Assembly: GCA_014297435.1 (NCBI GenBank)
Contig: JACOQA010000002.1
Coordinates: 128,001-192,000, forward strand
DNA length: 64,000 nt
Reading direction: 5' to 3'
Source of the DNA: Candidatus Nanohaloarchaea archaeon
GTDB lineage: Archaea > Nanohalarchaeota > Nanosalinia > Nanosalinales > Nanosalinaceae
Part shown: piece by piece, positions 1 to 64,000 of the stretch
Layout: every line of letters begins with the position of its first letter
Position numbering within the stretch: the stretch's first letter is position 1
The notes under the pieces: generated by a model
The model's database searches: none
Seen by the model: only the letters and a program-made list of their open reading frames with translations
What the model was told of the DNA's origin: nothing
Translations under genes and position numbers: made by a program

Positions 1-319
1 CAAACTAGAGGGATCTGGCACTAGTCCTTCTGTTGTGTGAGAGTTAGAGCTTTGAACTTCTCAATTTGACCGATAATAGAGCAACCCAAAAACCATTATA
101 GTCGAGTGTATAGATCGGAGAGGTTCTGTAAGCCAGAAATCCATCTTGAAGCCCGAGAAAAGTATTAACAACATCACAAGGTTACTGCGGCGTTACCATC
201 GGTTTATTCGGTCTCGATGACGAATAAACGCACCTAGGCATGCTCAAATACGCGGAAGAATTGACTCAGAAGCCGATTTGTTTAAATAGGTACGGGTTGA
301 ACCTTAGATGTGAGTATCC

Positions 320-517
320 ATGGAGTTCTCAATCGCAAAGATGAAAGAAATGATCAAGGAACAAGGGGACAAAAGGGTTTCAAGAGACAGCGCTGAAGAA
401 ATGAGAGAGATTCTCGAAATGTTCGCAGGCGACGTATCAGAAGAGGCAATAGCAATCGCTGACGAAGACAGCAGAAAGACAGTCAGAGCCGAAGACGTAC
501 GAAAAGCCCTCAAATAA
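320..517 (+). CDS. Archaeal histone (HMf-like)
   Basis: 65 aa histone fold: RVSxDS...A...A...RKTVRAEDV; TTTAAATA box at 281-288; T-tract after the stop. Confidence 0.9.
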   Translation: MEFSIAKMKEMIKEQGDKRVSRDSAEEMREILEMFAGDVSEEAIAIADEDSRKTVRAEDVRKALK

Positions 518-587
518 CGACCCTTATCTATTTTTTTATTCTCACCAAACACCATGGATTTAAGCTTTGTATCCACCTAAATTCTAT

Positions 588-1583
588 ATGAACGCGAAAG
601 ACGTCGTCGAAAAAATTGTCGAAGAAACCGACCTAAGCAAGGAAGACGTAAAGGAAGAAGTAGAAGCCAAAACAGACGAGTTCGAAGGCCTAGTATCAGA
701 AGAAGGCGCAGTACACCTAGTCGCAAAGGACAACGGAGTACAGATCGCGGAAGCCGGCGGACAAGCACTAGACATAGAAAACATCGTCCCCGACATGAGA
801 AAGGTAAACCTCAAAGCCCGAGTAACCAACATAATGGACGCAAACACCTTCGAAAGGGATGACGGCGACGAAGGAAAAGTACAGAACATGGTCTTGGGAG
901 ACGAAACCGGCACAATAAGAGTAACACTCTGGGACGAACAGACCGAAATAGCTGAAAAGGTTTCTGAAGGCGACGCAATCGGAGTCGAAGGCGCATACAC
1001 CGTAGAAGACGACAGAGGAAACGCCGAACTAAGACTCGGAGACGAAGCACACGTCAAAAAAGTAGACGACGATGAGGTACCCGAAGTCGAGACAGGTGGA
1101 AGCTCCGATACCGAAAAAGTAGATATTAGAGAGATCCAGTCAGAAGGAGCAAGCTACGAGGTCAAAGGAATGATAATGGATGTCTACACCTCAAGCCCTT
1201 TCTACCGTGTAGACCCTGAAACAGGAGACACAGTAAGAGAAAACGACGACGGAGAACTTGTAACAGATGAAGGCAAAGAAGTAGAAGAACCCGACCACAG
1301 ACTCGCACTATCATGCGTAGTAGACGACGGAACCGGAAACACAAGAGTCGTACTGTTCGGCGACCAAGCAAGAAAACTACTGGAAATCGATGAAGAAACA
1401 GAAAGAGATGGAGACCTCAAAGCAGTAGAGAACGCAGCAACAGACGCTGTAGGCAAAGAAGTCAGAATTTCGGGTAGAACACGTTACAACGACTACTTCG
1501 GAACACTTGAACTTATAGGAAACGAGTACGAAGAAATCGAACCAGAAGACGAGATAGAAGAACTTGTAGAAGTTCTAGCATAA
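588..1583 (+). CDS. rpa: Replication protein A (OB-fold ssDNA-binding protein)
   Basis: GLVSEEGAVHLVA N-terminus; OB folds GDETGTIRVTLW and DDGTGNTRVVLFG; directly upstream of radA; ATG 588 preferred over TTG 567. Confidence 0.88.
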   Translation: MNAKDVVEKIVEETDLSKEDVKEEVEAKTDEFEGLVSEEGAVHLVAKDNGVQIAEAGGQALDIENIVPDMRKVNLKARVTNIMDANTFERDDGDEGKVQNMVLGDETGTIRVTLWDEQTEIAEKVSEGDAIGVEGAYTVEDDRGNAELRLGDEAHVKKVDDDEVPEVETGGSSDTEKVDIREIQSEGASYEVKGMIMDVYTSSPFYRVDPETGDTVRENDDGELVTDEGKEVEEPDHRLALSCVVDDGTGNTRVVLFGDQARKLLEIDEETERDGDLKAVENAATDAVGKEVRISGRTRYNDYFGTLELIGNEYEEIEPEDEIEELVEVLA

Positions 1584-1599
1584 ACTTGGTGAACCATTA

Positions 1600-2547
1600 A
1601 TGTCTGAAGACGATATAGAACTTGAAGATCTAAACGGAGTTGGAGCAAAGACAGCGGAAAAGCTTAGAGAAGCAGGATACGACGATCTGATGTCGATCGC
1701 GACCATGAGCGCTGGAGACCTCGGCGAAGTCGCAGACCTAGGAGAGAAAAAGTCTCAGAAGATTATCACTGGCGCACGTCAGGAGCTCGATATCGGATTC
1801 GAGTCCGGTAAAGACCGTTACGATCAGAAAAAGGAGATGAAGAAAATCTCCGCCGGCGCAAGCAACCTAGACGACCTACTTGGAGGTGGCGTCGACACAC
1901 AGTCCATAACCGAATTCTACGGAGAGTACGGAAGCGGTAAGACACAGATCGGACACCAGCTATCCGTAAACGTTCAGAAACCTGAAGGAGAAGGCGGACT
2001 TGACAGAGACGTCATCTACATCGACACAGAGGACACTTTCGTCCCTCAGAGAATCGAGGACATGGCAGAAGACCAGGGAATGGACGTAGAGGAAACACTT
2101 GACCGGATCCACGTTGCCAGAGCATTTAACTCAGACCATCAGATGCTTCTAGCCGATGAGGCACAGGATATCTGCCAGAGCGAGGACATCGGACTAATTG
2201 TTGTCGACTCCTTAACAGCGCAGTTCCGTGCAGAGTACGTTGGAAGAGGAGAGCTCGCACAGCGACAGCAAAAACTCAACAGGCACATGGCCACACTACT
2301 GAGACTCGCAAACAGCCATAACGCAGCGGTAGTTGTCACGAACCAGGTTATGTCGAACCCAGACCAGATGTTTGGCGATCCTACGAAAGCTATTGGAGGA
2401 CACATCGTCGCACACAACTCCGCAACAAGACTTTACCTCAGAAAAGGCAAGAAAGGTAAAAGAGTTGCAAAACTGGTTGACTCACCTTACATGCCTGAAG
2501 GAGAAGCTGTTTACAACATCGAGGACGGCGGAATTAAGGACGCTTAA
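1600..2547 (+). CDS. radA: DNA repair and recombination protein RadA
   Basis: HhH N-terminus, Walker A GEYGSGKT, YIDTEDTF, GRGELAQRQQKL, IGGHIVAH. Confidence 0.97.
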   Translation: MSEDDIELEDLNGVGAKTAEKLREAGYDDLMSIATMSAGDLGEVADLGEKKSQKIITGARQELDIGFESGKDRYDQKKEMKKISAGASNLDDLLGGGVDTQSITEFYGEYGSGKTQIGHQLSVNVQKPEGEGGLDRDVIYIDTEDTFVPQRIEDMAEDQGMDVEETLDRIHVARAFNSDHQMLLADEAQDICQSEDIGLIVVDSLTAQFRAEYVGRGELAQRQQKLNRHMATLLRLANSHNAAVVVTNQVMSNPDQMFGDPTKAIGGHIVAHNSATRLYLRKGKKGKRVAKLVDSPYMPEGEAVYNIEDGGIKDA

Positions 2548-3146
2548 TCGGTTAAAGCGTAGAAAGCCGAGTTGTAAACCTCTCTTACTTTCTCCTCTAA
2601 TTTATGTTCTTCAACACGGAGCTCTGTCAGAAACTCTCCACCTATATTTGAAGAGATCTCATAACCCTCGCCATCTTCTCTAACTTCTATACGTCCGGAT
2701 TTATCGGCGTAGTCTAAGTCAAGCCATGAACGGGAATCCCGTCTGTTGATACTTGACCTTTCAACATGCTCGTAACCTACTAAATCCCTGAAAAATTCGT
2801 AAACCTCATCAAGACCTTTTTGGTCGTCGAGAATATTCTCCTCTTCAACAGTCTCTTCGTTGATAAAGCCTTCCGGACCTTTCTCTTCAAATTCAGTATT
2901 GAATTCCTCGAACTCTTCATAAAGCCGTTGAGTTTCTTCAAAACCTCCTGTCGTCAAGAAAGACTCTATTCTGTGAACATCTATTTTTCTGAGATCTTCT
3001 ATCTCGTTGCTTATCTCTCTAGGCGACTTTTCTTCAATAAAGTACTTTTCAAACACGTTAACAACAGGTATAGGCTCCGAACTTAGATCTTCTGCCGCGT
3101 AGTAAGGCTCTCCTCGTATCCGCTCTATAAACTGAAATTCGCCCAC
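2544..3146 (-). CDS. Hypothetical acidic protein
   Basis: 200 aa Glu-rich ORF converging on radA; no recognisable motif. Confidence 0.6.
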   Translation of the reverse strand: MGEFQFIERIRGEPYYAAEDLSSEPIPVVNVFEKYFIEEKSPREISNEIEDLRKIDVHRIESFLTTGGFEETQRLYEEFEEFNTEFEEKGPEGFINEETVEEENILDDQKGLDEVYEFFRDLVGYEHVERSSINRRDSRSWLDLDYADKSGRIEVREDGEGYEISSNIGGEFLTELRVEEHKLEEKVREVYNSAFYALTD

Positions 3147-3210
3147 ACAGAAGATCTAATGACTAAAATTATTTAAGAAAATCGGCCGTGAGGCCTAGCA
3201 GCTGTTAGAC

Positions 3211-3471
3211 TTAGATGATATCGTCTTCGGAAACGATAACGAAATCTCCGATTGATCTTACTGCAGAGAAGGGAACAATATTTCTTCCTTTCCTGTCTTC
3301 TTGGAGCTTGACCTCATCAATATGCTCCGTAGTATTTGTTATGAGCAGGTTCATCAGTTCTCCGGTATCAGCGACGAACGAGATGTCTTCTACCTCTCCA
3401 AATCTTTTTCCTTGCTCTTCCGAGACAATTGTCTTTCCTACAAGCTGCTTTCCACGTGGCTTATCCGACAT
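3211..3471 (-). CDS. PRC-barrel domain protein
   Basis: LVGKTIVSEEQGKRFGEVEDI...DTGELMNL...VPFSAVRSIGDFVIV; start at MSDKP. Confidence 0.85.
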   Translation of the reverse strand: MSDKPRGKQLVGKTIVSEEQGKRFGEVEDISFVADTGELMNLLITNTTEHIDEVKLQEDRKGRNIVPFSAVRSIGDFVIVSEDDII

Positions 3472-3523
3472 ATTTTTTGCACCGTATAATAAGTTTATCA
3501 GCACCGGAAAGTTAAAAGTTTAC

Positions 3524-4060
3524 ATGGCTCGGGTGTTCACGGCTTTCGACATCGAGGACGAAAAAATCCTCGAAGAGCTTAGGGATATCCGAGATCGTTT
3601 TGACCTAGGTTTCAAACCCGTACCCTGTGAAAAGATGCATCTTACGTTCGAGTTCTTCAAGGATGTAGACGAAGATGGGATAGAGAAGCTCAAGAGATGT
3701 CTAGACGATGTTGAAGTCGGAAGCTTTCATTCAAGACTGAAAGGCGTGGGGGCTTTCCCCTCTCAGGAGCACACCCGGGTGGTCTGGGCTGGCGTTGAGA
3801 ACGGAAAGTTCCATAATTTATACCGCCGAGTGTCCTCTCACGGAGTTGAGTCTGACAACGGTTACGACTTCGTTCCGCACGTAACCCTTCTTAGGGTTGA
3901 AGATGTTAGTGGCGAGAGAAAGAGAAAGTTACGTAGAATGTTAAGAGAGTTCGAAGACCATGACTTTGGGGGTATAAAGGTCGATAAACTCAAGCTTTTC
4001 CGTTCGGATCTAAAACCTGAAGGATCCGAATACTCTGAATTATACGTGAAGAATCTTTGA
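3524..4060 (+). CDS. thpR: RNA 2',3'-cyclic phosphodiesterase (2H family)
   Basis: Two HxT motifs (MHLTFEF, PHVTLLR), RVFTAFD start, GVGAFP..RVVWAG; true start ATG 3524. Confidence 0.92.
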   Translation: MARVFTAFDIEDEKILEELRDIRDRFDLGFKPVPCEKMHLTFEFFKDVDEDGIEKLKRCLDDVEVGSFHSRLKGVGAFPSQEHTRVVWAGVENGKFHNLYRRVSSHGVESDNGYDFVPHVTLLRVEDVSGERKRKLRRMLREFEDHDFGGIKVDKLKLFRSDLKPEGSEYSELYVKNL

Positions 4061-4398
4061 AGTTTAAGCTATACGCTCTATCCGTCCTCTTATCGGTTAT
4101 AGGTCTAGGCATTATGTACGCTTCCTCTATCTATGTTGAACCGCCTGAGGTTAAAGTTGGATCTATCGATGCATCATGGAACGGAAAGCCGGTTAAGATC
4201 AAGGGTACAGTCCGAGGTCATACTAACGTTTCAAACAATATCTTCATCGATCTCAAAGATCCGACAGGTGAGATAACGGTTCTGAGCTTTGATTCGAAAA
4301 CTCGACTATCGAAAGGCGATCGTATTCAGGTTCAAGGTAACGTTGAACTTTATCGTGGAAAGGTCGAGGTTATCGCCAACAACATCACCAGAATATAG
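4057..4398 (+). CDS. Membrane-anchored OB-fold protein
   Basis: N-terminal TM helix; LKDPTGEITV...GNVELYRGKVEVIA. Confidence 0.75.
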   Translation: MKFKLYALSVLLSVIGLGIMYASSIYVEPPEVKVGSIDASWNGKPVKIKGTVRGHTNVSNNIFIDLKDPTGEITVLSFDSKTRLSKGDRIQVQGNVELYRGKVEVIANNITRI

Positions 4399-4419
4399 AA
4401 AATCATAACCTCGCCATTT

Positions 4420-4705
4420 ACGATCAATTTACTATCTTTCAGAACGATACGAACTATGATATAGTGTAATAATTATAGTAGAGTAACTATCTCGATTTTA
4501 TCGTGTGCTTCATCGCCGACTATACTAAAACCATACTATTATACTAAAGCCCCTATTTGACGATCATCGTCAACTATGCAGGAACTATACTATTATGATC
4601 CACTAACTATCTGACGTTAAAGTAACGATCAACGTGAACTATACCAGATCATAATCATTATTATCTACTATCTATCTACGATGATCACGAACTATTCTAA
4701 GCTAT
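4420..4705. repeat. Non-coding array of ACTAT/ACGAT motifs between convergent genes
   Basis: ACTAT at 4431, 4453, 4486, 4519, 4535, 4573, 4584, 4589, 4606, 4638, 4667, 4691; ACGAT at 4420, 4444, 4560, 4625, 4678; no ORF of 60 aa or more. Confidence 0.75.
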
Positions 4706-4745
4706 AATCATTATACTGAAGAACAAGAAATTTGGAGGAGAAGAA

Positions 4746-6242
4746 CTAGTTTTCTAGCTCAAGATTATAGATCTCTCCATACTTTCCACGAATATAATTC
4801 AGGAAGGGCTCAGAATTAATTGGCTCATTAGTAACTTTCTCTATAAGCTCCTCGGTTTTAAGCAATCTGCCCTTGGAATGGATGTGAGTTTTAAGCCAAT
4901 CCCTCAAGTCTTCAAACTCTCCGGATTCAATCTTTTTCTCCAAGCCCTCGACCTCTTCTTCTGCTTCACGGTATATCTGGGTGGCTAAAACACTTCCTAG
5001 GCTGTAGGTCGGGAAATAACCAAAGTTGCCCCATGCCCAGTGAATGTCCTGCATAACGCCCTCAGAATCTGTCTCAGGCTCCAAACCAAGGTATTTCTCC
5101 ATACGCTTGTTCCATTCTTCTGGAAGATCCTCCACCTCTATCTCTCCATTCATTAAGGCTCTTCCAATCTCGAACCTCAACACTATGTGAAGATGGTATG
5201 TAAGTTCATCCGCTTTCACACGGATCATATTATCCTCGTATACCTGATTGATCGACTCATAACAGTCCTGAATCGAGATCTCCTCGAACTTTTCCGGAAA
5301 CCTTTCCTCAAGCTTCGGAAGCATAAATTTCCAGAACTCCTTCGACCTACCAACCTGATTTTCCCAAAGTCTCGACTGAGACTCGTGTACAGAAAGCTCT
5401 CTAGCCCCTCCTCTAGGAGTGGCGTAATCTCCCTCCGGAAGACCTAACTGGTACAGTGCATGACCCAACTCGTGTATTGTAGGCATAAGCGAACCCGAAA
5501 GATCTCCTTGCTCAATACGAGTAGTTATACGTGTATCAAAGGTGTTTCCCGAAGTGAAAGGATGTTCGGAGCAGTCAAGTCGACCGTTTTTCTTGTCAAA
5601 ACCAAGAAGCTCCGCCAACTCATGATTGAGCTCCATCTCTTCTTCGTCCTCGAAGTCTCCCTTGAATGCATTTTGCTCTATATCTTCAGCTTCAGATATT
5701 TTCTCAACAATAGGTACAAGACCTTTCTTCAAGTTCTTTAGAACTTTCTCCATTGTTTCGTAGCCTATATACGGCTCATAATCCTTGAACAATACCTTGT
5801 AGGGCTCTTCATCTGGATTAATCTGGTTAGCATAGCGACGCTTTAATTCAACTAGTTCTCTAAGTTCTTCAGCAAAAAGCTCATAATTATCCTCTTTCTT
5901 TGCTTTCTTCCAGGCATTTACAGCCTCTGACTCTTTCTGAGACATCTTCTCCATCAAATCTGCAGAAACACTCTTCATTCTTTCACGTTCACGTTCAATC
6001 TCACGAACATTAGCCTTCTGGCTTTTATCTAGATCGCGCCTATCTATTGATTCCAAAAGCTCTCCAAGTCGTTCCGAAACAAGTTTCTCATGCCTTAGTT
6101 TCGTCAAAACACTCTTCTGCTTTGATCGAGCTTCTAAACCTTTTTCAGGCATCATTACTTCTTCATCCCAGCCCAGAACGCCTACGGCTTCCTCAAGATT
6201 TCCTAGAACCTTTACCTCTTTTTCGAACTCTTCGTAGCTCAT
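4746..6242 (-). CDS. Carboxypeptidase M32 (Taq-like)
   Basis: HPF, DTRITTR, HELGHALY, HESQSRLWEN, IRVKADE, GVMQDIHW, GYFPTYSLG. Confidence 0.96.
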   Translation of the reverse strand: MSYEEFEKEVKVLGNLEEAVGVLGWDEEVMMPEKGLEARSKQKSVLTKLRHEKLVSERLGELLESIDRRDLDKSQKANVREIERERERMKSVSADLMEKMSQKESEAVNAWKKAKKEDNYELFAEELRELVELKRRYANQINPDEEPYKVLFKDYEPYIGYETMEKVLKNLKKGLVPIVEKISEAEDIEQNAFKGDFEDEEEMELNHELAELLGFDKKNGRLDCSEHPFTSGNTFDTRITTRIEQGDLSGSLMPTIHELGHALYQLGLPEGDYATPRGGARELSVHESQSRLWENQVGRSKEFWKFMLPKLEERFPEKFEEISIQDCYESINQVYEDNMIRVKADELTYHLHIVLRFEIGRALMNGEIEVEDLPEEWNKRMEKYLGLEPETDSEGVMQDIHWAWGNFGYFPTYSLGSVLATQIYREAEEEVEGLEKKIESGEFEDLRDWLKTHIHSKGRLLKTEELIEKVTNEPINSEPFLNYIRGKYGEIYNLELEN

Positions 6243-6303
6243 AACGCACTTTTTGCTCGGACAAGATAAAAAACATTCACGCTCTAAAACTTCTATAGAA
6301 CAG

Positions 6304-7425
6304 ATGAAGACCTCAGAAGACCCCCGGCTAAAGAAATACGCAGAAACACTAGTTGAAAGATCAGCAGAGGTTGAGAAAGGAGACGACGTCTACATTCTCG
6401 TCAAATCACTTGAGGCCTTACCGCTTTTCGAAGAGGTCAGACGCCAGGTGATAGATAAAGGCGGTTTCCCGCACGAGAAAATTCTTTACGATACGCAGTC
6501 CGGCGAAAACAACGATTACTACTGGATGAAGAACGCCTCGGAGGAACAGCTGGAGAGAACTTCGGAAGCAGAACTTGAGTTCATGGAAAAAATGGACTCC
6601 TTTATCAAGATCAAAGGACTGGAGAACAATCGTTCTTTGAGCGATATCGACCCCCAGAGAATATCTACCTGGGGAGAAACTACCGACAAGATAAAAGAAG
6701 CAAGAATAGATACCAAGTGGGCTCTATGTGCCTTCCCAACAAACGCCTTGGCTCAACAGTCGGAAATGGCAACAGAAGAATTTGAAGAATTCATCTTCAA
6801 AGCAGTAAACAACACCGACTGGAAAGAACTAGAGAGGAAGAACGAAGAGATAAAACAGATGTTTGATAAAGCCCAGAAAGTACGCATAAAGGATGAAAAC
6901 ACAGATCTAAGCTTCAGTATCGAAGATCGTGAAGGAGTTAGCTCTATAGGTCGGAGAAATATTCCGGACGGCGAAGTATTCTACGCTCCAAGAAAAGACA
7001 GCTTTGATGGGAAAATAAGTTTCGAACACCCTGTAAACGCTAGAGGGAAAGAAGTTTCAGGCATCGAGCTGACGTTCGAGGACGGCGAACTCGTAGAATA
7101 CACAGCGGATACGAACCAAGAATTCCTAGAAAAAATGATTGAAACTGACGAAGGATCAAAATACGTGGGCGAGTTCGGTATCGGCACCAACAGAAATATT
7201 GACCGCTACATCAAGTACACCTTGTTTGATGAAAAGATCGGCGGAACTGTTCACTTCGCGCTCGGTCGAGCTTACAAGATGAATTTCTCCGAGGAAAACA
7301 TGGCTGAACGTAACGAGTCCAGCATCCATTGGGACATTGTCAAAGACCTTAGAAAAAGAGTTGGCGGCGGCAAGATAATACTTGACGGAGAAGTTGTCCA
7401 GAAAAATGGAGAATGGGTTTACTGA
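6304..7425 (+). CDS. Aminopeptidase, M29 family (AmpS/AmpT-like)
   Basis: NIPDGEVF, GEFGIGTN, LFDEKIGGTVHFALG, SIHWD; ATG 6304 preferred. Confidence 0.93.
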   Translation: MKTSEDPRLKKYAETLVERSAEVEKGDDVYILVKSLEALPLFEEVRRQVIDKGGFPHEKILYDTQSGENNDYYWMKNASEEQLERTSEAELEFMEKMDSFIKIKGLENNRSLSDIDPQRISTWGETTDKIKEARIDTKWALCAFPTNALAQQSEMATEEFEEFIFKAVNNTDWKELERKNEEIKQMFDKAQKVRIKDENTDLSFSIEDREGVSSIGRRNIPDGEVFYAPRKDSFDGKISFEHPVNARGKEVSGIELTFEDGELVEYTADTNQEFLEKMIETDEGSKYVGEFGIGTNRNIDRYIKYTLFDEKIGGTVHFALGRAYKMNFSEENMAERNESSIHWDIVKDLRKRVGGGKIILDGEVVQKNGEWVY

Positions 7426-9203
7426 ACCAGTTCCTCCATCTGATCCAACCTTTTCTCATACCTGTCCATAGCCTTCTCAAAAGGCTCTTTCGTTGTTAGA
7501 TCCACTCCTGAACCTTTAAGCAGCTCTACCGGATAATCTGAAGACCCTGATCCAAGCATCTCTAGATAGTCTTCGACAGCGCCTTCTTCACCGTTCATAA
7601 TTCTTGAGACTATGTCCAGTGCGGAGCTGATGCCTGTTGAGTACTGAAAGACGTAGAAATTGTAGTAGAAGTGCGGTATCCTCATCCATTCCCTCTTAAT
7701 TCTTTCGTCTATCCCGACATTTGAGTAGTACTTGGATTTAAGCTCTCCGTATACTTCGTTAAGCTCCTCAGCGGTAAGTGCTTCGCCGTTTTCGACTTTC
7801 TCATGTATCTCTTGCTCAAACTCAGCGAACATAGTCTGCCTGAAGAACGTGCTTCGAAAGTTCTCCAAGAAATGGCTTAAGACATGTTTACGGAACTCTT
7901 CATCCTCAACATTATTCAAAAGATGTCTCGCCAGCAAGGCTTCATTAACCGTTGATGCGACCTCCGCAACAAAGATTTCGTAGCCGCTGTAAATGTATGG
8001 CTGGCTTTCCTTCGCAAGTTTTGAGTGCATCGAGTGTCCAAGCTCGTGTGCAAGCGTAAACATCGAAGAAACATCGTTCTGATAGTTCAAAAGAATGAAA
8101 GGTTTCGTATCGTATGCGCCTCCCGAATAAGCTCCAGAACGTTTGCCTTTGTTCTCGTAGACATCGATCCAGCCCGATTCTAGACCTTCGCGTAGTTTCT
8201 CTTGATATTCTTCACCTAGAGGTTTCACCGCCTCAATTACGTGCTCTTTTGCGTCCTCGTATTCAATTTCAGGGGATTCAGATTCTGCAAGAGGCATGTA
8301 GATGTCATGCATCTTCATCTCGTCTACCTCCAAAACCTTCTTCTTAAGTTCCGCATGTCTTTGAACAAGATCTGCGTTCTGGCTCGCAACATCCACAAGA
8401 TTATCATAAACCTCTATAGGAATGTTAGAGTCGTTCAAGGATCTTTCTCTGGCAGAATCATAGTTCCTGTTCTCCGCCAGTTTGACATCCTTCTTTACCT
8501 GTGTCTCCATAGTGGTTGAAATAGTGTTCCTAAACTCGTGAAGCCTGTCGTAAACTCTTTTGTAAACTTTTCTTCTTTTCTCTCTGTCTTTATCCTGTAA
8601 GAGCGTGGTAAAGTTCGATTTAGTGATTTCTATGCTTTCGTCTCCGTGCTCGATTTGTCCAAACTCGATATCCGCATTTGTCAGAATCGAATAGGTGTTT
8701 GAAGATCCGGAAAGAACGTCCCCAAGACTTGAAAGAACGTTTTCAACTTCCTTCGAACGTGTATGCTTTTCTCTCCTGAGAATGTCATCAAAGTACTGTT
8801 CGTACTTTGCAAGCTGTTTTTCCTCCCCCATGAAGTTCTCGATTTTTTCTCTGCCTGCCTCCTGGATCTCGGGAACCACGAAGCTTGTTGCGCTGGAAAA
8901 TCTTGTTCCCAGGCTTGAAGCTCTTGATTTGAGCGCCTGGAAATCCTGAACACGAGTATCCTCGTCGTACTTCATTCTGGCGTAACGGGAAAGTTTTTCT
9001 AACCGCCTGTTTGCATCCTCTCTCAGCTCCAAAAATTCGATAAGACTCTCTGGAGAGTTACAGATTTCTCCCTCAAACTCATTCAGTTTGATTATGTCTT
9101 CTTTTACTTTCTCGAAGTCTTTCTCCCATTCTTCAGTGTTATTGTAGATGGATTCGACATCCCACTTGTATTTTCCATCAACCTCGTTTCTTTCCCGAAC
9201 CAT
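7419..9203 (-). CDS. pepF: Oligoendopeptidase F (M3B)
   Basis: GKRSGAYS, TLAHELGHSMH, FVAEVAST, WMRIPHFYYNFYVFQY. Confidence 0.96.
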   Translation of the reverse strand: MVRERNEVDGKYKWDVESIYNNTEEWEKDFEKVKEDIIKLNEFEGEICNSPESLIEFLELREDANRRLEKLSRYARMKYDEDTRVQDFQALKSRASSLGTRFSSATSFVVPEIQEAGREKIENFMGEEKQLAKYEQYFDDILRREKHTRSKEVENVLSSLGDVLSGSSNTYSILTNADIEFGQIEHGDESIEITKSNFTTLLQDKDREKRRKVYKRVYDRLHEFRNTISTTMETQVKKDVKLAENRNYDSARERSLNDSNIPIEVYDNLVDVASQNADLVQRHAELKKKVLEVDEMKMHDIYMPLAESESPEIEYEDAKEHVIEAVKPLGEEYQEKLREGLESGWIDVYENKGKRSGAYSGGAYDTKPFILLNYQNDVSSMFTLAHELGHSMHSKLAKESQPYIYSGYEIFVAEVASTVNEALLARHLLNNVEDEEFRKHVLSHFLENFRSTFFRQTMFAEFEQEIHEKVENGEALTAEELNEVYGELKSKYYSNVGIDERIKREWMRIPHFYYNFYVFQYSTGISSALDIVSRIMNGEEGAVEDYLEMLGSGSSDYPVELLKGSGVDLTTKEPFEKAMDRYEKRLDQMEELVQ

Positions 9204-9232
9204 GTTTGAAAGTTGTCTGACAAACTTAAAAC

Positions 9233-9616
9233 ATGCTCCGATACCTTGTATTGCTCTTCATGCTACCCTTCATAGATCTTTACGTTCTCGTGGAGCTAAC
9301 CGGTCATATAGGCATATTGAACACTTTGCTGGTTATCCTGGCAACCGGGATTATAGGAGCAGAGGTGGTCCGGAGGGAAGGGCTGAAGGTTGTTAGAAAA
9401 ATGAGCTCTTCGGTTACTGCCGAAGAAGTTTCACGCAACATGTTGGAAGGTGCCTTACTTGCAATAGGCGGACTAATGCTTATCACTCCTGGACTTATAA
9501 CCGATTTGCTTGGTCTGGTGCTTGTTTTCGGTCCAACCCGACAAAGAATAATGCTTAAAATTGTAGGAAGGTTCAAAAATAGTTCAAACGTGCGCTTTGA
9601 GGTAGAGACCTTCTAA
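9233..9616 (+). CDS. fxsA: FxsA family membrane protein
   Basis: P-F-I-D-L..., GGLMLITPGLITDLLG. Confidence 0.88.
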   Translation: MLRYLVLLFMLPFIDLYVLVELTGHIGILNTLLVILATGIIGAEVVRREGLKVVRKMSSSVTAEEVSRNMLEGALLAIGGLMLITPGLITDLLGLVLVFGPTRQRIMLKIVGRFKNSSNVRFEVETF

Positions 9617-10308
9617 CGTATCGAGAACATAAAGACAAGCGCGAAAACAGTCAAACCTAACTCGGAAGGCACTCCAAGACCGAAAAGAGATGCAGCTATC
9701 GTAAGTAATACAAAACCTCCTGCGCGCCTCACGTAGTCTATATTCACAAGACTTACGACCTCCGATAAAATGTAAAGCATGCCTGCAGCTACGAAAGAGG
9801 TCGCTAAGGCAGGAAAGACGTACTCAAAGCTGAAAGTTATGCTCGAGGGCGCTTTAACCGATAAAACAATTCCTGTGAGCAGTATGCCGGGAACCGAAAA
9901 CTTCTCTGCATAACGGACCTCAAGCATTTGAAAGCCTATAGCTGAAAGTGCAACCCCTGCAGCCAGCCTTATACTCTCAAGATTAACCAGCTGGGCGTAA
10001 ACCGGCGCCACCAAAGATACCAGAATTGAGCCCAGCACAACCGGCGGCAAAGCTTTCAAAACCATCCTCCTTGCCTCTGACGGTGTTTCCGATTCAGAAC
10101 AAAGTACAGCTAACGCTCCAGCTCCCGCAAACACTGTGAGAGCTACCGAAATCATGCTTGAAAACGTGTCAACCCCTCCTGACACCAGTAAAGTGGCGAA
10201 AACTCCATCCACGAGAGGAAGACACATGATAAACACTAGTCTGCGAGTTCCTTTATCGTATCGATCGAGAAGCCATGAAGCGCCGTAGCTAAGTCTTTCC
10301 GGAACCAT
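9613..10308 (-). CDS. Multi-pass membrane protein, haloarchaeal DUF5794-like
   Basis: LPLVDGVFATLLVSG motif; about 7 TM helices; GAGGTG SD at 10325-10320. Confidence 0.7.
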   Translation of the reverse strand: MVPERLSYGASWLLDRYDKGTRRLVFIMCLPLVDGVFATLLVSGGVDTFSSMISVALTVFAGAGALAVLCSESETPSEARRMVLKALPPVVLGSILVSLVAPVYAQLVNLESIRLAAGVALSAIGFQMLEVRYAEKFSVPGILLTGIVLSVKAPSSITFSFEYVFPALATSFVAAGMLYILSEVVSLVNIDYVRRAGGFVLLTIAASLFGLGVPSELGLTVFALVFMFSIR

Positions 10309-10341
10309 TTACAGAAAAACACCTCGTGGCTCCGGAGCCGC

Positions 10342-10443
10342 CTAATTAAACATCTTGGCTCCGGCAAACATCCAATTAAAGTCAAACTTCATACCTGACA
10401 GCAGCTGTCCAGAAGAACGCGTTTTCGTGGTTGCTGCCGTCAT
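10342..10443 (-). CDS. Putative 33-aa leader peptide (uORF)
   Basis: MTAATTKTRSSGQLLSGMKFDFNWMFAGAKMFN*; TTTAAATT box about 25-33 nt upstream of the ATG. Confidence 0.45.
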   Translation of the reverse strand: MTAATTKTRSSGQLLSGMKFDFNWMFAGAKMFN

Positions 10444-10585
10444 AGGAGCGAAATTTGAGGCCAGATTAATTTAAATCTTATGAACCTCTCCTTCCTCGGC
10501 ACTCTCCTAAAAAGATAATCTGTGCCATCCTTGCAGGCCATTCACCTTTCTAAATATTAATCGCCTTTTGAATTAGCTTAAGCCT

Positions 10586-11536
10586 CTATAAATCGAACAT
10601 AGGCTCGCCCTCATCTAGGACCTTTCTATCATCAAACCAGACCGTAGGACTCTCGCATACAGTGTCCCAGTGAATTCCACAAGGGTTAGATCTTTCATCC
10701 GAAACATAAGTCGTGTTATCTCCGAAAGCAATATGGACTGTTCCAAGCACTTTCTCATCCTGTAGAACATTTCCGATTAATTCGGCTTCAGGGTTTGTAC
10801 CGAAACCGAACTCGGCGATTCTACGGGAACAAGGCTTTTCCTCGAACGCTTCAGCTAACTCAGAACTCTTAGCCTCTTCAGGATGCTCGATCGCCACGAC
10901 CTCGCCGTCTTCAATCTCAACCTTAGTTCCTGAAGGAGCGAACGGGAAGTGGTCTATCACAAGAACTCCGCTAATATTTTCGGGGAAGCCCCCAGTCTCT
11001 CCTGCAGGTATGTTCCCAATACCGCCTTTTTCCGTGATTATGCCCCCGTCCAGAATATATGTATCTATATCAACATCGAACTCTATCTTCGTCCCTGAAG
11101 GAGTTTCTATCCTCACTCTTTCGCTCTGTTCAAGCATAGAGTAGACTTTCTCCGTTATTTGGTCCACTCTCTCGTAGTCTGCCTGGATTGAGGTGTTCCA
11201 TACCTGCTTGTCCACTTGGGGAAGAGTTGCAACCCTCGAACCGGAATCACATGCTTCCTTCCTGGCTTCAGTGTGTGAAAGAGACTTGTTTGTCGGTGCG
11301 ATCACAACGTCAAACTCTTTCATTTTCTCCAAAACATTTTCCGGAGGTTCGTCACCATGGCTCTCAGGCTCCTCGTACTCTAGAAGTTGATGTTCAATAT
11401 CTTTTGACTTGAGAACTTCCAGTAGAGAATCAATAAGGTTTTGGTCGTTCGAATCGTTCAAGACCAGAACTTTTTCGTTTTCCTTGATTTTCAGGCACTG
11501 GTCAACTATTGTTTCTGCCCCCTTCTTCAGGCTCAT
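10586..11536 (-). CDS. Aminopeptidase, M29-like (archaeal leucyl aminopeptidase type)
   Basis: GNIPAGE, IAEFGFGTNP, DEKVLGTVHIAFGDN, IHWD. Confidence 0.9.
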   Translation of the reverse strand: MSLKKGAETIVDQCLKIKENEKVLVLNDSNDQNLIDSLLEVLKSKDIEHQLLEYEEPESHGDEPPENVLEKMKEFDVVIAPTNKSLSHTEARKEACDSGSRVATLPQVDKQVWNTSIQADYERVDQITEKVYSMLEQSERVRIETPSGTKIEFDVDIDTYILDGGIITEKGGIGNIPAGETGGFPENISGVLVIDHFPFAPSGTKVEIEDGEVVAIEHPEEAKSSELAEAFEEKPCSRRIAEFGFGTNPEAELIGNVLQDEKVLGTVHIAFGDNTTYVSDERSNPCGIHWDTVCESPTVWFDDRKVLDEGEPMFDL

Positions 11537-11581
11537 ATAATCTTATAGTTTTTCAGAGACGGAGTTAAGTTAGTGGCGGGA

Positions 11582-11779
11582 TCAGCTTAGTCTAACCGAA
11601 GTCCCTCTTCCGTTATCGACGAACTCTAGTTTTTCTTCGCGTGCCAGCCATCCGATCGCCATATTTACTTTGGTGCGCGGTGCATCAACTGCTTTTGTGA
11701 CTCCTGAAACGGAGGTTTCGCCCTCTTCTTCGAGGAAACGCCAAACGTAGCCAGCAAGTTCGCCCATTCTTTCCTGCAT
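11582..11779 (-). CDS. Winged-helix protein (DUF2582-like)
   Basis: GELAGYVWRFL...AIGWLAREEK. Confidence 0.82.
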   Translation of the reverse strand: MQERMGELAGYVWRFLEEEGETSVSGVTKAVDAPRTKVNMAIGWLAREEKLEFVDNGRGTSVRLS

Positions 11780-11869
11780 GGAACTAACCTAAGTTCTAAT
11801 TACCGGATCTGGTTTAAGTGGGTTCGGCATCGAACCCTTTAACACAATTACCTACCTAGTCGGTTCTGT

Positions 11870-11944
11870 GCCTCGGTGGCTCAGCCTGGCTAGAGCGGTC
11901 CCCTCGTAAGGGACAGATCCCGGGTTCAAATCCCGGTCGGGGCT
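11870..11944 (+). tRNA. tRNA-Thr(CGU), no intron, CCA not encoded
   Basis: Acceptor GCCTCGG/TCGGGGC with U73; anticodon arm GTCCC-CTCGTAA-GGGAC; T-arm CCGGG-TTCAAAT-CCCGG; T-tract downstream. Confidence 0.96.
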
Positions 11945-12030
11945 TCTGAGTTTTTTTCTAGATCAGCACCCCTTAACGTAAAGCATGCTTTACATTTTTA
12001 AATGTCAAGTTTCCTTTACACCATGTGAGG

Positions 12031-12429
12031 ATGAATCTAGAAAAATACGGACTTACACCTCGAAAAACATACTTTCTCGTGCTTATAACCGGAATGATAT
12101 TATCTGTGATAACTTTCAACATGGAAATGGAGCTTCTGGCTGCAGGAATAATAGTTGGCTCAGTAATGCTGCTTTCGCTCGTCAAGAGATCGGCCGAGAG
12201 ACCTGTTTTCGACGAGAGAGATATCAGCCTGGCAGAGGAATCAACCCATCAGGCAGTTATGTTTACAGGCGCTCTAGGCGGAGTTTTCATGATAATAGTC
12301 TCCATCGGGATGGGACTAGGGAAATGGGGTTACCCGGACTGGGCCGCACCCTACTTCCTAACCTGGGGCGGAATTGTCGGACTCGCAGCGCTGATAGAAG
12401 CATCAAAAAGACTTAGAGGGGTCAAATAA
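12031..12429 (+). CDS. DUF2178-type membrane protein
   Basis: TM helices with DERDISLAEES motif; paired with an XRE regulator. Confidence 0.75.
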   Translation: MNLEKYGLTPRKTYFLVLITGMILSVITFNMEMELLAAGIIVGSVMLLSLVKRSAERPVFDERDISLAEESTHQAVMFTGALGGVFMIIVSIGMGLGKWGYPDWAAPYFLTWGGIVGLAALIEASKRLRGVK

Positions 12430-12442
12430 CAATCTTGTTTAT

Positions 12443-12643
12443 ATGACCATAGAAAACGATCTTAGAGAGGTCCGATCAAAACAGGAGCTGACCCAGCAGG
12501 AACTCGGAGAAGCCATGGGCGTTTCGAGACAGACCATTAACGCTATAGAAACCGGCAAGTACAACCCCAGCCTCGAGTTGGCCCTCAAACTCTCAAGTTA
12601 TTTTGAGACAGAGGTGCAAAAACTCTTCAGAATAGAAGAATAA
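12443..12643 (+). CDS. XRE/Cro-type HTH transcriptional regulator
   Basis: LTQQELGEAMGVSRQTINAIETGKYNPSLELA. Confidence 0.93.
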   Translation: MTIENDLREVRSKQELTQQELGEAMGVSRQTINAIETGKYNPSLELALKLSSYFETEVQKLFRIEE

Positions 12644-12786
12644 AGTCCGACCAAACACTATTGTAGATCCAATCAACCATTTTTATTTCTCTCAATTGTT
12701 TTCTATGGATTTTAGAAATAATAGATACATTTACCTTCTTTTCAGTTCTAACAAACCGTTTATATCGAGTCCGGAAAGCTTTAGAC

Positions 12787-12921
12787 ATGCCTGGAGAAGA
12801 ATCAATCCCCAGAACGTTGATATCCGGGCAAAGTTCTTCAAGAAAACCAAGCCACGGGAGCTACGATTCCCAAGGGTTGCCTGTTAACTCCCCGAAACAG
12901 GCTTTACACAAAAGGAGGTGA
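12787..12921 (+). promoter_or_regulatory. Structured 5' leader / 44-codon uORF ahead of a SipW-type substrate
   Basis: TTTATATC box 12759-66; stems GCCTGGA/TCCGGGC, ATCAAT/GTTGAT, GGGAG/TTCCC, GCCTGTT/AACAGGC; open ATG 12787 to TGA 12921 overlapping SD GGAGGTGA. Confidence 0.5.
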
Positions 12922-12927
12922 GAATTT

Positions 12928-13776
12928 TTGAACAGACAGATCACAGTTTCACTCGTTGTAATCGGTCTAGTTGCCGCAGTTGCCGGAGCAGGTTCCGTAG
13001 CTGCTTCTGACAGCGACTCTAAGTACGACAAGGACTACTACAAGAACAAGGTTGACGTCCTCTCGGAGAAGGTGAGCGACATCGAGAAAGACCGTAACGA
13101 GTACAAAGAAAAGTTCCAGAAACAGAAAGAGGACTTTGAGAGCATGAAGAAGAAGCTCGAAGAGAAAGACAAAGAGATAGATCGGATGAAGGAGAAGCTC
13201 CGAGTTGAGAAAGACAGAAAGAACGAGTACAAGAACAAGTTCAACAAGCAGAAAGAACAAACAAAGAAATTCGAGTCTAAGTACCGGAAACAGAAGAGCG
13301 ATCTTCAGAAGTACCGGAAACAGCTCGATCAGCAGCAAGAAACAATTGAGAAGCTGAAGAAGAGCTACAGCCAATCCTACCTGAACTCTCAGGAAGGATA
13401 CGTCAAGAAGACGTACGTCAGAAGTTACGACAACAAGCTGAAGAAAGAAAAGGAAGCCAACAAAGAAACAAAAGACAAAGAGTCCTCAAGCAAGGAGAAG
13501 AACAAGGAGAAGAAAGACTCAAGCACTTACGACAAGAAGGATTCCGAGTCTAAGAAGAAGGACAGCTCCTACGAGAAGGATACAAGCGAGAAAGACAGTT
13601 CAGAGAAGTCTTATGAGAAGAAGCAGAGTGAATCCGACACAGAAAAGGATTATGAAGAGACAAACAAGTACAAGGAAAGCGAAGAAGACAGCTCCTACAA
13701 GAAGAACTCAGAGGAGTATGAGGAGAACGAGTCAGTTGACAAGAAAGAGCAGGAATCTGAGGAAGAGAAACACTAA
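12928..13776 (+). CDS. Secreted Lys/Glu-rich coiled-coil protein with SipW-type signal peptide
   Basis: MNRQITVSLVVIGLVAAVAGAGSVA-SD resembles the signal peptide of 15558; TTG start with strong SD. Confidence 0.75.
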   Translation: MNRQITVSLVVIGLVAAVAGAGSVAASDSDSKYDKDYYKNKVDVLSEKVSDIEKDRNEYKEKFQKQKEDFESMKKKLEEKDKEIDRMKEKLRVEKDRKNEYKNKFNKQKEQTKKFESKYRKQKSDLQKYRKQLDQQQETIEKLKKSYSQSYLNSQEGYVKKTYVRSYDNKLKKEKEANKETKDKESSSKEKNKEKKDSSTYDKKDSESKKKDSSYEKDTSEKDSSEKSYEKKQSESDTEKDYEETNKYKESEEDSSYKKNSEEYEENESVDKKEQESEEEKH

Positions 13777-13783
13777 AGGTACG

Positions 13784-13808
13784 AGGGGGTTATCGGCCCC
13801 CCCTTTCT
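13784..13808 (+). terminator. Hairpin terminator candidate
   Basis: GGGGGTT-ATC-GGCCCCC followed by pyrimidines, right after the stop codon. Confidence 0.55.
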
Positions 13809-13902
13809 CACACCTCATATAGCTTTCTAAGACGTTAAAAGACCGCATTATTGCCCGGTACAATATACATCCTTAAAATAAAGTAGGCGAATACCTTGAA
13901 CC

Positions 13903-14550
13903 ATGACGGTTGGTGACGAAGGCAATCATATCTACAGAATCGCAGAGTCAGAGTTTTACGAAAACCCTGCTAAAATATTCTCGCTCGACTACTATACACG
14001 CGAAAATGGCGGCGAGGACGAATTCTCCCGCAAACAGATCTGGTTCCAGGTTTATGGCGACGAAGAAATAGAAAAAGAGTTTAACAAACGTCTTACACGT
14101 CTTTTCCAACAACACTTCAACAATGGCGACTGGGACTTTGTTACGATGTATCCTACCCATGTCAAGGGCGAAGTTAACCCACACATGAAGAAGTTGATAG
14201 AGGATATAGCAGAAGACTTGGATCTCGAGTACAGCCAAGTTCTAAGACGTAACGAGACAATCGAAGAGAACCACGAGCTGGAGTCGCCTAGAAAGAAGAT
14301 AGTGAACGTTGAAGGAACCGTTGACATAACTGAAGACGTTGAGGGAAAGAACGTAATAGTAGTGGATAACATAGCTATTAGTGGCACTTCACTTCTTCAC
14401 GCCACCAACAGGCTTTACGAGGCAGGCGCTAAAAAGGTTGCTTCTGTAACATTAGGTGTTTCTAAGGAGCATCGTGAAGACGACATGTTTATCGAAAACG
14501 ATGCCAGTGCAAAGAAAATCATGAAAAAAACAACCAGCGAGGGTTCTTAA
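13903..14550 (+). CDS. Phosphoribosyltransferase-fold protein (ComF-like)
   Basis: GKNVIVVDNIAISGTSL...AGAKKV PRPP-binding loop. Confidence 0.8.
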   Translation: MTVGDEGNHIYRIAESEFYENPAKIFSLDYYTRENGGEDEFSRKQIWFQVYGDEEIEKEFNKRLTRLFQQHFNNGDWDFVTMYPTHVKGEVNPHMKKLIEDIAEDLDLEYSQVLRRNETIEENHELESPRKKIVNVEGTVDITEDVEGKNVIVVDNIAISGTSLLHATNRLYEAGAKKVASVTLGVSKEHREDDMFIENDASAKKIMKKTTSEGS

Positions 14551-14553
14551 ATA

Positions 14554-14838
14554 ATGAAAGACTTTTTTCTTAACGAAAAACCAGTTATGGCTCTAGTAAC
14601 GATCAGAAAGCATAGAGATGACGTCTATGGGAGCTTAATTTCGCAGAAGATAGACACGACGTACGCCCATACCGTTAAGATTCTTTCCAGGATGGAGGAT
14701 CACGATCTTATTGAGACGGAGAAGAAGGGTAGGAAGAAGATTCTCACTCTCACCGACAAGGGTGAGGAATATGCAGACCACTTTATAGAGCTGATTAACT
14801 GCTTTGAAGACAATCAGATAGAGAAACAGAGCCCATAA
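14554..14838 (+). CDS. Winged-helix (MarR-like) DNA-binding protein
   Basis: FLNEKP, IDTTYAHTVKIL, KKGRKKILTLTDKG. Confidence 0.85.
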   Translation: MKDFFLNEKPVMALVTIRKHRDDVYGSLISQKIDTTYAHTVKILSRMEDHDLIETEKKGRKKILTLTDKGEEYADHFIELINCFEDNQIEKQSP

Positions 14839-14959
14839 TACAATCACAATATTTTGGTAGGTCACAAGCCTTGTAGTAATCCACTAGTATAGCCTAGTAA
14901 TAGAAAGAAAGCATAGCATGTTTAATAAGGTCTAAGCAGGGTATTTACTCCCTGTGACG

Positions 14960-15271
14960 ATGAGCGACCCAGAAGAGATAGAGAAGCTGTTCCTCAAGAA
15001 CAAGCCGGTGAAGATCATAGTCAAAATCCGGATGCAAAGGGACGAAAACTACGCCCTCCAACTCTCAAAGGAAGTAGACGCCACCTACTCCCATACAGTT
15101 AAAGTCCTCCAGAACATGGAGGAACACGACCTGGTGAAGTTCAAGAGAGAGGGTCGGAAGAAGATAGTCGAACTAACAGAGGATGGAGAAAGAATCGCGA
15201 AGGCCTTCAAGGAAGTCTATGATGAGATTGAGAAGACCGATGGCGAAAATTCCATCATCAGGAGGGCATAA
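14960..15271 (+). CDS. Winged-helix (MarR-like) protein, paralogue of 14554
   Basis: FLKNKP, VDATYSHTVKVL, REGRKKIVELTEDG. Confidence 0.85.
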   Translation: MSDPEEIEKLFLKNKPVKIIVKIRMQRDENYALQLSKEVDATYSHTVKVLQNMEEHDLVKFKREGRKKIVELTEDGERIAKAFKEVYDEIEKTDGENSIIRRA

Positions 15272-15557
15272 AAAAATTTTACGAACTACCTTGCGAAACT
15301 TCTCTGATAAAATAACACATTCCTCTGGTCGGAGATATTTCTAAACATCTAACCAAAAATACTGCTTCAGAACACCAATCCTGGTTCTACACAACCTTTG
15401 AAAGGTAAAAAAGGTATTATAAGACATCTTCAAACACAATAGTTGTGGTAAAGCCGATAATTGTCCTCCATGCGATCTAGAGGCTACTTTAAAGGCTTTT
15501 CAACTTCCACAGACATCAAAACCTGAATTAAACACACTAAGAGGTGACTATTACTCT

Positions 15558-16970
15558 ATGAAGAAAAAGATTTTAACATCTCTAATCATCGTAGGATTGG
15601 CAGCAGTAACAGCAGGCGCAGGAACCTCCGCCTATTTCAACGACACAGAGACAAGCCAAGACAACACATTCCAAACTGGCTCACTCGATCTACAAGTGAA
15701 CTGGGATGAAAAGTACAACGGAGAGAAAGTAGAAAACTCGAACTATACCGACAACCCCGGACCTATCTTCGGTCTTTCAGACATTAAGCCCGGAGATCAC
15801 GGTCAGGCTAAAGTCGGACTAAGAATCTACGACAACCCCGGACATCTGTTCATGAGGATCAAGGAGAAAGCAGACAAGGAAAACGGAATCAGCGAACCAG
15901 AGCGACAGATCGGAGACACAGATCCTGACGGCGAACTTGATAGCAGAATCAAGTTCAGAATCTGGTACGACGATGGCGACGGCATCAAACAGGACGACGA
16001 GAAAACACTGTTCTACGGAACAGGTCAGGAAATGGTCGAAAGTAACCTGGGCGAAGGACATTTCCTAGCACAGGAATTCTGGAACAGTGAAGCTTCCGAA
16101 AAGAAAAGACATCTAGGAGTCGAATGGTGGCTTCCAAAACACGTAGGAAACGAAGCCCAGTCAGACCTACTTAAGTACGACTTCGAGTTCTACACGGAAC
16201 AGAAGAGACACAACGAAAACCCGAACAACCCATGGAACTCAGGCGACAAAGAACCTGAAGAACCAGAAGAGCCTGAGAACCCAGAACCGCCTGAAGACCC
16301 TGAAGGAAACGAAACAGAAAACTACAACCAGACAACAAACTACACAGTAACACAGGGAGACGAAACCTATGAAGTAACAGCAATCAACGGCGACCAGACG
16401 GTTGAAGAGTTCTATGAGTACCAGCTACCTGAAGACCAGCAAACCGAAGAAAACGGAGCTATCAGCGAAGGAAACTTCAACTGGGGATCCAAAGGAACCT
16501 TCAACCTTCAGAAAGAAGACGGATCCGTCCTAATGCTGTACAACGGAACTGACGGATTAAGCCTAGTCGCTGTACACGGAAAAGCAAACAGTTACTCCGA
16601 CAACGGTGGCGGATCAGTAAGTTTCACAGTTCAAAACCTTGGTGACGGCAACTGGGATGTCAAGGACGATCTCTACAGGAAGGATAACGGCGAGCTATCA
16701 GGCAGCAACTACGACCGCTGGGACGTAGACTCTTCGCCCCACAGGATCAACTGGACCTGGGGCGACGGAGGAACAGACGGCGGAGCTTTCAACGGACTAG
16801 GAAACAGCTTCGATTTCACAATCGAACCACGTTTCAACGAGGAGGCGCCGCTCTACAACGAGTACTACGACGGCGACTTGGAGACATGGGAGATCTTATC
16901 CGGAGACAGAGAAAACCCTGAAAGGATTGAGCTAGACATGGACGAGCCAATCACGGTTTCGTCCAACTAG
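15558..16970 (+). CDS. TasA/camelysin-like protein with SipW-dependent signal peptide
   Basis: MKKKILTSLIIVGLAAVTAGAGTSAYFNDTETSQDNTFQTGSLDL, DIKPGD, VGNEAQSD; Pro/Glu linker and C-terminal beta domain. Confidence 0.88.
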   Translation: MKKKILTSLIIVGLAAVTAGAGTSAYFNDTETSQDNTFQTGSLDLQVNWDEKYNGEKVENSNYTDNPGPIFGLSDIKPGDHGQAKVGLRIYDNPGHLFMRIKEKADKENGISEPERQIGDTDPDGELDSRIKFRIWYDDGDGIKQDDEKTLFYGTGQEMVESNLGEGHFLAQEFWNSEASEKKRHLGVEWWLPKHVGNEAQSDLLKYDFEFYTEQKRHNENPNNPWNSGDKEPEEPEEPENPEPPEDPEGNETENYNQTTNYTVTQGDETYEVTAINGDQTVEEFYEYQLPEDQQTEENGAISEGNFNWGSKGTFNLQKEDGSVLMLYNGTDGLSLVAVHGKANSYSDNGGGSVSFTVQNLGDGNWDVKDDLYRKDNGELSGSNYDRWDVDSSPHRINWTWGDGGTDGGAFNGLGNSFDFTIEPRFNEEAPLYNEYYDGDLETWEILSGDRENPERIELDMDEPITVSSN

Positions 16971-16995
16971 CTCCTTCTCTCTTTCTTCTTTATTT

Positions 16996-17508
16996 ATGAA
17001 ACCTTCTTATATTGCGATTTCGATCGCAGGACTGATACTTTTAGCGCCTTTCCTAGCTTTAGCTTTCCCTTTCTTGCTTGGCGCTTCGAAGACCTTCGTG
17101 GTTACCTCCGGATCTATGGAACCAGGCATACCTACAGGATCAGTGATATGGGTTTCGGACACTCCACCCTCTGAAATCAGACAGGGAGACGTCATAACAT
17201 TCAACCAAGGCTCAGGTAACACCGTGACACACCGAGTGGTTAACGTCACAGAGGAAGAAAACCCTAGGTTTAAGACTAAGGGTGATGCCAACACGGAACC
17301 GGATCCAGGATATGTTGAACCAAATCAGCTTGTTGGAAAAGTAAATTTCAGCGTTCCTTACTTAGGTTATATAGCTGAATGGACAGGATCCTCTATAGGA
17401 CTTATATTACTGGTCGTGATACCTGCATTAGGCATTATAGGTCTTGAATTATCTGAACTCTATAACACCATGAGGGAAGAGCAGGAGGAAGATTATTCAG
17501 GTTTCTGA
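16996..17508 (+). CDS. sipW: Signal peptidase I, SipW type
   Basis: VTSGSMEP, GDVITF, VTHRV, TKGDAN..PD; follows the TasA-like gene. Confidence 0.92.
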   Translation: MKPSYIAISIAGLILLAPFLALAFPFLLGASKTFVVTSGSMEPGIPTGSVIWVSDTPPSEIRQGDVITFNQGSGNTVTHRVVNVTEEENPRFKTKGDANTEPDPGYVEPNQLVGKVNFSVPYLGYIAEWTGSSIGLILLVVIPALGIIGLELSELYNTMREEQEEDYSGF

Positions 17509-18629
17509 GGCATTTTAACCTCTTCTTTTGTAAGAATACGGAGCTGACTTGAGTTAGCGTATCCAGAACGCGACATGCCTACAATAAAGTCAGCTTCAAG
17601 CTCCTCTGCCTCCTCAACATTTGATTCTTCCACCTCGCCATCTATAACAACTGCTTTACAAGACTCGGTATCCGCTTCCCCAAGCTTGTCTAGAGGCATC
17701 TTTTCCTCAACTTTAATCTCAGAATTCAGAACATAAGCCGCTCTGGTTCCTATAATATCCTGGACATGCCCGCCCAATGATTCAAGAACCTCTTCACTAA
17801 CTTCATCGTTCTCGGGTTCTTCGGCGTAACGGAACTGTTCTTTGTCTCTTAGAGCTTTGTAGATTTCTTCTTTACCTAGTTCTTCGACCTCTTTGTTTTC
17901 GGGCGCCCGAGCCACATAGTCAGGATCGGATTTTTCCTCCAGTTCCTTGAGTATCAAGTCTCCGCCTCTATCACCGTCGAGGAACGGCGTAATTTTTTTC
18001 TCACTAGGTAAGAGACCGATGTTTTCAGGTATCGATGTGCCTCCTACTGCAATCGCGTTTCTTACGCCGTTTGAAAGAAGGTTTAACAGATCTGCACGAC
18101 CTTCAACAATAATAATTTCTTCAGAAGAATTTGCTTCAGGACCGGCCTGGAAACCTTTGTACTCTGTCAATTCTGTCGTTCTGACTTCTTGCTTGACCTC
18201 GTCGGTTATCTTGCCTTTCTCAGGTGTATCATCCTGCATTTCTTTCAAAAGCTGCTTGGCTCTCTTTACAATATAGTCTCTCTTAGTAGTTCTTTCATCT
18301 CTGATCTCTTCAACAGTTATATCGGCATTCGTGGGACCTACTCTCTCTATTGTTTCAAGTGAAGCTCCTAATAAGGCTGTTTCTGTTGCGTTCAATGAAG
18401 AAGGAATTTTTATTTCGGCTGTAGATCTACCCTCTTCCTCTTTTACCTGCACGTCGATCCTGCCCACTCTGCCTCTCTCCTGTAACTCCCTTAAGTCCAG
18501 TTCGTCTCCGAGTAGACCTTCTGTCTGTCCGAATATCGCTCCGACTATGTCTGGTTTTTCAACTAGACCTGTAGATTCTAGCTTTGCCTCTATCATGTAC
18601 TTTACAGAATTTTGTGCTACTTTTCCCAT
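17493..18629 (-). CDS. dnaG: Archaeal DnaG primase
   Basis: VEKPDIVGAIFGQTEGLLG, IIVEGRADLLNL, FLDGDRGGDLI (TOPRIM). Confidence 0.96.
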   Translation of the reverse strand: MGKVAQNSVKYMIEAKLESTGLVEKPDIVGAIFGQTEGLLGDELDLRELQERGRVGRIDVQVKEEEGRSTAEIKIPSSLNATETALLGASLETIERVGPTNADITVEEIRDERTTKRDYIVKRAKQLLKEMQDDTPEKGKITDEVKQEVRTTELTEYKGFQAGPEANSSEEIIIVEGRADLLNLLSNGVRNAIAVGGTSIPENIGLLPSEKKITPFLDGDRGGDLILKELEEKSDPDYVARAPENKEVEELGKEEIYKALRDKEQFRYAEEPENDEVSEEVLESLGGHVQDIIGTRAAYVLNSEIKVEEKMPLDKLGEADTESCKAVVIDGEVEESNVEEAEELEADFIVGMSRSGYANSSQLRILTKEEVKMPQKPE

Positions 18630-18880
18630 TTTTTAGAAGCCTCTTTGATCTTTTCTTCGAATTTTTGCTTGCTCATCTCGAGCTTGAGCTCTTTTCTCCT
18701 TGATTTTGTCCCAGAGACTATTCCCGGACGCTCCCCCAGTATTTTTTCGAGACGGGACCTAAGTTCTGCGTTTGCCCTGCCATTTTCAGCCCTGTTCTCC
18801 AAGTAGATCTTCGGCATAAAACCGGTTTCTACCTTGAAATTTTTCGAGTCAGGCTCTACCTTTACTTTGACAGTGGTCAT
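18617..18880 (-). CDS. DUF167 (YggU/UPF0235) family protein
   Basis: VKVKVEP, AENGRANAEL, IVSGTKSRRKEL. Confidence 0.8.
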   Translation of the reverse strand: MTTVKVKVEPDSKNFKVETGFMPKIYLENRAENGRANAELRSRLEKILGERPGIVSGTKSRRKELKLEMSKQKFEEKIKEASKKWEK

Positions 18881-18885
18881 AGTAT

Positions 18886-18957
18886 GTGGCTGCCCTGTAA
18901 CACGGGCGGTCATTCCCGTCCCTTAAGGTCTCGTCCGCTGACTTCAGGACAGCCTAC
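18886..18957 (-). ncRNA. Candidate structured RNA (multi-way junction)
   Basis: Closing stem GGCUGUCCUG/CAGGGCAGCC (the G-U pair favours the minus strand); inner stems GUC/GAC, CC/GG, ACGGG/CCCGU; TTATTTAA box about 25 nt upstream. Confidence 0.5.
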
Positions 18958-18994
18958 AACTAAATCATCAGTTCGAACTGTTAAATAACACCGG

Positions 18995-19693
18995 TTACTG
19001 GAAGAAAACCCCTTCTTCAGGTACAGGCTTGAACTCAGCCTGGCGGGTCTTGGTCTGTACAGGCTCTTCTCCGTGATACTTCCTGAGGTACTGGAAGTAC
19101 TCTCTTGTTTTCTCCCGTGCATACTCCCCATCATAGTCGATTCTTTCCTCTCCCACGTAGAACATGAAAGCCCACCTGAAGAACTTGTTGAGAGGCCTTG
19201 TAACTATTCTAGGCAAGAACTGTATTCCCTGAGGCATATCGTACTTGATGTATGTTCTTACAAGATATTCGATTCCTCCAAAGTCGTTTTCTCCTGATGG
19301 TGGTGTTCGGGTTCTTAAACGAGTCTTTATCTTCATGCTGGCGCCGAAACTTCCCCCATTACTCGGCAGATCTCCTTTAATGTTCATAGTGGAGCGGAAA
19401 TCGTTCGAATCCTTATTCTGCATGAAGAACTCTTCCTTGGGGCGACCCATCTCCATGTTCTGCTTGAAGATATACTTGTGCTCCTCGTAGATCGAAGGAA
19501 TGTGGGGCGACTCGTACCATTCTACACGGTTCTGTATCTCCATCCAGTCGTTGAATATGTGGACATCGCTCCAGATATCATCGCCCTCGCCAAACTTGTG
19601 CTCTTCCCATTTACCGCCTTCCCCTATGTTGTAGGTTCCTGGCGTATGAAGCCATCCTAGAAGCTTCTTGTAGAATGGCGGTTCTTCGCTCAT
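18995..19693 (-). CDS. Hypothetical protein (paralogue trio, 3 of 3)
   Basis: 232 aa; aromatic C-terminal helix pattern shared with the two upstream ORFs. Confidence 0.75.
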   Translation of the reverse strand: MSEEPPFYKKLLGWLHTPGTYNIGEGGKWEEHKFGEGDDIWSDVHIFNDWMEIQNRVEWYESPHIPSIYEEHKYIFKQNMEMGRPKEEFFMQNKDSNDFRSTMNIKGDLPSNGGSFGASMKIKTRLRTRTPPSGENDFGGIEYLVRTYIKYDMPQGIQFLPRIVTRPLNKFFRWAFMFYVGEERIDYDGEYAREKTREYFQYLRKYHGEEPVQTKTRQAEFKPVPEEGVFFQ

Positions 19694-19699
19694 ATTATC

Positions 19700-20320
19700 C
19701 TAGCTCCAAGGAGGACTGTAATGGGAGGATCCGGAGCGGTGGATAGTTTTTTCGACTCCAAACTTCTCCCTCATCAGGTTTTGAATATGCACCATTATCT
19801 CTTCTGCCTCTTCCTCGTACATGTGGATCTCTTTTGAGTAAAATTTGTGGTACCAGATACCTGTAAGTATATCATAAAGCTTAGTCTTCTGGAAACGCGA
19901 CTTGTGTTCGCGGGAAAGACCTGGTTTATCCCAGTTATCCTCAGGAACTTCTTTCATTCCGCCCGGCTCCCAGGGAATAGGCGAGCTACCCGGATAAACT
20001 GTCAAAACTTTGGCCGATGTTTTAACACGGGCTTTATGTATATCATCAGGTCTTTCCATCTCGTAGATATCTTTAGGACGTTTCGCACGGAAACTAAGAT
20101 TGAAGTAAAGCGTTGTGTGCGGCGATTTTTCTTTGAACGCATGCATTCTTATCTTGTCCTTGGGCTTGGCGACGTTGAACTCCATCTTGCCTTCTTCTAT
20201 CCTATCGATATCGAACTCCTCGACAAGCAGGTCTTTCAAACCCCTGTAGATTCTAGCCGGATCCTCTTTTACGAAGAAATGGTCTTCTTTGGTGCCGGCA
20301 TCTTCCTCGTATAAAACCAT
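19700..20320 (-). CDS. Hypothetical protein (paralogue trio, 2 of 3)
   Basis: EDPARIYRGLKDLL...IEE matches EDPESAYPELKDLL...VEE of its neighbour. Confidence 0.78.
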   Translation of the reverse strand: MVLYEEDAGTKEDHFFVKEDPARIYRGLKDLLVEEFDIDRIEEGKMEFNVAKPKDKIRMHAFKEKSPHTTLYFNLSFRAKRPKDIYEMERPDDIHKARVKTSAKVLTVYPGSSPIPWEPGGMKEVPEDNWDKPGLSREHKSRFQKTKLYDILTGIWYHKFYSKEIHMYEEEAEEIMVHIQNLMREKFGVEKTIHRSGSSHYSPPWS

Positions 20321-20322
20321 TT

Positions 20323-20766
20323 TTAGGTCTCCACCGTCTGTCTCAGTCTTGTCATAAGTTCTTCAACTTTTTCTTCAACCGCATGCTCCCATTCATGTCT
20401 TACTTCTCCGTAGAGAAACTTGTCGTAAAGCGCTCTATACGCATAGTACCACAGGTTGTCTTTCCATCCCTCCATCGGATAATGAGTTACGAGGCTTCCT
20501 TTGACCTGGACATCAAGTTCTCTGGAATCTTTTCTTATTACAAGAAATATCTCTAGCTCCATAACCGTGTGAGTGTCGAACTCTTCTACAGCGTTGATTC
20601 TTGAACGGACTGTGCCTTCATCTATATCGTGGTAGTATTTCTCCTCCACCACTTTGTCGAACGACATCCTGCGTTCTAAGAGGTCTTTTAGTTCGGGGTA
20701 GGCGGATTCGGGATCTTCCAATATAATGGTTTGTCTTCGGCGTACCGCCTCCTCGGTTATGTCCAT
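20323..20766 (-). CDS. Hypothetical protein (paralogue trio, 1 of 3)
   Basis: Start MDITEE; co-oriented tight operon with 2-6 bp gaps. Confidence 0.78.
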   Translation of the reverse strand: MDITEEAVRRRQTIILEDPESAYPELKDLLERRMSFDKVVEEKYYHDIDEGTVRSRINAVEEFDTHTVMELEIFLVIRKDSRELDVQVKGSLVTHYPMEGWKDNLWYYAYRALYDKFLYGEVRHEWEHAVEEKVEELMTRLRQTVET

Positions 20767-20851
20767 AAACAGGGAATAGTCTTGAGTTGGATAAAAAACC
20801 AATCGCCTGAAAAAACATAGAAGAAAATATTGGAATGAGGGAAGAAAGTTT

Positions 20852-21388
20852 TTAGCGCCCTCTGCATTCAGGACACATCAACATTCCCTCGGACTCCATC
20901 AAGTTCTCGGAATAGTTCTCACATGATTCACATGTCCCAGACTGTGCCTCAGGTCGAGGTGTTGCTTCAGCGTCAAGCTCCTGCTCTTCCTCCATGATCT
21001 CTGCGAAGCCAGGCCATGCACGGATGATATCGCTCTGTGTCAAAATACCTACAAGCATGTCGTTCCTGACAACAGGGATTCTGGATACCTCGTTTCTAAT
21101 CATAGCCATCGCAACTTCGTCAAGAACCTCGTCTTCTTCAGCCACGATCAGGTCGGTGGACATTACGTCTTCTACCGTTATGTCACGCGGATCCTTGTTC
21201 TGTGATACGATATCGTAGACTATGTCTCTGCAGACGATTACACCTACAGCCTCTCCATCGTTAACTACAACAAGACCTCTGATGTTCTCTTCTTTGAGCA
21301 ATCTTGCTGCTTCTACTATAGTTTTGTCTTTCTCTACTGCAATAACCCCGTCGGTCATTACCTCTTTGATCTCAACTTCTCCATTCAT
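20852..21388 (-). CDS. CBS-domain protein with C-terminal zinc ribbon
   Basis: Two CBS repeats; CESC...CPEC. Confidence 0.9.
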   Translation of the reverse strand: MNGEVEIKEVMTDGVIAVEKDKTIVEAARLLKEENIRGLVVVNDGEAVGVIVCRDIVYDIVSQNKDPRDITVEDVMSTDLIVAEEDEVLDEVAMAMIRNEVSRIPVVRNDMLVGILTQSDIIRAWPGFAEIMEEEQELDAEATPRPEAQSGTCESCENYSENLMESEGMLMCPECRGR

Positions 21389-21442
21389 TCTGATCACCTA
21401 ACAAAAAGAAAAATGTGCAGACATCTTTATGATTCCTGCCTC

Positions 21443-24400
21443 TCAGCCAGTGAACTGTTTCAAACCGCTTTGCCTGTCGTCCTTACCGAAAAGGCTCTGA
21501 ATTGTCTTGTTCAGGATAAGTATCTCCTGTCTCGTGTAAGGCGAGATCTCAAAGTCCTCAATAATATCCTTTGCTGGCTGCATATACTTCTTCACAGTTC
21601 CCTCGGAAATCGTTAGAAGGACTTTTCCATCACACTCCGGGCACTCCGCAGTAGGCTTTCCAGAGGGGGCAATAGTCTGATTAGTCAAAGGAATTCTACG
21701 GAACTTTTCATTACAGTCAACACAACGCATTTTCTGTGAGGAGAACGCGTTCAAGTTACCCTTGATATCCGGGATAAAGTGCTTGTTGAGAAGTAGCTCT
21801 GCCACCTCATCCTCGTTTACCGCCTTGGTTTTCCTTCCTAGACCTAGCTGTGAGGAAGTTTTCTCGCTCATCTCATCCAAAGTAACGTACTCGGACTGAT
21901 TAGGACCATTTTCGATAGTAGAGGTTTCATGCGTATAACCGTGTCTGTATGGTTCATCAGAGTGAACGATGTCCTCACCTATCTCTATATCTGTATCAAG
22001 CTCCCATGGCTTCTTGTACTCCAAAGTCTCCTTGTAGAAACTTAATGGGTATTCGTCGACTGTTTCGGTAGCCCATGCCTCATCGTCAACCTCGTCAGCG
22101 TTCAAAACAGTTGAAAGGATTAATGGCGCATCCATCGTGTTGTGGGCGAATACGGGGTGTGGTCCGCAGAGGAAGTTCTGATGTCCGGGAACCTCCAGAT
22201 CGTATACGTAGTCGTTGCCATAATCAACCCTCTCGATTTTAACAACTCTTTCAACAGATACATCGCCTTCAACAGGTTTTGAAAGCGAATCTACGCCTTT
22301 CTCGAACAGCTTCTCAACCCTTTCCTTCGAAGCAGCCTTCATCCTGTTGTTTTTCCTGTCGTTAGCGAACTCTGTCTTAATTTCTTCATAGCTGTAATCG
22401 CTTTCACGAAGTTGTTTCCGGGCATCATCCAAAACCTCCCATAGTGGCCAAAACGGATCCTTTTCCCCCCATTCTGAATAGAGCACCTCCCATGTCTCTC
22501 CTGCTTTCCTTGTAGATGACTTATAACCTAGTTTCCTGACGAGAAGGGTTAGCTGTGTCGCCATCTCGCCACTCTTTGTGTAAAGTTTTGAGAAACCTTT
22601 CTCCTCATATATTGAGCCATCGCCAGCACGGTAAGCTTCAATAAAATCTCTAAGCTTGTCTTTTTCAGCTCCGAAGACAAAGCTTGGAACTGACTTTGAG
22701 TCAAAGTTCTCTCTTTCGAGACCTAGTTCTTCAAGCGCCTTCATGAATGTCGCCGGCACTCTGACAGCGTAACAGGTCTTCCTGTCCTCTCTAACGTCTT
22801 CCTTTATCTTAGGCTTTACGCCAGTCAGCTCTTCTATACATTTTGCCGCGTCTTCTATAATTTCCATATCGGTGTTGTAGATGTCGCCTCTGTCCAGGGC
22901 GCCTTCCGAAAGGAGATATCCTAGAAGCCGGTAGAGCTCTTTCGAGTCTTCGAAGTATCTATTTACAGGTTCAGCGTTAGCCCTCAAGCGGACCTTGCAC
23001 GAAGGAACAACCCCCACATCCTTGTAGAAACTAAGGGGTGCATCCCTTCTACCCGTCTTGTAACGGTATACGTTATTAGTTCCGTACTCCTCCGTCACCT
23101 CAGACGTTATCTGGGTCTCAAGTTCAGGTTTTAACTCCTTTCTCTCTTCATCGGGAACTTTAACGTAACAGTCTTCATCCTCAATAATTTCGAAGAGATC
23201 TACTTCTTCAGGAAGACCATCGGCTCCCAGTTCGGGGTTTGACGGAACAATCACACAATCTCCCTCTTCTAGTTCACGAACAGGTTTGGCTTCGATCTCG
23301 CTGCCTCTTGTCACGAAGACACTGTGATCGCCGGTAACAGAAATGCTACCTCTAGAAGTCTTTACGTTAAATACCTGTTTGTCGTTTTCGTGGCGAATCA
23401 GTGCAGTAACTTCTTCAAACTTTACGTTTCCGTCATTATCGAACGAAACTGCCTCTACATCATCTTCAAAACTTCTTGATACTTCAAATCCGTCCTCTCT
23501 GGTGACAAAACCCTCCTCCTCAAGAACCTCGTCGATCAACTCATCAGCTCTAGGAGATTCAATCTCCCCATTTCTTCTAACCGTTAGTCTAGTATCCTTT
23601 GTAATACTTCGCGCCCCCGTCATATCAGGCAGGAAATCGCGTGAGAAGTTCAGTAAGCCGTCCATAAGCAGTAGAATGGCATCCTCGTCCCCATCCGCAT
23701 TCCTGCGCTTCGCTGCGTGCCAGTAAGGGTGTGCGTAGATCCCTTTAGCTTTTGTGAAACCTATTATTCTGCCTACCGTTCCTCCTGATGTGTGAGGCGC
23801 TAATCCAATTACTAGAGATCCTACGAGGTCTTCTTTTTCTTCTACGTTGTAGTATGGTTCGAGACCGTAGAACTGTTCTAATAGGTCGTCGATGAAGTTT
23901 GCGACTCTGACAAAGTAGTCTGAAGCCGCCAACGTGTTTTCGCCATCAGGGATAATGATATCCTGAGGTTTCAACGCAACAACCTGATTATCGTCCTCCA
24001 AAGGTTCGCCGTCGACATCTTCTTTGTAACCGTTTTCTCTCAGTTTCTCGACAGATACAGAGATCTCCTTGGGTTTGAAATGTGTCATCGGTATGTCGGA
24101 GGCGTCGTAGCGAACGGTACCGTCCTTGTTGACGTAGAGATCGTGTTTCTCTCTTAACAATCCTTTTTCTATAGGTTCTACGTGTTTGTTTTTCCCGCTC
24201 ATACCTCTAACAGATTTCAAGAGTTCAGGCATATGCCGCATCCCCAAGTTATCCATCGCGTCGTCAACCAATGATTCAACGTCAATATCTGTCCATTTAT
24301 ACCTGTTAATTCTTTCGTCGCCACATTGTCGGCACTGATCTGCTTCCTCATGATGTTCATGACCGCAGCTGCTGCAGAACCATACAGGATCTGCTGGAGA

Positions 24401-26395
24401 GCCGCAGTTAGGACAGTAAGAGAAATACGTAAGGTTTTCACAGTCCGTGCATCTGTTATGTACTATTCCTTCGTTTACTGTTCCTTTGTTGTATGATGCA
24501 GTCAGGTTTCTCATCCTTCCGCCTTCTTCCTTCCCGCAAGGGAACAGTAGCTGTGGTTTCCCCTTGATGGTTCTTCTTTCAGCTTTCTCCGGACGCCCCA
24601 TCCTTGAACCAAGATAGTGAGGGCACTGCTCTCTTACTTCGATACCTGAAACAGATTCAATGAACCCCGGTATATCCTTAGAGGATTCAATTTTTTCTAA
24701 CTCTTCGTTATTATCTTCGTGAGGTCTTAGAAGACCTTTCATCACTTTAAGATCTTTCTTCCTTATCTTGATCTTTTCGTCCTGCTGCTTGTGCTGTACA
24801 AGAATGTCTTCCAAGGCTTTCTTTGTTTTCTCTCCCTTAATCTCTCCTTCCTCAAGAGAGCTGTAGAGTGCTTTGAAGTTTTCGACCGGGGTTTCCCGCC
24901 AGTGGTATGTCCATTTCGGATGCATCGGGATATCAAGCTTCTTCGAGATCTTGAAAGCTTCCTTCGGACTAGGATCTCTTTCAGTAAAGTCCCGACCAAG
25001 CTTTACTCCTTTCTCCTCTAAAGCTTTCTCAAGCTCTTTCTCCCACCACTCCTCGACGTAAGGCGATGGAAGTAGTTTCTTTCCGTTCTCTACAAACTCC
25101 CCGTACGGAACAAGCATATCACCTAGGAAAAGTATTTCGTCGACTCTTTTCTCGAGTTCCCGTGCTTTCTCACGTGTCTCAACCTTTACGACATCGCCGT
25201 TTTTTAGACGTACAACAGGAGGATGAATAGAGTCGCAAGGAGTTCCTACTGTAGCCTTTCCAGGGTATTCGATCTTCAGCTGTGTTCCTATCGCGATAAA
25301 ACGTTCAGTTACTTCCATCGTTGCTGGATGGAATGAGGCTGCTGCAAGACCGTTTGTTCTTGAGTGACCGTATCTCAGCCTGAAACCACCTTTCTTCCCC
25401 GGATGACCAAAAATCGGTCTACCTGCGGTTAAAGAACCTAGGAACTTGTCGCTCGGCGTGTATTTAGACTTATCCTCTTCTTCATCTCCCTCATCCTCAT
25501 CGTCGCTCGAGTGGATCTCTTTCTGTAGATCTAGGTAGTCTCCTACCCATTCCCAGTGTTCAAGACCGAATTCTTTACCCCATTTTTCGATACGTTTCTT
25601 GATCTTAGGGGCTTTGAGCGGGAGTCCGTCTAGATAGACGAGACACATTCCTCCTCTAATCCTGTTAGTATCTATTCTTTCGAGGTCTTTGTAATTTGAG
25701 ACGTCAAGTGATTCGGTTGGCGACCCCGTGACTTCGATTGGAACGTTGTCTGCGATCATCTCAGTCTCTTCACGCGTAGGATTATACTGCTTTGCGGTAA
25801 CCCTGTTGTAATAGTCTTCTACCTCTGCGCCGTATCTTTTCACGACAGTTTCTGAAGGCTTGAATTCATCGAGATCTACTCCTATCCTTACGTAGTCTGA
25901 TAGAAGTACGGACATGGCGGATGCAGTTCCTCCCGCAGAACGGATAGGTCCTGAGTAGTATACCGCCAAGTACTCCGTTCCATCGTTATTTTCACGGATC
26001 TTAATCTCTCCAATACCTTCAAGAGGCGCTGTGGTGATACCTCCTGTCATGTAGGATACTCCGACCCTTATTCCTGCGTTACAGGCTCTTTCCTTATCTT
26101 CAAAATCATAGAAGTTGCCTTCTGCGATTTCTCTGGCGATTGAGAACGCTACACGCTCATCGTTTTTACCGTACTCGTCTTCAAGCTCACGTATTCTTTC
26201 CGCGACACCTTGATCTTCGAGTTCCGGGAACTTTGCGGCGATTACCAGGCTTGAAGCCTTTTCAGGTAGATCTGTGGCGACAGGAATGTCTACCCTTTGC
26301 TCCGGGTCTTTGGATTGTTCTCTGGCTTTCTCCGCCACATCATACGCTTTATCTGTTTCCTCCGAAATTCGTTCAAAGTATTTTTCAGTATCCAT
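21443..26395 (-). CDS. polC: DNA polymerase D large subunit DP2 (intein-containing)
   Basis: GPIRSAGGT, GGFRLRYG, RMGRPEK, KDGTVRYD, HAAKRRNADGDED, MDAPL, C-terminal Zn finger. Confidence 0.97.
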   Translation of the reverse strand: MDTEKYFERISEETDKAYDVAEKAREQSKDPEQRVDIPVATDLPEKASSLVIAAKFPELEDQGVAERIRELEDEYGKNDERVAFSIAREIAEGNFYDFEDKERACNAGIRVGVSYMTGGITTAPLEGIGEIKIRENNDGTEYLAVYYSGPIRSAGGTASAMSVLLSDYVRIGVDLDEFKPSETVVKRYGAEVEDYYNRVTAKQYNPTREETEMIADNVPIEVTGSPTESLDVSNYKDLERIDTNRIRGGMCLVYLDGLPLKAPKIKKRIEKWGKEFGLEHWEWVGDYLDLQKEIHSSDDEDEGDEEEDKSKYTPSDKFLGSLTAGRPIFGHPGKKGGFRLRYGHSRTNGLAAASFHPATMEVTERFIAIGTQLKIEYPGKATVGTPCDSIHPPVVRLKNGDVVKVETREKARELEKRVDEILFLGDMLVPYGEFVENGKKLLPSPYVEEWWEKELEKALEEKGVKLGRDFTERDPSPKEAFKISKKLDIPMHPKWTYHWRETPVENFKALYSSLEEGEIKGEKTKKALEDILVQHKQQDEKIKIRKKDLKVMKGLLRPHEDNNEELEKIESSKDIPGFIESVSGIEVREQCPHYLGSRMGRPEKAERRTIKGKPQLLFPCGKEEGGRMRNLTASYNKGTVNEGIVHNRCTDCENLTYFSYCPNCGSPADPVWFCSSCGHEHHEEADQCRQCGDERINRYKWTDIDVESLVDDAMDNLGMRHMPELLKSVRGMSGKNKHVEPIEKGLLREKHDLYVNKDGTVRYDASDIPMTHFKPKEISVSVEKLRENGYKEDVDGEPLEDDNQVVALKPQDIIIPDGENTLAASDYFVRVANFIDDLLEQFYGLEPYYNVEEKEDLVGSLVIGLAPHTSGGTVGRIIGFTKAKGIYAHPYWHAAKRRNADGDEDAILLLMDGLLNFSRDFLPDMTGARSITKDTRLTVRRNGEIESPRADELIDEVLEEEGFVTREDGFEVSRSFEDDVEAVSFDNDGNVKFEEVTALIRHENDKQVFNVKTSRGSISVTGDHSVFVTRGSEIEAKPVRELEEGDCVIVPSNPELGADGLPEEVDLFEIIEDEDCYVKVPDEERKELKPELETQITSEVTEEYGTNNVYRYKTGRRDAPLSFYKDVGVVPSCKVRLRANAEPVNRYFEDSKELYRLLGYLLSEGALDRGDIYNTDMEIIEDAAKCIEELTGVKPKIKEDVREDRKTCYAVRVPATFMKALEELGLERENFDSKSVPSFVFGAEKDKLRDFIEAYRAGDGSIYEEKGFSKLYTKSGEMATQLTLLVRKLGYKSSTRKAGETWEVLYSEWGEKDPFWPLWEVLDDARKQLRESDYSYEEIKTEFANDRKNNRMKAASKERVEKLFEKGVDSLSKPVEGDVSVERVVKIERVDYGNDYVYDLEVPGHQNFLCGPHPVFAHNTMDAPLILSTVLNADEVDDEAWATETVDEYPLSFYKETLEYKKPWELDTDIEIGEDIVHSDEPYRHGYTHETSTIENGPNQSEYVTLDEMSEKTSSQLGLGRKTKAVNEDEVAELLLNKHFIPDIKGNLNAFSSQKMRCVDCNEKFRRIPLTNQTIAPSGKPTAECPECDGKVLLTISEGTVKKYMQPAKDIIEDFEISPYTRQEILILNKTIQSLFGKDDRQSGLKQFTG
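22139..23608 (-). mobile_element. Intein with LAGLIDADG homing endonuclease (490 aa) in DP2
   Basis: Starts SITKDT after GAR; block B TGDHSVF; LLGYLLSEGA and FIEAYRAGDGSI; ends VYDLEVPGHQNF...AHN with +1 Thr (TMDAP). Confidence 0.93.
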
Positions 26396-26404
26396 TTTAA
26401 TCCT

Positions 26405-28006
26405 CTAGACAAACTTCTTGACTCTTGTATTCCGGTTTTTGAAGTTAACAAGCGTGACTTTTCCAGGGTCTGGCTCGTGACCTACACGTTTCTGGAAATC
26501 TGTCTGTCCCTGAAAGCTTGACGAGTTGATAACGTTCACACCTTTGTAGCTTTCGTTGCAGTGGCTGTGGAAGTGACCTGAAACAAATACATCAGGCTGC
26601 TCTTCGATTACAAGATAATCCTCCTTTTCAGGACTCATCTGGTTAGAACCGTAAGTAGGCGCGAGATGTCTTCTTTTCAGTAGATCTATCATGACGTGTT
26701 GTGGTTCTTCATACGCTTTCTCTCTCAAGTCCTGTATCTGGTCGACGTGTGGATCGAAACTATGACCGTGATACATCAGGTTCTTGATGCCTTTCGACTT
26801 GATTCCGTGAAGACGTACCATCTGAGGGTTTTGAACCCTGTGGAAGTTGTTGAAGTCTTTAATCGTCGGGAAGACTTTTTTCGGAAGCTTGGGCTGCGGC
26901 TCCTCTAATCTCGTTATATCGTGGTTTCCTGGAGATGCGATTATCTGAACTCTTTCCGGTATTTTTTCGACCCAGTTCTCGAAAAGCTCGTACTGGTTGT
27001 AAATATCTGTAACTTCAAGCTCGTCCTCTTGACCTGGGTAAACTCCTACGCCTTCGACTAGATCTCCCGTAATTACGAGGTAGCCGACTTTTCTCGCATC
27101 TTTTGATCCAAGCCATTCCGCAAACTTGTCAAGCTTATCGTGCGTCGTGTCCTTCGAACCCATGTGAAGATCCGATATGTATGCCGCTTCAACTTCTTGC
27201 TCAGTGGTGTTTACGCCTTGGGGTATAGGCAGGTCGGCTCTGACAACATTATTAGCGTAGACTATGTCCCCGCCCATAGAACCGATTACGCCTATAACCT
27301 CATCCTGTACTATTCTTTCGCCCTCTCTTTCATCGACCAGCGCCTTGAAAGTGGCTGTCTTGTCCTCAAGCTCTACAATCCATTTGCCTGAGTTTGTGGA
27401 GTACTTGTCTTTAACTAGACCTATAGCGGATGCATCTTCGCCTTCGTTTCTTCTTTCTAAACGGTTGAGAGTGGTTGCGGATTGCAACTCTTTTCTCCGC
27501 ATTAAAAGCTTCTTCATCTTCTCGTAACGATTGTTGTAGTATTTCAAGAACTCTGGAACATCTTTCTTTTCTCTTTCAATCTCCTGAGGATCCATCACCT
27601 CCACTTTTGTCCTCAAGTCGTTTCTGTCCCCCCTGTCCATTATCTCGACCTTCTTGGAACCTGATTTTTCTCTACTCTTATCACTGTTTTCTTGAACATC
27701 ATTTGTTTCCTGTTTCTCATCAGAACTTTGACTTTCCTCTTCTTCCTGAACCGGTTTTTCAACTAGCACGCCCCCGTTCGAAGCATGCTCGGAACCATTC
27801 GGTTTTTCGGAACTTCCATTAGGTTGGGATCCGTTCGGTTGTGGAGACTTCTTCCTCAGATTAGAAAGCATCGCCTCAGAAATATACATAGGAGTTGTAT
27901 CAAGGCTTTTGATCGCCTCAATATCTTCCTCCGTTATCTTTTCAGCTGCATCTTTTCCTACGATACAGCCTTCTTTGGTTAATTGCTTTAGTGCTTGCTT
28001 GTTCAA
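26405..28006 (-). CDS. polB: DNA polymerase D small subunit DP1
   Basis: YISDLHMGS, GDLVEGVGVYPGQ, PGNHD, YHGHSFD, RRHLAPTYG, GHFH. Confidence 0.96.
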   Translation of the reverse strand: MNKQALKQLTKEGCIVGKDAAEKITEEDIEAIKSLDTTPMYISEAMLSNLRKKSPQPNGSQPNGSSEKPNGSEHASNGGVLVEKPVQEEEESQSSDEKQETNDVQENSDKSREKSGSKKVEIMDRGDRNDLRTKVEVMDPQEIEREKKDVPEFLKYYNNRYEKMKKLLMRRKELQSATTLNRLERRNEGEDASAIGLVKDKYSTNSGKWIVELEDKTATFKALVDEREGERIVQDEVIGVIGSMGGDIVYANNVVRADLPIPQGVNTTEQEVEAAYISDLHMGSKDTTHDKLDKFAEWLGSKDARKVGYLVITGDLVEGVGVYPGQEDELEVTDIYNQYELFENWVEKIPERVQIIASPGNHDITRLEEPQPKLPKKVFPTIKDFNNFHRVQNPQMVRLHGIKSKGIKNLMYHGHSFDPHVDQIQDLREKAYEEPQHVMIDLLKRRHLAPTYGSNQMSPEKEDYLVIEEQPDVFVSGHFHSHCNESYKGVNVINSSSFQGQTDFQKRVGHEPDPGKVTLVNFKNRNTRVKKFV

Positions 28007-28033
28007 ACTTGAATCCCTCCCCCAAACTAAGAT

Positions 28034-29245
28034 CTATATGTAAAACTTTTCTTCTACGAGTTCGTTGATCTGACCTCTAATATCTTCGGAAAGATCGACG
28101 GATATCTGTCTTGTTCTTCCGTAACGCCCTTTCGAAATAACCTTGGCGTTGATAACCCCCAACATGTCAAGCTCAGATATCAGTCCTGAAACTCTTCTCT
28201 GCGTAAGCTTTGAGACATCTACGTCCTGGCAAAGCTCTTTATATTCACTGTAAACATCTCCTGTCGCTATCTCATCTTCATCCTCCGTCATATCAAGTAT
28301 AGTGTAGAGAACAAGTTTCGAGTGCTTAGGCTGATTCCTCACTGTTTCGACCACTCTGTCTCTTTCAATCTTCTCCTGTGCCTGGTCGACGTGATCGGTA
28401 GCTACTTCTTCGCTGCTGGATCTTTCTGCCAGTTCTCCTGCAACACGGATAAGATCTAATGCTCTTCTTGCGTCGCCATGTTCTTGAGCGGCTAAAGCAG
28501 AACATTTCGAGATAACTCCTTCCTCTAAAGTATCTTCAACAAATCCTTTTTCCGCCCTGTCCTTCAAAATTTCTCTAAGTTCTATCGCGTTGTAAGGCGG
28601 GAAGATTATCTCCTCTTCTGAAAGTGAGGACTTTACTCTTGAGTCCATGTACTCCGTAAAGTTTAGGTCGTTCGAAATCCCTACAATAGAAACTTTTGTT
28701 TCATCTAAGTCGTCGTTGATTCTTGTAAGGTTGTATAGGAATTCGTCTCCGACTTTTTTGACTAATGCATCGATTTCGTCTAATGCAATTATTACTACAC
28801 CTTTCTGTTCCTGTAGTGCTTCGAAGAAACGGTTGTAAACCTCATCGGTCGGAAGTCCTGTGCTTGGTACATCGTCTCCTAACTGTCCTGCAAGCTTAGC
28901 AAGTAAGCGGTACTCTGTATCGGCTACCTTCTTCATCTTACAGTTTATGTATACAATATTAAGGTCGACGTCCTCGTCTTCGGCAACATCGTTTAACTCA
29001 CCTGTAACGTGCTTTGTAATTAAGGTCTTCCCTGTCCCTACAGAACCGTAGATGAAGACGTTTGATGGATCGTCTCCTCGGAGGCTTGGTGCCAGAATGG
29101 ATGCGAGGTTGTTGATCTGCTGGTCCCTATGTAGTATGTTGTCAGGTTTCCAGTTGGTCGTAAGAGCGTCCTTGTTTTTGAAACAAGATTTCTTGTCGAT
29201 GTAGTCAGAGAACATCGACTTCAGGTTGCCCTGACTCAAAACCAT
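28034..29245 (-). CDS. cdc6: Orc1/Cdc6 replication initiator
   Basis: Walker A GSVGTGKT, LDEID, GDARRALDL, C-terminal winged helix SKGRYGRTR. Confidence 0.97.
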   Translation of the reverse strand: MVLSQGNLKSMFSDYIDKKSCFKNKDALTTNWKPDNILHRDQQINNLASILAPSLRGDDPSNVFIYGSVGTGKTLITKHVTGELNDVAEDEDVDLNIVYINCKMKKVADTEYRLLAKLAGQLGDDVPSTGLPTDEVYNRFFEALQEQKGVVIIALDEIDALVKKVGDEFLYNLTRINDDLDETKVSIVGISNDLNFTEYMDSRVKSSLSEEEIIFPPYNAIELREILKDRAEKGFVEDTLEEGVISKCSALAAQEHGDARRALDLIRVAGELAERSSSEEVATDHVDQAQEKIERDRVVETVRNQPKHSKLVLYTILDMTEDEDEIATGDVYSEYKELCQDVDVSKLTQRRVSGLISELDMLGVINAKVISKGRYGRTRQISVDLSEDIRGQINELVEEKFYI

Positions 29246-29285
29246 TCCCCTCTGTAGAAGTGCATTTGTTTTTGCCCCCGTGTTG

Positions 29286-29305
29286 GTTCCATTCGAAACG
29301 AAGGT
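29286..29305 (+). promoter_or_regulatory. ORB-like box near the cdc6 promoter
   Basis: GTTCCATTCGAAACGAAGGT. Confidence 0.7.
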
Positions 29306-29343
29306 TTAAGTATATACTCCAGATGAATTCCGTGTAAAACCAA

Positions 29344-29370
29344 CCCCCACCCCCTGTTTTCGTGTGGAAC
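29344..29370 (-). promoter_or_regulatory. ORB with G-string
   Basis: Minus strand GTTCCACACGAAAACAGGGGGTGGGGG. Confidence 0.85.
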
Positions 29371-29458
29371 TTAATCCTAACCACCCACCTACCGGTATAA
29401 CACTGTTATATTATATGTCGGTGTTATAACGTAAACTCGAACTCAGATTAGAAAATAA

Positions 29459-29480
29459 CTCCATACGAAACCGAGGGGTC
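29459..29480 (+). promoter_or_regulatory. ORB
   Basis: CTCCATACGAAACCGAGGGGTC. Confidence 0.85.
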
Positions 29481-29695
29481 TGTGGTTTAGAGGCAAAACC
29501 GGATAAAAATGGTCTAAACCATACAGCTAAACCGAAACCGGCAGAAACAATATAGAGAAAACAGACAACAAAACTAAGTTCTTAAGGTTTAGAGAAATAT
29601 TTATTGGTTTAGATAACAGCCAGAAAAACGTTTTAGAAGAATCAAAGATTTCCTAGTTTGATAAAATGCTTTAGAGTTGCTTAGAATGCTTGTTT

Positions 29696-29717
29696 GACCC
29701 CCTGATTTCGAGTGGAG
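29696..29717 (-). promoter_or_regulatory. ORB
   Basis: Minus strand CTCCACTCGAAATCAGGGGGTC. Confidence 0.85.
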
Positions 29718-29801
29718 AAGAGAGGGTATAGTTCTTAATATGGGTTATCGGAGAGTAATAATACCTCATATTTTAAGGCTTCCTGTTCGAGTAAGGAGTC
29801 A

Positions 29802-29954
29802 GTGAGTCACGGCTCAGGAAACCAACATTCAGACCCGGCAAGAAAATGGGAGAAAGCACTCGCCCATATCACAATCGCAATCATCCTCAGCATAGGACGA
29901 GTGACTTATTCAGTTTTCGCCTCAGTCTTCAGGATTCTGACACGGCTAGCCTGA
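29802..29954 (+). CDS. Putative 50-aa small membrane protein (below the ORF-track cutoff)
   Basis: GTG start; MSHGSGNQHSDPARKWEKALAHITIAIILSIGRVTYSVFASVFRILTRLA; TTTTAA box about 30 nt upstream and AAGGAG. Confidence 0.4.
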   Translation: MSHGSGNQHSDPARKWEKALAHITIAIILSIGRVTYSVFASVFRILTRLA

Positions 29955-32900
29955 ACTTGTCCAATTTACTAAATTCCTTTTCGGCAATTCCAATCAAATT
30001 CAAAGCCTTTTCTCTGCTAAGACCAGAACCTTCAATATTGAAACCATTTGAAGTTGCTACAAACCTGCCCTTACTACTGGAAACAATATACTTTATCTCA
30101 GGAGTTTCTAACTTCTTTACACTAAAATTGCTGGTTTTTAGCTGGTATACCGATTTTTCAGGTCTACTTAGGTGGCTTAGTGAGACTTCGGGACTTTGTA
30201 TAGCGGCTTTTTTGGTCGAGCGGTTCACGGAAAATTCAAGCGAAATACTTCCAGATGAAATCGACCTCTTTAAGCCTTCGAAATCCTTAGAAACTTTTTC
30301 TGACGTGGCACCCGCCTGTTTCAACTGGAATCTCTTCCCGCCAACAATAACAGTGCTCGAAGAATCATTCAGACCGATAACATCGAACACAACTTTCTCA
30401 GACTCGCCAGGTTTCAATACAACCGAACGGTTCTCGTCCTCCAGCAGATCGAAAACAAGATTTTCGCTTAGTTTAGGGCTAATCGATCTCTCTATTTTGA
30501 AGCTGTTATTGTTTTTGAACTCGACCACAAGTTCCCCAATTCCACCTTCTCTCAAATCACCTGAAACATTAAAATCTAGATCTCCTATTTCGTAGGTCTT
30601 CGAAGCCTTGGCGACATTGCTATCGGTTATAACTGCAGCCTCCACAAAATGCTCTCCTTGTCCAAGTCTCGAGATATTGTAAATATTGATGCCTTTCTCG
30701 AGTGAGGTTTCGAAAGAAGTTCTACTACCGCCAATCTGATAAGCGACTGTTGCATTCCGTTTCTTGTTAGAGTAGACTTCGAGTCGGGCAACATTTTCCC
30801 CTTCAAGCGAGGCTGTTAGAGGCGTTGAATACCTAACTTTTATCGAAGCATTTTGAACTACTTCATAGCTATTTCCTGTCTTCATTATACCGGACTGGAC
30901 GAACCTGAAATCTTCGCCCTTCGAATAGTTTGATTTTGTTGAGGGAAAGCTTTCGAACTCCCTCGAAATATTTTCGTACCCACCTGAAGATGTTAGGAGC
31001 TGTGTTTCAGGCAGTTCTAAACCGGTTTTCTCGGTGTATCGGCTACTGGTTTCAACTTGTTGGATATTTCCAGGTATTTTCTCTGAGAACGAATATAACG
31101 GCGTTATAGGAGCTCCGGCTATTTTCAGTTCTGAGGAAGAGTTATAGCTCAAACCGTCCTCAAAACCGATTTCAGGTCTTAGAGTTGCGTTCAAAACACA
31201 TTCGCCTTTCTCACATTTTTTCGAAAACTCGAAGTAATCAGATTTTATAGGATCTTTAGGCATCTCCGGATTACCCATCAAAGAAAGCGAAGACTCCATC
31301 TTATCTTTAACACCATTTTTATGGAAAGAAGTTGGATTGTAAACCAGTCCGGTCTCTCTCAAAGAGTTAACTGAACTTTTGAGCGAGTTTCCTAGGTTCT
31401 TACCTACCCTGAAGAACTCTGAATCAATTATGGAGGAGAATGCGGCATAGTTCACAGTTGAAAATCCTAGGTGGGCGGAAGCACCTTTCTCAATAAAACT
31501 ATTTCTCATCTCCGCATCTTTTTTACCTGCCATAACTGTCGAGTCCCAGACAATAGGCTTCTCCAACTCAGGTATATCGGAAGGACTTATACTTACGTTG
31601 TACTGATTGTGGGATGGCAGCTTCCAGTTGTTTGAGTTACCGCGTCCCTGGAAGTAGATTATTTCCGACCCCCTGGTTTCACCTAGAAAACCTTGTTTCT
31701 CAAGCTTAGGATGGCTTTCAGGCCACAAAAAGTTGTAGAAAACCTGGACCACACCTTTCTGGATTACCTCGGTAGGAGTTTTACCTAGAGGTACTTCCCA
31801 ACCCTCCATACGTTTCAGACCTCTCTCTAGATTGAACTCGTAGTCACTCCATTTGTACTCGTAAAGCATCTCCAGACCTTCTTCCGCAAACTTCAGACCT
31901 CTGATAACCGTTAAACTGGTTTTAGCCATGCTTCCAGCGGAAGATCCAACTGAATCCAGTAAAGACTCAGCTCTATCCGTATTTTTTAGGAAGCTTGAGA
32001 TACCTGTAGGGGTCAGGCTGTACAAGGTCTGTAAAGGTTCGGCCCTTCTCTCAACAAAATGCGTGGTGTTATACCCTTCTTTTCTTAGAACGTTTTCAAC
32101 GCTGCTACCATGTCTAAGACCTCCTCCAAAAGTTGCGAGCACCACAGGCCATTCCTTGTGTAGGTATTCAGATCCTAGAACCGCTTTGCTACCGATTTCT
32201 CTTTCCAGTGATCTGTGGAAAAGCTTTGAAGCTTCTAAGCTGTCTGAAGGGTATCTTCCGACACCTGCCTCAAGGAAAGAATCGTTGTCCAGGTCTCCAT
32301 AGTTAAGGTCGGAGGTGAAATGTTTACCGTCCTCTTTATCGCTGAAAAGTATTCCTTTTTCCACAGGGTCCTCGTAAACCTTTCTAGGAGCGTTTAATAG
32401 CGATATATGTTTGCCTTCAAATACTGTGTTAGGGTTCTCTCCTATCCGTTTGAACGCATTATTGATTTTTCTATCGAGCCTTATAACGCCGTTATATTTA
32501 TTGGTTGTCGAATTCAAGTTCTGGTAGCTGAAGTCGCTGTCAAAGTTAACAGGGTAAACAACTTGTTTTACAGCCATCTCCGCCGCCAAAACACCGGAAT
32601 CAGAATCTAAATCAGCTACAACAACATGGTTAGGATCAAAAACCTCGATAAAACGATTCTTAACCTCTTCAAGACTCTTGTTAACCAGAGAACTTGAACA
32701 CCTTTCCCTGGAAAAACTCAGGCACGAACCATTCTTAGCTGCCAAAGCAGAAGCATAAACAGCCTTAACACGATCCTTCACAAAAACACAGTCCGTCCTA
32801 TTGAAAACCTTGTTCACGTTATCCGTAGAATTCGCCGAAGAAACACCTACACCAAGAACGTTTTCTTCCTGAATTTTCTCCGTAGAATTTGAAACATAAG

Positions 32901-34026
32901 CTGTCGAGTTCAAAGCCACAGCCTCTAACATCGAACGGTCTTTACCCACAAAAACAGTTTGATTAAGAGAATGGTTCCAGGTGTCAGTCGCGGCTTTCTC
33001 AAGATCAAGTATTTTGACTTCCTGATCTAAGGCTAGAGCAAGTTCATGCTCTTGATCGGGATCATACTGTGTGAGTTTGAGCCCTTTTTGATAATTCTTC
33101 AAACTAGATGAAAATATTTTTTCGCCTTTGTAATTGAATATAGATAGATTTCTTGCCTGTATTCCAGCCATTAAATCTCTTTTAGGTAGTTTTTGGAGTT
33201 GATCAATTTGGTGTTCGTAGTTTTTCTGATGGAGTAATTCCCCTTTTTGGTTTCTGATATATAAGCTGTTTTTACCGCCATAGAGCATTTTGTTGTCTTT
33301 TAGGACTACAGAGGTTGTGATAGGAGACTTAACAGACCATTTAACAGAGCCGTTCAAACCTCTCAGTTCTAATCCCTGAGAATGTCTGATGAGGACGCTT
33401 TTATCGATGAATTTGCCGAATTTCTTATCGCCAGGGGCAGCAGACCATTCTATTTTGCCTGTTTCGGACTCAATCACTCTTAAAGGTCCTGAGCCATAGT
33501 TTCCAAAAATAACTTCCAATCTACCATCTTCGTCAAAATCTGAATGATCTCCAACTAGTTTCAAACCCTTATTGCTATTTTTCAACCATCTCTGTTTTCC
33601 ATTCAAACTAAAAACGCCGTAAATCCTTCCATTACCAGCCGCTATACGGTTGTCTGAAATGAATTTCACCGAATCAACAGCCCTTCTGAATGCGCTTTCT
33701 GAAGTAATATCGCCTTGTGAGTGTACAAACCATTTGGGGTCTGAAAACTTTGTTCCGGTTGCCCAAAAGGCAGTATTGTTGATTTTACGGTAGTCTATGC
33801 TGAAGGCGGTCCTGCCCTCAGGATTCAGGCTGTAGAGTTTGGAGGATTTGTTGTAAACCGATAAAATGTCTTTTTGATTTATTTCAAGTCCGAAATCTCC
33901 TTCTTTAGAAGTTTCAAAACTTTTTAACTTATTCTCGTAATCGAAGCTTTGAATCTCGGTTAGTTCAAAGCCCGAAGCTGCCGGTATCACCGGAATTAAC
34001 AGTAAAACAATCAGTATCTTTCTCAT
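29929..34026 (-). CDS. Large secreted protein: beta-propeller, peptidase C25 (gingipain)-like domain and Ig-like C-terminus
   Basis: Signal peptide MRKILIVLLLIPVIPAASG; DFDEDGRLEVIFG repeat; YGDLDNDSFLEAGVGRYP; LMGNP; expected catalytic His/Cys not seen. Confidence 0.7.
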   Translation of the reverse strand: MRKILIVLLLIPVIPAASGFELTEIQSFDYENKLKSFETSKEGDFGLEINQKDILSVYNKSSKLYSLNPEGRTAFSIDYRKINNTAFWATGTKFSDPKWFVHSQGDITSESAFRRAVDSVKFISDNRIAAGNGRIYGVFSLNGKQRWLKNSNKGLKLVGDHSDFDEDGRLEVIFGNYGSGPLRVIESETGKIEWSAAPGDKKFGKFIDKSVLIRHSQGLELRGLNGSVKWSVKSPITTSVVLKDNKMLYGGKNSLYIRNQKGELLHQKNYEHQIDQLQKLPKRDLMAGIQARNLSIFNYKGEKIFSSSLKNYQKGLKLTQYDPDQEHELALALDQEVKILDLEKAATDTWNHSLNQTVFVGKDRSMLEAVALNSTAYVSNSTEKIQEENVLGVGVSSANSTDNVNKVFNRTDCVFVKDRVKAVYASALAAKNGSCLSFSRERCSSSLVNKSLEEVKNRFIEVFDPNHVVVADLDSDSGVLAAEMAVKQVVYPVNFDSDFSYQNLNSTTNKYNGVIRLDRKINNAFKRIGENPNTVFEGKHISLLNAPRKVYEDPVEKGILFSDKEDGKHFTSDLNYGDLDNDSFLEAGVGRYPSDSLEASKLFHRSLEREIGSKAVLGSEYLHKEWPVVLATFGGGLRHGSSVENVLRKEGYNTTHFVERRAEPLQTLYSLTPTGISSFLKNTDRAESLLDSVGSSAGSMAKTSLTVIRGLKFAEEGLEMLYEYKWSDYEFNLERGLKRMEGWEVPLGKTPTEVIQKGVVQVFYNFLWPESHPKLEKQGFLGETRGSEIIYFQGRGNSNNWKLPSHNQYNVSISPSDIPELEKPIVWDSTVMAGKKDAEMRNSFIEKGASAHLGFSTVNYAAFSSIIDSEFFRVGKNLGNSLKSSVNSLRETGLVYNPTSFHKNGVKDKMESSLSLMGNPEMPKDPIKSDYFEFSKKCEKGECVLNATLRPEIGFEDGLSYNSSSELKIAGAPITPLYSFSEKIPGNIQQVETSSRYTEKTGLELPETQLLTSSGGYENISREFESFPSTKSNYSKGEDFRFVQSGIMKTGNSYEVVQNASIKVRYSTPLTASLEGENVARLEVYSNKKRNATVAYQIGGSRTSFETSLEKGINIYNISRLGQGEHFVEAAVITDSNVAKASKTYEIGDLDFNVSGDLREGGIGELVVEFKNNNSFKIERSISPKLSENLVFDLLEDENRSVVLKPGESEKVVFDVIGLNDSSSTVIVGGKRFQLKQAGATSEKVSKDFEGLKRSISSGSISLEFSVNRSTKKAAIQSPEVSLSHLSRPEKSVYQLKTSNFSVKKLETPEIKYIVSSSKGRFVATSNGFNIEGSGLSREKALNLIGIAEKEFSKLDKFRLAVSES

Positions 34027-34071
34027 GGTTAAGCTGAAAAGCTTCTGTTTTAAACCAAAGATTACGGTTCG

Positions 34072-35196
34072 ATGAGTGTGGAAGTAGGAATATACCATCC
34101 TTGGTTGAAAGAGAAAGGCGGAGCCGAAAAAGTAGTTCTAGAACTAGCAAAACGATCAACACACGAAATAACAATATACACAAGGTTCTACAACCCGGAA
34201 TCAACATTCAAAGAATTCGGAGATCTGGAAATTAAGGAACTAGGGTTTGGCGGTGACGCAAAAAACTTTATCGACGCAGGTCTCAGATTCGGAATCGGAT
34301 CCATGCTAGGCAAAATACCGACAGAAAAACTCGACGCACTAATAATATCAGAAGCAGGTCTCGGATCACTCACAGCAATCAGAAACAACAACCTACCAAT
34401 AATCTGCTACTGCCACACACCTCTAAGAGCTGCGCACCCCGAATTCACACAACTCTACATCAACGAACAACCTCTACCACTAAAACCCGTCTACAAAATC
34501 GGAACCAAAATATACAGCGTTTTCGAGAAACACGCATGGAAAAAATTCGACAAGGTAATTGCGAACAGCCAAACTACCAAAGAAAGAATAATCGCAAAAC
34601 ACCTAAAACACGAGAAAGACATAGAAGTAGTCCATCCCGGTGCAGATATAGAACAAAACAAGCCTGGAGAGTACGAAAACTACTTCCTGTACCCCTCCCG
34701 TTTCAGAAAGTACAAAAGACAAGAACTAGCTATTGAAGCATTCGAAAAAGCGGATCTCGAAGGCTTCAAACTAATTTTGGCTGGTTCCAACCAAGACCCT
34801 GAATACGTAGAACAACTAAGACAAAAAGCAGGAGAAAACGTAGAAATCAAGACCGATGTGCCGGGAGACGAATGGAGAGAACTTTACAGAAACTGTTACA
34901 GCGTCTTGTTTCTTGCAGAAAACGAAGACTGGGGTATTATCCCGGTCGAGACCGGAAGCTACGGCAAAAGTATCATCTCAGTTAATGAAGGCGGGCCGGC
35001 CGAATCAGTACAACACGGAGAAACAGGATTCCTTGTAGAACCCGAACCGGGCATGATCGCGGAAAAAATGTGTGAGTTGGCGGAAAATCCTGAGAAAAAC
35101 CGGGAAATCGGTAAAAAAGCTCGAAAAGAATCAAAGAAATACAGCTGGCAGAAATTCGCTGAAAAACTAGATAGACAAGTCGAGGATTTGGAATGA
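34072..35196 (+). CDS. Glycosyltransferase family 4
   Basis: GGAEKV, YCHTP, SRFRKYKR, EDWGIIPVE. Confidence 0.92.
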   Translation: MSVEVGIYHPWLKEKGGAEKVVLELAKRSTHEITIYTRFYNPESTFKEFGDLEIKELGFGGDAKNFIDAGLRFGIGSMLGKIPTEKLDALIISEAGLGSLTAIRNNNLPIICYCHTPLRAAHPEFTQLYINEQPLPLKPVYKIGTKIYSVFEKHAWKKFDKVIANSQTTKERIIAKHLKHEKDIEVVHPGADIEQNKPGEYENYFLYPSRFRKYKRQELAIEAFEKADLEGFKLILAGSNQDPEYVEQLRQKAGENVEIKTDVPGDEWRELYRNCYSVLFLAENEDWGIIPVETGSYGKSIISVNEGGPAESVQHGETGFLVEPEPGMIAEKMCELAENPEKNREIGKKARKESKKYSWQKFAEKLDRQVEDLE

Positions 35197-36155
35197 AAAT
35201 ATCACTTATCTGCACAGTATATAATGAAGGAGGATCTATCGAAGAACTTCTAGAATCCATAGTAGGACAGAAACGAACTCCGGATGAAGCAGTTTTCGTT
35301 GACGCGGGCTCCGAGGATGGCACACGTCAGATTATAGAAAATTACTCAGAGGATTATGAGTGGATCAAATTATTTGTTGAAGAAGGGTGCAATATTGCTG
35401 AGGGCCGTAACACTGCTATAGAGAAGGCAGAAAACGATTACATCGTAGGAACTGACGGCGGCTGTATTCTTGACGAAGGATGGGTTAAGGCCATGGAAGA
35501 AGCTTTCGAAGACGGTCATGAAGCGCTCTCCGGACTCTTTAAACCTCTTTCCGATGATCTGTTCGAATTCGTTCAGGGGGAGATTCGTTGCGCACACTAT
35601 GAACGAGAGAATGTTCCGGATAACTGGCCGCCAAGCTCCCGTTCAGTTGGTTTCACCAGACAAGCATGGGAGGATGCAGGAAAATACCCTGAAGATCTTT
35701 TCACAGGAGAAGACGCGAAATATAACTCAAATATTAGGCGGGCGGGATACGAATGGCATGTCGTGCGTGATGCATTTGTATACTGGCGTATGAGGCCATC
35801 ATGGAGATCATATTTCAAGCAGTTCTACCTTTATGGGGAGGGTGATGCCAGGGCAGGAAACATGTTTGACTACCCGGGCAAAATCTTCGGTGTCTCAAAG
35901 GTCTTTCTCCAGACCTCGACCACGTATATAGGACTGATAGGTTTAGCAGGAGCTATCACCGAACCACTTCTATTATCGTTGACTGTTGCTGGATTCGGTG
36001 CTCACTACGGTTATTACCTTTCAAATCTCAAATCTGCAGTAGAAAAGAAGGGATTAAAGACAGCTCCCTACTTTATTGGATTGGTGCCGGTTCAAACGCT
36101 TGGACACTTCCTAGGTTATCACAAAGAGAAGGTGAGAAAATGGCTTCGATTGTAA
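35193..36155 (+). CDS. Glycosyltransferase family 2 with C-terminal TM helices
   Basis: ISLICTVYNE, VDAGSEDGT, TDGGC, GED. Confidence 0.92.
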   Translation: MKISLICTVYNEGGSIEELLESIVGQKRTPDEAVFVDAGSEDGTRQIIENYSEDYEWIKLFVEEGCNIAEGRNTAIEKAENDYIVGTDGGCILDEGWVKAMEEAFEDGHEALSGLFKPLSDDLFEFVQGEIRCAHYERENVPDNWPPSSRSVGFTRQAWEDAGKYPEDLFTGEDAKYNSNIRRAGYEWHVVRDAFVYWRMRPSWRSYFKQFYLYGEGDARAGNMFDYPGKIFGVSKVFLQTSTTYIGLIGLAGAITEPLLLSLTVAGFGAHYGYYLSNLKSAVEKKGLKTAPYFIGLVPVQTLGHFLGYHKEKVRKWLRL

Positions 36156-37060
36156 TACCTACAAAAGACGAGGACAAGATCTTCACCGCGATGAAAAGAG
36201 CTAAGATGCAGGGACCCGACGAAATAATCGTAGTAAATGAACAGAGTTCCTCAGAACCTTACAAAGAAAAGCTATCTAATATGTCAGGAATAAGATACTT
36301 CGAAGTCGAAGGAGGAACCGCCAAAGCCAGAAATAAAGGAGCTGAGGAAGCGAAGTCTGATAAAATAATATTCCTGGATGCCGACTGTTATCCTCAAGAA
36401 GGCTGGCTTAAAGCCATGGAGGAAGCACTAGAACAAACAGATATGGCGGAGGGGAAGGTCGAATATCAGGGAAAAAGATGTCCCTTGAATAAAGTAGTAG
36501 AGAATCTTGGAGAAGAGAAAAGGTTTTTGACGGCCAATTTAGGGGTTAGGAAAGAAGTATTTGGCAGGATTCAGTTCGATGATGCTTACGATATATTCCG
36601 TGAAGACACTGATTTTGGTTGGAGAGCGTTGAAAGCAGGGTTCAAAACTCAGTTTGTTGAAAATGCAGGGGTCGATCATGATGCCGGAAGATACGACCTC
36701 GAATCGTTTGTTAAGGACAGGCTGAGGTACAAGACCGAGCCTTACTTCTACAGAAAGTTTAAGAACTACGATTTAATCGATAGAGAGGTATCGAAGAAAG
36801 GTCCTGTATACTATCCTAAAGAATTAGTTTTCTCACTTCTTATAATCGTAAGTCTTGCGGTCTCAATATTCCAGCCCTTGGCCTTAATAGCAACAGTAAG
36901 TTTGATGGTGTTTCTCTCAAGTTTCTACACTTACTCGAAGATAAATCAGGGCAAAGCAAGGTTCTGCCCGATCGACTGGCTGAAAGGGTTGGTGTACGTC
37001 CCTCTCGGAATGCTGGCGAAACAGTACGCCATAACCAAAGGTGTCTGGAAGTGGAGATAA
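36140..37060 (+). CDS. Glycosyltransferase family 2
   Basis: SIVIPT, ARNKGA, FLDADC, EDTDFGWR. Confidence 0.92.
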   Translation: MASIVIPTKDEDKIFTAMKRAKMQGPDEIIVVNEQSSSEPYKEKLSNMSGIRYFEVEGGTAKARNKGAEEAKSDKIIFLDADCYPQEGWLKAMEEALEQTDMAEGKVEYQGKRCPLNKVVENLGEEKRFLTANLGVRKEVFGRIQFDDAYDIFREDTDFGWRALKAGFKTQFVENAGVDHDAGRYDLESFVKDRLRYKTEPYFYRKFKNYDLIDREVSKKGPVYYPKELVFSLLIIVSLAVSIFQPLALIATVSLMVFLSSFYTYSKINQGKARFCPIDWLKGLVYVPLGMLAKQYAITKGVWKWR

Positions 37061-38025
37061 CATATGTAGGAAGTTCCACTGGTTACGCAGGAGTGGAGAT
37101 CTACAGTCAGGAGCTGAAAAGAGAGCTGGAGAAAAAAGATATAGAAGTAAACCAGGTCGAACCCGCGACAAAACTCAAGCCACACTTCCTAAACCACTTG
37201 CTGATGAACTCTAGGGAGTTAGGATCGGAGGGGGTCGTCCACGTCACGAACCAAGATCTTATGTCAGGTTTCTTCATGAAGAAAGGCAAAATGGTTGTAA
37301 CCGTCCACGATATCTTTCCATATCTGGGATACTCAGGTCCAATATATTCTCAAATCTCCAGGTTTTACGTCCGGAATATAGAGAGAAAGGCTGACAAGAT
37401 AATCGCGATTTCCGAGTTCACGAGAGACCAATTGATTGAAAACACCGATATTACTGATGAAAGGATCGAAGTCATATACCAAGGCGTTGATCTTGAAACA
37501 TTCTGCCCGAAAGAAGGATCGCCGTTCGAGTTCGACTATTTTCTGCATGTTGGATCGGAGATTGACAGGAAGAACATCGAAGGTTTGATTGAAATATTCT
37601 CAGATATTAAGGAAGAAAAAGATGTGAAGCTGGTAAGGGTCGGAAACCAGAAAGAGGAAACAAAGAATTTGATCGAATCGAAAGATCTTGAAGACGACGT
37701 TATCTATGTTGATAATATTACAACTGAGAAACTTGTTAAGATCTACTCTGGCGCAGAAAAACTACTATTCCCGAGTGAGGCAGAAGGCTTCGGAAGACCG
37801 ATGATCGAAAGCCTTGCTTGTGGAACACCGGTGGTTGCGTTTGATCGTTCACCCATGAACGAAGTTCTTCCCGAGGAAATGCTCGTTGATTGGAACGATC
37901 AGGAACGATTCGTTGAGAAGGCGCTTGAAAGTAGCGATACTGACTGTCGTTCAATCGCTGACAATTATTCGTGGGAGAGAACAGCAGAGGAAACAGTCGA
38001 GGTGTACAGACAATTAGGAAAGTAG
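37051..38025 (+). CDS. Glycosyltransferase family 4
   Basis: VTVHD, RKNIEGL, EGFGRPMIESLACGTPV. Confidence 0.92.
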   Translation: MEITYVGSSTGYAGVEIYSQELKRELEKKDIEVNQVEPATKLKPHFLNHLLMNSRELGSEGVVHVTNQDLMSGFFMKKGKMVVTVHDIFPYLGYSGPIYSQISRFYVRNIERKADKIIAISEFTRDQLIENTDITDERIEVIYQGVDLETFCPKEGSPFEFDYFLHVGSEIDRKNIEGLIEIFSDIKEEKDVKLVRVGNQKEETKNLIESKDLEDDVIYVDNITTEKLVKIYSGAEKLLFPSEAEGFGRPMIESLACGTPVVAFDRSPMNEVLPEEMLVDWNDQERFVEKALESSDTDCRSIADNYSWERTAEETVEVYRQLGK

Positions 38026-38966
38026 TCGGTATACACTACGGAGAGCCCCATGAGGTCCACAAGGTGTGGATGGATGCGGTAGGTGAGACCAAGAGACTTG
38101 ATATCGACCACGAACCATCGATAACCAACATAATTCGTTATGCTTTAAAGGTCCGGGAAGTTCCTGATGCCGATGTTATAATCTGCGAAGGCGGAGTCGA
38201 ACTGAGGACTGCCGTCGTGAAGAAACTATTGAACCCGGGAACGAAGATAGTCCGATTGGTCGCGGACCAAGGTCTTTACGAAGTCGAGGAAAAAGATCGG
38301 AATGGTTTCGAGCAAAAGCTTCTGAATCGTTTTGTCGATGGAGCGATCACCAACTCAGAGTTCATGAAGAACTATGCTGAAAAATTCATCGATGCGCCGA
38401 TAGAAGTCGTTCATCCTTTTGTACCCGATCTTGAAAGATATCTTGAGAACAATAGAGAGTACAAAGAGACACAGGAAATCTGCTTCGTCGGCTACAACTA
38501 TCCAAACAAGAACGTCGATGTACTGGTTGAAGCAGTGAAAGATCTCGACGTTAAGCTGCACATAGTTGGGAAAGGTCACGATCAACGTGACGATGAAAAC
38601 GTTATCGTCCATGGTTTCGTCGATGATCTCGAAGAAGTCTACGATCGTTGTGATATCTACGTTCAGCCTTCGGACGGTGATGCGTTCGGAGTGGCACCGG
38701 CCGAAGCGATGGCATACGGAATACCTACAATCGTCACCGATACCACAGGGATCAAAAACTTGATCGGAGAATTAGATGAAAAATTAGTTGCGGAAACATC
38801 AGTCAAAGGAATAAAGGGCGCGATCAAAAGTTTCTACGAAAAAAGCTTCGATGAAAGAAACCAGCTATCGGAAAAGATGAGAGAGAAAGTTTCGGTACTT
38901 TCGAAAGACAGAAGCCAGAAAAGCTTTAGAGACAAGTTCGAGAAAATTGTGGAGGATAAGATATGA
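37971..38966 (+). CDS. Glycosyltransferase family 4 (start uncertain)
   Basis: FVGYNYPNKN, DAFGVAPAEAMAYGIP. Confidence 0.88.
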   Translation: MGENSRGNSRGVQTIRKVVGIHYGEPHEVHKVWMDAVGETKRLDIDHEPSITNIIRYALKVREVPDADVIICEGGVELRTAVVKKLLNPGTKIVRLVADQGLYEVEEKDRNGFEQKLLNRFVDGAITNSEFMKNYAEKFIDAPIEVVHPFVPDLERYLENNREYKETQEICFVGYNYPNKNVDVLVEAVKDLDVKLHIVGKGHDQRDDENVIVHGFVDDLEEVYDRCDIYVQPSDGDAFGVAPAEAMAYGIPTIVTDTTGIKNLIGELDEKLVAETSVKGIKGAIKSFYEKSFDERNQLSEKMREKVSVLSKDRSQKSFRDKFEKIVEDKI

Positions 38967-40030
38967 GAATACTTTTTATGGAAAGATGGACCTCTGATCC
39001 TAGAGGAGGAACAGAGTCAATAAAAACCCTTTTTGAGGAAGTAAGCAAAGAACACGAAACGAAGTTCATATGGAGAGGCAACAGAAAAACCGAGGAGGGC
39101 GAGGAAGCCGCCAAGCTTTATTCGAACTCTATCAGCCCTTACGTACCTTTGGAAGTTGAGAAATTATTGCTTTTCCTTGAACCTCAACTTACCGGTCTCT
39201 ACGAAAGAATCGACGAATTTGATCCCGATCTGATAGTTACGCAGTCAGAGTCCTCATATATTGCAGTTAAGTACGCTCAGGAAAACGACTGCCGATCATG
39301 CGTGTTCTTGAGAGCATGGGAGCTTCTCTACGCTTCCGAAAAAACTCACGGAGGAAATATGATCGTCTCCAAAATTGCGAACTCGGCTATAAGGCCTTTA
39401 AACAAAAGGCTGGCCGACTATTGCCTCGAGAATGCCGATATTCTTGTAGCTAATAGCAAATATACTGCCGGAGTGTATGAGGATTACATAGAGAGAGATC
39501 CCGAAGTAGTCTATCCCTTTGTTGATCTTGAGAAGTATAGAACGGAGCCTGGCGAAAAGATTCTCCATGTAAATCCCTCGAAGGATAAAGGAATTGATCT
39601 GACTCTTGATGTTGCCGAGGGAATGCCGGAAGAACATTTTATTATCGCTGGAAACCCTAGCAGCGAAATAGCTGAAAGAATAGAGGGTCTTGAAAACGTT
39701 GAATGTCTTGGATATGTAGAGGATATGAAAGAGGCATATTCTCAGACCAAGATTGCATTAGTTCCATCAAAATGGGATGAACCCTTTGGGAGAATACCTA
39801 TTGAAGCAGGAGCTTCCGGTATACCTACGGTAGCCAGCGATCGAGGAGGTTTGCAAGAGTCAGTCGGAGAAAAAGCGCTCCTAGCTCTTAATCAAAAACC
39901 GGAAAGTTACATCGAAAAGATTCGACAAGTAGATGAGAGCTATGAAGAATATTCCGGGAAAGCCAAGAAAAATGCTGAGGAGAAGAAGATAGACCATCAG
40001 ATTAATAGATTTTTGAATTTAATTAGTTGA
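38963..40030 (+). CDS. Glycosyltransferase family 4
   Basis: KGID, EPFGRIPIEAGASGIP. Confidence 0.92.
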   Translation: MRILFMERWTSDPRGGTESIKTLFEEVSKEHETKFIWRGNRKTEEGEEAAKLYSNSISPYVPLEVEKLLLFLEPQLTGLYERIDEFDPDLIVTQSESSYIAVKYAQENDCRSCVFLRAWELLYASEKTHGGNMIVSKIANSAIRPLNKRLADYCLENADILVANSKYTAGVYEDYIERDPEVVYPFVDLEKYRTEPGEKILHVNPSKDKGIDLTLDVAEGMPEEHFIIAGNPSSEIAERIEGLENVECLGYVEDMKEAYSQTKIALVPSKWDEPFGRIPIEAGASGIPTVASDRGGLQESVGEKALLALNQKPESYIEKIRQVDESYEEYSGKAKKNAEEKKIDHQINRFLNLIS

Positions 40031-40151
40031 TTCTCATTTTTTAATGAAGTAGAGCAGGCAGAAGAGCTGAGAAAGAAAAAGCAGTTAGAGAGAAATAGGG
40101 GCTTAAAAGCTATTATTCAAGGGCTAAATAGTGTTTCTGAAGGTCGAGGAG

Positions 40152-40922
40152 TTATCTTTTAACCTTTATGTGGTTCTCGCTCTCTCGACTTCCTACATCA
40201 TATAGCTTGAATTCTTTATCTTTCAAGAATTTCTTTAGTTCTGCTTCTGAACCGCCGAACTTCTTGATTCTGTCTCCATGAAGTTCGATGAATAGAGTGT
40301 TTGCGGTTTCTAAGGTTTTTTCTAAACCCTTTAGAACTTCCAGTTCTGCACCTTCTACATCTATCTTGATTACGTCGGGTTGTTCAATTTCATGTTCGCT
40401 GATGAAGTCGTCTCCTTTCCAGGTCTCTGTACTCATATCTCCTTGATTAGATATACTTGCCTCACCTTCTCCTGCTTCTCCTGATTCTTCTTTTAGCATC
40501 ATCTCTGAATTTTGATTCATCAGTGCGACTTCGAAGACTTTACCGTTAATGCTGTTGAGTTCAAAGTTTCTTCTCAGATGCTCTGCGTTTTTCGGGAAGG
40601 GCTCGAAGCCGTAGACTTTGGCTCCTGTTTTACCTGCAAAGCAAGCATGTGTTCCAATATTGGCGCCTATATCATAGAACGTATCAGATTCATCAAGTTC
40701 TTCTATTATGGATTTAATGACAGGTTTTTCGTCTTTGAAGTTCTTTACCCGGTTGTATTCGGTTGGAGAAGTAATGGTGAAGTTACAGGAGATTTCATTT
40801 ATCTCTGTTGTTTTTCTGCCTTTCCGGAGCGTAAACTCTTGCTTCAGAAAAGAAGCTACATATCGTATCTTCCCAGGATTCTTAACAAGTTTCAGTACTT
40901 TTTTAGAATATCTTTTTATCAT
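40152..40922 (-). CDS. FkbM family methyltransferase
   Basis: YDIGANIG, FEP, IKIDVEGAELEVLKG, IELH. Confidence 0.93.
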   Translation of the reverse strand: MIKRYSKKVLKLVKNPGKIRYVASFLKQEFTLRKGRKTTEINEISCNFTITSPTEYNRVKNFKDEKPVIKSIIEELDESDTFYDIGANIGTHACFAGKTGAKVYGFEPFPKNAEHLRRNFELNSINGKVFEVALMNQNSEMMLKEESGEAGEGEASISNQGDMSTETWKGDDFISEHEIEQPDVIKIDVEGAELEVLKGLEKTLETANTLFIELHGDRIKKFGGSEAELKKFLKDKEFKLYDVGSRESENHIKVKR

Positions 40923-40942
40923 TGGATGATCTCTGATACAAT

Positions 40943-41774
40943 ATGTCGCTTTATTCTTTTTACAAGAAATGGGTCCTTCCGAAAATCGAGACTCGCCGTG
41001 GATCAAATTTCATCTGTCGACATCTAAAGAAGTTGTCTCTAGGCAGTCTGGAGTCTGTTCCAGTATCAGAGAGAGAGAGAAGGGATAGGAGACAAAGAAT
41101 GGGATAATCTGATAATATTGGATGCGTGTCGGCACGATCTTTTCGAGGAGGTTGTAGGGGAATCCGATTACCGTTATTCTCTAGGCTCCAATTCTTCTGA
41201 ATTTGTAGAAAAGAATTTTTCTGAAGGAGATTGGTCTGATACTGTTTATGTGACAGCTAATCCACATTTTCACAAGACTCATTTTGAAAGTTTAACAGGA
41301 AAGAAGGCCGAGGAAGTATTCCATGAAGTTTTTCATACCTATGAGACAGACTGGAATAAAGACGAAAGAACTATTATGCCTGAAGATGTAGCTCGCGATG
41401 CTGAAACTGCAGCAAACCTATTTCCTGATAAGAAACTAATTATACATTTTATGCAGCCGCATTATCCCTTTCTCAATTCCGATTTAGAGGAAAGCGGTAT
41501 CAGAATAGTTGATGGAGAGGGCGGAAAAACTATTTGGGAGAGAGCTGAAAGGGGGGAAATAGATAAGAGAGAAGTGCGGGGTGCTTATAAGAGAAATCTC
41601 GAAATCGTAATGGAGTATGTAAAAGACTTGAATTTAGAAGGGACGACTAGGGTTACTGCTGACCATGCTAACTTGTTTGGAGAAGGAGGAATATATGGTC
41701 ATCCGAAGGAGGCTCACGTTAAGCCCCTACTTAGGGTACCATGGTACGATTTAAAGGCCGCTAGGGCCAATTGA
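40943..41774 (+). pseudogene. Alkaline-phosphatase-superfamily (LDACR type) gene frameshifted at an (AG)6 tract
   Basis: N-terminus MSLYSFYKKWVLPK... from ATG 40943 resembles those of the paralogues; the WDNLIILDAC core is in another frame after the tract at 41068-41080. Confidence 0.8.
41068..41080 (+). repeat. (AG)6A microsatellite at the frameshift
   Basis: AGAGAGAGAGAGA. Confidence 0.9.
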
Positions 41775-43056
41775 TGCCTTTTGTGATTCCATCATCTAGT
41801 TTATGTCTAATTTTCCTTCCTTCTATTATCAAAGCTTCATCCATACTCTTTAGGTCCTTTCTGCTTATCTGATTGAATTCTGCCCAGTCTGTCACTATAA
41901 GTGCTGCGTTCGAGTTCTCTATCGCTTTCTGGTAGCTTTCCGTGTACTCGATGTCGGGATGTCTTTCTTTCATGTTCTGGATTGCTTCTGGGTCATAGGC
42001 TTTAACATCAGCTCCTTTCTGTTTTAGTTCGGAGATTATATCGATTGCCGGACTCTGTCTTATATCGTCTGTTCCCGGTTTGAAAGCAAGTCCGAGAATC
42101 GCAACTGTCTTATTTTCAAGGCTGGGATAGTGTTCCTCTAGTAAATCTACGAGCCTGGTTTTCTGTTTCTCATTAACCTCTATAGTGCTCTCCGTTATCT
42201 TTGGGTCAACATTGTTTTTCTCCATGAAGTTGATTAGAGCTCTAACGTCTTTCGGGAAGCAAGATCCGCCGAAACCAGCTCCGGAGTCAAGAAAGCTCCT
42301 CTCTATCCGAGAGTCCATTCCGATTCCGTCTGCAACCTCGTAGACATCAATTCCAAGCTCTTTGCACATGTTTCCGATCTCGTTTATGAAAGATATTTTT
42401 GTTGCGAGTAAAGAGTTCGAGGCATACTTGATAAGCTCTGCAGCCTTTAGAGATGTCCTCATAATTGGAGCTTCGAACCCTTCGTAGACCTTCTCTAAGG
42501 TTTCTCCAGACTTTTCATCTAGCTCGCCAATAACTATTCTATCGGGTTCAAGAAAGTCGTTCAAAGCTGTTCCCTCTCTGAGGAACTCAGGGTTCATACA
42601 GACTCCGAAGTCCTTGCCCACTTTCTTTCCTGAAACTTCTTCGAGTATGGGTATTATCTCTTCCTCGGTGGTTGTCGGTACAACGGTGCTTTTCACGACA
42701 AAGACGTGGTAGCTGTCTTTGTTCTTAATTCCGTGAGCTGCGTCTTTGGTCGCTTGTTTGATGTAGTCGAGATTGATGTCCCCATCATCTTTCATGGGGG
42801 TACCAACAGCTAAAAATGTTATATCAGAGTCTCTTATTGCTTCTTCTGTATTGGTTGTTGCCCTGAGTTTATCTTCCGAAACCATCTTTTCTAGAAGTTC
42901 GGGCAGATCTTCCTCGTAGATCGGACATTCTCCGCTATTAATCTTATCGACTTTCTCTTGGTCGATGTCGATACAGGTCACATCGTGTCCTTTTGAGGCC
43001 AGCCCTGTTCCCGCGGGCAGACCTACGTAGCCGGTTCCGACGATACTTATATCCAT
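41761..43056 (-). CDS. ugd: UDP-glucose 6-dehydrogenase (AglM-like)
   Basis: GTGYVG, KSTV, NPEFLREG, GFGGSCFPKD, LGLAFKP. Confidence 0.95.
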   Translation of the reverse strand: MDISIVGTGYVGLPAGTGLASKGHDVTCIDIDQEKVDKINSGECPIYEEDLPELLEKMVSEDKLRATTNTEEAIRDSDITFLAVGTPMKDDGDINLDYIKQATKDAAHGIKNKDSYHVFVVKSTVVPTTTEEEIIPILEEVSGKKVGKDFGVCMNPEFLREGTALNDFLEPDRIVIGELDEKSGETLEKVYEGFEAPIMRTSLKAAELIKYASNSLLATKISFINEIGNMCKELGIDVYEVADGIGMDSRIERSFLDSGAGFGGSCFPKDVRALINFMEKNNVDPKITESTIEVNEKQKTRLVDLLEEHYPSLENKTVAILGLAFKPGTDDIRQSPAIDIISELKQKGADVKAYDPEAIQNMKERHPDIEYTESYQKAIENSNAALIVTDWAEFNQISRKDLKSMDEALIIEGRKIRHKLDDGITKGINWP

Positions 43057-43109
43057 AAACATCAAATTTGAGAACAGCCATTTAAGCCTCTCGACCGAAA
43101 GTATTCTTA

Positions 43110-43835
43110 ATGAAAGGACTCATACCTGCGGCAGGTAAAGGTACACGGATGAAGCCTTTCACAAAGGCTTACCCTAAAGAGCTTCTGCCTGTTGGTGAAA
43201 AAGCCGTTATTGAACATGCAATAGAAGACCTCAAAAACGCAGGTATAGAGGAAATAGTAATTGTAGTAGGATGGAAGCAACACGCAATCCTTGACTACCT
43301 AGGTTCGGGTAAAGAAATAGGAGTTCAGTTAACTTATGTTGTTCAAGACGATAGAAATGGTCTTGCTGGTGCGGTCAAAGCGGGAGAGCATGTTATCGGT
43401 GATGAAGAATTTGCAGTTATTCTTGGAGACAATTATGTCGACAACAAGAAGTCCATGAAGGATATAGTCAATTTTCATGAAGAAAAAAACATGGATGCCA
43501 CTATAGGAACTTTCAAGCCCGACGATATAACCTCTTATGGGGTTATAGATCCTGGAGAGAACAATATTGTTAAGAGGATGGTTGAGAAACCTTCTAAAGG
43601 GGAGGCGCCTTCAAACATCGCGATCTCCGGAATGTATGTCTTCAAACCCGAAATCTTCAATACCATAGAAAAAATAGGGAGGGGCAAGGGCGACGAATAC
43701 CAGTTAACTGATGCGATTGACAAAATGAGGCAAAACGGTTCAAAAGTTGGCTACAGGAATATAAAGGGATCAAGGATTGATGTGGGGACGCCTGAAAGAC
43801 TGAGAGAGGCAAACAGAGAGTTTGATTTGAGGTAA
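43110..43835 (+). CDS. Sugar-1-phosphate nucleotidyltransferase (AglF/RfbA-like)
   Basis: PAAGKGTRM...PKELLP, LGDN, EKP, YQLTDA. Confidence 0.93.
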   Translation: MKGLIPAAGKGTRMKPFTKAYPKELLPVGEKAVIEHAIEDLKNAGIEEIVIVVGWKQHAILDYLGSGKEIGVQLTYVVQDDRNGLAGAVKAGEHVIGDEEFAVILGDNYVDNKKSMKDIVNFHEEKNMDATIGTFKPDDITSYGVIDPGENNIVKRMVEKPSKGEAPSNIAISGMYVFKPEIFNTIEKIGRGKGDEYQLTDAIDKMRQNGSKVGYRNIKGSRIDVGTPERLREANREFDLR

Positions 43836-43840
43836 TCGAT

Positions 43841-44647
43841 ATGAGCGCGGCTTTCGAGATATACAAGTACTATAGATATAAGTTCTATTCAAAGTACAGT
43901 CATCTAAAGGGCGCCACTTTCCTCCACCGTCAACTCAAAACTCTAGCTCAGAAAGGAATCGAGAAGTTTGATGGCAAAAGCGAATCCATTTTCGAAAAGA
44001 ATGACTGGGATAATTTGATTATTCTTGATGCTTGTCGATACGATCTATACAGGGAGGTAAACGGAGAAGTGGAAAAACGCATAACTCTTGGAAGCGACTC
44101 CCGTCAGTTTATAGAGGAAACATTCTCGGAGGGTGATTTCTCTGATGTGGTTTATGTCACCGCGAACCCGCATTTCTCCGCCTCAAACTTCAGAGAAAAC
44201 ATCGGAAGAGATGTCGAGGAAACATTCCACGAGGTATACCATACGTACGAGACGGACTGGAGTGAGGAAAACGGAACGGTGATGCCAGAGGCAGTGGTCA
44301 GGGATGCCAAGAACGCCAAAAAGCTTTTCCCGGATAAGAAACTGATAATTCACTTTATGCAGCCTCATCATCCGTTTGTTAACTTCGATATCGGAGATGA
44401 TACGGTTGAAAGCAATCCGTGGAGTCTTGCGGAGAGAGGGAAGCTTTCTGAGGAAAAGGTCTGGAAAATGTACCGAGACAATCTCGAGTTCGTGATGCCT
44501 TTCGCCGAACAGCTCTCGGAAGAACTTGGTGGAACTACCGTAATAACAGCAGATCACGGAAACCTGTGTGGTGAAAACGGGCTCTACCACCATCCTTACG
44601 GATCCGATGCTAAAGGCTTGAGGGAAGTTCCGTGGGATAAGAGGTGA
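43841..44647 (+). CDS. Alkaline phosphatase/sulfatase superfamily protein (LDACR type)
   Basis: LDACRYD, GSDS, HFMQPHHP, TADHG, YHHP. Confidence 0.82.
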   Translation: MSAAFEIYKYYRYKFYSKYSHLKGATFLHRQLKTLAQKGIEKFDGKSESIFEKNDWDNLIILDACRYDLYREVNGEVEKRITLGSDSRQFIEETFSEGDFSDVVYVTANPHFSASNFRENIGRDVEETFHEVYHTYETDWSEENGTVMPEAVVRDAKNAKKLFPDKKLIIHFMQPHHPFVNFDIGDDTVESNPWSLAERGKLSEEKVWKMYRDNLEFVMPFAEQLSEELGGTTVITADHGNLCGENGLYHHPYGSDAKGLREVPWDKR

Positions 44648-45480
44648 AAAGATTGATTTGGACTAAATTGCATCGGATTTATTCTCATTATATTTTTCCC
44701 AAGGTAAAACACATCAGAGGAACCCATAGACTGATGACCGCAATTCTAAGTAGAGCCTGTGATACTTTGCCTAAAGCGGATGAAGAAGCAATTAAGATCG
44801 AGGAAATAAATTATGATAATTTGATAATTCTTGATGCTTGTCGATACGATCTTTATCAACAAGTAACTGGTAAAAAAGATTATAGAATCTCTACGGGAAG
44901 TAGCTCAAGAAACGTTGTTAAGAGGAATTTTTCAGAAGGCGACTGGTCCGATACCGTGATGATAACAGCAAATCCACACTTTAGTGATCGGCTCTTTGAA
45001 GAAATTACAGGAAGAGAATCGGATCAGGTATTTCACACGGTATTCAAATTATTCAACACGGAATGGAGTGAGGAGGAAGGAACTGTTCTTCCTAGGGATA
45101 TGGTAGATACTGCCCTAACTGCAGAAAAATTGTTCCCTGGTAAGAAAAAGATAATATGGTTTATGCAACCTCACTGCCCATTTATTCCTCTAGAATCTGA
45201 GGAATTAGATAATATTGAGGGTTTAGATTCGGAGGAAAATATCTGGGATAAGGCTGAGCGAGGGAAAATCGGAGATGAAATGCTTTGGACAGCTTACCTA
45301 AATAATCTGAAGTACGTGATGAAGGAGGTAGACGAACTAATAGATAAATTGGAAGGCAGAAGCGTAATCACTTCTGATCACGGCAACCTTGTAGGGGAAA
45401 GTGGTCTTTATGGACATCCTTTAGGTCAGGAAACAAAGGTTCTTAGAAAAGTACCTTTTGATGTCAGAGATCAGAATTAA
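44644..45480 (+). CDS. Alkaline phosphatase/sulfatase superfamily protein (LDACR type)
   Basis: LDACRYD, GSSS, FMQPHCP, TSDHG, YGHP. Confidence 0.82.
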   Translation: MKRLIWTKLHRIYSHYIFPKVKHIRGTHRLMTAILSRACDTLPKADEEAIKIEEINYDNLIILDACRYDLYQQVTGKKDYRISTGSSSRNVVKRNFSEGDWSDTVMITANPHFSDRLFEEITGRESDQVFHTVFKLFNTEWSEEEGTVLPRDMVDTALTAEKLFPGKKKIIWFMQPHCPFIPLESEELDNIEGLDSEENIWDKAERGKIGDEMLWTAYLNNLKYVMKEVDELIDKLEGRSVITSDHGNLVGESGLYGHPLGQETKVLRKVPFDVRDQN

Positions 45481-45505
45481 AACCATCTGAGGTGATTGGA
45501 TTACT

Positions 45506-46924
45506 ATGACAACCTATATTATAGGAATGGATGGGATGGATAAGCAAATTGTAGAAGAGAATATAGAGGAGTTTCCTAATCTGTCCGAATTAACTATAAC
45601 GGGTCTTGAATCGGTAACGCCGCCGATCACAGTCCCTGCATGGGCATGCTCGTTTTCAGGTTTGAATCCGGATAAGCTTGAGACTTTCGACTTCCAGATG
45701 GTTGACGTCAAGACCTATGAGTTCAGCCCGGCGAACCACGAGTTCTTGCAGAAGAAAGGCTTCTGGAACTACTGGAACGACTCCTCAACCATCTTCTCGA
45801 TACCAGGAACCGAGACACCGAAACTTGATGGTTATTCGCTTGGAGGGTTCTTCGACCTCGAGAACCTGGAAACGCATCCTGAAAGCCTGAGAGACGAAAT
45901 CGAAGAGGAGATCGGTGAGATAGAGATCACAAACATGTTCGACCTCAACAGTGAGAAAGAGAGAAGAGAGGCAGCCTATCACAACTTCGAGGTAAGGAAG
46001 AAAATATTCGATCTGTTATTAGAGAAAAACTCTGATGTTTACTTCCCGGTATTCAGACTTCCGGACACCATGATGCACCACACCGATAGTGAGAAGCACA
46101 TGGTCGAATCCTACAGAGAGGTAGATTCATTCGTAGGTGAGCTCAGAGACAAGATGAGCGAAGACGATAACCTGCTAATAGTGTCGGATCACGGCGCTGT
46201 AAAAGCTAAGAGAAGGTTCTTCATCAACACATGGCTCAAGCAAAATGGTTTTGCAAAGCAGAAGGAGGGAGAGGAGAATTCCTTCCTAGATGATTTGGCG
46301 ATGAAGCTGGGCGATATAGGTCAGAGACTTGGATTCAGAGATCTACTCGTAAAGCTAAATAATTTGGCGCAGGAGAAAGCCGGCAAGAACTTCGCACCTA
46401 GAAAGACCAAAGCTCTTGACTCGATGGCCTGGCAGGAGACGGAAGCGTTCTCTTACATGACAGGGGTCTGCGCATACGCAGGAATCTGGATAAACGATGA
46501 ACGTTTCTCGAAGGGAGTAGTTGAAAATACTCAGGAAAAGAAGCAGGAGATCGCATCAGAGCTGGAGAAAAGGAAGGAGGTAAACAAGGTTCGCTTTAGG
46601 GAAGAGGTATACGAGGAAGATATAGAGAAGTTCCCTGACCTTATAGTAGAGTTCTATGAAGACACGAAAGCAGCGTTGGGCTTTCATCCTGAGGTTACAG
46701 CAAGCGTCTCCAGCTATATGCACAGAAAAGAAGGCGTTTTAATGGCGGAAGGATCTAATATAGTCGATTCAGATGAGGAAGCTGAGCTTATCGATTTGGC
46801 GCCGACCTTGCTTCACCTACACGATTACCCTGTTCCGAATCACATGGACGGAGAAGTTCTAGAAATGGTCAAGAAGGGAGATGTGGAGAAAGAGGTGTCG
46901 GAGGTGGCAGGTCTCGATATATGA
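45506..46924 (+). CDS. Type I phosphodiesterase/nucleotide pyrophosphatase-like (AP superfamily)
   Basis: GMDG, PPITVPAW..SGLNP, DTMMH, VSDHG, IDLAPTLL..MDGEVL. Confidence 0.85.
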   Translation: MTTYIIGMDGMDKQIVEENIEEFPNLSELTITGLESVTPPITVPAWACSFSGLNPDKLETFDFQMVDVKTYEFSPANHEFLQKKGFWNYWNDSSTIFSIPGTETPKLDGYSLGGFFDLENLETHPESLRDEIEEEIGEIEITNMFDLNSEKERREAAYHNFEVRKKIFDLLLEKNSDVYFPVFRLPDTMMHHTDSEKHMVESYREVDSFVGELRDKMSEDDNLLIVSDHGAVKAKRRFFINTWLKQNGFAKQKEGEENSFLDDLAMKLGDIGQRLGFRDLLVKLNNLAQEKAGKNFAPRKTKALDSMAWQETEAFSYMTGVCAYAGIWINDERFSKGVVENTQEKKQEIASELEKRKEVNKVRFREEVYEEDIEKFPDLIVEFYEDTKAALGFHPEVTASVSSYMHRKEGVLMAEGSNIVDSDEEAELIDLAPTLLHLHDYPVPNHMDGEVLEMVKKGDVEKEVSEVAGLDI

Positions 46925-47703
46925 TTGCCAAGATCTACAAGTTCTATCACTCGGAGTTCTATGAAAGGTTCAACCATCTAAAGGGAGCGCATTTCCTGAA
47001 CCGGAAGCTTAGCAGTCTGATAGACTTGGAGCTCGAAACAGTAGATGAAGAACCGACTCATATACGTGAGAGGGAGTGGAAGAACCTGATAATACTCGAT
47101 GCACTAAGGTATGATATTTACTCGGAGAAGTTCTCGGAATCTGACAGCATCACAAGCGTAGGGAGCCATTCTCGTGAGTTTATTAAGAACACCTTCTCCG
47201 AAGGAGACTGGTCCGACACTGTGCTCGTGACGGCGAACCCTCATCACTCCCCTGAATGGTTCGAGAACGCTACTGACAGAAAAATCGAAGATACCTTCCA
47301 TGCGATCTACAGGACTTATGAAACGGACTGGTCAAATGAAGGATCAGTCGGAGCTGATAACCTCGTGAGAGATGTGAAGAGCGCTAGGAAACTTTTTCCG
47401 GATAAGAAGATTATTGTTCACTTCATGCAACCTCACGCACCATTAGTCGGTTCCGATAAAGATACAGGTCATATAAGGTCTATGGGTGAGGGATCGAGAG
47501 AAGAGGCCGTTAAAGCTTACAGAGAAAACCTCGACTATGTTTTGGAGTATGTGAACGAACTAATGGAGTTCTTCGATGGTAGAACAGTAGTAACAGGAGA
47601 TCACGGTGAGTTGCTTGGAGAATGCGATTTTTACTTTAGACATTTCTACGGTCTAAACGCGAAACCTGTAAAGCAAGTACCTTGGCATTTAATTAACGAA
47701 TAA
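46921..47703 (+). CDS. Alkaline phosphatase/sulfatase superfamily protein (LDACR type)
   Basis: LDALRYD, GSHS, HFMQPHAP, TGDHG. Confidence 0.82.
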   Translation: MIAKIYKFYHSEFYERFNHLKGAHFLNRKLSSLIDLELETVDEEPTHIREREWKNLIILDALRYDIYSEKFSESDSITSVGSHSREFIKNTFSEGDWSDTVLVTANPHHSPEWFENATDRKIEDTFHAIYRTYETDWSNEGSVGADNLVRDVKSARKLFPDKKIIVHFMQPHAPLVGSDKDTGHIRSMGEGSREEAVKAYRENLDYVLEYVNELMEFFDGRTVVTGDHGELLGECDFYFRHFYGLNAKPVKQVPWHLINE

Positions 47704-47770
47704 CTTTTGCCTTTGGACAGGAAGCACACCTTATTAAACTGCTTCAACATCAAGTCAAACGTGAGCGATT

Positions 47771-47983
47771 ATGGTAAAGATCGAAGTTGATGACGATATT
47801 TACAGCGTCTTAGAAGCCAGAGCTGCTGAAAAAGATTATGCGGAAACTGAAGAGTATATTGAATATCTTCTGAAGCAGATTGTTGATAAGATCAAAAGAG
47901 AGAAGCAGGAGGACGAAGGTTATTCAGAAGAGGAGGAAGAAAAGGTCAAAGAGAGACTAAAGGATCTGGGCTATTTGGACTGA
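47771..47983 (+). CDS. Small CopG/RHH-like protein with RLxxLGY tail
   Basis: MVKIEVDDDIY...; ends EEKVKERLKDLGYLD. Confidence 0.78.
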   Translation: MVKIEVDDDIYSVLEARAAEKDYAETEEYIEYLLKQIVDKIKREKQEDEGYSEEEEEKVKERLKDLGYLD

Positions 47984-49527
47984 CGAATTAACAAGTCGGC
48001 AATTTTGTCCGCTTCCTCTCCTCTATTCATCCTTCTACCTATTCCAACTATAATATCTCTATCGTCTTCTTTTATGCCGCCCAGCAACACTAGGCAGGCT
48101 ACAAACATAACTCCAAAGATTATTCCTCCAGGAATCAAAGCCCAGACAGGGACAGTGTTCCAGAGAAGATTAAGTCCTAAGTAAACTAGGATTAGGCCAG
48201 GAACTGCAGCTACTACAGGTTTCCATGTGTCTCTGGAGAAGGGGTGGGTTCCTTCAAAGTAGTAGACTTCCAGAAGCAGTAGGGTGCTGATGAAGATTGT
48301 TGAACCTGCTGTGGCTAGTGCGGCGCCAATCATTCCCAAGCCCAGACCGAAGTCGGGTATTAGTACAAAGTTTAAAGCCATGTTCAGAGCTAACTGGGCT
48401 ATGCTGTTCCTGAAAAGTATATGGTTTTTCTCTATTGATTGCAGCACCTGGTCTAAGTGTCCGACTGCTGAGGAGTAGAGCTGTCCTACTGCTAAAATAA
48501 CGAGTACGTTCGAAGCCACGGTGTACTGGCTTCCGAAAAGTATGTGGAGTACTTGTTCTGAGAAGAGGAACATTAGCATGAAGGCGGGGAAGGCCAGGTA
48601 AAAAGTCCAACGTGTCAGGGTTTTCAGCATTTTTTTGAGTCCTTTGCCTTCTTTTTCGGCTTCGGACATGGAAGGCAGCGCTAAACTGTTGAAGGCTTTG
48701 TAAGGTATCATGATTAGTGCGGCGGTCGGCAGTGCGGCGTTGTAAAACCCTACTGTTGCATCGTCCATGAAGTAGCCTAGGAAAGCTGTGTCAGCCCAGC
48801 CCAGGATTGTACCTATCATTCCTGAAAGCACTAAAGGATACGAGTAACGGATCATTTTTCTTCTCTGGAAGTTTACTGATTCTTTTGATCTAATGATTGG
48901 TCCTACTTTGAACTCCATGAAGTAGAATCCTAGTAGGGAGGATAGTACGACCCCTAGCAGCCATCCTCCGGCGGCTCCCGCCACACCCCATCCAAGTACG
49001 ACAAAGCCGATTGTAAAGATTAGTTGTACGATGTTCTGGAAGAACTGGTTTGTGATAACCCGGTACTTCAACTGTTTGTAGGCTACGGTTGTTGAGATGC
49101 TTACACGGGAGAAGACTGAGAACGGCGGTACGAAAGCAAGTATCTTGATTACTGGAGCCACAGCAGGGCTTTTGAAGAAGTTTTGAGCTAGGAAATCTGC
49201 GGAGATAAACATCAGAACTCCCATGAATATTGAAACCGGTAAAGTAATGTTTAGTGCGGAGTAGACAGCGCCTTTGACTGAGGAGAGATCGTTGTCCATC
49301 CTATACTCGGGAACGTATTTTTTGATGGCTTGGTTGATTGCGAAGAGAGAGATTGTGGTTGCAATACCAAGTATCATCAGTCCTTGTGATAGCTGGCCGT
49401 AGGCGTCCGGACCAACCATTCTTGCGACTATGGCTCTGTAGAAGTATGTGAATATTTTCGAGGCGAACATTCCTACTCCTGTCAACACTGCGCCTTTTGC
49501 CAGCGTGTTCAGCCTCTGGTTGGCCAT
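47971..49527 (-). CDS. Oligosaccharide flippase (Wzx/MOP family)
   Basis: About 14 TM helices; YGQLS, DTAFLGYF...VGFYNAA, LNFVLIP..GMIGAALAT. Confidence 0.9.
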   Translation of the reverse strand: MANQRLNTLAKGAVLTGVGMFASKIFTYFYRAIVARMVGPDAYGQLSQGLMILGIATTISLFAINQAIKKYVPEYRMDNDLSSVKGAVYSALNITLPVSIFMGVLMFISADFLAQNFFKSPAVAPVIKILAFVPPFSVFSRVSISTTVAYKQLKYRVITNQFFQNIVQLIFTIGFVVLGWGVAGAAGGWLLGVVLSSLLGFYFMEFKVGPIIRSKESVNFQRRKMIRYSYPLVLSGMIGTILGWADTAFLGYFMDDATVGFYNAALPTAALIMIPYKAFNSLALPSMSEAEKEGKGLKKMLKTLTRWTFYLAFPAFMLMFLFSEQVLHILFGSQYTVASNVLVILAVGQLYSSAVGHLDQVLQSIEKNHILFRNSIAQLALNMALNFVLIPDFGLGLGMIGAALATAGSTIFISTLLLLEVYYFEGTHPFSRDTWKPVVAAVPGLILVYLGLNLLWNTVPVWALIPGGIIFGVMFVACLVLLGGIKEDDRDIIVGIGRRMNRGEEADKIADLLIRQSK

Positions 49528-49579
49528 ACACAGAAGGTTTGACTCCACCTTTATTACCGTTTGAATCCAACTCTAAACT

Positions 49580-50446
49580 ATGTCTGAGTTCGACAAAATG
49601 CTTGTAGTAGGGCTTGATGGGCTTGATTACAGGAAAATCCAGAAATACGACTGCAGCAACCTGATGCTTCAAACATTCGGAAAACTGGATACCCAAGGAC
49701 TGGCCTTGAAAACCCCGATGCTCTGGGCCTCAATAATAACCGGCAAAAGCCCTGGAGAACACGGAATCGATGACATGCTCGCGTTTAAAGGTGAAAAAGC
49801 AAGGAAGCTAGACGATTTAATGGACAGGTTCTTCGGTTTCTTCGGCAGATCAGGTCTACACCTAAGAAAGACCGTAAACTACTATCTTTACGACGACAGC
49901 ATCTCGGTTCCCGACAAAAACTACATGGAAACCGACTCTATCTTTGAAAAAGTCGCTGACTCGAAAGCTTTCGACATTCCAGGCTATTCCGAGTATCCTT
50001 ACATTTCCGGCAAGATGAATGTTGCTAAACTATCCCGTAAAAACCCTCCTGTCTCACGTAAACGCGTGAAGAGGGATATTGACGCCGAACATCTTTACAG
50101 GAAAGAGCAGCTGTTCGAAAATATCGGAGAACATACTCTTTTGATGCAGCATTTCCACTACAGCGACTGGCATCAACACATGTATCTCTCCGAGGAAAAA
50201 GATAGGCAATTATACAAAGAAATGGACGAGCTGGCTGGAAAGATACTTGAGAAAGCCGATGATGATACCTTAGTGGTTTTCTGTTCCGACCATGGTTTGG
50301 AAGATGGCGGGCATAGAGATGAAGCGTTTTTCTCGGTAAACACGGATATAGACGAGAACCAGAGTATTACAACACTTCTTGAGAGCTGTCTAGAACATGT
50401 TGACTACAAAAACAAGGAGGAAACCGTTGAATCAATCGAGGTCTGA
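49580..50446 (+). CDS. Alkaline phosphatase superfamily protein
   Basis: GLDG, TPMLWASIITG, DWHQH, SDHG, GGH. Confidence 0.82.
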   Translation: MSEFDKMLVVGLDGLDYRKIQKYDCSNLMLQTFGKLDTQGLALKTPMLWASIITGKSPGEHGIDDMLAFKGEKARKLDDLMDRFFGFFGRSGLHLRKTVNYYLYDDSISVPDKNYMETDSIFEKVADSKAFDIPGYSEYPYISGKMNVAKLSRKNPPVSRKRVKRDIDAEHLYRKEQLFENIGEHTLLMQHFHYSDWHQHMYLSEEKDRQLYKEMDELAGKILEKADDDTLVVFCSDHGLEDGGHRDEAFFSVNTDIDENQSITTLLESCLEHVDYKNKEETVESIEV

Positions 50447-50448
50447 AG

Positions 50449-51120
50449 ATGGATCTGGTCTTTCTAGGGATGAATCCGGCAGGAGAAAAAACACTGGAGT
50501 GGTTGAAAGAACGTGAAGACGTAGAATTACTGGTCTCGATAAAAGAAAAGAAAAATTTAGGTCTAATAGAAGAAGAGCGGCCGGAACTAGTTATTTCCTC
50601 GGGGTTCGAACACAAAGTACCAAAAGAGATACTTGAGGTTCCGGAAAAAGGGGTTGTCAACTTACATCCTTCGTTCCTACCTTTCAATAGAGGTGCGCAT
50701 CCTTATGTGTGGCCTTTAATCGATGGAACGCCGGCAGGGGTTTCTATACACTACATGAATGAAGGTATTGATGAGGGTCCTGTTATTTCGAGGAGGAAGG
50801 TTGAGAAAAAAGAGACGGATACTGCTAAAGATCTCTACGACCGTTTACAGCATGAAATGTTCCAATTATTCAAGGATTCCTGGAGGGATATAAAGAAAGG
50901 TGTTGAGGGTAGTGAACAGGATCTAGCTAAAGGAACTGTTCATAAAAGCAGTGATTTGGATGATTTAGCGAGTATTAATCCGAACGAAGAGTTTAAGGCT
51001 AAAGAGTTGGTTGATCTTTTACGGGCTTTAAGTTTTCCGCCTCACGGCATGGCTTCTATCGATGGAAAGTTTCTCGAACTGAATGTACGTGAAAATGTAG
51101 GAGACGAACCCAAGCACTAA
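50449..51120 (+). CDS. Formyltransferase (probable sugar N-formyltransferase)
   Basis: VNLHPSFLPFNRGAHP, GVSIH, IDEGP. Confidence 0.85.
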   Translation: MDLVFLGMNPAGEKTLEWLKEREDVELLVSIKEKKNLGLIEEERPELVISSGFEHKVPKEILEVPEKGVVNLHPSFLPFNRGAHPYVWPLIDGTPAGVSIHYMNEGIDEGPVISRRKVEKKETDTAKDLYDRLQHEMFQLFKDSWRDIKKGVEGSEQDLAKGTVHKSSDLDDLASINPNEEFKAKELVDLLRALSFPPHGMASIDGKFLELNVRENVGDEPKH

Positions 51121-51152
51121 CTTAATAAACATGCATAAGTTATGCATCTTCT

Positions 51153-51347
51153 ATGCCGAGGAAAACAATTTCTCTGCCTGAAGACCTCGCAGACTTCGTG
51201 GATGATAATCATATCAACCTCTCAAGATTCGTACAGGACAAACTAAGAGAGCTAGCAGAATCCGAAAACACCGAAGAAGAACTCTCCGAAGAACAAGCCA
51301 AGGAAATCGCGAAAAAACTCGAAAAACTCGGCTATCTAGACAGGTAA
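51153..51347 (+). CDS. Small RHH protein with KLxxLGY tail
   Basis: MPRKTISLPEDL...NLSRFV; ends KEIAKKLEKLGYLDR. Confidence 0.8.
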   Translation: MPRKTISLPEDLADFVDDNHINLSRFVQDKLRELAESENTEEELSEEQAKEIAKKLEKLGYLDR

Positions 51348-51357
51348 AAACTATATT

Positions 51358-52122
51358 ATGAAAGTATTCGGAATTGACGCCGCGACATGGGACATGATAA
51401 AACCACATAGAGACGAACTACCCAACTTCGACCGTTTAATGGAAGAATGTGACTACAAAACCGTTACGGTCGAGGAAACACCTAAATCCGCGCCGCTCTG
51501 GACATCAATCTTCACAGGTTTAAGACAGAGCGAACACGGACACAAAGACTTCGTGGTGGACGAAGAACTCCAGAAAAGAGAGGATATCGACGGAACATTC
51601 GTATGGGAAGAACTGGAAAACGTTGACTCCAAAATCCTGCAGGTTCCTGCGGTCATTCCGCCAATCAACTACAACACAAGTTACGAACCGGAAGGTTTCG
51701 GAGTCTCAAGTGACCTAGAAGAACTAGAAGCAGACAGAAAGAAACTGATGCAAAAATCGAAGGAAGTACTCGAAGAAGATCCAGAATTTTTCGCTGTAGT
51801 TTTCATGCAGCTCGACAGGGTAAGCCATTTCTACTGGAACGACAAAGAACTGATCCTCGAATGGTACAAGAAAATGGACGAAGTACTCGGCGAACTGCTT
51901 GAGTACTACGACTTTGACTCGGATGAACCGTTGATCGTTCTTTCAGACCACGGGTTCGCCGAGCACGGCGAAGGAAGAGTACAGACTTTACCTGAGGAAA
52001 CACCTCACGGAACCTTGGAAGGCGATCACCATGAAGATGCGGTTTTAATCACGAAAAACGTTGACTTTGAAATCGATCAACCTGAGGACGTCGGAAAGGC
52101 GATCCTCAATCACTTCAACTAA
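51358..52122 (+). CDS. Alkaline phosphatase superfamily protein
   Basis: GIDAA, SAPLWTSIFTG, DRVSH, SDHG, GDHH. Confidence 0.82.
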   Translation: MKVFGIDAATWDMIKPHRDELPNFDRLMEECDYKTVTVEETPKSAPLWTSIFTGLRQSEHGHKDFVVDEELQKREDIDGTFVWEELENVDSKILQVPAVIPPINYNTSYEPEGFGVSSDLEELEADRKKLMQKSKEVLEEDPEFFAVVFMQLDRVSHFYWNDKELILEWYKKMDEVLGELLEYYDFDSDEPLIVLSDHGFAEHGEGRVQTLPEETPHGTLEGDHHEDAVLITKNVDFEIDQPEDVGKAILNHFN

Positions 52123-52145
52123 TCTTTCAAAGAGGTATCACCACT

Positions 52146-53063
52146 ATGACACTTGAAGCACCTGTAACAAGAGAAGAAATTGAAAACGCGCCTACAAAAG
52201 CTAAAATAAGGGCTGGAGAAGAAGTTGTCAAGAAAGCCCTAGAAAAATACGACACCGAAAACGTAGTAATCGGTTTCACAGGAGGAAAAGACTCCACATT
52301 AACCGCATGGCTCGTCAAACGTGTCTGCGAGGAACACGGCTTTGATAAGCCACGTTTCATGTTCGTAGATCACGGCCAGCACTTCGACGAACTTGAAGAC
52401 TACGTCAACCGGTTAGCGGACGACTGGGGGTTCGACGTAATGGTGGCGAAGAACGAAGACTTGATCGAAAAAGCAGAAAACCCTGGAGACAAGGTTCCTG
52501 TCGCAGAACTTAACGAAAGAAACCAGAGGGAAGCAGAACGGGTCGGAGACTACGAAGAAGTGCCTTGGTTGATGGATACCGAAGCCGGAAACCATCTTCT
52601 CAAGACCGTTCCTATGAACGAACTGCTCGAGAACCATAACATAAAGGCCGTGATTAACGGAGTTCGATGGGACGAACACGAATCTAGAGGCGACGAGGAC
52701 TTCTACAGTCCTAGAAACGATCCGGACCACATCAGAGTCCACCCGATCCTTCAACTGGATGAGAGGGATGTCTGGGATGTTTCCTGGTTCCACATGGTTC
52801 CCGATGTAACAGGCATCGACATAGAAGAGTATCCGGAGACCGAAGAGGACTTACCGGAAGGACTGTCGAAAGACAGCGTTCCAATAAGTCCGAAGTACTG
52901 GGCAGGGTTCAGAAGCCTTGGATCAGAAGTTTCGACAGAGAAAAGCGAGGAAGAACCGGCTTGGTTACAGGATGTCGAGAACACGAAGGAAAGAGCTGGC
53001 AGAGCCCAGAACAAGGACGATAAAGAGATCATGGATAAGCTTAGAGAATTGGGTTACATGTAG
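52146..53063 (+). CDS. PAPS-reductase family protein, CysD (sulfate adenylyltransferase subunit 2)-like
   Basis: PP-loop GFTGGKDST, GVRWDE..R, RVHPI, FRSLG, ERAGR...MDKLRELGYM; no C-terminal ECG(L/I)H of PAPS reductases. Confidence 0.8.
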   Translation: MTLEAPVTREEIENAPTKAKIRAGEEVVKKALEKYDTENVVIGFTGGKDSTLTAWLVKRVCEEHGFDKPRFMFVDHGQHFDELEDYVNRLADDWGFDVMVAKNEDLIEKAENPGDKVPVAELNERNQREAERVGDYEEVPWLMDTEAGNHLLKTVPMNELLENHNIKAVINGVRWDEHESRGDEDFYSPRNDPDHIRVHPILQLDERDVWDVSWFHMVPDVTGIDIEEYPETEEDLPEGLSKDSVPISPKYWAGFRSLGSEVSTEKSEEEPAWLQDVENTKERAGRAQNKDDKEIMDKLRELGYM

Positions 53064-53132
53064 AGTTGTGAATACTTTCTTTCACAACATTTCTTTTTCC
53101 TTTTTTAACTGTATTTTTCCAAACTAAGAAAC

Positions 53133-54047
53133 GTGAAATTAAAACTTGTCGCGTTTTTAGCCCTAGTAGTTGTAGCTTCAGGCTGCCTGGGATCTTCACA
53201 GACCCCAGAACAAAAACTTGAATCTCTAACCTCCAAAGCCAACAGTTCCACATACCATATTACCTATGCGGCGGAGCTTGGAGGTTCCGAAGCACTCTCA
53301 GGTTTAATTGGAAGCCCTGAGATCTACAGCCTGAACGGAGACACTAAACACTTAACCACTACAAATCTGCTTGGTTCCGAAACTACTTCGGCAACATACA
53401 AGAAGAATGGGATGACTGTACGCTGTACAGACTCTGCTTTAGGTCTTTCAGAAGGCATAAGCTGTAGCAAAAGCTCTTCTTCCACAACCGCCTCGAGACC
53501 TTCAGAGATGCTGGAAAACGTTCCCAAAATTGCAGTAAACGAGACCGGCACAAGAACTATAGCCGGAAGAGAATGTTCTAACTTCGAACTCAGGGCATCG
53601 GAAAACACCACGACCTACACAGAAGATGTCAACGGCACTATGAACCTCTGTGTCGATAACCAGAAAGGCTACATCGCATCCATGGGGATAAACATCACAA
53701 CAAGCACTGAGCTGAACACTGAAAGGACAAGAAACGCTCTCAGAATGTACGTCAAAGAGTACGATGACGAAGTAAGTCCTGAAGACCTCGAAATCCCTGT
53801 AAATACTTTGGTCTCTCTGAGCTGTGATCCTTTCCACGCAAACATCACTTCTCTAGGTTACACGGGAGAAGCCCAAGTCGAACTTGCCGGAAATAACCAG
53901 ACAGTCAACCTCGAAGAAGGCGAGGAGAGAAGGTTGGACTTTAAGACGTCAAAAAGAAGCAACTACAATACCAAAGTGACTGTTTACGCGGGAGGGAAAG
54001 CCAGTTCGGACAGCTGTACTAACGTAGGAGGCTTCCTGAACCAGTAG
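53133..54047 (+). CDS. Ser/Thr-rich surface lipoprotein
   Basis: Lipobox VASGC; many NxS/T sequons; paired cysteines. Confidence 0.75.
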   Translation: MKLKLVAFLALVVVASGCLGSSQTPEQKLESLTSKANSSTYHITYAAELGGSEALSGLIGSPEIYSLNGDTKHLTTTNLLGSETTSATYKKNGMTVRCTDSALGLSEGISCSKSSSSTTASRPSEMLENVPKIAVNETGTRTIAGRECSNFELRASENTTTYTEDVNGTMNLCVDNQKGYIASMGINITTSTELNTERTRNALRMYVKEYDDEVSPEDLEIPVNTLVSLSCDPFHANITSLGYTGEAQVELAGNNQTVNLEEGEERRLDFKTSKRSNYNTKVTVYAGGKASSDSCTNVGGFLNQ

Positions 54048-54065
54048 ACTCTCCTTCTTCATTCC

Positions 54066-54962
54066 TTATTTCAGATCTTTTACAGTTTCTCTGATAGCTT
54101 CTTCAGAATTCATGGATGGCTTCCAGCCGGTTTCTTTCAGTTTCTGAATATCAAGCCTCATCTCCGGAACATCCCCGTCCCAACCCTTTCTACCTCCCGT
54201 ATAGCTAAAATCAGGATCGAGATCCATCTCGTCCGAAACAACTTCTGCAATCCTTGTAACATCAATAGCATCCTCATTACCGATATTAAAAACAGTTTCT
54301 TCACTCTCCCAGGCTGCGATAATTCCTTCCACGGTATCTTCGACGTGTATATACGATTTTTTCTGTCTACCGTCACCCAGTATTTCAAGCTCTTCAGGAT
54401 CCTCTTTCAGTTTCTGAACAAAGTCGTAGGTAACTCCTTTTTCAGCTCTTCCACCTACAATATTTGCCAGCCTTACTATAGTCAAGTCTAAGCCAAGTAT
54501 CTGCTGATAAACTTGGCACATGTGTTCTCCCCCAGCCTTTGTGGCGCCGTACATCGAGATAGGGTCGAAATTAGCGGTCTCAGGCGTAGGTATCTCACAG
54601 TCCTCGCCGTAAATAACAGATGAAGAAGTAAATACTAGCTTTTCCACATTAGATTCCTGGCATGCATCAAGCACAGCCTTTGTTCCTTCAAAGTTTTCCT
54701 CAAAATCTTTGTCGCGGTCATCCGGAAAAGTATTGACTTTGGGGTTAGCAGCTAGATGTAAAACAGCGTCAAAACCTCTAAACACTTCTCTAAGCTTAGA
54801 AGTGTTCTTTATGTCTACCTCCAAAAAATCTGCGTTTTCAGGTATCAATTCTTTTTTCCCGGAGGAGAGATTATCTACAACAGTTACTTCGTGTTTTTCC
54901 AAAAGTTTCTCTGTAAGATGTGATCCTATAAATCCTGCTCCGCCGGTAACCGCTACGTTCAT
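54066..54962 (-). CDS. NAD-dependent sugar epimerase/dehydratase (GalE-like)
   Basis: TGGAGFIGS, YGATK. Confidence 0.92.
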   Translation of the reverse strand: MNVAVTGGAGFIGSHLTEKLLEKHEVTVVDNLSSGKKELIPENADFLEVDIKNTSKLREVFRGFDAVLHLAANPKVNTFPDDRDKDFEENFEGTKAVLDACQESNVEKLVFTSSSVIYGEDCEIPTPETANFDPISMYGATKAGGEHMCQVYQQILGLDLTIVRLANIVGGRAEKGVTYDFVQKLKEDPEELEILGDGRQKKSYIHVEDTVEGIIAAWESEETVFNIGNEDAIDVTRIAEVVSDEMDLDPDFSYTGGRKGWDGDVPEMRLDIQKLKETGWKPSMNSEEAIRETVKDLK

Positions 54963-55017
54963 ACTAAGAATCTTTTGTCCCTAGACGGTTTAAAATCTGC
55001 TCGACCAGTAAAGAATA

Positions 55018-55758
55018 ATGGCTAAGAAACGTGTCTCTTTAACCCTTGAGGAAGAGATGGTGGAGAAAATAGATGCCGAGGCTGAGGAAAGAGAGTTGAA
55101 CAGGTCGCAGACGGTTGAAGAGATAGCGGAGAAGTACTTTGGTGAAAGAGGTATAGATACAGCGGTTGTTTTCTGCGGAGATCCTGAAGCCAAAAGCCTC
55201 GAACTACATAACGGCAAGCCAGTACTATCACATATACTTGACCATCTTGCCGAGGAAGGTATCAACAGAGCTATACTTCTTTCAGGGAAGAATAAAGAGA
55301 TTGAGGAAAGCTTCGGGTCAGAATACAGTGGTTTAGCGCTTGAATATATTGAGGATGAGCCAGAGGGCACGGCTGCAGCCTTGAAGAAAGTTGAAGGTAA
55401 GGTCGATGGCGAGTTCGCTGCTTTGAACGGTCATGTTATCGCGGATGTAGATATGGATGAAATGTTAAGGTTTCACAGAGAGGAGAGCTCTGTTGCAACG
55501 ATCGCATTGACCTCTGTAGAGGATCCTTCGAGCTACGGTGTTGCAAGATTAAAAGGCAGGAAGGTTCTTGGTTTTGTTGAAAAACCAGAAGATGGCGAGG
55601 AACCTTCGCGTTTGATAAACGCCGGCACCTATATTTTCGGATCGGAGATCTTCTCTATGCTGGAAGAGGAAAGTATAGAGACTGTTTTCAAGAACTTAGC
55701 GGATCAAAAACAGCTTTCAGGTTATATTTACGGTGGAAAGTGGCGTAACTGGGATTAG
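55018..55758 (+). CDS. RHH domain fused to a degenerate NDP-sugar nucleotidyltransferase domain
   Basis: MAKKRVSLTL...NRSQTVE; then GTAAAL, YGV, FVEKP, INAGTYIF; the GxGTR motif is absent. Confidence 0.8.
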   Translation: MAKKRVSLTLEEEMVEKIDAEAEERELNRSQTVEEIAEKYFGERGIDTAVVFCGDPEAKSLELHNGKPVLSHILDHLAEEGINRAILLSGKNKEIEESFGSEYSGLALEYIEDEPEGTAAALKKVEGKVDGEFAALNGHVIADVDMDEMLRFHREESSVATIALTSVEDPSSYGVARLKGRKVLGFVEKPEDGEEPSRLINAGTYIFGSEIFSMLEEESIETVFKNLADQKQLSGYIYGGKWRNWD

Positions 55759-56180
55759 ATTGTTCTTATCAGCTTCCTCTCTATCCTCATGGCTTCCTCG
55801 GATACGAGTTCTTCTACAAGCATTCCCAGGTTGTAGAGGAGTGATGCAGCTATTCCTATAGCCAGGTGTGCTTTTACAGGTTCTAGTGCATTAAGTTGGA
55901 AGGCTGCTATTATTGGCACGAGAGCCGCAACATAATGAATCATGCTTAGAATTACTATATCGTTCTCCTGGTAGTTTGGTGTTCCTAATGCTTTCCTGTA
56001 TGCTATGATGGAGAGTATCCCAAATCCCAAGACTGCTCCAAAACCGTAAGAAACAGCTTCCAAAAGTGTTGGCAGTCCGTGAGCTTTGATTAATGCGGCT
56101 CCGGATCCCCAAAAGGCTATTGTGAATCCATAAGCTCTTGACTCCTTTGCAAGGGTTGCTCTGAGGAAGCTTTTTCTCAT
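55755..56180 (-). CDS. Hypothetical membrane protein
   Basis: ESRAYGFTIAFWGSGA; 4 TM helices. Confidence 0.7.
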   Translation of the reverse strand: MRKSFLRATLAKESRAYGFTIAFWGSGAALIKAHGLPTLLEAVSYGFGAVLGFGILSIIAYRKALGTPNYQENDIVILSMIHYVAALVPIIAAFQLNALEPVKAHLAIGIAASLLYNLGMLVEELVSEEAMRIERKLIRTI

Positions 56181-56243
56181 AATGATTGTTTCTCTACGCT
56201 CATTTAAAGAAATTTTATAAACGATATCGTAATACATCGTAAT

Positions 56244-56906
56244 ATGGGTGCTGTAGGGGCCCGAAAAGTAGACGGAAAATACAGAAAGCAGCTATGGGGG
56301 CAGATAGGCGTAGAGGACGAACACACTGAAGAAGATCCTCATCCCGTAGCAAAATATCTTGAACAAGCAGAAGCTGTAGATAGAGGCTACGCTCTTCCCG
56401 AGGCAGAAGAAGTTCTTCAGCCAAACCAAAGGGATGACTACTGTTGTAATGCCGATAGAATAGATAAAAAACCGCACAGCGCCCGTGAAAGGATATGGTG
56501 GAGAAACAACGAAGGCGACTACGTAGTTGAGACTGTGAACATGAAAGGTCACGAATACAGGGACATGGCGGTATACAGACAGCATGGAGTAATACCTACA
56601 GAAAATTCTGAGTGGGATGAAGCTGTAGAACATCTGTTCTCCAGAGCAGCTTTACAGGTAAGAAACGACCCGGAAGTATCAAACGATCTAGCACTGTTCG
56701 TAGGATTGAATGATATACCAAACCATCATCACATAGTAGTTTCGGATATCGATGGAGGACAAGGAGAAACGCTAAGCGATTTAGAGCAGATCGATAATTT
56801 CGCACTATACGATCTTTCCGGAGACGAGTATTCGATCGAAAAACCCGATTATTTCGAGATCGGCGATAAAAGAGGAGAGATCGGGCTTGAACCCTACATA
56901 ACATAG
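56244..56906 (+). CDS. Hypothetical protein
   Basis: 220 aa acidic ORF with CC and HHH clusters. Confidence 0.6.
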   Translation: MGAVGARKVDGKYRKQLWGQIGVEDEHTEEDPHPVAKYLEQAEAVDRGYALPEAEEVLQPNQRDDYCCNADRIDKKPHSARERIWWRNNEGDYVVETVNMKGHEYRDMAVYRQHGVIPTENSEWDEAVEHLFSRAALQVRNDPEVSNDLALFVGLNDIPNHHHIVVSDIDGGQGETLSDLEQIDNFALYDLSGDEYSIEKPDYFEIGDKRGEIGLEPYIT

Positions 56907-56956
56907 AGTGAAAAACGTAACCAAACCACATACTAGAATAGAGGCTTACAAAATAT

Positions 56957-57898
56957 ATGGAACGAGCACTAATTACTGGAGGAGCAGGATTTATAGGTTC
57001 AAACATCGCAGAACTACTTGTCGAGGAAGGTTGTGAGGTCGTTGTACTTGACAGCCTTTACTTAGGTTCTGAAAACAATCTTTCTGAGATAGAGGACGAG
57101 GTCGAGTTCGTAGAAGGATCAGTAATAGATACTGAGACAGTTAAAGAAGCAATAAAGGGTTGTGATGTGGTTTTCCATCAGGCTGCAAGATCAAGTTCGC
57201 CTATGCACAAGGAAGATGCGGCAGAAGGAGCAAGGATAAACGTCGAAGGCTTCGTTAACGTAGTAGAGGCTGCGAAAGACGAGGAAGTAGAGAAAATTGT
57301 TTACGCCTCTACGAGTTCGATGTATGGTAGTGTCGAACCGCCGCACAAAGAGGACACGGGAGAATATCCAACAAACCTTTACACGGCTTCAAAGATGTCT
57401 AGAGAGCTTTACGCCACGGTATACTCCCAACAAACAGATATTAACTTTACAGGTCTCAGGTACTTCTCGGTCTACGGACCTCACGAAAAAGCGAAGGACA
57501 AGTATGCCAACGTCCTGACCCAGTTCATGTGGAAGATGCTTGAAGGAGAAAGGCCTGTCATATGGGGAGACGGAACCCAGACAAGAGACTTCACGTTCGT
57601 CAAGGACATCGCAAGAGCCAACCTCTTGGCCGCAGAGAACAAGAGCGAAGAAGTCAACGGCGAATACTTCAACATCGGAACAGGAAGAGATGTCTCATTC
57701 AACACTTTAGTAGAAAAATTGAACGAGACATTAGGAACTGAGATAGAGCCAAAACACATCGAACACCCAAGAGACAACCCCGTGATGGCTACAAAAGCCG
57801 ATTACTCCAGAGCAAAAGAAAAACTGGGCTACGAACCGGAGTACAGCTTTGAAGAAGGCTTGAAAGAGACCGCGGAGTTCTACCAGGAAAACAGATAA
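56957..57898 (+). CDS. NAD-dependent sugar epimerase/dehydratase
   Basis: TGGAGFIGS, YTASK, RYFSVYGP, GDGTQTRDF. Confidence 0.93.
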   Translation: MERALITGGAGFIGSNIAELLVEEGCEVVVLDSLYLGSENNLSEIEDEVEFVEGSVIDTETVKEAIKGCDVVFHQAARSSSPMHKEDAAEGARINVEGFVNVVEAAKDEEVEKIVYASTSSMYGSVEPPHKEDTGEYPTNLYTASKMSRELYATVYSQQTDINFTGLRYFSVYGPHEKAKDKYANVLTQFMWKMLEGERPVIWGDGTQTRDFTFVKDIARANLLAAENKSEEVNGEYFNIGTGRDVSFNTLVEKLNETLGTEIEPKHIEHPRDNPVMATKADYSRAKEKLGYEPEYSFEEGLKETAEFYQENR

Positions 57899-57935
57899 GA
57901 GTCTTAACTAGGAAATATCCACAGGTGTCTTGAAA

Positions 57936-58304
57936 ATGGGACGTATCGAAAAGCCCTGGGGATACGAAGACCAGGTCTTAATGACACAGGTAGACGTCGG
58001 AGAAAAACAGGGAATGCTCGGCATGAGAAAGCTCGCGATCAACGCGGACGAAATGACCTCTTACGCCAAACACGAGGAACAGGCAGACATTATCTATCTC
58101 GAGAAAGGCGAAGTAACGATCAGAAAGGACGGAGACCTCATTGAACTTGAGAAAGGAAACGCAGTTGTAATAAGATCGGGAGAAAAGCACCAGCTCCAGA
58201 ACATAGGAACCGATGTAGCTGAAGTTCTCGAAATATCCTTCCCGTACAGACCAGAGGATATTGAAAGGATAGAGGATCCTTACAATGATGAAAGAGAGGG
58301 TTAG
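57936..58304 (+). CDS. Cupin (mannose-6-phosphate isomerase type II C-terminal-like)
   Basis: EKPWG, H...KHQLQN, EIS, DIERIEDPY. Confidence 0.8.
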   Translation: MGRIEKPWGYEDQVLMTQVDVGEKQGMLGMRKLAINADEMTSYAKHEEQADIIYLEKGEVTIRKDGDLIELEKGNAVVIRSGEKHQLQNIGTDVAEVLEISFPYRPEDIERIEDPYNDEREG

Positions 58305-59398
58305 AGGAAGAGAACAAACCCTATAATTATTACAACCACTTCAACGGAGGTAAGGATCAGTGTTATCTGTTTCTCCGTAAATCCTCTTTTCATTAATGGA
58401 ATTGTAAGGCTGTAATTCTTCGGATGTTGGGGTTCTAGTTTGCCGTTTTCTTTCAGAGTTCCCCAGGAATGGGAGTTAAACCCACTTCTCGCACTAAGCA
58501 AGAACTCAGCGTACCAAGGCGCGAATATGAAAGCTCCGAACTTCTCGATATTTCCCACGACCATGGACGCGAAGAGAACTGCACCAGCCAAGTAAGTTAA
58601 AGAGTCTCCGGGAAGTATCGAAGCCGGATAAAAATTGTACCAAAGGAACGCGAGCAGACATGACGAAGCAGATAAAGCTATCAAAGCTGCTTCCATTCGA
58701 CCGTTAGACAAAGCGAAAACACCTAGCCCGAGACTAGCTACCAGACTCATTGCAGCCGACAAACCGTTCATACCCGCCAGCATGTTCACAACGTTCGAAA
58801 CGAACAGAAGTCCTAAAGGTAGGAGAACTAGTGGGTAGAGCAGACCCCAGTTCACTACACCAATTAAAGGAAGGCTCATCTCCCATGAACCAGCACCTAC
58901 CGCAATCAAAGGAAGTGCGGCCGGTAAGACGAAAAGCATCTTGGGTATCTGCGAGAGCCCGGTTCTATGGATCATCGAATCATCCTTATCATTAGAAAAA
59001 CGGAGAATAAAGCGTTCGATAAAGTGTGTTTTCTCGGTCTCAAGCTCTATCTCAACCTCCTCCTCAACATGTTCGGTTATCAGCTTCTGCAGATCGATAT
59101 GAATATCATCTATCAAGCCAATTAATGCGATAATAGTTACTGAGTTCAGAGCTGCGAGTACAAGCGCCAGGTTGATACTTCTAGAACCGAAAAGCTGGTT
59201 CAAACCGATAAAGCTTGTGACGGCTACAATAAAACCGAAGAGAACAACCAATCCGCCTGAAGTCGGTATCTTCGGTCTATTATTCTTCTGCTGGTCTATT
59301 CCATAAATCCCTGAAGACATCAAGTACTTTTTCGCCGCAGGAACTCCAACAAAAACTGTAAAGAAACCGAGAAGGGAAGAAAGGAGTAGGAACCTCAT
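58301..59398 (-). CDS. aglH: UDP-GlcNAc:polyprenol-P GlcNAc-1-P transferase (AglH/Alg7-like)
   Basis: IPTSGG, IGLIDD, NVVNMLAGMNGL, NFYPASILPGDS. Confidence 0.85.
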   Translation of the reverse strand: MRFLLLSSLLGFFTVFVGVPAAKKYLMSSGIYGIDQQKNNRPKIPTSGGLVVLFGFIVAVTSFIGLNQLFGSRSINLALVLAALNSVTIIALIGLIDDIHIDLQKLITEHVEEEVEIELETEKTHFIERFILRFSNDKDDSMIHRTGLSQIPKMLFVLPAALPLIAVGAGSWEMSLPLIGVVNWGLLYPLVLLPLGLLFVSNVVNMLAGMNGLSAAMSLVASLGLGVFALSNGRMEAALIALSASSCLLAFLWYNFYPASILPGDSLTYLAGAVLFASMVVGNIEKFGAFIFAPWYAEFLLSARSGFNSHSWGTLKENGKLEPQHPKNYSLTIPLMKRGFTEKQITLILTSVEVVVIIIGFVLFL

Positions 59399-62346
59399 TA
59401 CTCCTCAATTTCCTGCTGGTTTACCTTCCACATTTTGATGAAGCCGTTCGAACCGCCTTCAACCTTCTCAACCCAGTCAATACCATAACCGTCCATCAGG
59501 TAAAGCCGTCCAAGACTGGATCTTGCAACCTTCTTAGGCACTATAACTAATTTTGCCGGCTGCGTCTGCATGTTAGATCTTTGACTTGTTATCGCGGCAC
59601 GTTCTAAGGTGTAGAACGGATTCTCTGCTATACACATTTCGCTGCCGCTTAGCTGAGCTGGTTTTTCAACGTCCAGCTCCTTAATGCCATCTTCGGTTAC
59701 AACACAACCTACTCTTGACCTGCCTGTTGCTGTCTCGTAAATAGCTCTGGTGTCTTGGCTCTTCAGATCGATCGAATTGTTAGAGGATTTAATCTCAGCA
59801 TAGACCGTTCTTCTTCCATCCGAGAAAGTTGACTGGTTTGAGTTCTGGCTGTTCCCTCTCCAGGTCAGCTGTGTCATGTAGTCGAACTCGGAGTTGTCTC
59901 TGTGCGCGATCTGGGAAACTGCGGAGTACTTGCCTATCATCGTCTCATCAAGCACTATGTAATCTATAGAATGCTTTTTGAACAGTTCCGAATGGTTTGA
60001 AGGATTCGTTGAGGTAAGGAAGTCGGCGATAGGATAGTTAGTCTTACCGAGGATATCGCTGGTGTAGTAGCCGGCGTTTCCTCCGTCCGCAACCGCAGCT
60101 CTTCTACCTACCGATTCGAACCAGTAACCGTAGTCCCACCATGATAGGACTACTGAATCTCCGGGTGTTTCTGACTCCATGTAGTCAAGGTTCTGCATCC
60201 AGAGCTGGTTAGGCGAACCCCCAAGATTATCTGATGCTGCAAAACCGGAACTGAAGTTGACCGCTGCAAATGCAACGATAAATACGCCTGCTAGAATCTT
60301 CTTCAGATTCGACGAATTTAGGATTCCTTTGACTTCATCTTCCAACTCGAGAGCCACGTATAGCAAAGGAGTGTTCAGAAGCAGCATGAATCCTATAAGT
60401 TCCAGGTTTGAGGCTTCATAAGCGGAACTGATCGCAAGAACCACTACGTTCGCCACTAGCAGCAGAACAGATCCGCCTATAATGTTGAATGTCGACCTGT
60501 CTAGTTCTCTGGCTTTTAAGTAGATTCTTGAAACCATGTAGCCTCCGAGGAATGCGCTTGAGAACGCGGAAAGGAATACAAGTCTTGACTTTGCTGCTGC
60601 CCCCAGAATGTTTGTAATAGCCCATACTAATCCTAGGATTTGGTAAGACTTCATCTCTATCTTGTAATCTGAAGCCTCCTTGAAGTAGTAGAGCAATCCT
60701 ATACCGGTCACTGAAAGCAGTAACGGATGGAAAACTGCGCTTGAGAAAGGAAGCTGGAACAGGGCTTGGGAAATGTTCGCCCTGTAAAGATTTCCTATCT
60801 GCAGAGGCAGTATAGCGACTCCGGCTGTGAAAAGTGCAGTTACAAGAGAGTTGATCTGGAACGCCTCATCTTCGTCAAAGAAGTAGACTATGCTCAGGCT
60901 GATTAGGAAGATCAGTGCGCCTGCAGCAATCGTCTCGATTCTGTAGAGCGACTGGATTGCGTTAGCACTTTGCAAGGTATTTGTGTATGCAAAGCCGGCG
61001 ATTATAGCAAACCAGCCCATGATCGAGGCTTGCATGTAGCCTAGGTACTTCTTCCAGCCAATTTCTTCTTCGACAACTCCATAACGTCTCAAAACCATTA
61101 GAGTGATTTTTGAGCCGATTACGGGAATGCCTATGATTGCCAGAGTCCAAGCTCCTGAATAGCCTCCTAGAAGGCTTCCGAGAACTGACATTATCTGTCT
61201 AAGGGCGCCATCTCCTATGACAGGTATGTCGGCTAGTAGTCTTGAGACGCCTACTCCTGCGTTTGATGCGCCAAGAGTTCCGGCCATGTCTCCAATACTT
61301 GAGGCTGTGTTCTCAGCCACCGTGCCCGCGATAACTGCGCCTCCACTCTGAGTTACGCGGCTTATAATCGAACTAAATCTGCTGTAGATAAACTGAGAGT
61401 AAAGCGGGGAGAGAGCTACCATGATTAGACCTACTGCGGATATGGAAGGTACGAAGTAAGCCAGCTTGTCCCTTTCAACTATCTCCAGCTTTTCAACTAG
61501 GTAACGTGTCCAGAGAAGTCCTAGAATCGCTATGTTTCCTAAGAACATCGATCCGGTCAAGCCGAATCTCGAAGGGTTGGCTGCTGCTGCGAAACCTCCT
61601 GCAACCAATACAGTTGGGGTGTATACCGCTACTAATTCTTCTATGTCCTGATCTAGGAATGCGGTTATGCCTACTACTAGGGGCAGGAGAAGCCACAGCA
61701 TCTTTGATCCTCCCCAGGAGATAGTGAATATTCCTAAGGCTAGACCTGCAAAGATTCCGGAAATTCTTTCCTTTCGTTTCCAGCCTCTCGTGAAAAAGTA
61801 CATAGAGATTATCATGAAGAGTGTGCCGACAGGCTCCTTCTCGAAGAAGCCGGCAGAAGTTCTGTGCATGACTCCTCCGACTGTAGCTAGAAGGAAGGCA
61901 GCTGAGATGCCTGTGTACTTGTCGAACATTTCTTTTCCTAGGAAGTATGTTGCTACCGTGCTTAGTGCACCCATGAAGGCAGGGAAGAACTGTGCCCACT
62001 CCATGTAGCTGTTGAAGAACAGCGATCCGCCCATTTTATACATGGCTGCGGGTATAACGATTTCTCCCACGTTATGGTGGTGGAAAGGTGCGTTGTAAGG
62101 GAAGTAGCGCATGAAATCTGTTGTAGGTATATTGCCGTCGAGCGCAAGATGTTGGCTCTGTCTAAAGATCCAGTAGGGGTCTAATGCTTGAAGATACTTC
62201 ATCCCCTGTTCCGGTCTGTATCTCAGGAACAGTGCGGTGAGGAAAACAGTGAAAACGGCTGGTGCCGCCCAGTAAGAAACCGGATTTTGTCTAACATCAT
62301 CATACTTATCCTCTAAGCCTTCCCTGAGGTTTCCGAAGTCCATCAT
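59398..62346 (-). CDS. aglB: Oligosaccharyltransferase AglB (STT3)
   Basis: ALDPY, RTSAGFFEKE, TVAEN, SWWDYG, ADGG, DxxMxxK. Confidence 0.95.
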   Translation of the reverse strand: MMDFGNLREGLEDKYDDVRQNPVSYWAAPAVFTVFLTALFLRYRPEQGMKYLQALDPYWIFRQSQHLALDGNIPTTDFMRYFPYNAPFHHHNVGEIVIPAAMYKMGGSLFFNSYMEWAQFFPAFMGALSTVATYFLGKEMFDKYTGISAAFLLATVGGVMHRTSAGFFEKEPVGTLFMIISMYFFTRGWKRKERISGIFAGLALGIFTISWGGSKMLWLLLPLVVGITAFLDQDIEELVAVYTPTVLVAGGFAAAANPSRFGLTGSMFLGNIAILGLLWTRYLVEKLEIVERDKLAYFVPSISAVGLIMVALSPLYSQFIYSRFSSIISRVTQSGGAVIAGTVAENTASSIGDMAGTLGASNAGVGVSRLLADIPVIGDGALRQIMSVLGSLLGGYSGAWTLAIIGIPVIGSKITLMVLRRYGVVEEEIGWKKYLGYMQASIMGWFAIIAGFAYTNTLQSANAIQSLYRIETIAAGALIFLISLSIVYFFDEDEAFQINSLVTALFTAGVAILPLQIGNLYRANISQALFQLPFSSAVFHPLLLSVTGIGLLYYFKEASDYKIEMKSYQILGLVWAITNILGAAAKSRLVFLSAFSSAFLGGYMVSRIYLKARELDRSTFNIIGGSVLLLVANVVVLAISSAYEASNLELIGFMLLLNTPLLYVALELEDEVKGILNSSNLKKILAGVFIVAFAAVNFSSGFAASDNLGGSPNQLWMQNLDYMESETPGDSVVLSWWDYGYWFESVGRRAAVADGGNAGYYTSDILGKTNYPIADFLTSTNPSNHSELFKKHSIDYIVLDETMIGKYSAVSQIAHRDNSEFDYMTQLTWRGNSQNSNQSTFSDGRRTVYAEIKSSNNSIDLKSQDTRAIYETATGRSRVGCVVTEDGIKELDVEKPAQLSGSEMCIAENPFYTLERAAITSQRSNMQTQPAKLVIVPKKVARSSLGRLYLMDGYGIDWVEKVEGGSNGFIKMWKVNQQEIEE

Positions 62347-62431
62347 TTGAAAAACTGTTTCGTGCGGGACCTTTTTTATTTCTCTGCTGGGATGTCGGAG
62401 TGTTTAAAAACCTTCCAGAGACAGAGATTTT

Positions 62432-63352
62432 GTGGAGTTCGAAAAATACTTTGACAGCATATATGAAGAGTATGACAAGTATCTGGTTGTGCCGGTAGCA
62501 CTTATAGCCCTCTCCGTCCTGGCGTTAGGCTTCTCATTGGTGACGACAGGAGAGGTTGTCCAGAAAGGTCTAGACTTCACTGGGGGAACTGAGGCAACCT
62601 ACTCAATCAACGAAAGCTTCACAACAGGAGAGATCGAACAAGTATTTTTAGACGCAGGAAGATCAAAAGTACAAGTATTCAAGACAACTTCGGGGGAAAA
62701 CACAGGTTTAAGCGTTAGAGTGCCTCCCCCCAAACTTAAAGGTCAAGAGGCAGCAGAAATACTAAATTCGGCAGGATACAATGTAAGTGTTCAGTCTACT
62801 AGAGAGCTTTCCGCTTCAGTATCGGATGCATTCTTCACGCAAGCGGTATTAGCCTTTGTAATGGCGTTCACAATAATGAGCCTGGTAATATTCTACGCAT
62901 TCAAGGATTTGACGCCTTCAGCCGCCGTAATATTTGCTGCAGCCGGAGACATAATCTTTGCGCTTGCAGGAATGAGTATACTTGGAATACCATTAACTCT
63001 AGGTTCTCTGGCGGCTCTATTGATGCTTATCGGTTATTCAGTCGACACAGATATTGTGCTATCGACCAGAGTGCTTAAACAGGAAAGAAATACTGTGAAG
63101 GACCGTATCTGGGATTCGATGAAGACTGGTGTTACAATGAGCTCAGGTGGGATCGCAGGTTTCACACTACTATATATAGTATCTCAAATGATCGTAGGTC
63201 CTTCAGAGCTCTCAAATATAGCAGCGGTCATGGTGATCGGTCTACTAGCCGACATGCCTTTCACATGGTTCGGAAACGCAATAATACTCAAGAAGTATGT
63301 TGATGGAGAAATCCCATCAATCAATATCGAGAAGGTGATTCCATGGAGATGA
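62432..63352 (+). CDS. secF: Protein translocase subunit SecF
   Basis: GLDFTGGT, LMLIGYSVDTDIVL. Confidence 0.93.
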   Translation: MEFEKYFDSIYEEYDKYLVVPVALIALSVLALGFSLVTTGEVVQKGLDFTGGTEATYSINESFTTGEIEQVFLDAGRSKVQVFKTTSGENTGLSVRVPPPKLKGQEAAEILNSAGYNVSVQSTRELSASVSDAFFTQAVLAFVMAFTIMSLVIFYAFKDLTPSAAVIFAAAGDIIFALAGMSILGIPLTLGSLAALLMLIGYSVDTDIVLSTRVLKQERNTVKDRIWDSMKTGVTMSSGGIAGFTLLYIVSQMIVGPSELSNIAAVMVIGLLADMPFTWFGNAIILKKYVDGEIPSINIEKVIPWR

Positions 63353-64000
63353 AAGACTTGCTGAAGGAGTGGAGAATCTGGATACTAATCCTTTCACTTG
63401 GTTTTTCGCTCTTCATGCTTGGACCTCACTACGAGACAAACGAGCAAGGAGACACAACTATCTCCACTGACATCAATAAGGGACTTGACCTATCGGGAGG
63501 AACTCGAGCGCTTCTATCAGTCCAAGGAAACAACACATCTGAGGCTATTGTAACACAGATTAAGAACATACTTGAACGAAGAGTCTCGGCATTTGGACTT
63601 ACACAGACCTCCGTTAGAACTGTAGAGCTTGGTGGAGAGACGAAGATCCAGATGGAGATTGCATCAACCAACCAGTCTAACCTTAGAGAACTCATATCTC
63701 AGGAAGGACGGTTCGAGTCCAGACTTCCTCTAACGGTTTCCGACAGCCAAGAGTTCACGCTTGACCAGCCATACACTTTCAACTATGAAAACAACACGGT
63801 TTCTGTTCTAAACAATAGTTATAATGAGGGCGACAGCTTCTCGATAGATGGCACTAGATTTTTCTATGTAAACAATACTGAAGAAGGCGCAAACCTTCAC
63901 GTTGTCGCATACGATGGAGAGGACGTTAAGCAGGTCATTACTTCTGATTCAAGAGTAACTTCATCAAGAAGCGGAGGCTACAGCTTCAGATTCCCGGTAG
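63343..64000 (+). CDS. secD: Protein translocase subunit SecD (runs off the window end)
   Basis: MEMKDLLKEWRIWIL...KGLDLSGGTR...LERRVSAFGL; follows secF. Confidence 0.9.
   Translation, partial: MEMKDLLKEWRIWILILSLGFSLFMLGPHYETNEQGDTTISTDINKGLDLSGGTRALLSVQGNNTSEAIVTQIKNILERRVSAFGLTQTSVRTVELGGETKIQMEIASTNQSNLRELISQEGRFESRLPLTVSDSQEFTLDQPYTFNYENNTVSVLNNSYNEGDSFSIDGTRFFYVNNTEEGANLHVVAYDGEDVKQVITSDSRVTSSRSGGYSFRFPV

Follow-up and report, generated by a model that had tools for sequence, protein, structure and literature searches.

The 347-bp non-coding island at positions 4399–4745 of the window (the whole stretch of 64,000 nucleotides that was analysed; the island starts at C8:132399 on its contig) is a degenerate head-to-tail tandem array of five ~53-bp units, situated between two convergent genes. 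The feature is real, unique in the genome, lineage-specific and under selection, and it falls outside any known family. In what follows, G000 denotes the genome under study and G001 that of a congener carrying the same array. The features of the locus, in window coordinates, are:

4057–4398, plus strand: OB-fold gene (113 aa, PF01336), its stop adjoining the left edge of the island
4399–4745: non-coding island between the convergent genes
4399–4443, plus strand: left edge with a short partial unit, ACGATCAATTTACTATCT from 4420 (repeat family D5)
4444–4505, plus strand: unit 1, long form with linker, ACGAT..CGAACTAT-N14-ATTAT..AACTATCT
4506–4559, plus strand: unit 2, short form with a GACTAT box, without a G001 counterpart (55-nt gap)
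4560–4624, plus strand: unit 3, long form, ending with the linker GACGTTAAAGTA
4568–4700, no strand assigned: conserved core, matching G001 at 108 of 133 positions in a gapless alignment
4592–4600 and 4647–4655: 9-bp inverted repeat (ATTATGATC and GATCATAAT), all nine pairs unchanged in both genomes
4625–4677, plus strand: unit 4, short form, ACGATCAACGTGAACTATAC..ATAATCATTAT..ACTATCTATCT, the best conserved unit
4651–4661 and 4704–4714: 11-bp palindrome ATAAT-C-ATTAT (ATAATCATTAT), second box of units 4 and 5
4678–4730, plus strand: unit 5, short form with a decaying 3′ end, ACGATGATCACGAACTAT..ATAATCATTAT
4716–4745, minus strand: pyrimidine-/T-rich stretch directly after the M32 stop, with T-runs likewise in G001; probably the terminator of M32 and outside the array
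4746–6242, minus strand: M32 carboxypeptidase gene, its stop adjoining the right edge of the island

The initial annotation had stated that the island was not a tandem repeat, a view overturned by a short-seed repeat search and a MAFFT alignment. TRF returned a single trivial 11-bp row, missing the array because its units are too degenerate. The short-seed search retrieved repeat families of 37–53 nt spaced by 54, 65 and 53 bp. Unit starts lie near 4444, 4506, 4560, 4625 and 4678 (spacings of 66, 54, 65 and 53 bp), and long units (65–66 bp) alternate with short ones (53–54 bp), the long forms containing an extra linker. The nine units of the two genomes, five from G000 and four from G001, align almost without gaps over 53 columns and yield the consensus acgATcatCgc.AACTATaC.aaA.cataAt.ATTAT..T..A.tAacTAT.T. 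In the first box, ACTAT is present in all nine units and the leading A of AACTAT in eight of them; in the second box, located 14 bp downstream of AACTAT, the ATT of ATTAT is invariant. The island accounts for four of the eight genomic matches to AACTAT-N13-15-ATTAT in G000 and for three of the six in G001, and the matches listed for the 39 other relatives were scattered, none of them side by side. The A[CT]TAT word is found 18 times on the plus strand versus 5 times on the minus strand in G000, and 13 versus 4 times in G001.

Symmetric elements are embedded within the units. Two palindromes that are perfect in G000, ACTATGATATAGT (ACTAT-GAT-ATAGT, 4453–4465) inside unit 1 and GACGATCATCGTC (GACGAT-C-ATCGTC, 4559–4571) at the start of unit 3, are not preserved in G001. 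Two of the six ATAAT-C-ATTAT sites in the genome are those of the island, and the G001 copy aligned to 4651–4661 reads ATAAT-G-ATTAT. Between the arms of the 9-bp inverted repeat sits GTTAAAG (4616–4622), which is invariant in G000 and G001 and resembles the TATA boxes of this genome, where TTAAAG peaks at −30 to −21 before start codons; this motif might act as a promoter. Helical phasing in G000 was not significant either for ACTAT (random positions matched the score in 2072 of 5000 trials) or for A[CT]TAT (a random score was as high in 386 of 3000), and it was absent from the boxes of G001. Conserved micro-ORFs were not found in the island apart from a frame of 7–9 codons (MIWYS..) on the minus strand, which is too short to judge.

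The motif counts and positions previously given for ACTAT, ACGAT, GATC, the palindromes and the composite ACGAT-N7-AACTAT proved exact on recount. The island, with a GC content of 33%, contains 12 ACTAT words on the plus strand versus 2 (read as ATAGT) on the minus strand, together with five ACGAT and six GATC. Of the GATC sites, those at 4597, 4627, 4647 and 4683 are conserved. None of 5000 dinucleotide-preserving shuffles reached the island count of ACTAT (shuffle mean 1.98) or that of AACTAT; the ACGAT count was reached by 31 of 5000 and the GATC count (shuffle mean 2.2) by 76 of 5000, the GATC excess being modest and residing mostly within the recurring words ACGATCA, TGATCA and AGATCA. 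Genome-wide, ACTAT occurs at 0.87 per kb per strand, and no second 347-bp window of the 1-Mb genome contains at least seven ACTAT on one strand. Over all 350-bp windows, the highest count of any non-trivial 5-mer is the 12 of the island, with a runner-up of 9, and three of the four genomic matches to ACGAT-N7-AACTAT are located here, at 4560, 4625 and 4678. The island also ranks within the 15 most AT-rich of 19,880 windows. Both the shuffles and the genome-wide scan thus place the motif density far above background, and no second copy of the island was found in the genome. The gap itself, singled out earlier for its odd size between convergent genes, is indeed unusual, the median convergent gap being 12.5 bp, but it is not unique, since 20 of 188 such gaps reach at least 300 bp according to a crude gene call.

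Two possible relatives of the motif elsewhere in the genome were rejected. ACTAT considered as a promoter or initiator word peaks at −3 before ATG (35 of 963), a position that the juxtaposition of ACT and ATG yields by composition. A second site at C1:12520–12581 has two words in common with the island, a likeness attributed to chance because the site lies inside a 349-codon ORF.

When the island DNA was compared by blastn with 41 genomes, a single real match was obtained, in the congener G001 (81% over 133 nt, E 1e-30); the remaining matches were short (E of at least 0.001), and the island was not detected in the 39 other relatives. A family-wide search detected it in 2 of 50 genomes and not in the other 48. 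A third relative is represented by protein P0004, encoded on a 2.3-kb contig. In G001 the array occupies the same site between the same two flanking genes, spans ~310 bp with four units, and contains nine ACTAT, all in one orientation and only some at homologous positions, an instance of motif turnover; its first bipartite unit overlaps the OB-fold stop codon. The M32 gene was detected in 15 of the 41 genomes, and the convergent OB-fold/M32 pair is also present in G002, G005, G007, G016, G018 and G022, where the two genes are separated by ~2–53 bp and no 300-bp window of the locus contains more than three ACTAT. G002, which lacks the island, is assigned to the same genus as G000 and G001. The short gaps of these six relatives therefore indicate that the array was acquired by insertion in the lineage from which G000 and G001 descend. 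The syntenic counterpart envisaged by the initial annotation consequently exists in the closest relative, and was not found in the others.

Wider searches were in agreement with this restricted distribution. An exact 19-mer of the core was recovered from G001 only, plus one chance match each in a metagenome contig and an unrelated bacterial MAG, and it had no match in IMG/VR. Degenerate unit patterns matched 6 and 64 loci in IMG/VR, all of them single sites without further likeness or an ACTAT cluster, and blastn of the island against plasmids and phages gave no match. A full-text literature search retrieved no intergenic tandem repeat of Nanohaloarchaea, and the portions available to us of the literature on nanohaloarchaeal replication origins and Orc1 contained no such element.

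The conservation of the array points to selection on its repeated positions. In a comparison resting on two sequences, the core, which was chosen after the alignment had been inspected, is 81% identical between G000 and G001, versus 51% at four-fold degenerate sites (1897 of 3723, from 34 orthologue pairs in a 53-kb syntenic block; binomial p 4e-13). Four-fold sites of the three flanking genes alone are 42–54% identical. The 51% value implies that neutral sites are near saturation, and the identity of the core equals the level of the flanking coding DNA. Columns in which at least four of the five G000 units agree are 83% identical between orthologous units (95 of 114), while the remaining unit columns are at the neutral level of 54% (49 of 90; Fisher p 7e-6); with a strict five-of-five definition the values are 84% versus 66% (p 0.007). 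Orthologous units are 63–79% identical (unit 1 and V1, 63%; unit 3 and V3, 73%; unit 4 and V4, 79%; unit 5 and V5, 66%), paralogous units 45–74%, and the random expectation is 29%. Each unit is nearest to its own orthologue, except unit 1, which is slightly nearer unit 4. This lack of concerted evolution indicates that the similarity of the units predates the separation of the two species and has been maintained, rather than arising recently. Taken together, the two-species comparison argues that the array is under purifying selection at the positions common to its units. The left edge (4399–4443) is about 62–68% identical to G001, and the ACTAT words of the core were kept in four of seven cases, no better than adjacent bases. 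Since other intergenic gaps of the same 53-kb block are 62–96% identical to G001, the island does not stand out from other intergenic DNA in this respect.

We tentatively favour, at somewhat less than even confidence, the proposal that the island is a polar multi-site DNA-binding platform for a putative sequence-specific protein. The general idea of a multi-site protein-loading platform, already put forward in the initial annotation, fits the data best, although its more specific versions (an origin, a methylation-regulated site, a centromere or a structured ncRNA) fare worse. Each of the five head-to-tail modules (four in G001) would constitute a candidate protein-binding site, presenting in one orientation an ACGAT(C)A word, the AACTAT box, the ATTAT box and a third (A)CTATCT box. 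The 14-bp step to the ATTAT box, which is sometimes extended to ATAAT-N-ATTAT, would amount to about two helical turns from box to box. Several protein units could load side by side to form one polar nucleoprotein complex ~290 bp long, on strongly AT-rich DNA at a distance of 25 kb from the replication origin. The distance of ~25 kb to oriC given previously was correct, with orc1/cdc6 at 28034–29245 and ORB-like boxes at 29349–29716. Such a complex might contribute to chromosome organisation or to segregation-like tethering near oriC, serve as a titration sink, or act as a roadblock between the convergent genes. We infer that the selected function of the array is exerted by the DNA and not by an RNA, that the array is bound by a protein, and that the resulting complex plays one of these roles. 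Constrained repeated modules in strict orientation, with palindromic sub-sites and a 9-bp inverted repeat, are what would be expected of an array of protein recognition modules. Against the platform, the orientation on one strand suits an RNA role equally well, the boxes lack significant helical phasing, the conservation of the island falls inside the intergenic range of its block, and the array is dispensable in most of the family because it is present in two species only, with five units in one and four in the other.

The polarity of the array bears directly on a second reading, which we consider unlikely, namely that the selected molecule is an RNA. Either a long 3′ UTR of the OB-fold gene or a little-structured sRNA starting from GTTAAAG would then carry A(C/U)UAU words, or AUAGU words if the other strand is read, that titrate an RNA-binding protein as a sponge in the manner of CsrB/RsmZ. 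The strand asymmetry of A[CT]TAT would be accounted for in this way, as would the position of the array, which starts at or right after the OB-fold stop, runs in the direction of that gene and in G001 begins by overlapping its stop codon. The plus strand is nearly without T-runs to end the OB-fold transcript, and the invariant TATA-like GTTAAAG is accompanied by a pyrimidine-purine step ~29 nt downstream on either strand. Nevertheless, TATA-like words are expected by chance at 33% GC, the plus strand has no conserved terminator, and elements such as the ATAAT-N-ATTAT palindromes and the 9-bp inverted repeat are more usually recognised in duplex form. The structured ncRNA proposed earlier is disfavoured by the folding analyses: the fold energy of the island is at the shuffle level on both strands (z +0.25 and −0.20), the energies of the two-sequence consensus folds were reached by 32 and 29 of 300 column shuffles, and compensatory pairs were ordinary. 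Weak structure would, on the other hand, suit a single-stranded binding platform. No Rfam family matched the island, the two snoRNA rows being at chance level (E 4.9 and 7.4) and lying outside it or at its left edge, and ARAGORN detected no tRNA in it. A relic without present function, which we judge to be quite improbable, would be a minisatellite, or else what remains of a control region of a mobile element, plasmid or virus; it would have been acquired before the two species diverged and would now be decaying slowly. Its restricted occurrence is consistent with such a history: six relatives with the same gene pair have the short gaps described above, and the array was not found in 39 of 41 relatives or 48 of 50 family genomes. 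Likewise, one unit is present in one species only, and the two perfect palindromes of G000 were not kept in G001. Slow decay, however, does not agree with a core 81% identical where neutral sites are at 51%, nor with columns common to the units being kept between species while the others drifted to the neutral level. Moreover, the genome holds no second copy, and no similar DNA was found in plasmids, phages, IMG/VR, metagenome contigs or species-representative genomes except G001. An origin of the units from duplicated 3′ ends of the flanking genes was rejected, as 115 of 300 and 52 of 300 shuffles scored as high. A decayed gene, whose homology had been named as a result that would count against the platform, was also rejected: all six frames are filled with stops throughout, in G000 and in the sister G001, the relatives contain no gene in their ~2–53-bp gaps, and the units, at 53 and 65 bp, have lengths that three does not divide.

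Replication-related readings were weighed against the platform as well. It is highly improbable, in our judgement, that the island is an iteron-type element, serving either as a second origin independent of Orc1 or, in a captured replicon, as the array for incompatibility or copy control, with an initiator loading beside easily melted DNA. Direct repeats in a single orientation, a position among the most AT-rich DNA of the genome and the mild enrichment of GATC are consistent with this possibility. Yet the units, at 53–66 bp, far exceed classical iterons of 17–22 bp, their periodicity is not significant, and the neighbouring genes (RadA, the orphan described below, PRC-barrel, ThpR, OB-fold, M32, M29 and M3) include no initiator or Rep-like gene. 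Neither an Orc1-type origin nor the second origin suggested earlier was borne out, since the island contains no ORB-like box even at three mismatches, compared with three such boxes beside orc1/cdc6, no initiator gene is adjacent, and the cumulative GC skew passes through the island at C8:132.4 kb and turns only near C8:157–160 kb. GATC control of the Dam/SeqA type found no support, PF02086 (D12-class, Dam methyltransferase) having no match in the 99%-complete genome; the suggested methylation-regulated site is further weakened by the modest GATC excess, mostly due to repeated words. The earlier statement that the island is not a CRISPR array holds, the units being alike over the whole 53 columns (45–74% identical) with no division into repeat and spacer.

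The array belongs to none of the named families with which it was compared. Centromere arrays of the sopC/parC type lie beside a parA/parB-type operon and consist of nearly identical units. The island resembles them in its non-coding head-to-tail units with a short, partly palindromic word, an arrangement on which, in those arrays, many protein copies form one complex, but differs in that it is chromosomal, restricted to two species and composed of units 45–74% alike. A centromere of the ParABS/SegAB type, or the partition site proposed earlier, is disfavoured both by this restriction and by the lack of an adjacent ParA-like gene: ParA-like ATPase genes of the AAA_31 family (PF13614) are present only at C9:56404, C8:29883 and C8:31195, the nearest ~100 kb from C8:132399. 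The iterons of R6K, RK2, P1 and lambda ori are regularly phased units of 17–22 bp beside a rep gene; the island shares with them the one-orientation direct repeats in AT-rich DNA, but not the unit length (53–66 bp), a detectable phasing or a rep gene. In titrating RNAs of the CsrB/RsmZ type, the words are exposed in hairpin loops of a folded, abundant RNA. The island, also non-coding, likewise repeats a short word many times along one strand, but shows no fold signal. With archaeal oriC regions bearing ORB boxes it has in common AT-rich intergenic repeats and a location within 25 kb of orc1/cdc6, whereas the ORB-like word of this genome, ACCCCCTGnTTTCGnGTGGA, is not found in it at three mismatches. 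According to the parts of the reports available to us, the Sulfolobus SegB sites S1 and S2 each consist of one imperfect palindrome of 23 bp, located immediately upstream of segA (PMC8682754), and the hpaS3 motif of Haloferax pHV3 is spread over six ChIP-seq peaks of a single replicon, on which hpaAB is encoded as well (PMC13722703). As far as those parts describe, these sites, like the island, consist of short AT-rich or palindromic words, and a small site-specific protein nucleates a larger complex there; the island differs in being one compact direct-repeat array without such an operon adjacent.

More specifically, and as a much more speculative suggestion that is probably wrong in this full form, the array might be a young cis-element of a DPANN archaeon, a polar sopC-like platform near oriC with a lineage-specific reader that is not ParB, SegB or Orc1. 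If so, the array and the sister genomes lacking it would provide a rare view of the birth of a centromere-like or chromosome-organising site. In a tightly packed ~1-Mb genome whose convergent genes usually abut, a selected non-coding insertion of 350 bp pays for itself. To our knowledge, hardly any cis-acting DNA elements have been mapped in DPANN archaea, whether centromeres, organisers or regulator arrays. Being small, unique and sharply bounded, with its "before" state preserved in sister genomes, the island is a convenient pull-down bait with which a new archaeal protein that binds DNA or RNA might be discovered. Were it a relic instead, it would indicate that motif-dense islands can persist in streamlined genomes.

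Among the neighbours, the distribution of the island is matched solely by an orphan gene at 2544–3146 (minus strand), located 1.25 kb away between radA and a PRC-barrel gene and encoding an acidic protein of 200 aa. It is found only in G000 and G001 among the 41 genomes, three proteins match it among 5.8 billion, and G002 has only ~140 bp at the corresponding locus. The protein has no Pfam or NCBIfam family. Its AlphaFold model (mean pLDDT 60.6) is confident only at residues 108–200; Foldseek returned nothing at E of 0.001 or below, and the best VIA-align rows (Z 8.6–7.8) were an immunity protein, CyaY/frataxin and Mediator Med17C, a level that is common for this tool. No usable Atlas feature match was obtained. 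As modelled, the C-terminal half resembles an alpha-beta sandwich of the frataxin, chaperone or immunity-protein kind, with no clear match to a DNA-binding fold, and the model lends no support either way to the orphan as a binder of the island.

Closer to the island, the 281-codon ORF at 3215–4060 that had been taken for thpR is too long at its start. A serine-rich, non-acidic segment makes up the first ~103 codons, and the LigT/ThpR domain follows from about residue 106, downstream of a Met at ~3524 (MARVF...). On the opposite strand, 3211–3504 encodes a 97-aa PRC-barrel protein (PF05239, E 1e-6). The DNA of this stretch is 88–97% identical to that of G001, far above the 51% of four-fold sites.

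The 600-bp gap at 29246–29845, upstream of orc1/cdc6 (minus strand) and close to the minimum of the cumulative GC skew, is likely oriC. Its ORB-like boxes are located at 29349, 29460 (minus strand) and 29697, two direct and one inverted, and a 19-bp palindrome spans 29393–29431. With up to three mismatches, the ORB-like word has five matches in the window, including these three; weaker ORB-like words lie at 25723 and 31668. Three further gaps conserved with G001 are candidate unannotated RNA or regulatory elements: C8:120706–120968, outside the window (263 bp, ORF-free, 34% GC, 87% identical), and C8:141823–141902 and C8:142866–142953 (window 13823–13902 and 14866–14953), both 91% identical. 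The most AT-rich DNA of the assembly, falling to 27% GC in 350-bp windows, lies at C12:~18700–20400 and is possibly foreign or mobile. Genome-wide, TTTAAA-like TATA boxes peak 21–30 nt before ATG, with T at −1, implying mostly leaderless mRNAs, and tRNA genes are preceded by GGTTTAAAA boxes ~40 nt upstream. ARAGORN identified only 34 tRNA genes in total. An apparent second tRNA 5′ half (GGGTCCATGGTCTAGTTGGTTATCC) lies within the 70 nt preceding the tRNA-Val call at C9:81268–81341, which suggests that some tRNA genes may carry introns or be mis-called.

Follow-up and report, generated by a model that had tools for sequence, protein, structure and literature searches.

Three otherwise dissimilar proteins encoded in a 64-kb stretch of nanohaloarchaeal DNA (hereafter the window) end in the same portable module of about 20 residues, the LGY tail. 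Our preferred reading, to which we give a probability of about one half, is that this tail is a docking helix joining sulfation enzymes and regulators, and that one of these regulators, RHHB, autoregulates a sulfate-activation operon. The window contains an AglB/STT3 oligosaccharyltransferase, the mark of a nanohaloarchaeal N-glycosylation locus, and very probably encodes the assembly and modification of an N-glycan, sulfation included; the putative assignment to sulfate is drawn from homology and from a single related locus (L015). The features concerned are as follows.

41118 to 47703, plus strand: block with four small PglZ-like alkaline phosphatase (AP)-type enzymes, all tail-less (41118-41774, 43841-44647, 44644-45480, 46921-47703); a nucleotidyltransferase gene also lies within it
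41761 to 43065, minus strand: UDP-glucose dehydrogenase, among the small AP-type genes of this block
45506 to 46924, plus strand: APL3, NPP-type AP enzyme, 472 aa, tail-less (PF01663, E 4.2e-25)
47771 to 47983, plus strand: RHHA, ribbon-helix-helix (RHH) protein with acidic linker and LGY tail, 70 aa, ending ...EEKVKERLKDLGYLD (from the ORF, homologues and AF2)
47924 to 47980, plus strand: LGY tail of RHHA, residues 52-70, SEEEEEKVKERLKDLGYLD, the best-conserved part of the family
47971 to 49548, minus strand: polysaccharide flippase (PF13440 / PF01943), context gene
49580 to 50446, plus strand: APm5, NPP-type AP enzyme, 288 aa, tail-less (PF01663, E 1.8e-12)
51122 to 51129, plus strand: TTAATAAA, a TATA-like box about 24-31 nt 5' of the RHHB ATG, putative promoter element of the operon
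51131 to 51147, plus strand: candidate RHHB operator, a perfect 17-bp palindrome ATGCATAAGTTATGCAT between TATA box and start codon
51153 to 51347, plus strand: RHHB, RHH regulator with LGY tail, 64 aa, ending ...KEIAKKLEKLGYLDR; opens the RHHB-APm6-PAPSr operon
51282 to 51344, plus strand: LGY tail of RHHB, residues 44-64, LSEEQAKEIAKKLEKLGYLDR, from conservation in 28 sequences
51358 to 52122, plus strand: APm6, NPP-type AP-superfamily enzyme, 254 aa, tail-less (PF01663, E 3.6e-24)
52146 to 53063, plus strand: PAPSr, CysD-like PP-loop enzyme (PAPS_reduct family), 305 aa, ending ...KEIMDKLRELGYM (PF01507, E 9e-23)
53010 to 53060, plus strand: LGY tail of PAPSr (LGYM), residues 289-305, NKDDKEIMDKLRELGYM, conserved in orthologues
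59398 to 62346, minus strand: AglB/STT3 oligosaccharyltransferase (PF02516 and PF21436), context gene

Translated in all six frames, the window gives 713 stop-to-stop ORFs of 40 aa or longer; L[KRED].LGY matches three times among them, each match a C-terminus. Only these ORFs (47771, 51153 and 52146, spanning 5.3 kb), the three that an earlier note on this DNA had singled out, end in an acidic stretch followed by L-x-x-L-G-Y, whereas rough arithmetic from amino-acid frequencies gives about 0.004 such C-termini per ~60 genes. We compared the window with 19 related nanohaloarchaeal loci (L-numbers) and with haloarchaeal plasmid loci. When a tail HMM of 23 positions was run on the 2754 ORFs of the window and the 19 related loci, every match of at least 14.4 bits was C-terminal and located on a flexible acidic extension, and the following score was 4.7 bits, with nothing in between.

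The tail joins an acidic linker to a short amphipathic helix ([DE][DE][EK][VI]x x[RK]L x x L) that is capped by G-Y, and L63, L66, G67 and Y68 are invariant in a 73-row alignment (A2) of six protein classes. When the RHHA and RHHB families are aligned with hhalign, 23 tail columns match and nothing else (93.5% probability, E 2.2e-7). Bearers in the related loci are RHH proteins, AP-family, CysD-like and APS-kinase enzymes, and three short ORFs without an assigned class; the plasmid loci add to the same enzyme classes one 319-aa protein without a Pfam match. The earlier note's statement that AP- or sulfatase-like proteins bear the tail in cis proved correct: bearers across the related loci and haloarchaeal plasmids include sulfatase-type, NPP-type and small AP-family enzymes besides an APS kinase, 8 of the 58 AP-type ORFs in the 19 nanohaloarchaeal loci are tailed, and Halopiger and Halomontanus plasmids carry the tail on PF00884 and PF01663 proteins, tailed forms of which occur in glycan clusters. 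The cis-tailed PF00884 proteins appear cytoplasmic by sequence and have a Thr-rich site, and the C/S-x-P-x-R formylglycine motif is absent from them. The tail has been gained or lost within one three-member subclade of small AP enzymes, where the relatives in L011 and L013 bear it on an extension of ~35 aa and the L012 sister is tail-less.

The position of the Tyr relative to the C-terminus varies between 1 and 3 residues, reaching 11 in L012, and one protein (P0208) holds two tails in tandem. Both the variable distance and the internal copy are at odds with a strict terminal tag for regulated proteolysis, through which regulators and pathway enzymes would be held under one protease. Such a degron would fit the C-terminal position of the tail and a motif common to proteins expected to be co-regulated, and proteins resembling RHH antitoxins are well known as protease targets; nothing in these data points to a protease, however, and we consider this explanation highly improbable.

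RHHA is the final gene of an AP-enzyme operon and is convergent with the flippase gene. Its tail, present in 66 of 66 homologues, is the most conserved region of the protein, even in the remotest family members. In the AF2 model (mean pLDDT 86.9, 140-sequence alignment), an extended N-terminal segment is combined with helices at residues 8-20, 26-48 and 53-65, the tail being helical at pLDDT 71-82, and the predicted fold is that of an RHH protein. The best Foldseek matches are RHH proteins without exception, yet not significant (E >= 0.44); these neighbours include the RHH antitoxins ParD, KacA, TacA and AtaR, the last of which has a C-terminal helix and a TMq of 0.64 across 70 columns. A search for an RHHA operator found none. 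The RHHA-like RHH-LGY family comprises 1620 clusters, many of them non-acidic, and corresponds to no Pfam or NCBIfam model; clusters resembling it bear archaeal as well as bacterial labels, and 11 of 140 members have FitA-like RHH matches. Weak matches to CheR_N (18/140), PG_binding_2 (10/140) and POTRA_TamA_1 (4/140) also occur among these members, and the first part of the tail resembles a helix of ribosomal protein L7/L12.

As the weak PG_binding_2 and POTRA_TamA_1 matches show, L-x-x-L-G-Y doubles as a generic helix-capping signature, so that its conservation may in part be structural only. Taken to its end, this would make RHHA and RHHB ordinary CopG-type regulators whose termini resemble those of the enzymes through a common capping motif in an acidic proteome, as the CheR_N and PG_binding_2 matches, the L7/L12 likeness and the abundance of acidic stretches in halophile proteins might suggest. 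The counts already disfavour a tail without shared function, and we think it improbable: the pattern occurs in 3 of 713 window ORFs, all inside one 5-kb stretch, the HMM matches stand cleanly apart from noise (<=4.7 bits), and the bearers are restricted, a few unclassed ORFs excepted, to the RHH, AP-family, CysD-like and APS-kinase classes.

As the earlier note had it, the tail is absent from every AP-type ORF of the window, seven in all (41118, 43841, 44644, 45506, 46921, 49580 and 51358). Three of them (45506, 49580 and 51358) reach the PF01663 cut-off, and three small ones have sub-threshold PglZ/Sulfatase matches (E 6e-4 to 8e-3); ORF 41118 has no Pfam match and was assigned to the AP type through homology to the other small ones. 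APL3-type genes usually lie just 5' of RHHA in the related loci, and a PF01663 gene, APL3-type or other, immediately precedes RHHA in L001, L004, L005, L006, L009 and L018. The earlier note had proposed that stand-alone tails serve tail-less enzymes in trans. The complementary distribution that this predicts was not seen: RHHA lies beside cis-tailed AP enzymes in four loci (L004, L007, L011, L014) and elsewhere occurs without them, and eight plasmid loci with tailed enzymes show no small RHH-LGY gene. That part of the earlier interpretation is unsupported; the tail as a discrete, conserved and portable module, the cis tails on AP enzymes, the relation to CysD and a role of RHHB in transcription are supported.

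RHHB has 281 homologues, the best 120 of which are 77-100% identical and carry the tail in all but one case (119/120). Across 28 sequences the tail keeps A49, E51, I52, K55, L56, E57, L59, G60 and Y61 unchanged, with a variable linker before it. RHHB matches the Pfam model of the RHH antitoxin CcdA weakly and below threshold (E 6.7e-4), and its homologues are annotated in their sources as Arc/MetJ- or CopG-type regulators. The distance of the TATA-like box from the RHHB start codon implies a leaderless transcript, and a comparable A/T box occupies the same position in related loci. The adjoining palindrome is found once in the window (0 expected from 100 shuffles) and, with at most two mismatches, immediately 5' of RHHB in 14 of the 19 loci. 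In L004, an exact additional copy with its own TATA box stands 72 nt 5' of a displaced CysD-like gene; beyond this copy and the RHHB-upstream sites, no further site with at most two mismatches was found in the loci. APm6 starts 10 nt 3' of RHHB and directly follows it in 10 of the 14 loci holding at least 1 kb downstream; its orthologues in 11 loci are 71-98% identical and share invariant D7, S44, T49, D197, H198, H224 and H225. In L015, RHHB is followed instead by a canonical ATP sulfurylase (PF01747, E 3.5e-88) and then a tailed APS kinase (PF01583, E 8.9e-59). Because of the palindrome before RHHB, its copy at the L004 CysD-like gene and the L015 gene order, RHHB is most likely a DNA-binding autoregulator of a sulfate-activation operon, and the conserved palindrome lends strong support, for this protein, to the earlier suggestion that the RHH domain provides a link to transcription.

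The palindrome is made up of two ATGCAT sub-sites, each palindromic in itself, whose centres lie 11 bp from one another. By analogy with Arc/Mnt operators, this spacing would suit a pair of RHH dimers sitting on the same DNA face. It would also fit a tail that acts as a Mnt-like oligomerisation helix, bringing two RHH dimers into a tetramer on the sub-sites and enzymes into dimers or tetramers, with hetero-association between enzyme and regulator tails as a by-product or feedback device. Self-association of this kind would sit well with the heptad-like V/I, L, L spacing and the helical tail in the AF2 model (pLDDT 71-82), and would easily explain the very wide conservation of the family, an external partner being needless. 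However, a helix of ~13 residues is short for a stable bundle, and the same device would be required on enzymes of five unrelated folds; we see it as a credible but rather unlikely alternative.

PAPSr is presumed, by homology, to be a sulfate adenylyltransferase. CysD models are its best NCBIfam matches yet stay below threshold (76.8 vs 195 bits), and it aligns over its full length with Rhizobium CysD (E 4e-17); no CysN gene was found in the window or in the scanned ORFs of the related loci. The relation to CysD that the earlier note had drawn is confirmed by the tail, which aligns end to end with the ...REGYF end of canonical CysD, and the module may have arisen by descent from, or as a copy of, this conserved C-terminus. 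All the CysD-like homologues found are tailed (10 nanohaloarchaeal, 5 from haloarchaeal plasmids and 1 bacterial, from Desulfolutivibrio); the Desulfolutivibrio gene has a sulfotransferase gene nearby. AF2 predicts the PAPSr core confidently as a PP-loop fold and gives pLDDT < 50 for residues 270-305, which suggests that the tail is undocked in cis and free to bind in trans.

The Tyr and the Gly before it are invariant in all classes, and the flexibly linked tails sit on makers (CysD-like, APS kinase) or would-be users (AP-fold) of activated sulfate. These features would suit the carrier idea of the earlier note, in which the Tyr might be covalently sulfated or phosphorylated and the AP-fold enzymes would accept the group, making the tail a swinging arm or trans carrier. 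Aryl sulfates are substrates of sulfatase-fold enzymes, and CysH employs a mobile C-terminal Cys arm. Yet canonical CysD also ends ...GYF, and we know of no covalent Tyr intermediate in CysD; many RHH-LGY family members apparently come from non-halophilic sources, and the hydrophobic face (V/I, L, L) equals the Tyr in conservation, a pattern more in keeping with docking than with a simple acceptor site. We give a carrier role little credence.

The tail is best read as a common docking handle, which is probably its function. RHHB would bind the 17-bp palindrome overlapping its own leaderless promoter, probably as two dimers, and would thereby control sulfate activation, through APm6 and the CysD-like enzyme here and through ATP sulfurylase and APS kinase in one relative; RHHA, likewise an RHH protein, would be transcribed together with AP-type enzyme genes. 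The tail would have spread as a portable module to AP-family enzymes, APS kinase and regulators, and its flexible helix would dock either on one partner surface shared by all bearers or on other tails, keeping sulfate-activating and AP-type transfer enzymes together. In RHH antitoxins the C-terminal helix binds the partner and tunes repression; by analogy, the regulators might sense the state of the enzyme assembly through the tail. With 1620 RHHA-like clusters, many non-acidic and with archaeal and bacterial look-alikes, a sulfation-specific partner would be insufficient for all of them, unless similar enzymes adjoin.

Among known systems, CysD, the small subunit of the GTP-dependent sulfate adenylyltransferase CysDN, shares with PAPSr the PP-loop fold, the GGKDS motif and a (K/R)xxGY(F/M) end. 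PAPSr differs in falling far under the CysD cut-offs, in lacking CysN, in lying in a glycan locus under an RHH regulator, and in a tail with an added L-x-x-L pattern and acidic run; 1ZUN chain A has 204 of 325 residues in the structure library, so that the CysD terminus may not be resolved there. The AP-superfamily genes in an aglB-anchored cluster recall Agl30/Agl31 (VNG1056C/VNG1057C) of the Halobacterium salinarum aglB cluster, sulfatase-like AP-superfamily N-glycan sulfotransferases whose role was shown by genetics and transfer into Haloferax (PMC11980604). Neither "PAPS" nor "donor" occurs as a word in that article (PMC11980604).

RHHA and RHHB resemble RHH type II antitoxins (CcdA, ParD, AtaR/KacA/TacA) in being small, with an N-terminal RHH domain and a flexible C-terminal helix, and the RHHB operon resembles antitoxin operons in having the regulator gene first, with its promoter overlaid by a palindromic operator. 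Unlike in those operons, RHHB is followed by AP-family and PP-loop enzyme genes and no toxin, and the regulators share their C-terminal helix with pathway enzymes, which bear it in cis. Mnt/Arc-type repressors combine RHH with a C-terminal oligomerisation helix and bind operators with two sub-sites one helical turn apart; RHH, linker, single C-terminal helix and the two sub-sites of the RHHB palindrome, likewise one helical turn apart, have their counterparts here, whereas the LGY helix is much shorter and is present on enzymes too. In design only, the tail is closest to the C-terminal docking peptides by which unrelated proteins meet at one hub, such as the SSB tail, the ribosomal stalk P1 tail and clamp-binding motifs: a flexible acidic linker and a short hydrophobic or aromatic C-terminal motif, on many unrelated bearers.

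Three ORFs in the window end in an LGY tail, a C-terminal acidic stretch followed by a short L-x-x-L-G-Y helix, as an earlier note on this DNA had stated. Two encode small RHH proteins (RHHA and RHHB) and the third a CysD-like enzyme (PAPSr), which follows RHHB and APm6, a tail-less NPP-type enzyme of the alkaline-phosphatase (AP) superfamily. A Pfam scan places the surrounding N-glycosylation locus at roughly 34-62 kb of the window.

Features of the tail genes and the N-glycosylation locus
47771-47983 (+): RHHA, small RHH protein with LGY tail, 70 aa
47971-49548 (-): flippase
51122-51129: TATA-like box directly before the RHHB start codon
51131-51147: perfect 17-bp palindrome ATGCATAAGTTATGCAT, between the TATA box and the RHHB ATG
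51153-51347 (+): RHHB, small RHH protein with LGY tail, 64 aa
51358-52122 (+): APm6, tail-less AP enzyme
52146-53063 (+): PAPSr, CysD-like enzyme with LGY tail, 305 aa
59398-62346 (-): AglB/STT3
Within the locus: six GT1/GT2 glycosyltransferases
Within the locus: FkbM methyltransferase
Within the locus: UDP-glucose dehydrogenase, nucleotidyltransferases and epimerases
Within the locus: formyltransferase
Within the locus: GT4 phosphotransferase

The window has a G+C content of ~44% and encodes acidic proteins, and close homologues of its genes bear the source names Candidatus Nanohalobium or Nanohaloarchaea. Seven AP-type ORFs lie in the locus, comprising three clear PF01663 enzymes (45506, 49580 and 51358; E 4e-25 to 2e-12) and four small PglZ-like ORFs assigned through weak matches or homology. 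Among the latter, 43841, 44644 and 46921 have sub-threshold PglZ/Sulfatase scores over their C-terminal DHG region, and 41118 has no Pfam match. No window ORF scanned matched the APS kinase, CysN-type or sulfotransferase families. Adjoining the glycosylation genes, a 1389-aa protein with a hydrophobic N-terminus and no Pfam match (29929-34098, minus strand) is a candidate surface (S-layer-like) glycoprotein. The window also carries the large subunit of DNA polymerase D (DP2; 21443-26395, minus strand). An intein bearing a LAGLIDADG endonuclease domain interrupts it, residues 959-1419 matching Pfam Intein_splicing.

Several comparisons identify the tail as a single, portable module. The 713 six-frame ORFs of 40 aa or more in the window contain the pattern L[KRED].LGY three times, each time at one of the three C-termini. 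When a tail-only HMM was run against 2754 ORFs from the window and 19 related loci, C-terminal matches scored 14.4-46.9 bits and the next score was 4.7 bits. Profile-profile comparison of the RHHA and RHHB families aligned 23 tail columns and nothing else (93.5% probability, E 2.2e-7). L63, L66, G67 and Y68 are invariant in a 73-sequence alignment from six protein classes, and the consensus, S-[acidic run]-[VI]-x-x-[RK]-L-x-x-L-G-Y-[LMIV], reads as a single predicted helix, N-capped by Ser and C-capped by Gly, of which one face is hydrophobic. The Tyr is followed by one to three variable residues, and in one CysD-like orthologue (L012:2058-3011) by 11 further hydrophobic residues (AVLAALAAFLA) beyond the usual ...LGYM, so that the motif is not always terminal. 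Two members of the wider RHH-LGY family reuse the module within single proteins: P0208 (107 aa) has two tails in tandem, and P0187 (185 aa) combines two RHH-LGY units with a further RHH domain. Given the variable residues past the Tyr, the 11-residue extension and the tandem tails, recognition of a fixed free carboxylate is unlikely. HbYX, a proteasome-type terminal motif, was considered and rejected: only one of the three proteins has its Tyr in the penultimate position, and what follows the Tyr differs between them.

Searches of PDB sequences with the RHHB and tail-only profiles gave no significant match spanning the LGY end (the best, at E 0.0032 and 0.031, being designed repeat proteins, YciO and L7/L12), and hence no solved structure shows the binding site of such a tail. 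A search for longer proteins with the RHHA tail in a set of 5.8 billion proteins gave 38 candidates, none of which scored, a 40-residue region being unable to reach significance there. In a complex prediction with two copies of RHHB plus PAPSr and APm6, run without controls, APm6 scored 0.29, 0.36 and 0.28 against a mark of 0.32, values that weigh on neither side of the question of binding.

We followed the tail through 19 nanohaloarchaeal loci gathered with RHHB as seed, which are not independent samples because they have synteny in common. The earlier note had stated that many sulfatase/phosphodiesterase-like proteins elsewhere carry the tail in cis, and this holds for 8 of the 58 AP-type ORFs in these loci. 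Cis tails were found on six PF00884 sulfatase-type proteins and the C-terminal fragment of a seventh, on two small AP-type enzymes and on one APS kinase. By class, the tail is present in 6 of 12 AP-type ORFs whose assignment comes solely from Pfam Sulfatase or Phosphodiest matches (all six being PF00884), in 2 of 11 of the 43841 type and in none of 33 of the PF01663 type. None of the six cis-tailed PF00884 proteins has the formylglycine motif C/S-x-P-x-R at the nucleophile position; their Thr-containing sites (e.g., WTFPSH or TTTTPS) would suit transferases or phosphoryl-type chemistry better than classical sulfatases. Where small AP enzymes have the tail, it extends them by 35 residues beyond their common ...VPW end; in a subclade of three, two members have it and one does not. 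A 47-aa ORF after an AP-type gene (L007:8956-9099), ending ...IKEKLSKLGYK, appears to be what remains of the 3' end of a small AP enzyme tailed like that of L013.

Plasmids of Halobacteria, lineages independent of the nanohaloarchaeal loci, carry the same tail. All five haloarchaeal CysD-like homologues (Halopiger, Halarchaeum, two Natrinema and one Haloarcula, on plasmids) end in ...ERAGRAQDKEDLME(R/H)LRDLGYM, and the CysD-like homologue of the bacterium Desulfolutivibrio, with a Sulfotransfer_1/3 gene nearby, ends in ...AMAQLRALGYM. In Halopiger, three tailed proteins are encoded within 7 kb, among GT4 genes and a PHO4-family transporter: the CysD-like enzyme, a PF00884 sulfatase-type protein ending ...EEIEHRLSALGYKD and a PF01663 protein ending ...DVEERLANLGYME. 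A Halomontanus sulfatase-like protein, 47% identical to that of L007, is tailed, as is its 319-aa neighbour of unknown family. Overall, the motif ends 10 of 1581 ORFs in the eight plasmid loci, and none of these 10 is a small RHH protein. A tblastn search of plasmids with RHHA and P0287, a non-acidic RHH-LGY protein, gave no match, and the low-complexity filter may have masked the tail. A tailed sulfatase-like gene has a gene for an LPG_synthase_TM-type membrane protein as its neighbour in a nanohaloarchaeon (L014:16715-18989) and again on a Halomontanus plasmid (L020:11911-14268), which makes this a conserved pair.

These distributions bear on which partners the tail might have. PF01663 enzymes had been entertained as its receptors, since 0 of 33 are tailed in the nanohaloarchaeal loci and both RHH genes adjoin a PF01663-type gene; the Halopiger protein with its tail in cis led us to drop this as a rule. 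The earlier proposal that RHH scaffolds supply the tail in trans to tail-less enzymes is likewise unsupported, the complementary distribution expected for RHHA being absent.

The CysD-like enzyme points to where the tail may have come from. PAPSr matches the PAPS_reduct/PP-loop family (PF01507, E 9e-23), and its best NCBIfam matches are CysD models, well under their cut-offs (NF003587, 76.8 vs 195 bits; TIGR02039, 48.9 vs 396.6 bits). GGKDS (residues 46-50) is invariant in 11 orthologues, and the core of an AF2 model matches TtuA, FAD synthase, CysH and CysD structures (E 1.5e-7 to 3e-6). The GY-type end that the earlier note gives for CysD proved correct: PAPSr and canonical Rhizobium CysD align end to end (E 4e-17), with corresponding termini ...ERQSRLIDLDEAGAMEKKKREGYF and ...ERAGRAQNKDDKEIMDKLRELGYM. 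Rhizobium ...AMEKKKREGYF thereby aligns with ...IMDKLRELGYM, the GY(F/M) end being common to both, and the alignment with 1ZUN_A reaches ...KKRQG, at 323 of its 325 residues. Because these termini correspond, the tail is probably an elaborated CysD C-terminus. The same comparison weighs against a DltX-like role, raised in the earlier note, in which the Tyr would carry an activated group covalently: the Tyr is invariant, and nothing beyond that speaks for such a carrier, but canonical CysD has the same Tyr, and we consider the idea unsupported. In the AF2 model the core is confident and residues 270-305 have pLDDT < 50 (from a shallow alignment of the 11 orthologues), suggesting that the tail does not pack against the enzyme's own domain. 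We found no structural information on the role of the CysD terminus in a library covering 204 of 325 residues of the 1ZUN CysD chain, and the CysD passages of PMC5770160 and PMC4373884 do not mention the C-terminus. Canonical Rhizobium cysD is followed by cysN; no CysN-like protein was detected among the window ORFs scanned or the 84 ORFs of the loci scanned with Pfam.

RHHB has 281 homologues, the best 120 being 77-100% identical. Across 28 sequences its RHH part and its tail (A49, E51, I52, K55, L56, E57, L59, G60 and Y61) do not change, unlike the variable linker that joins them, and a match to CcdA (E 6.7e-4) scores 20.4 bits against a cut-off of 22.4. The palindrome before its ATG is unique in the window, was found in 0 of 100 shuffles, and recurs with two or fewer mismatches in the corresponding position in 14 of the 19 loci. 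Elsewhere in the loci it is seen only in L004. There, an insertion (12477-19141) bearing genes of ATPase/DUF234 and AbiEii toxin-like type together with an IS605-type TnpB lies between APm6 and the CysD-like gene, and the displaced CysD-like gene has its own TATA box and an exact copy of the palindrome 72 nt upstream. This conserved repeat at its own promoter, duplicated in L004, is a candidate RHHB operator and, for RHHB, bears out the suggested link of the tail proteins to transcription.

The genes downstream suggest what this operator would control. APm6 comes next after RHHB in 10 of the 14 loci with enough downstream sequence, and the CysD-like gene follows in 10 of the 10 loci reaching that far, directly after RHHB in L003. 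The trio is about 83-92% identical in most loci, compared with 35-70% for its neighbours. In L015 (2818-4570), RHHB instead precedes a canonical ATP sulfurylase (PF01747 + PUA_2, E 3.5e-88) and the APS kinase that bears the tail. These stand in for APm6 and the CysD-like enzyme, an apparent non-orthologous replacement at the step of sulfate activation. From this single locus and from homology, two interchangeable ways of activating sulfate may operate under one regulator. RHHB most likely controls the activation of sulfate.

RHHA closes an AP-enzyme operon, usually directly behind a PF01663 gene. A GTGAT-type element, taken as a Shine-Dalgarno-like site, lies a few bases before its start, and no conserved palindrome was seen by eye upstream. 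Its tail is the best-conserved part across 66 homologues, down to an overall identity of 37%. No Pfam or NCBIfam model matches RHHA; an AF2 model from a 140-sequence alignment (mean pLDDT 86.9) predicts the strand-helix-helix fold of ~40 residues typical of RHH (MetJ/Arc/CopG) proteins, with the tail as a third helix. Residues 1-40 have pLDDT 91-97, with an extended N-terminus and helices at 8-20 and 26-48, and the NikR RHH superposes on the model at 1.0 A over 38 residues. All Foldseek neighbours listed are RHH proteins, including antitoxins with a C-terminal helix, at E values (>= 0.44) that are not significant for so small a domain. A second tie of the RHH domain to this pathway is a sugar-1-phosphate nucleotidyltransferase (55018-55758, plus strand; PF00483, matched from profile position 24) with an N-terminal RHH domain (PF01402, E 5.5e-7). 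This fusion is kept in nine related loci, and no conserved palindrome was seen by eye upstream of it.

The RHH-LGY family extends well beyond these loci. Exhaustive HMMER searching with a combined alignment gave 1620 cluster representatives at E <= 0.001 (269 at E <= 1e-10). Among the best 150, almost all are 60-85 aa long and the motif ends 143 of the 147 new members, many of them not acidic. Curated RHH models match few wider-family members (FitA-like RHH 11/140, RHH_1 3/140, RHH_5 3/140), and no Pfam or NCBIfam model covering the family was found. Look-alike ESM Atlas clusters are labelled CopG family and are mostly archaeal (Methanobacteriota commonest) with some bacterial, these labels resting on few members; for 20 family proteins looked up, four of the proteins listed (two of the 20 and two cluster members) had a source name, one of which contains an organism label, 'MAG ... 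[bacterium]'. PIN-domain genes lie near RHH-LGY genes in L011 (3490-3930), L013 (7325-7723) and L018 (2620-3021), in convergent, divergent and downstream (288 nt) arrangement, which could be chance or could point to a relationship with VapBC-type modules. For a family of this breadth, a tail serving oligomerisation, as in Mnt, is a serious alternative to docking and the simpler account.

The feature is real, and the earlier note's reading of it partly right; the analysis shows the module, its distribution, the candidate operator and the predicted fold. We infer that the pathway is glycan sulfation, that RHHB would bind the palindrome as two dimers, and that the tail would act as a tethered helix docking on a single shared surface. 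Since at least five unrelated folds carry this peptide, one receptor, or an association between tails, is likelier than a set of different receptors. A further-reaching and more novel reading, to which we assign a probability of roughly 0.2, is that the LGY helix is a CysD-derived, portable address label of a cytoplasmic glycan-sulfation assembly, also read by RHH regulators. The CysD-like enzyme, APS kinase and AP-fold sulfotransferase-like enzymes would dock on one surface via the helix and hand on unstable APS/PAPS directly, this hand-over replacing the CysN GTPase as driving force. Tailed RHH regulators would compete for or join the docking surface, such that transcription of the activation operon would follow the number of free docking sites, a form of regulation by tail mimicry. 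If this address-label reading is true, the 1620-cluster family would comprise general regulators listening to enzyme complexes via a common peptide.

Archaeal N-glycans are often sulfated. N-glycan sulfotransferases were identified only in 2025, as the sulfatase-like AP-family proteins Agl30 and Agl31 (PMC11980604), a role that makes the many AP-type genes here plausible transferases. The words PAPS and donor are absent from that paper, and, judged from it, sulfate activation, delivery and regulation for these enzymes therefore look open. The locus offers candidates, namely a CysD-like enzyme with no CysN seen and a dedicated RHH regulator with a candidate operator. The short common tail marks pathway proteins across Nanohaloarchaea and Halobacteria, plus one bacterial CysD-like homologue, and could serve as a sequence tag to find further pathways of this kind; should it prove a docking peptide, one interaction motif would be common to enzymes and the transcription factor that controls them. 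The analysis also brings to light a large group of small RHH proteins outside every Pfam and NCBIfam model. Literature searches on the motif and on nanohaloarchaeal sulfatases or sulfated glycans gave nothing relevant among the titles listed. As far as we searched, the sharing of the tail by regulators and pathway enzymes, its probable derivation from the end of CysD and the extent of this family are new.

Type II antitoxins neutralise an adjoining toxin with their C-terminal region, whereas no toxin gene lies next to RHHB, the genes downstream encoding a PF01663 and a PAPS_reduct enzyme, and the window has no PIN genes. RHH autoregulators whose tail binds a partner are a known kind of system. 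In RHH antitoxins the C-terminal helix binds the partner and tunes repression, and the tailed regulators described here are of matching design.
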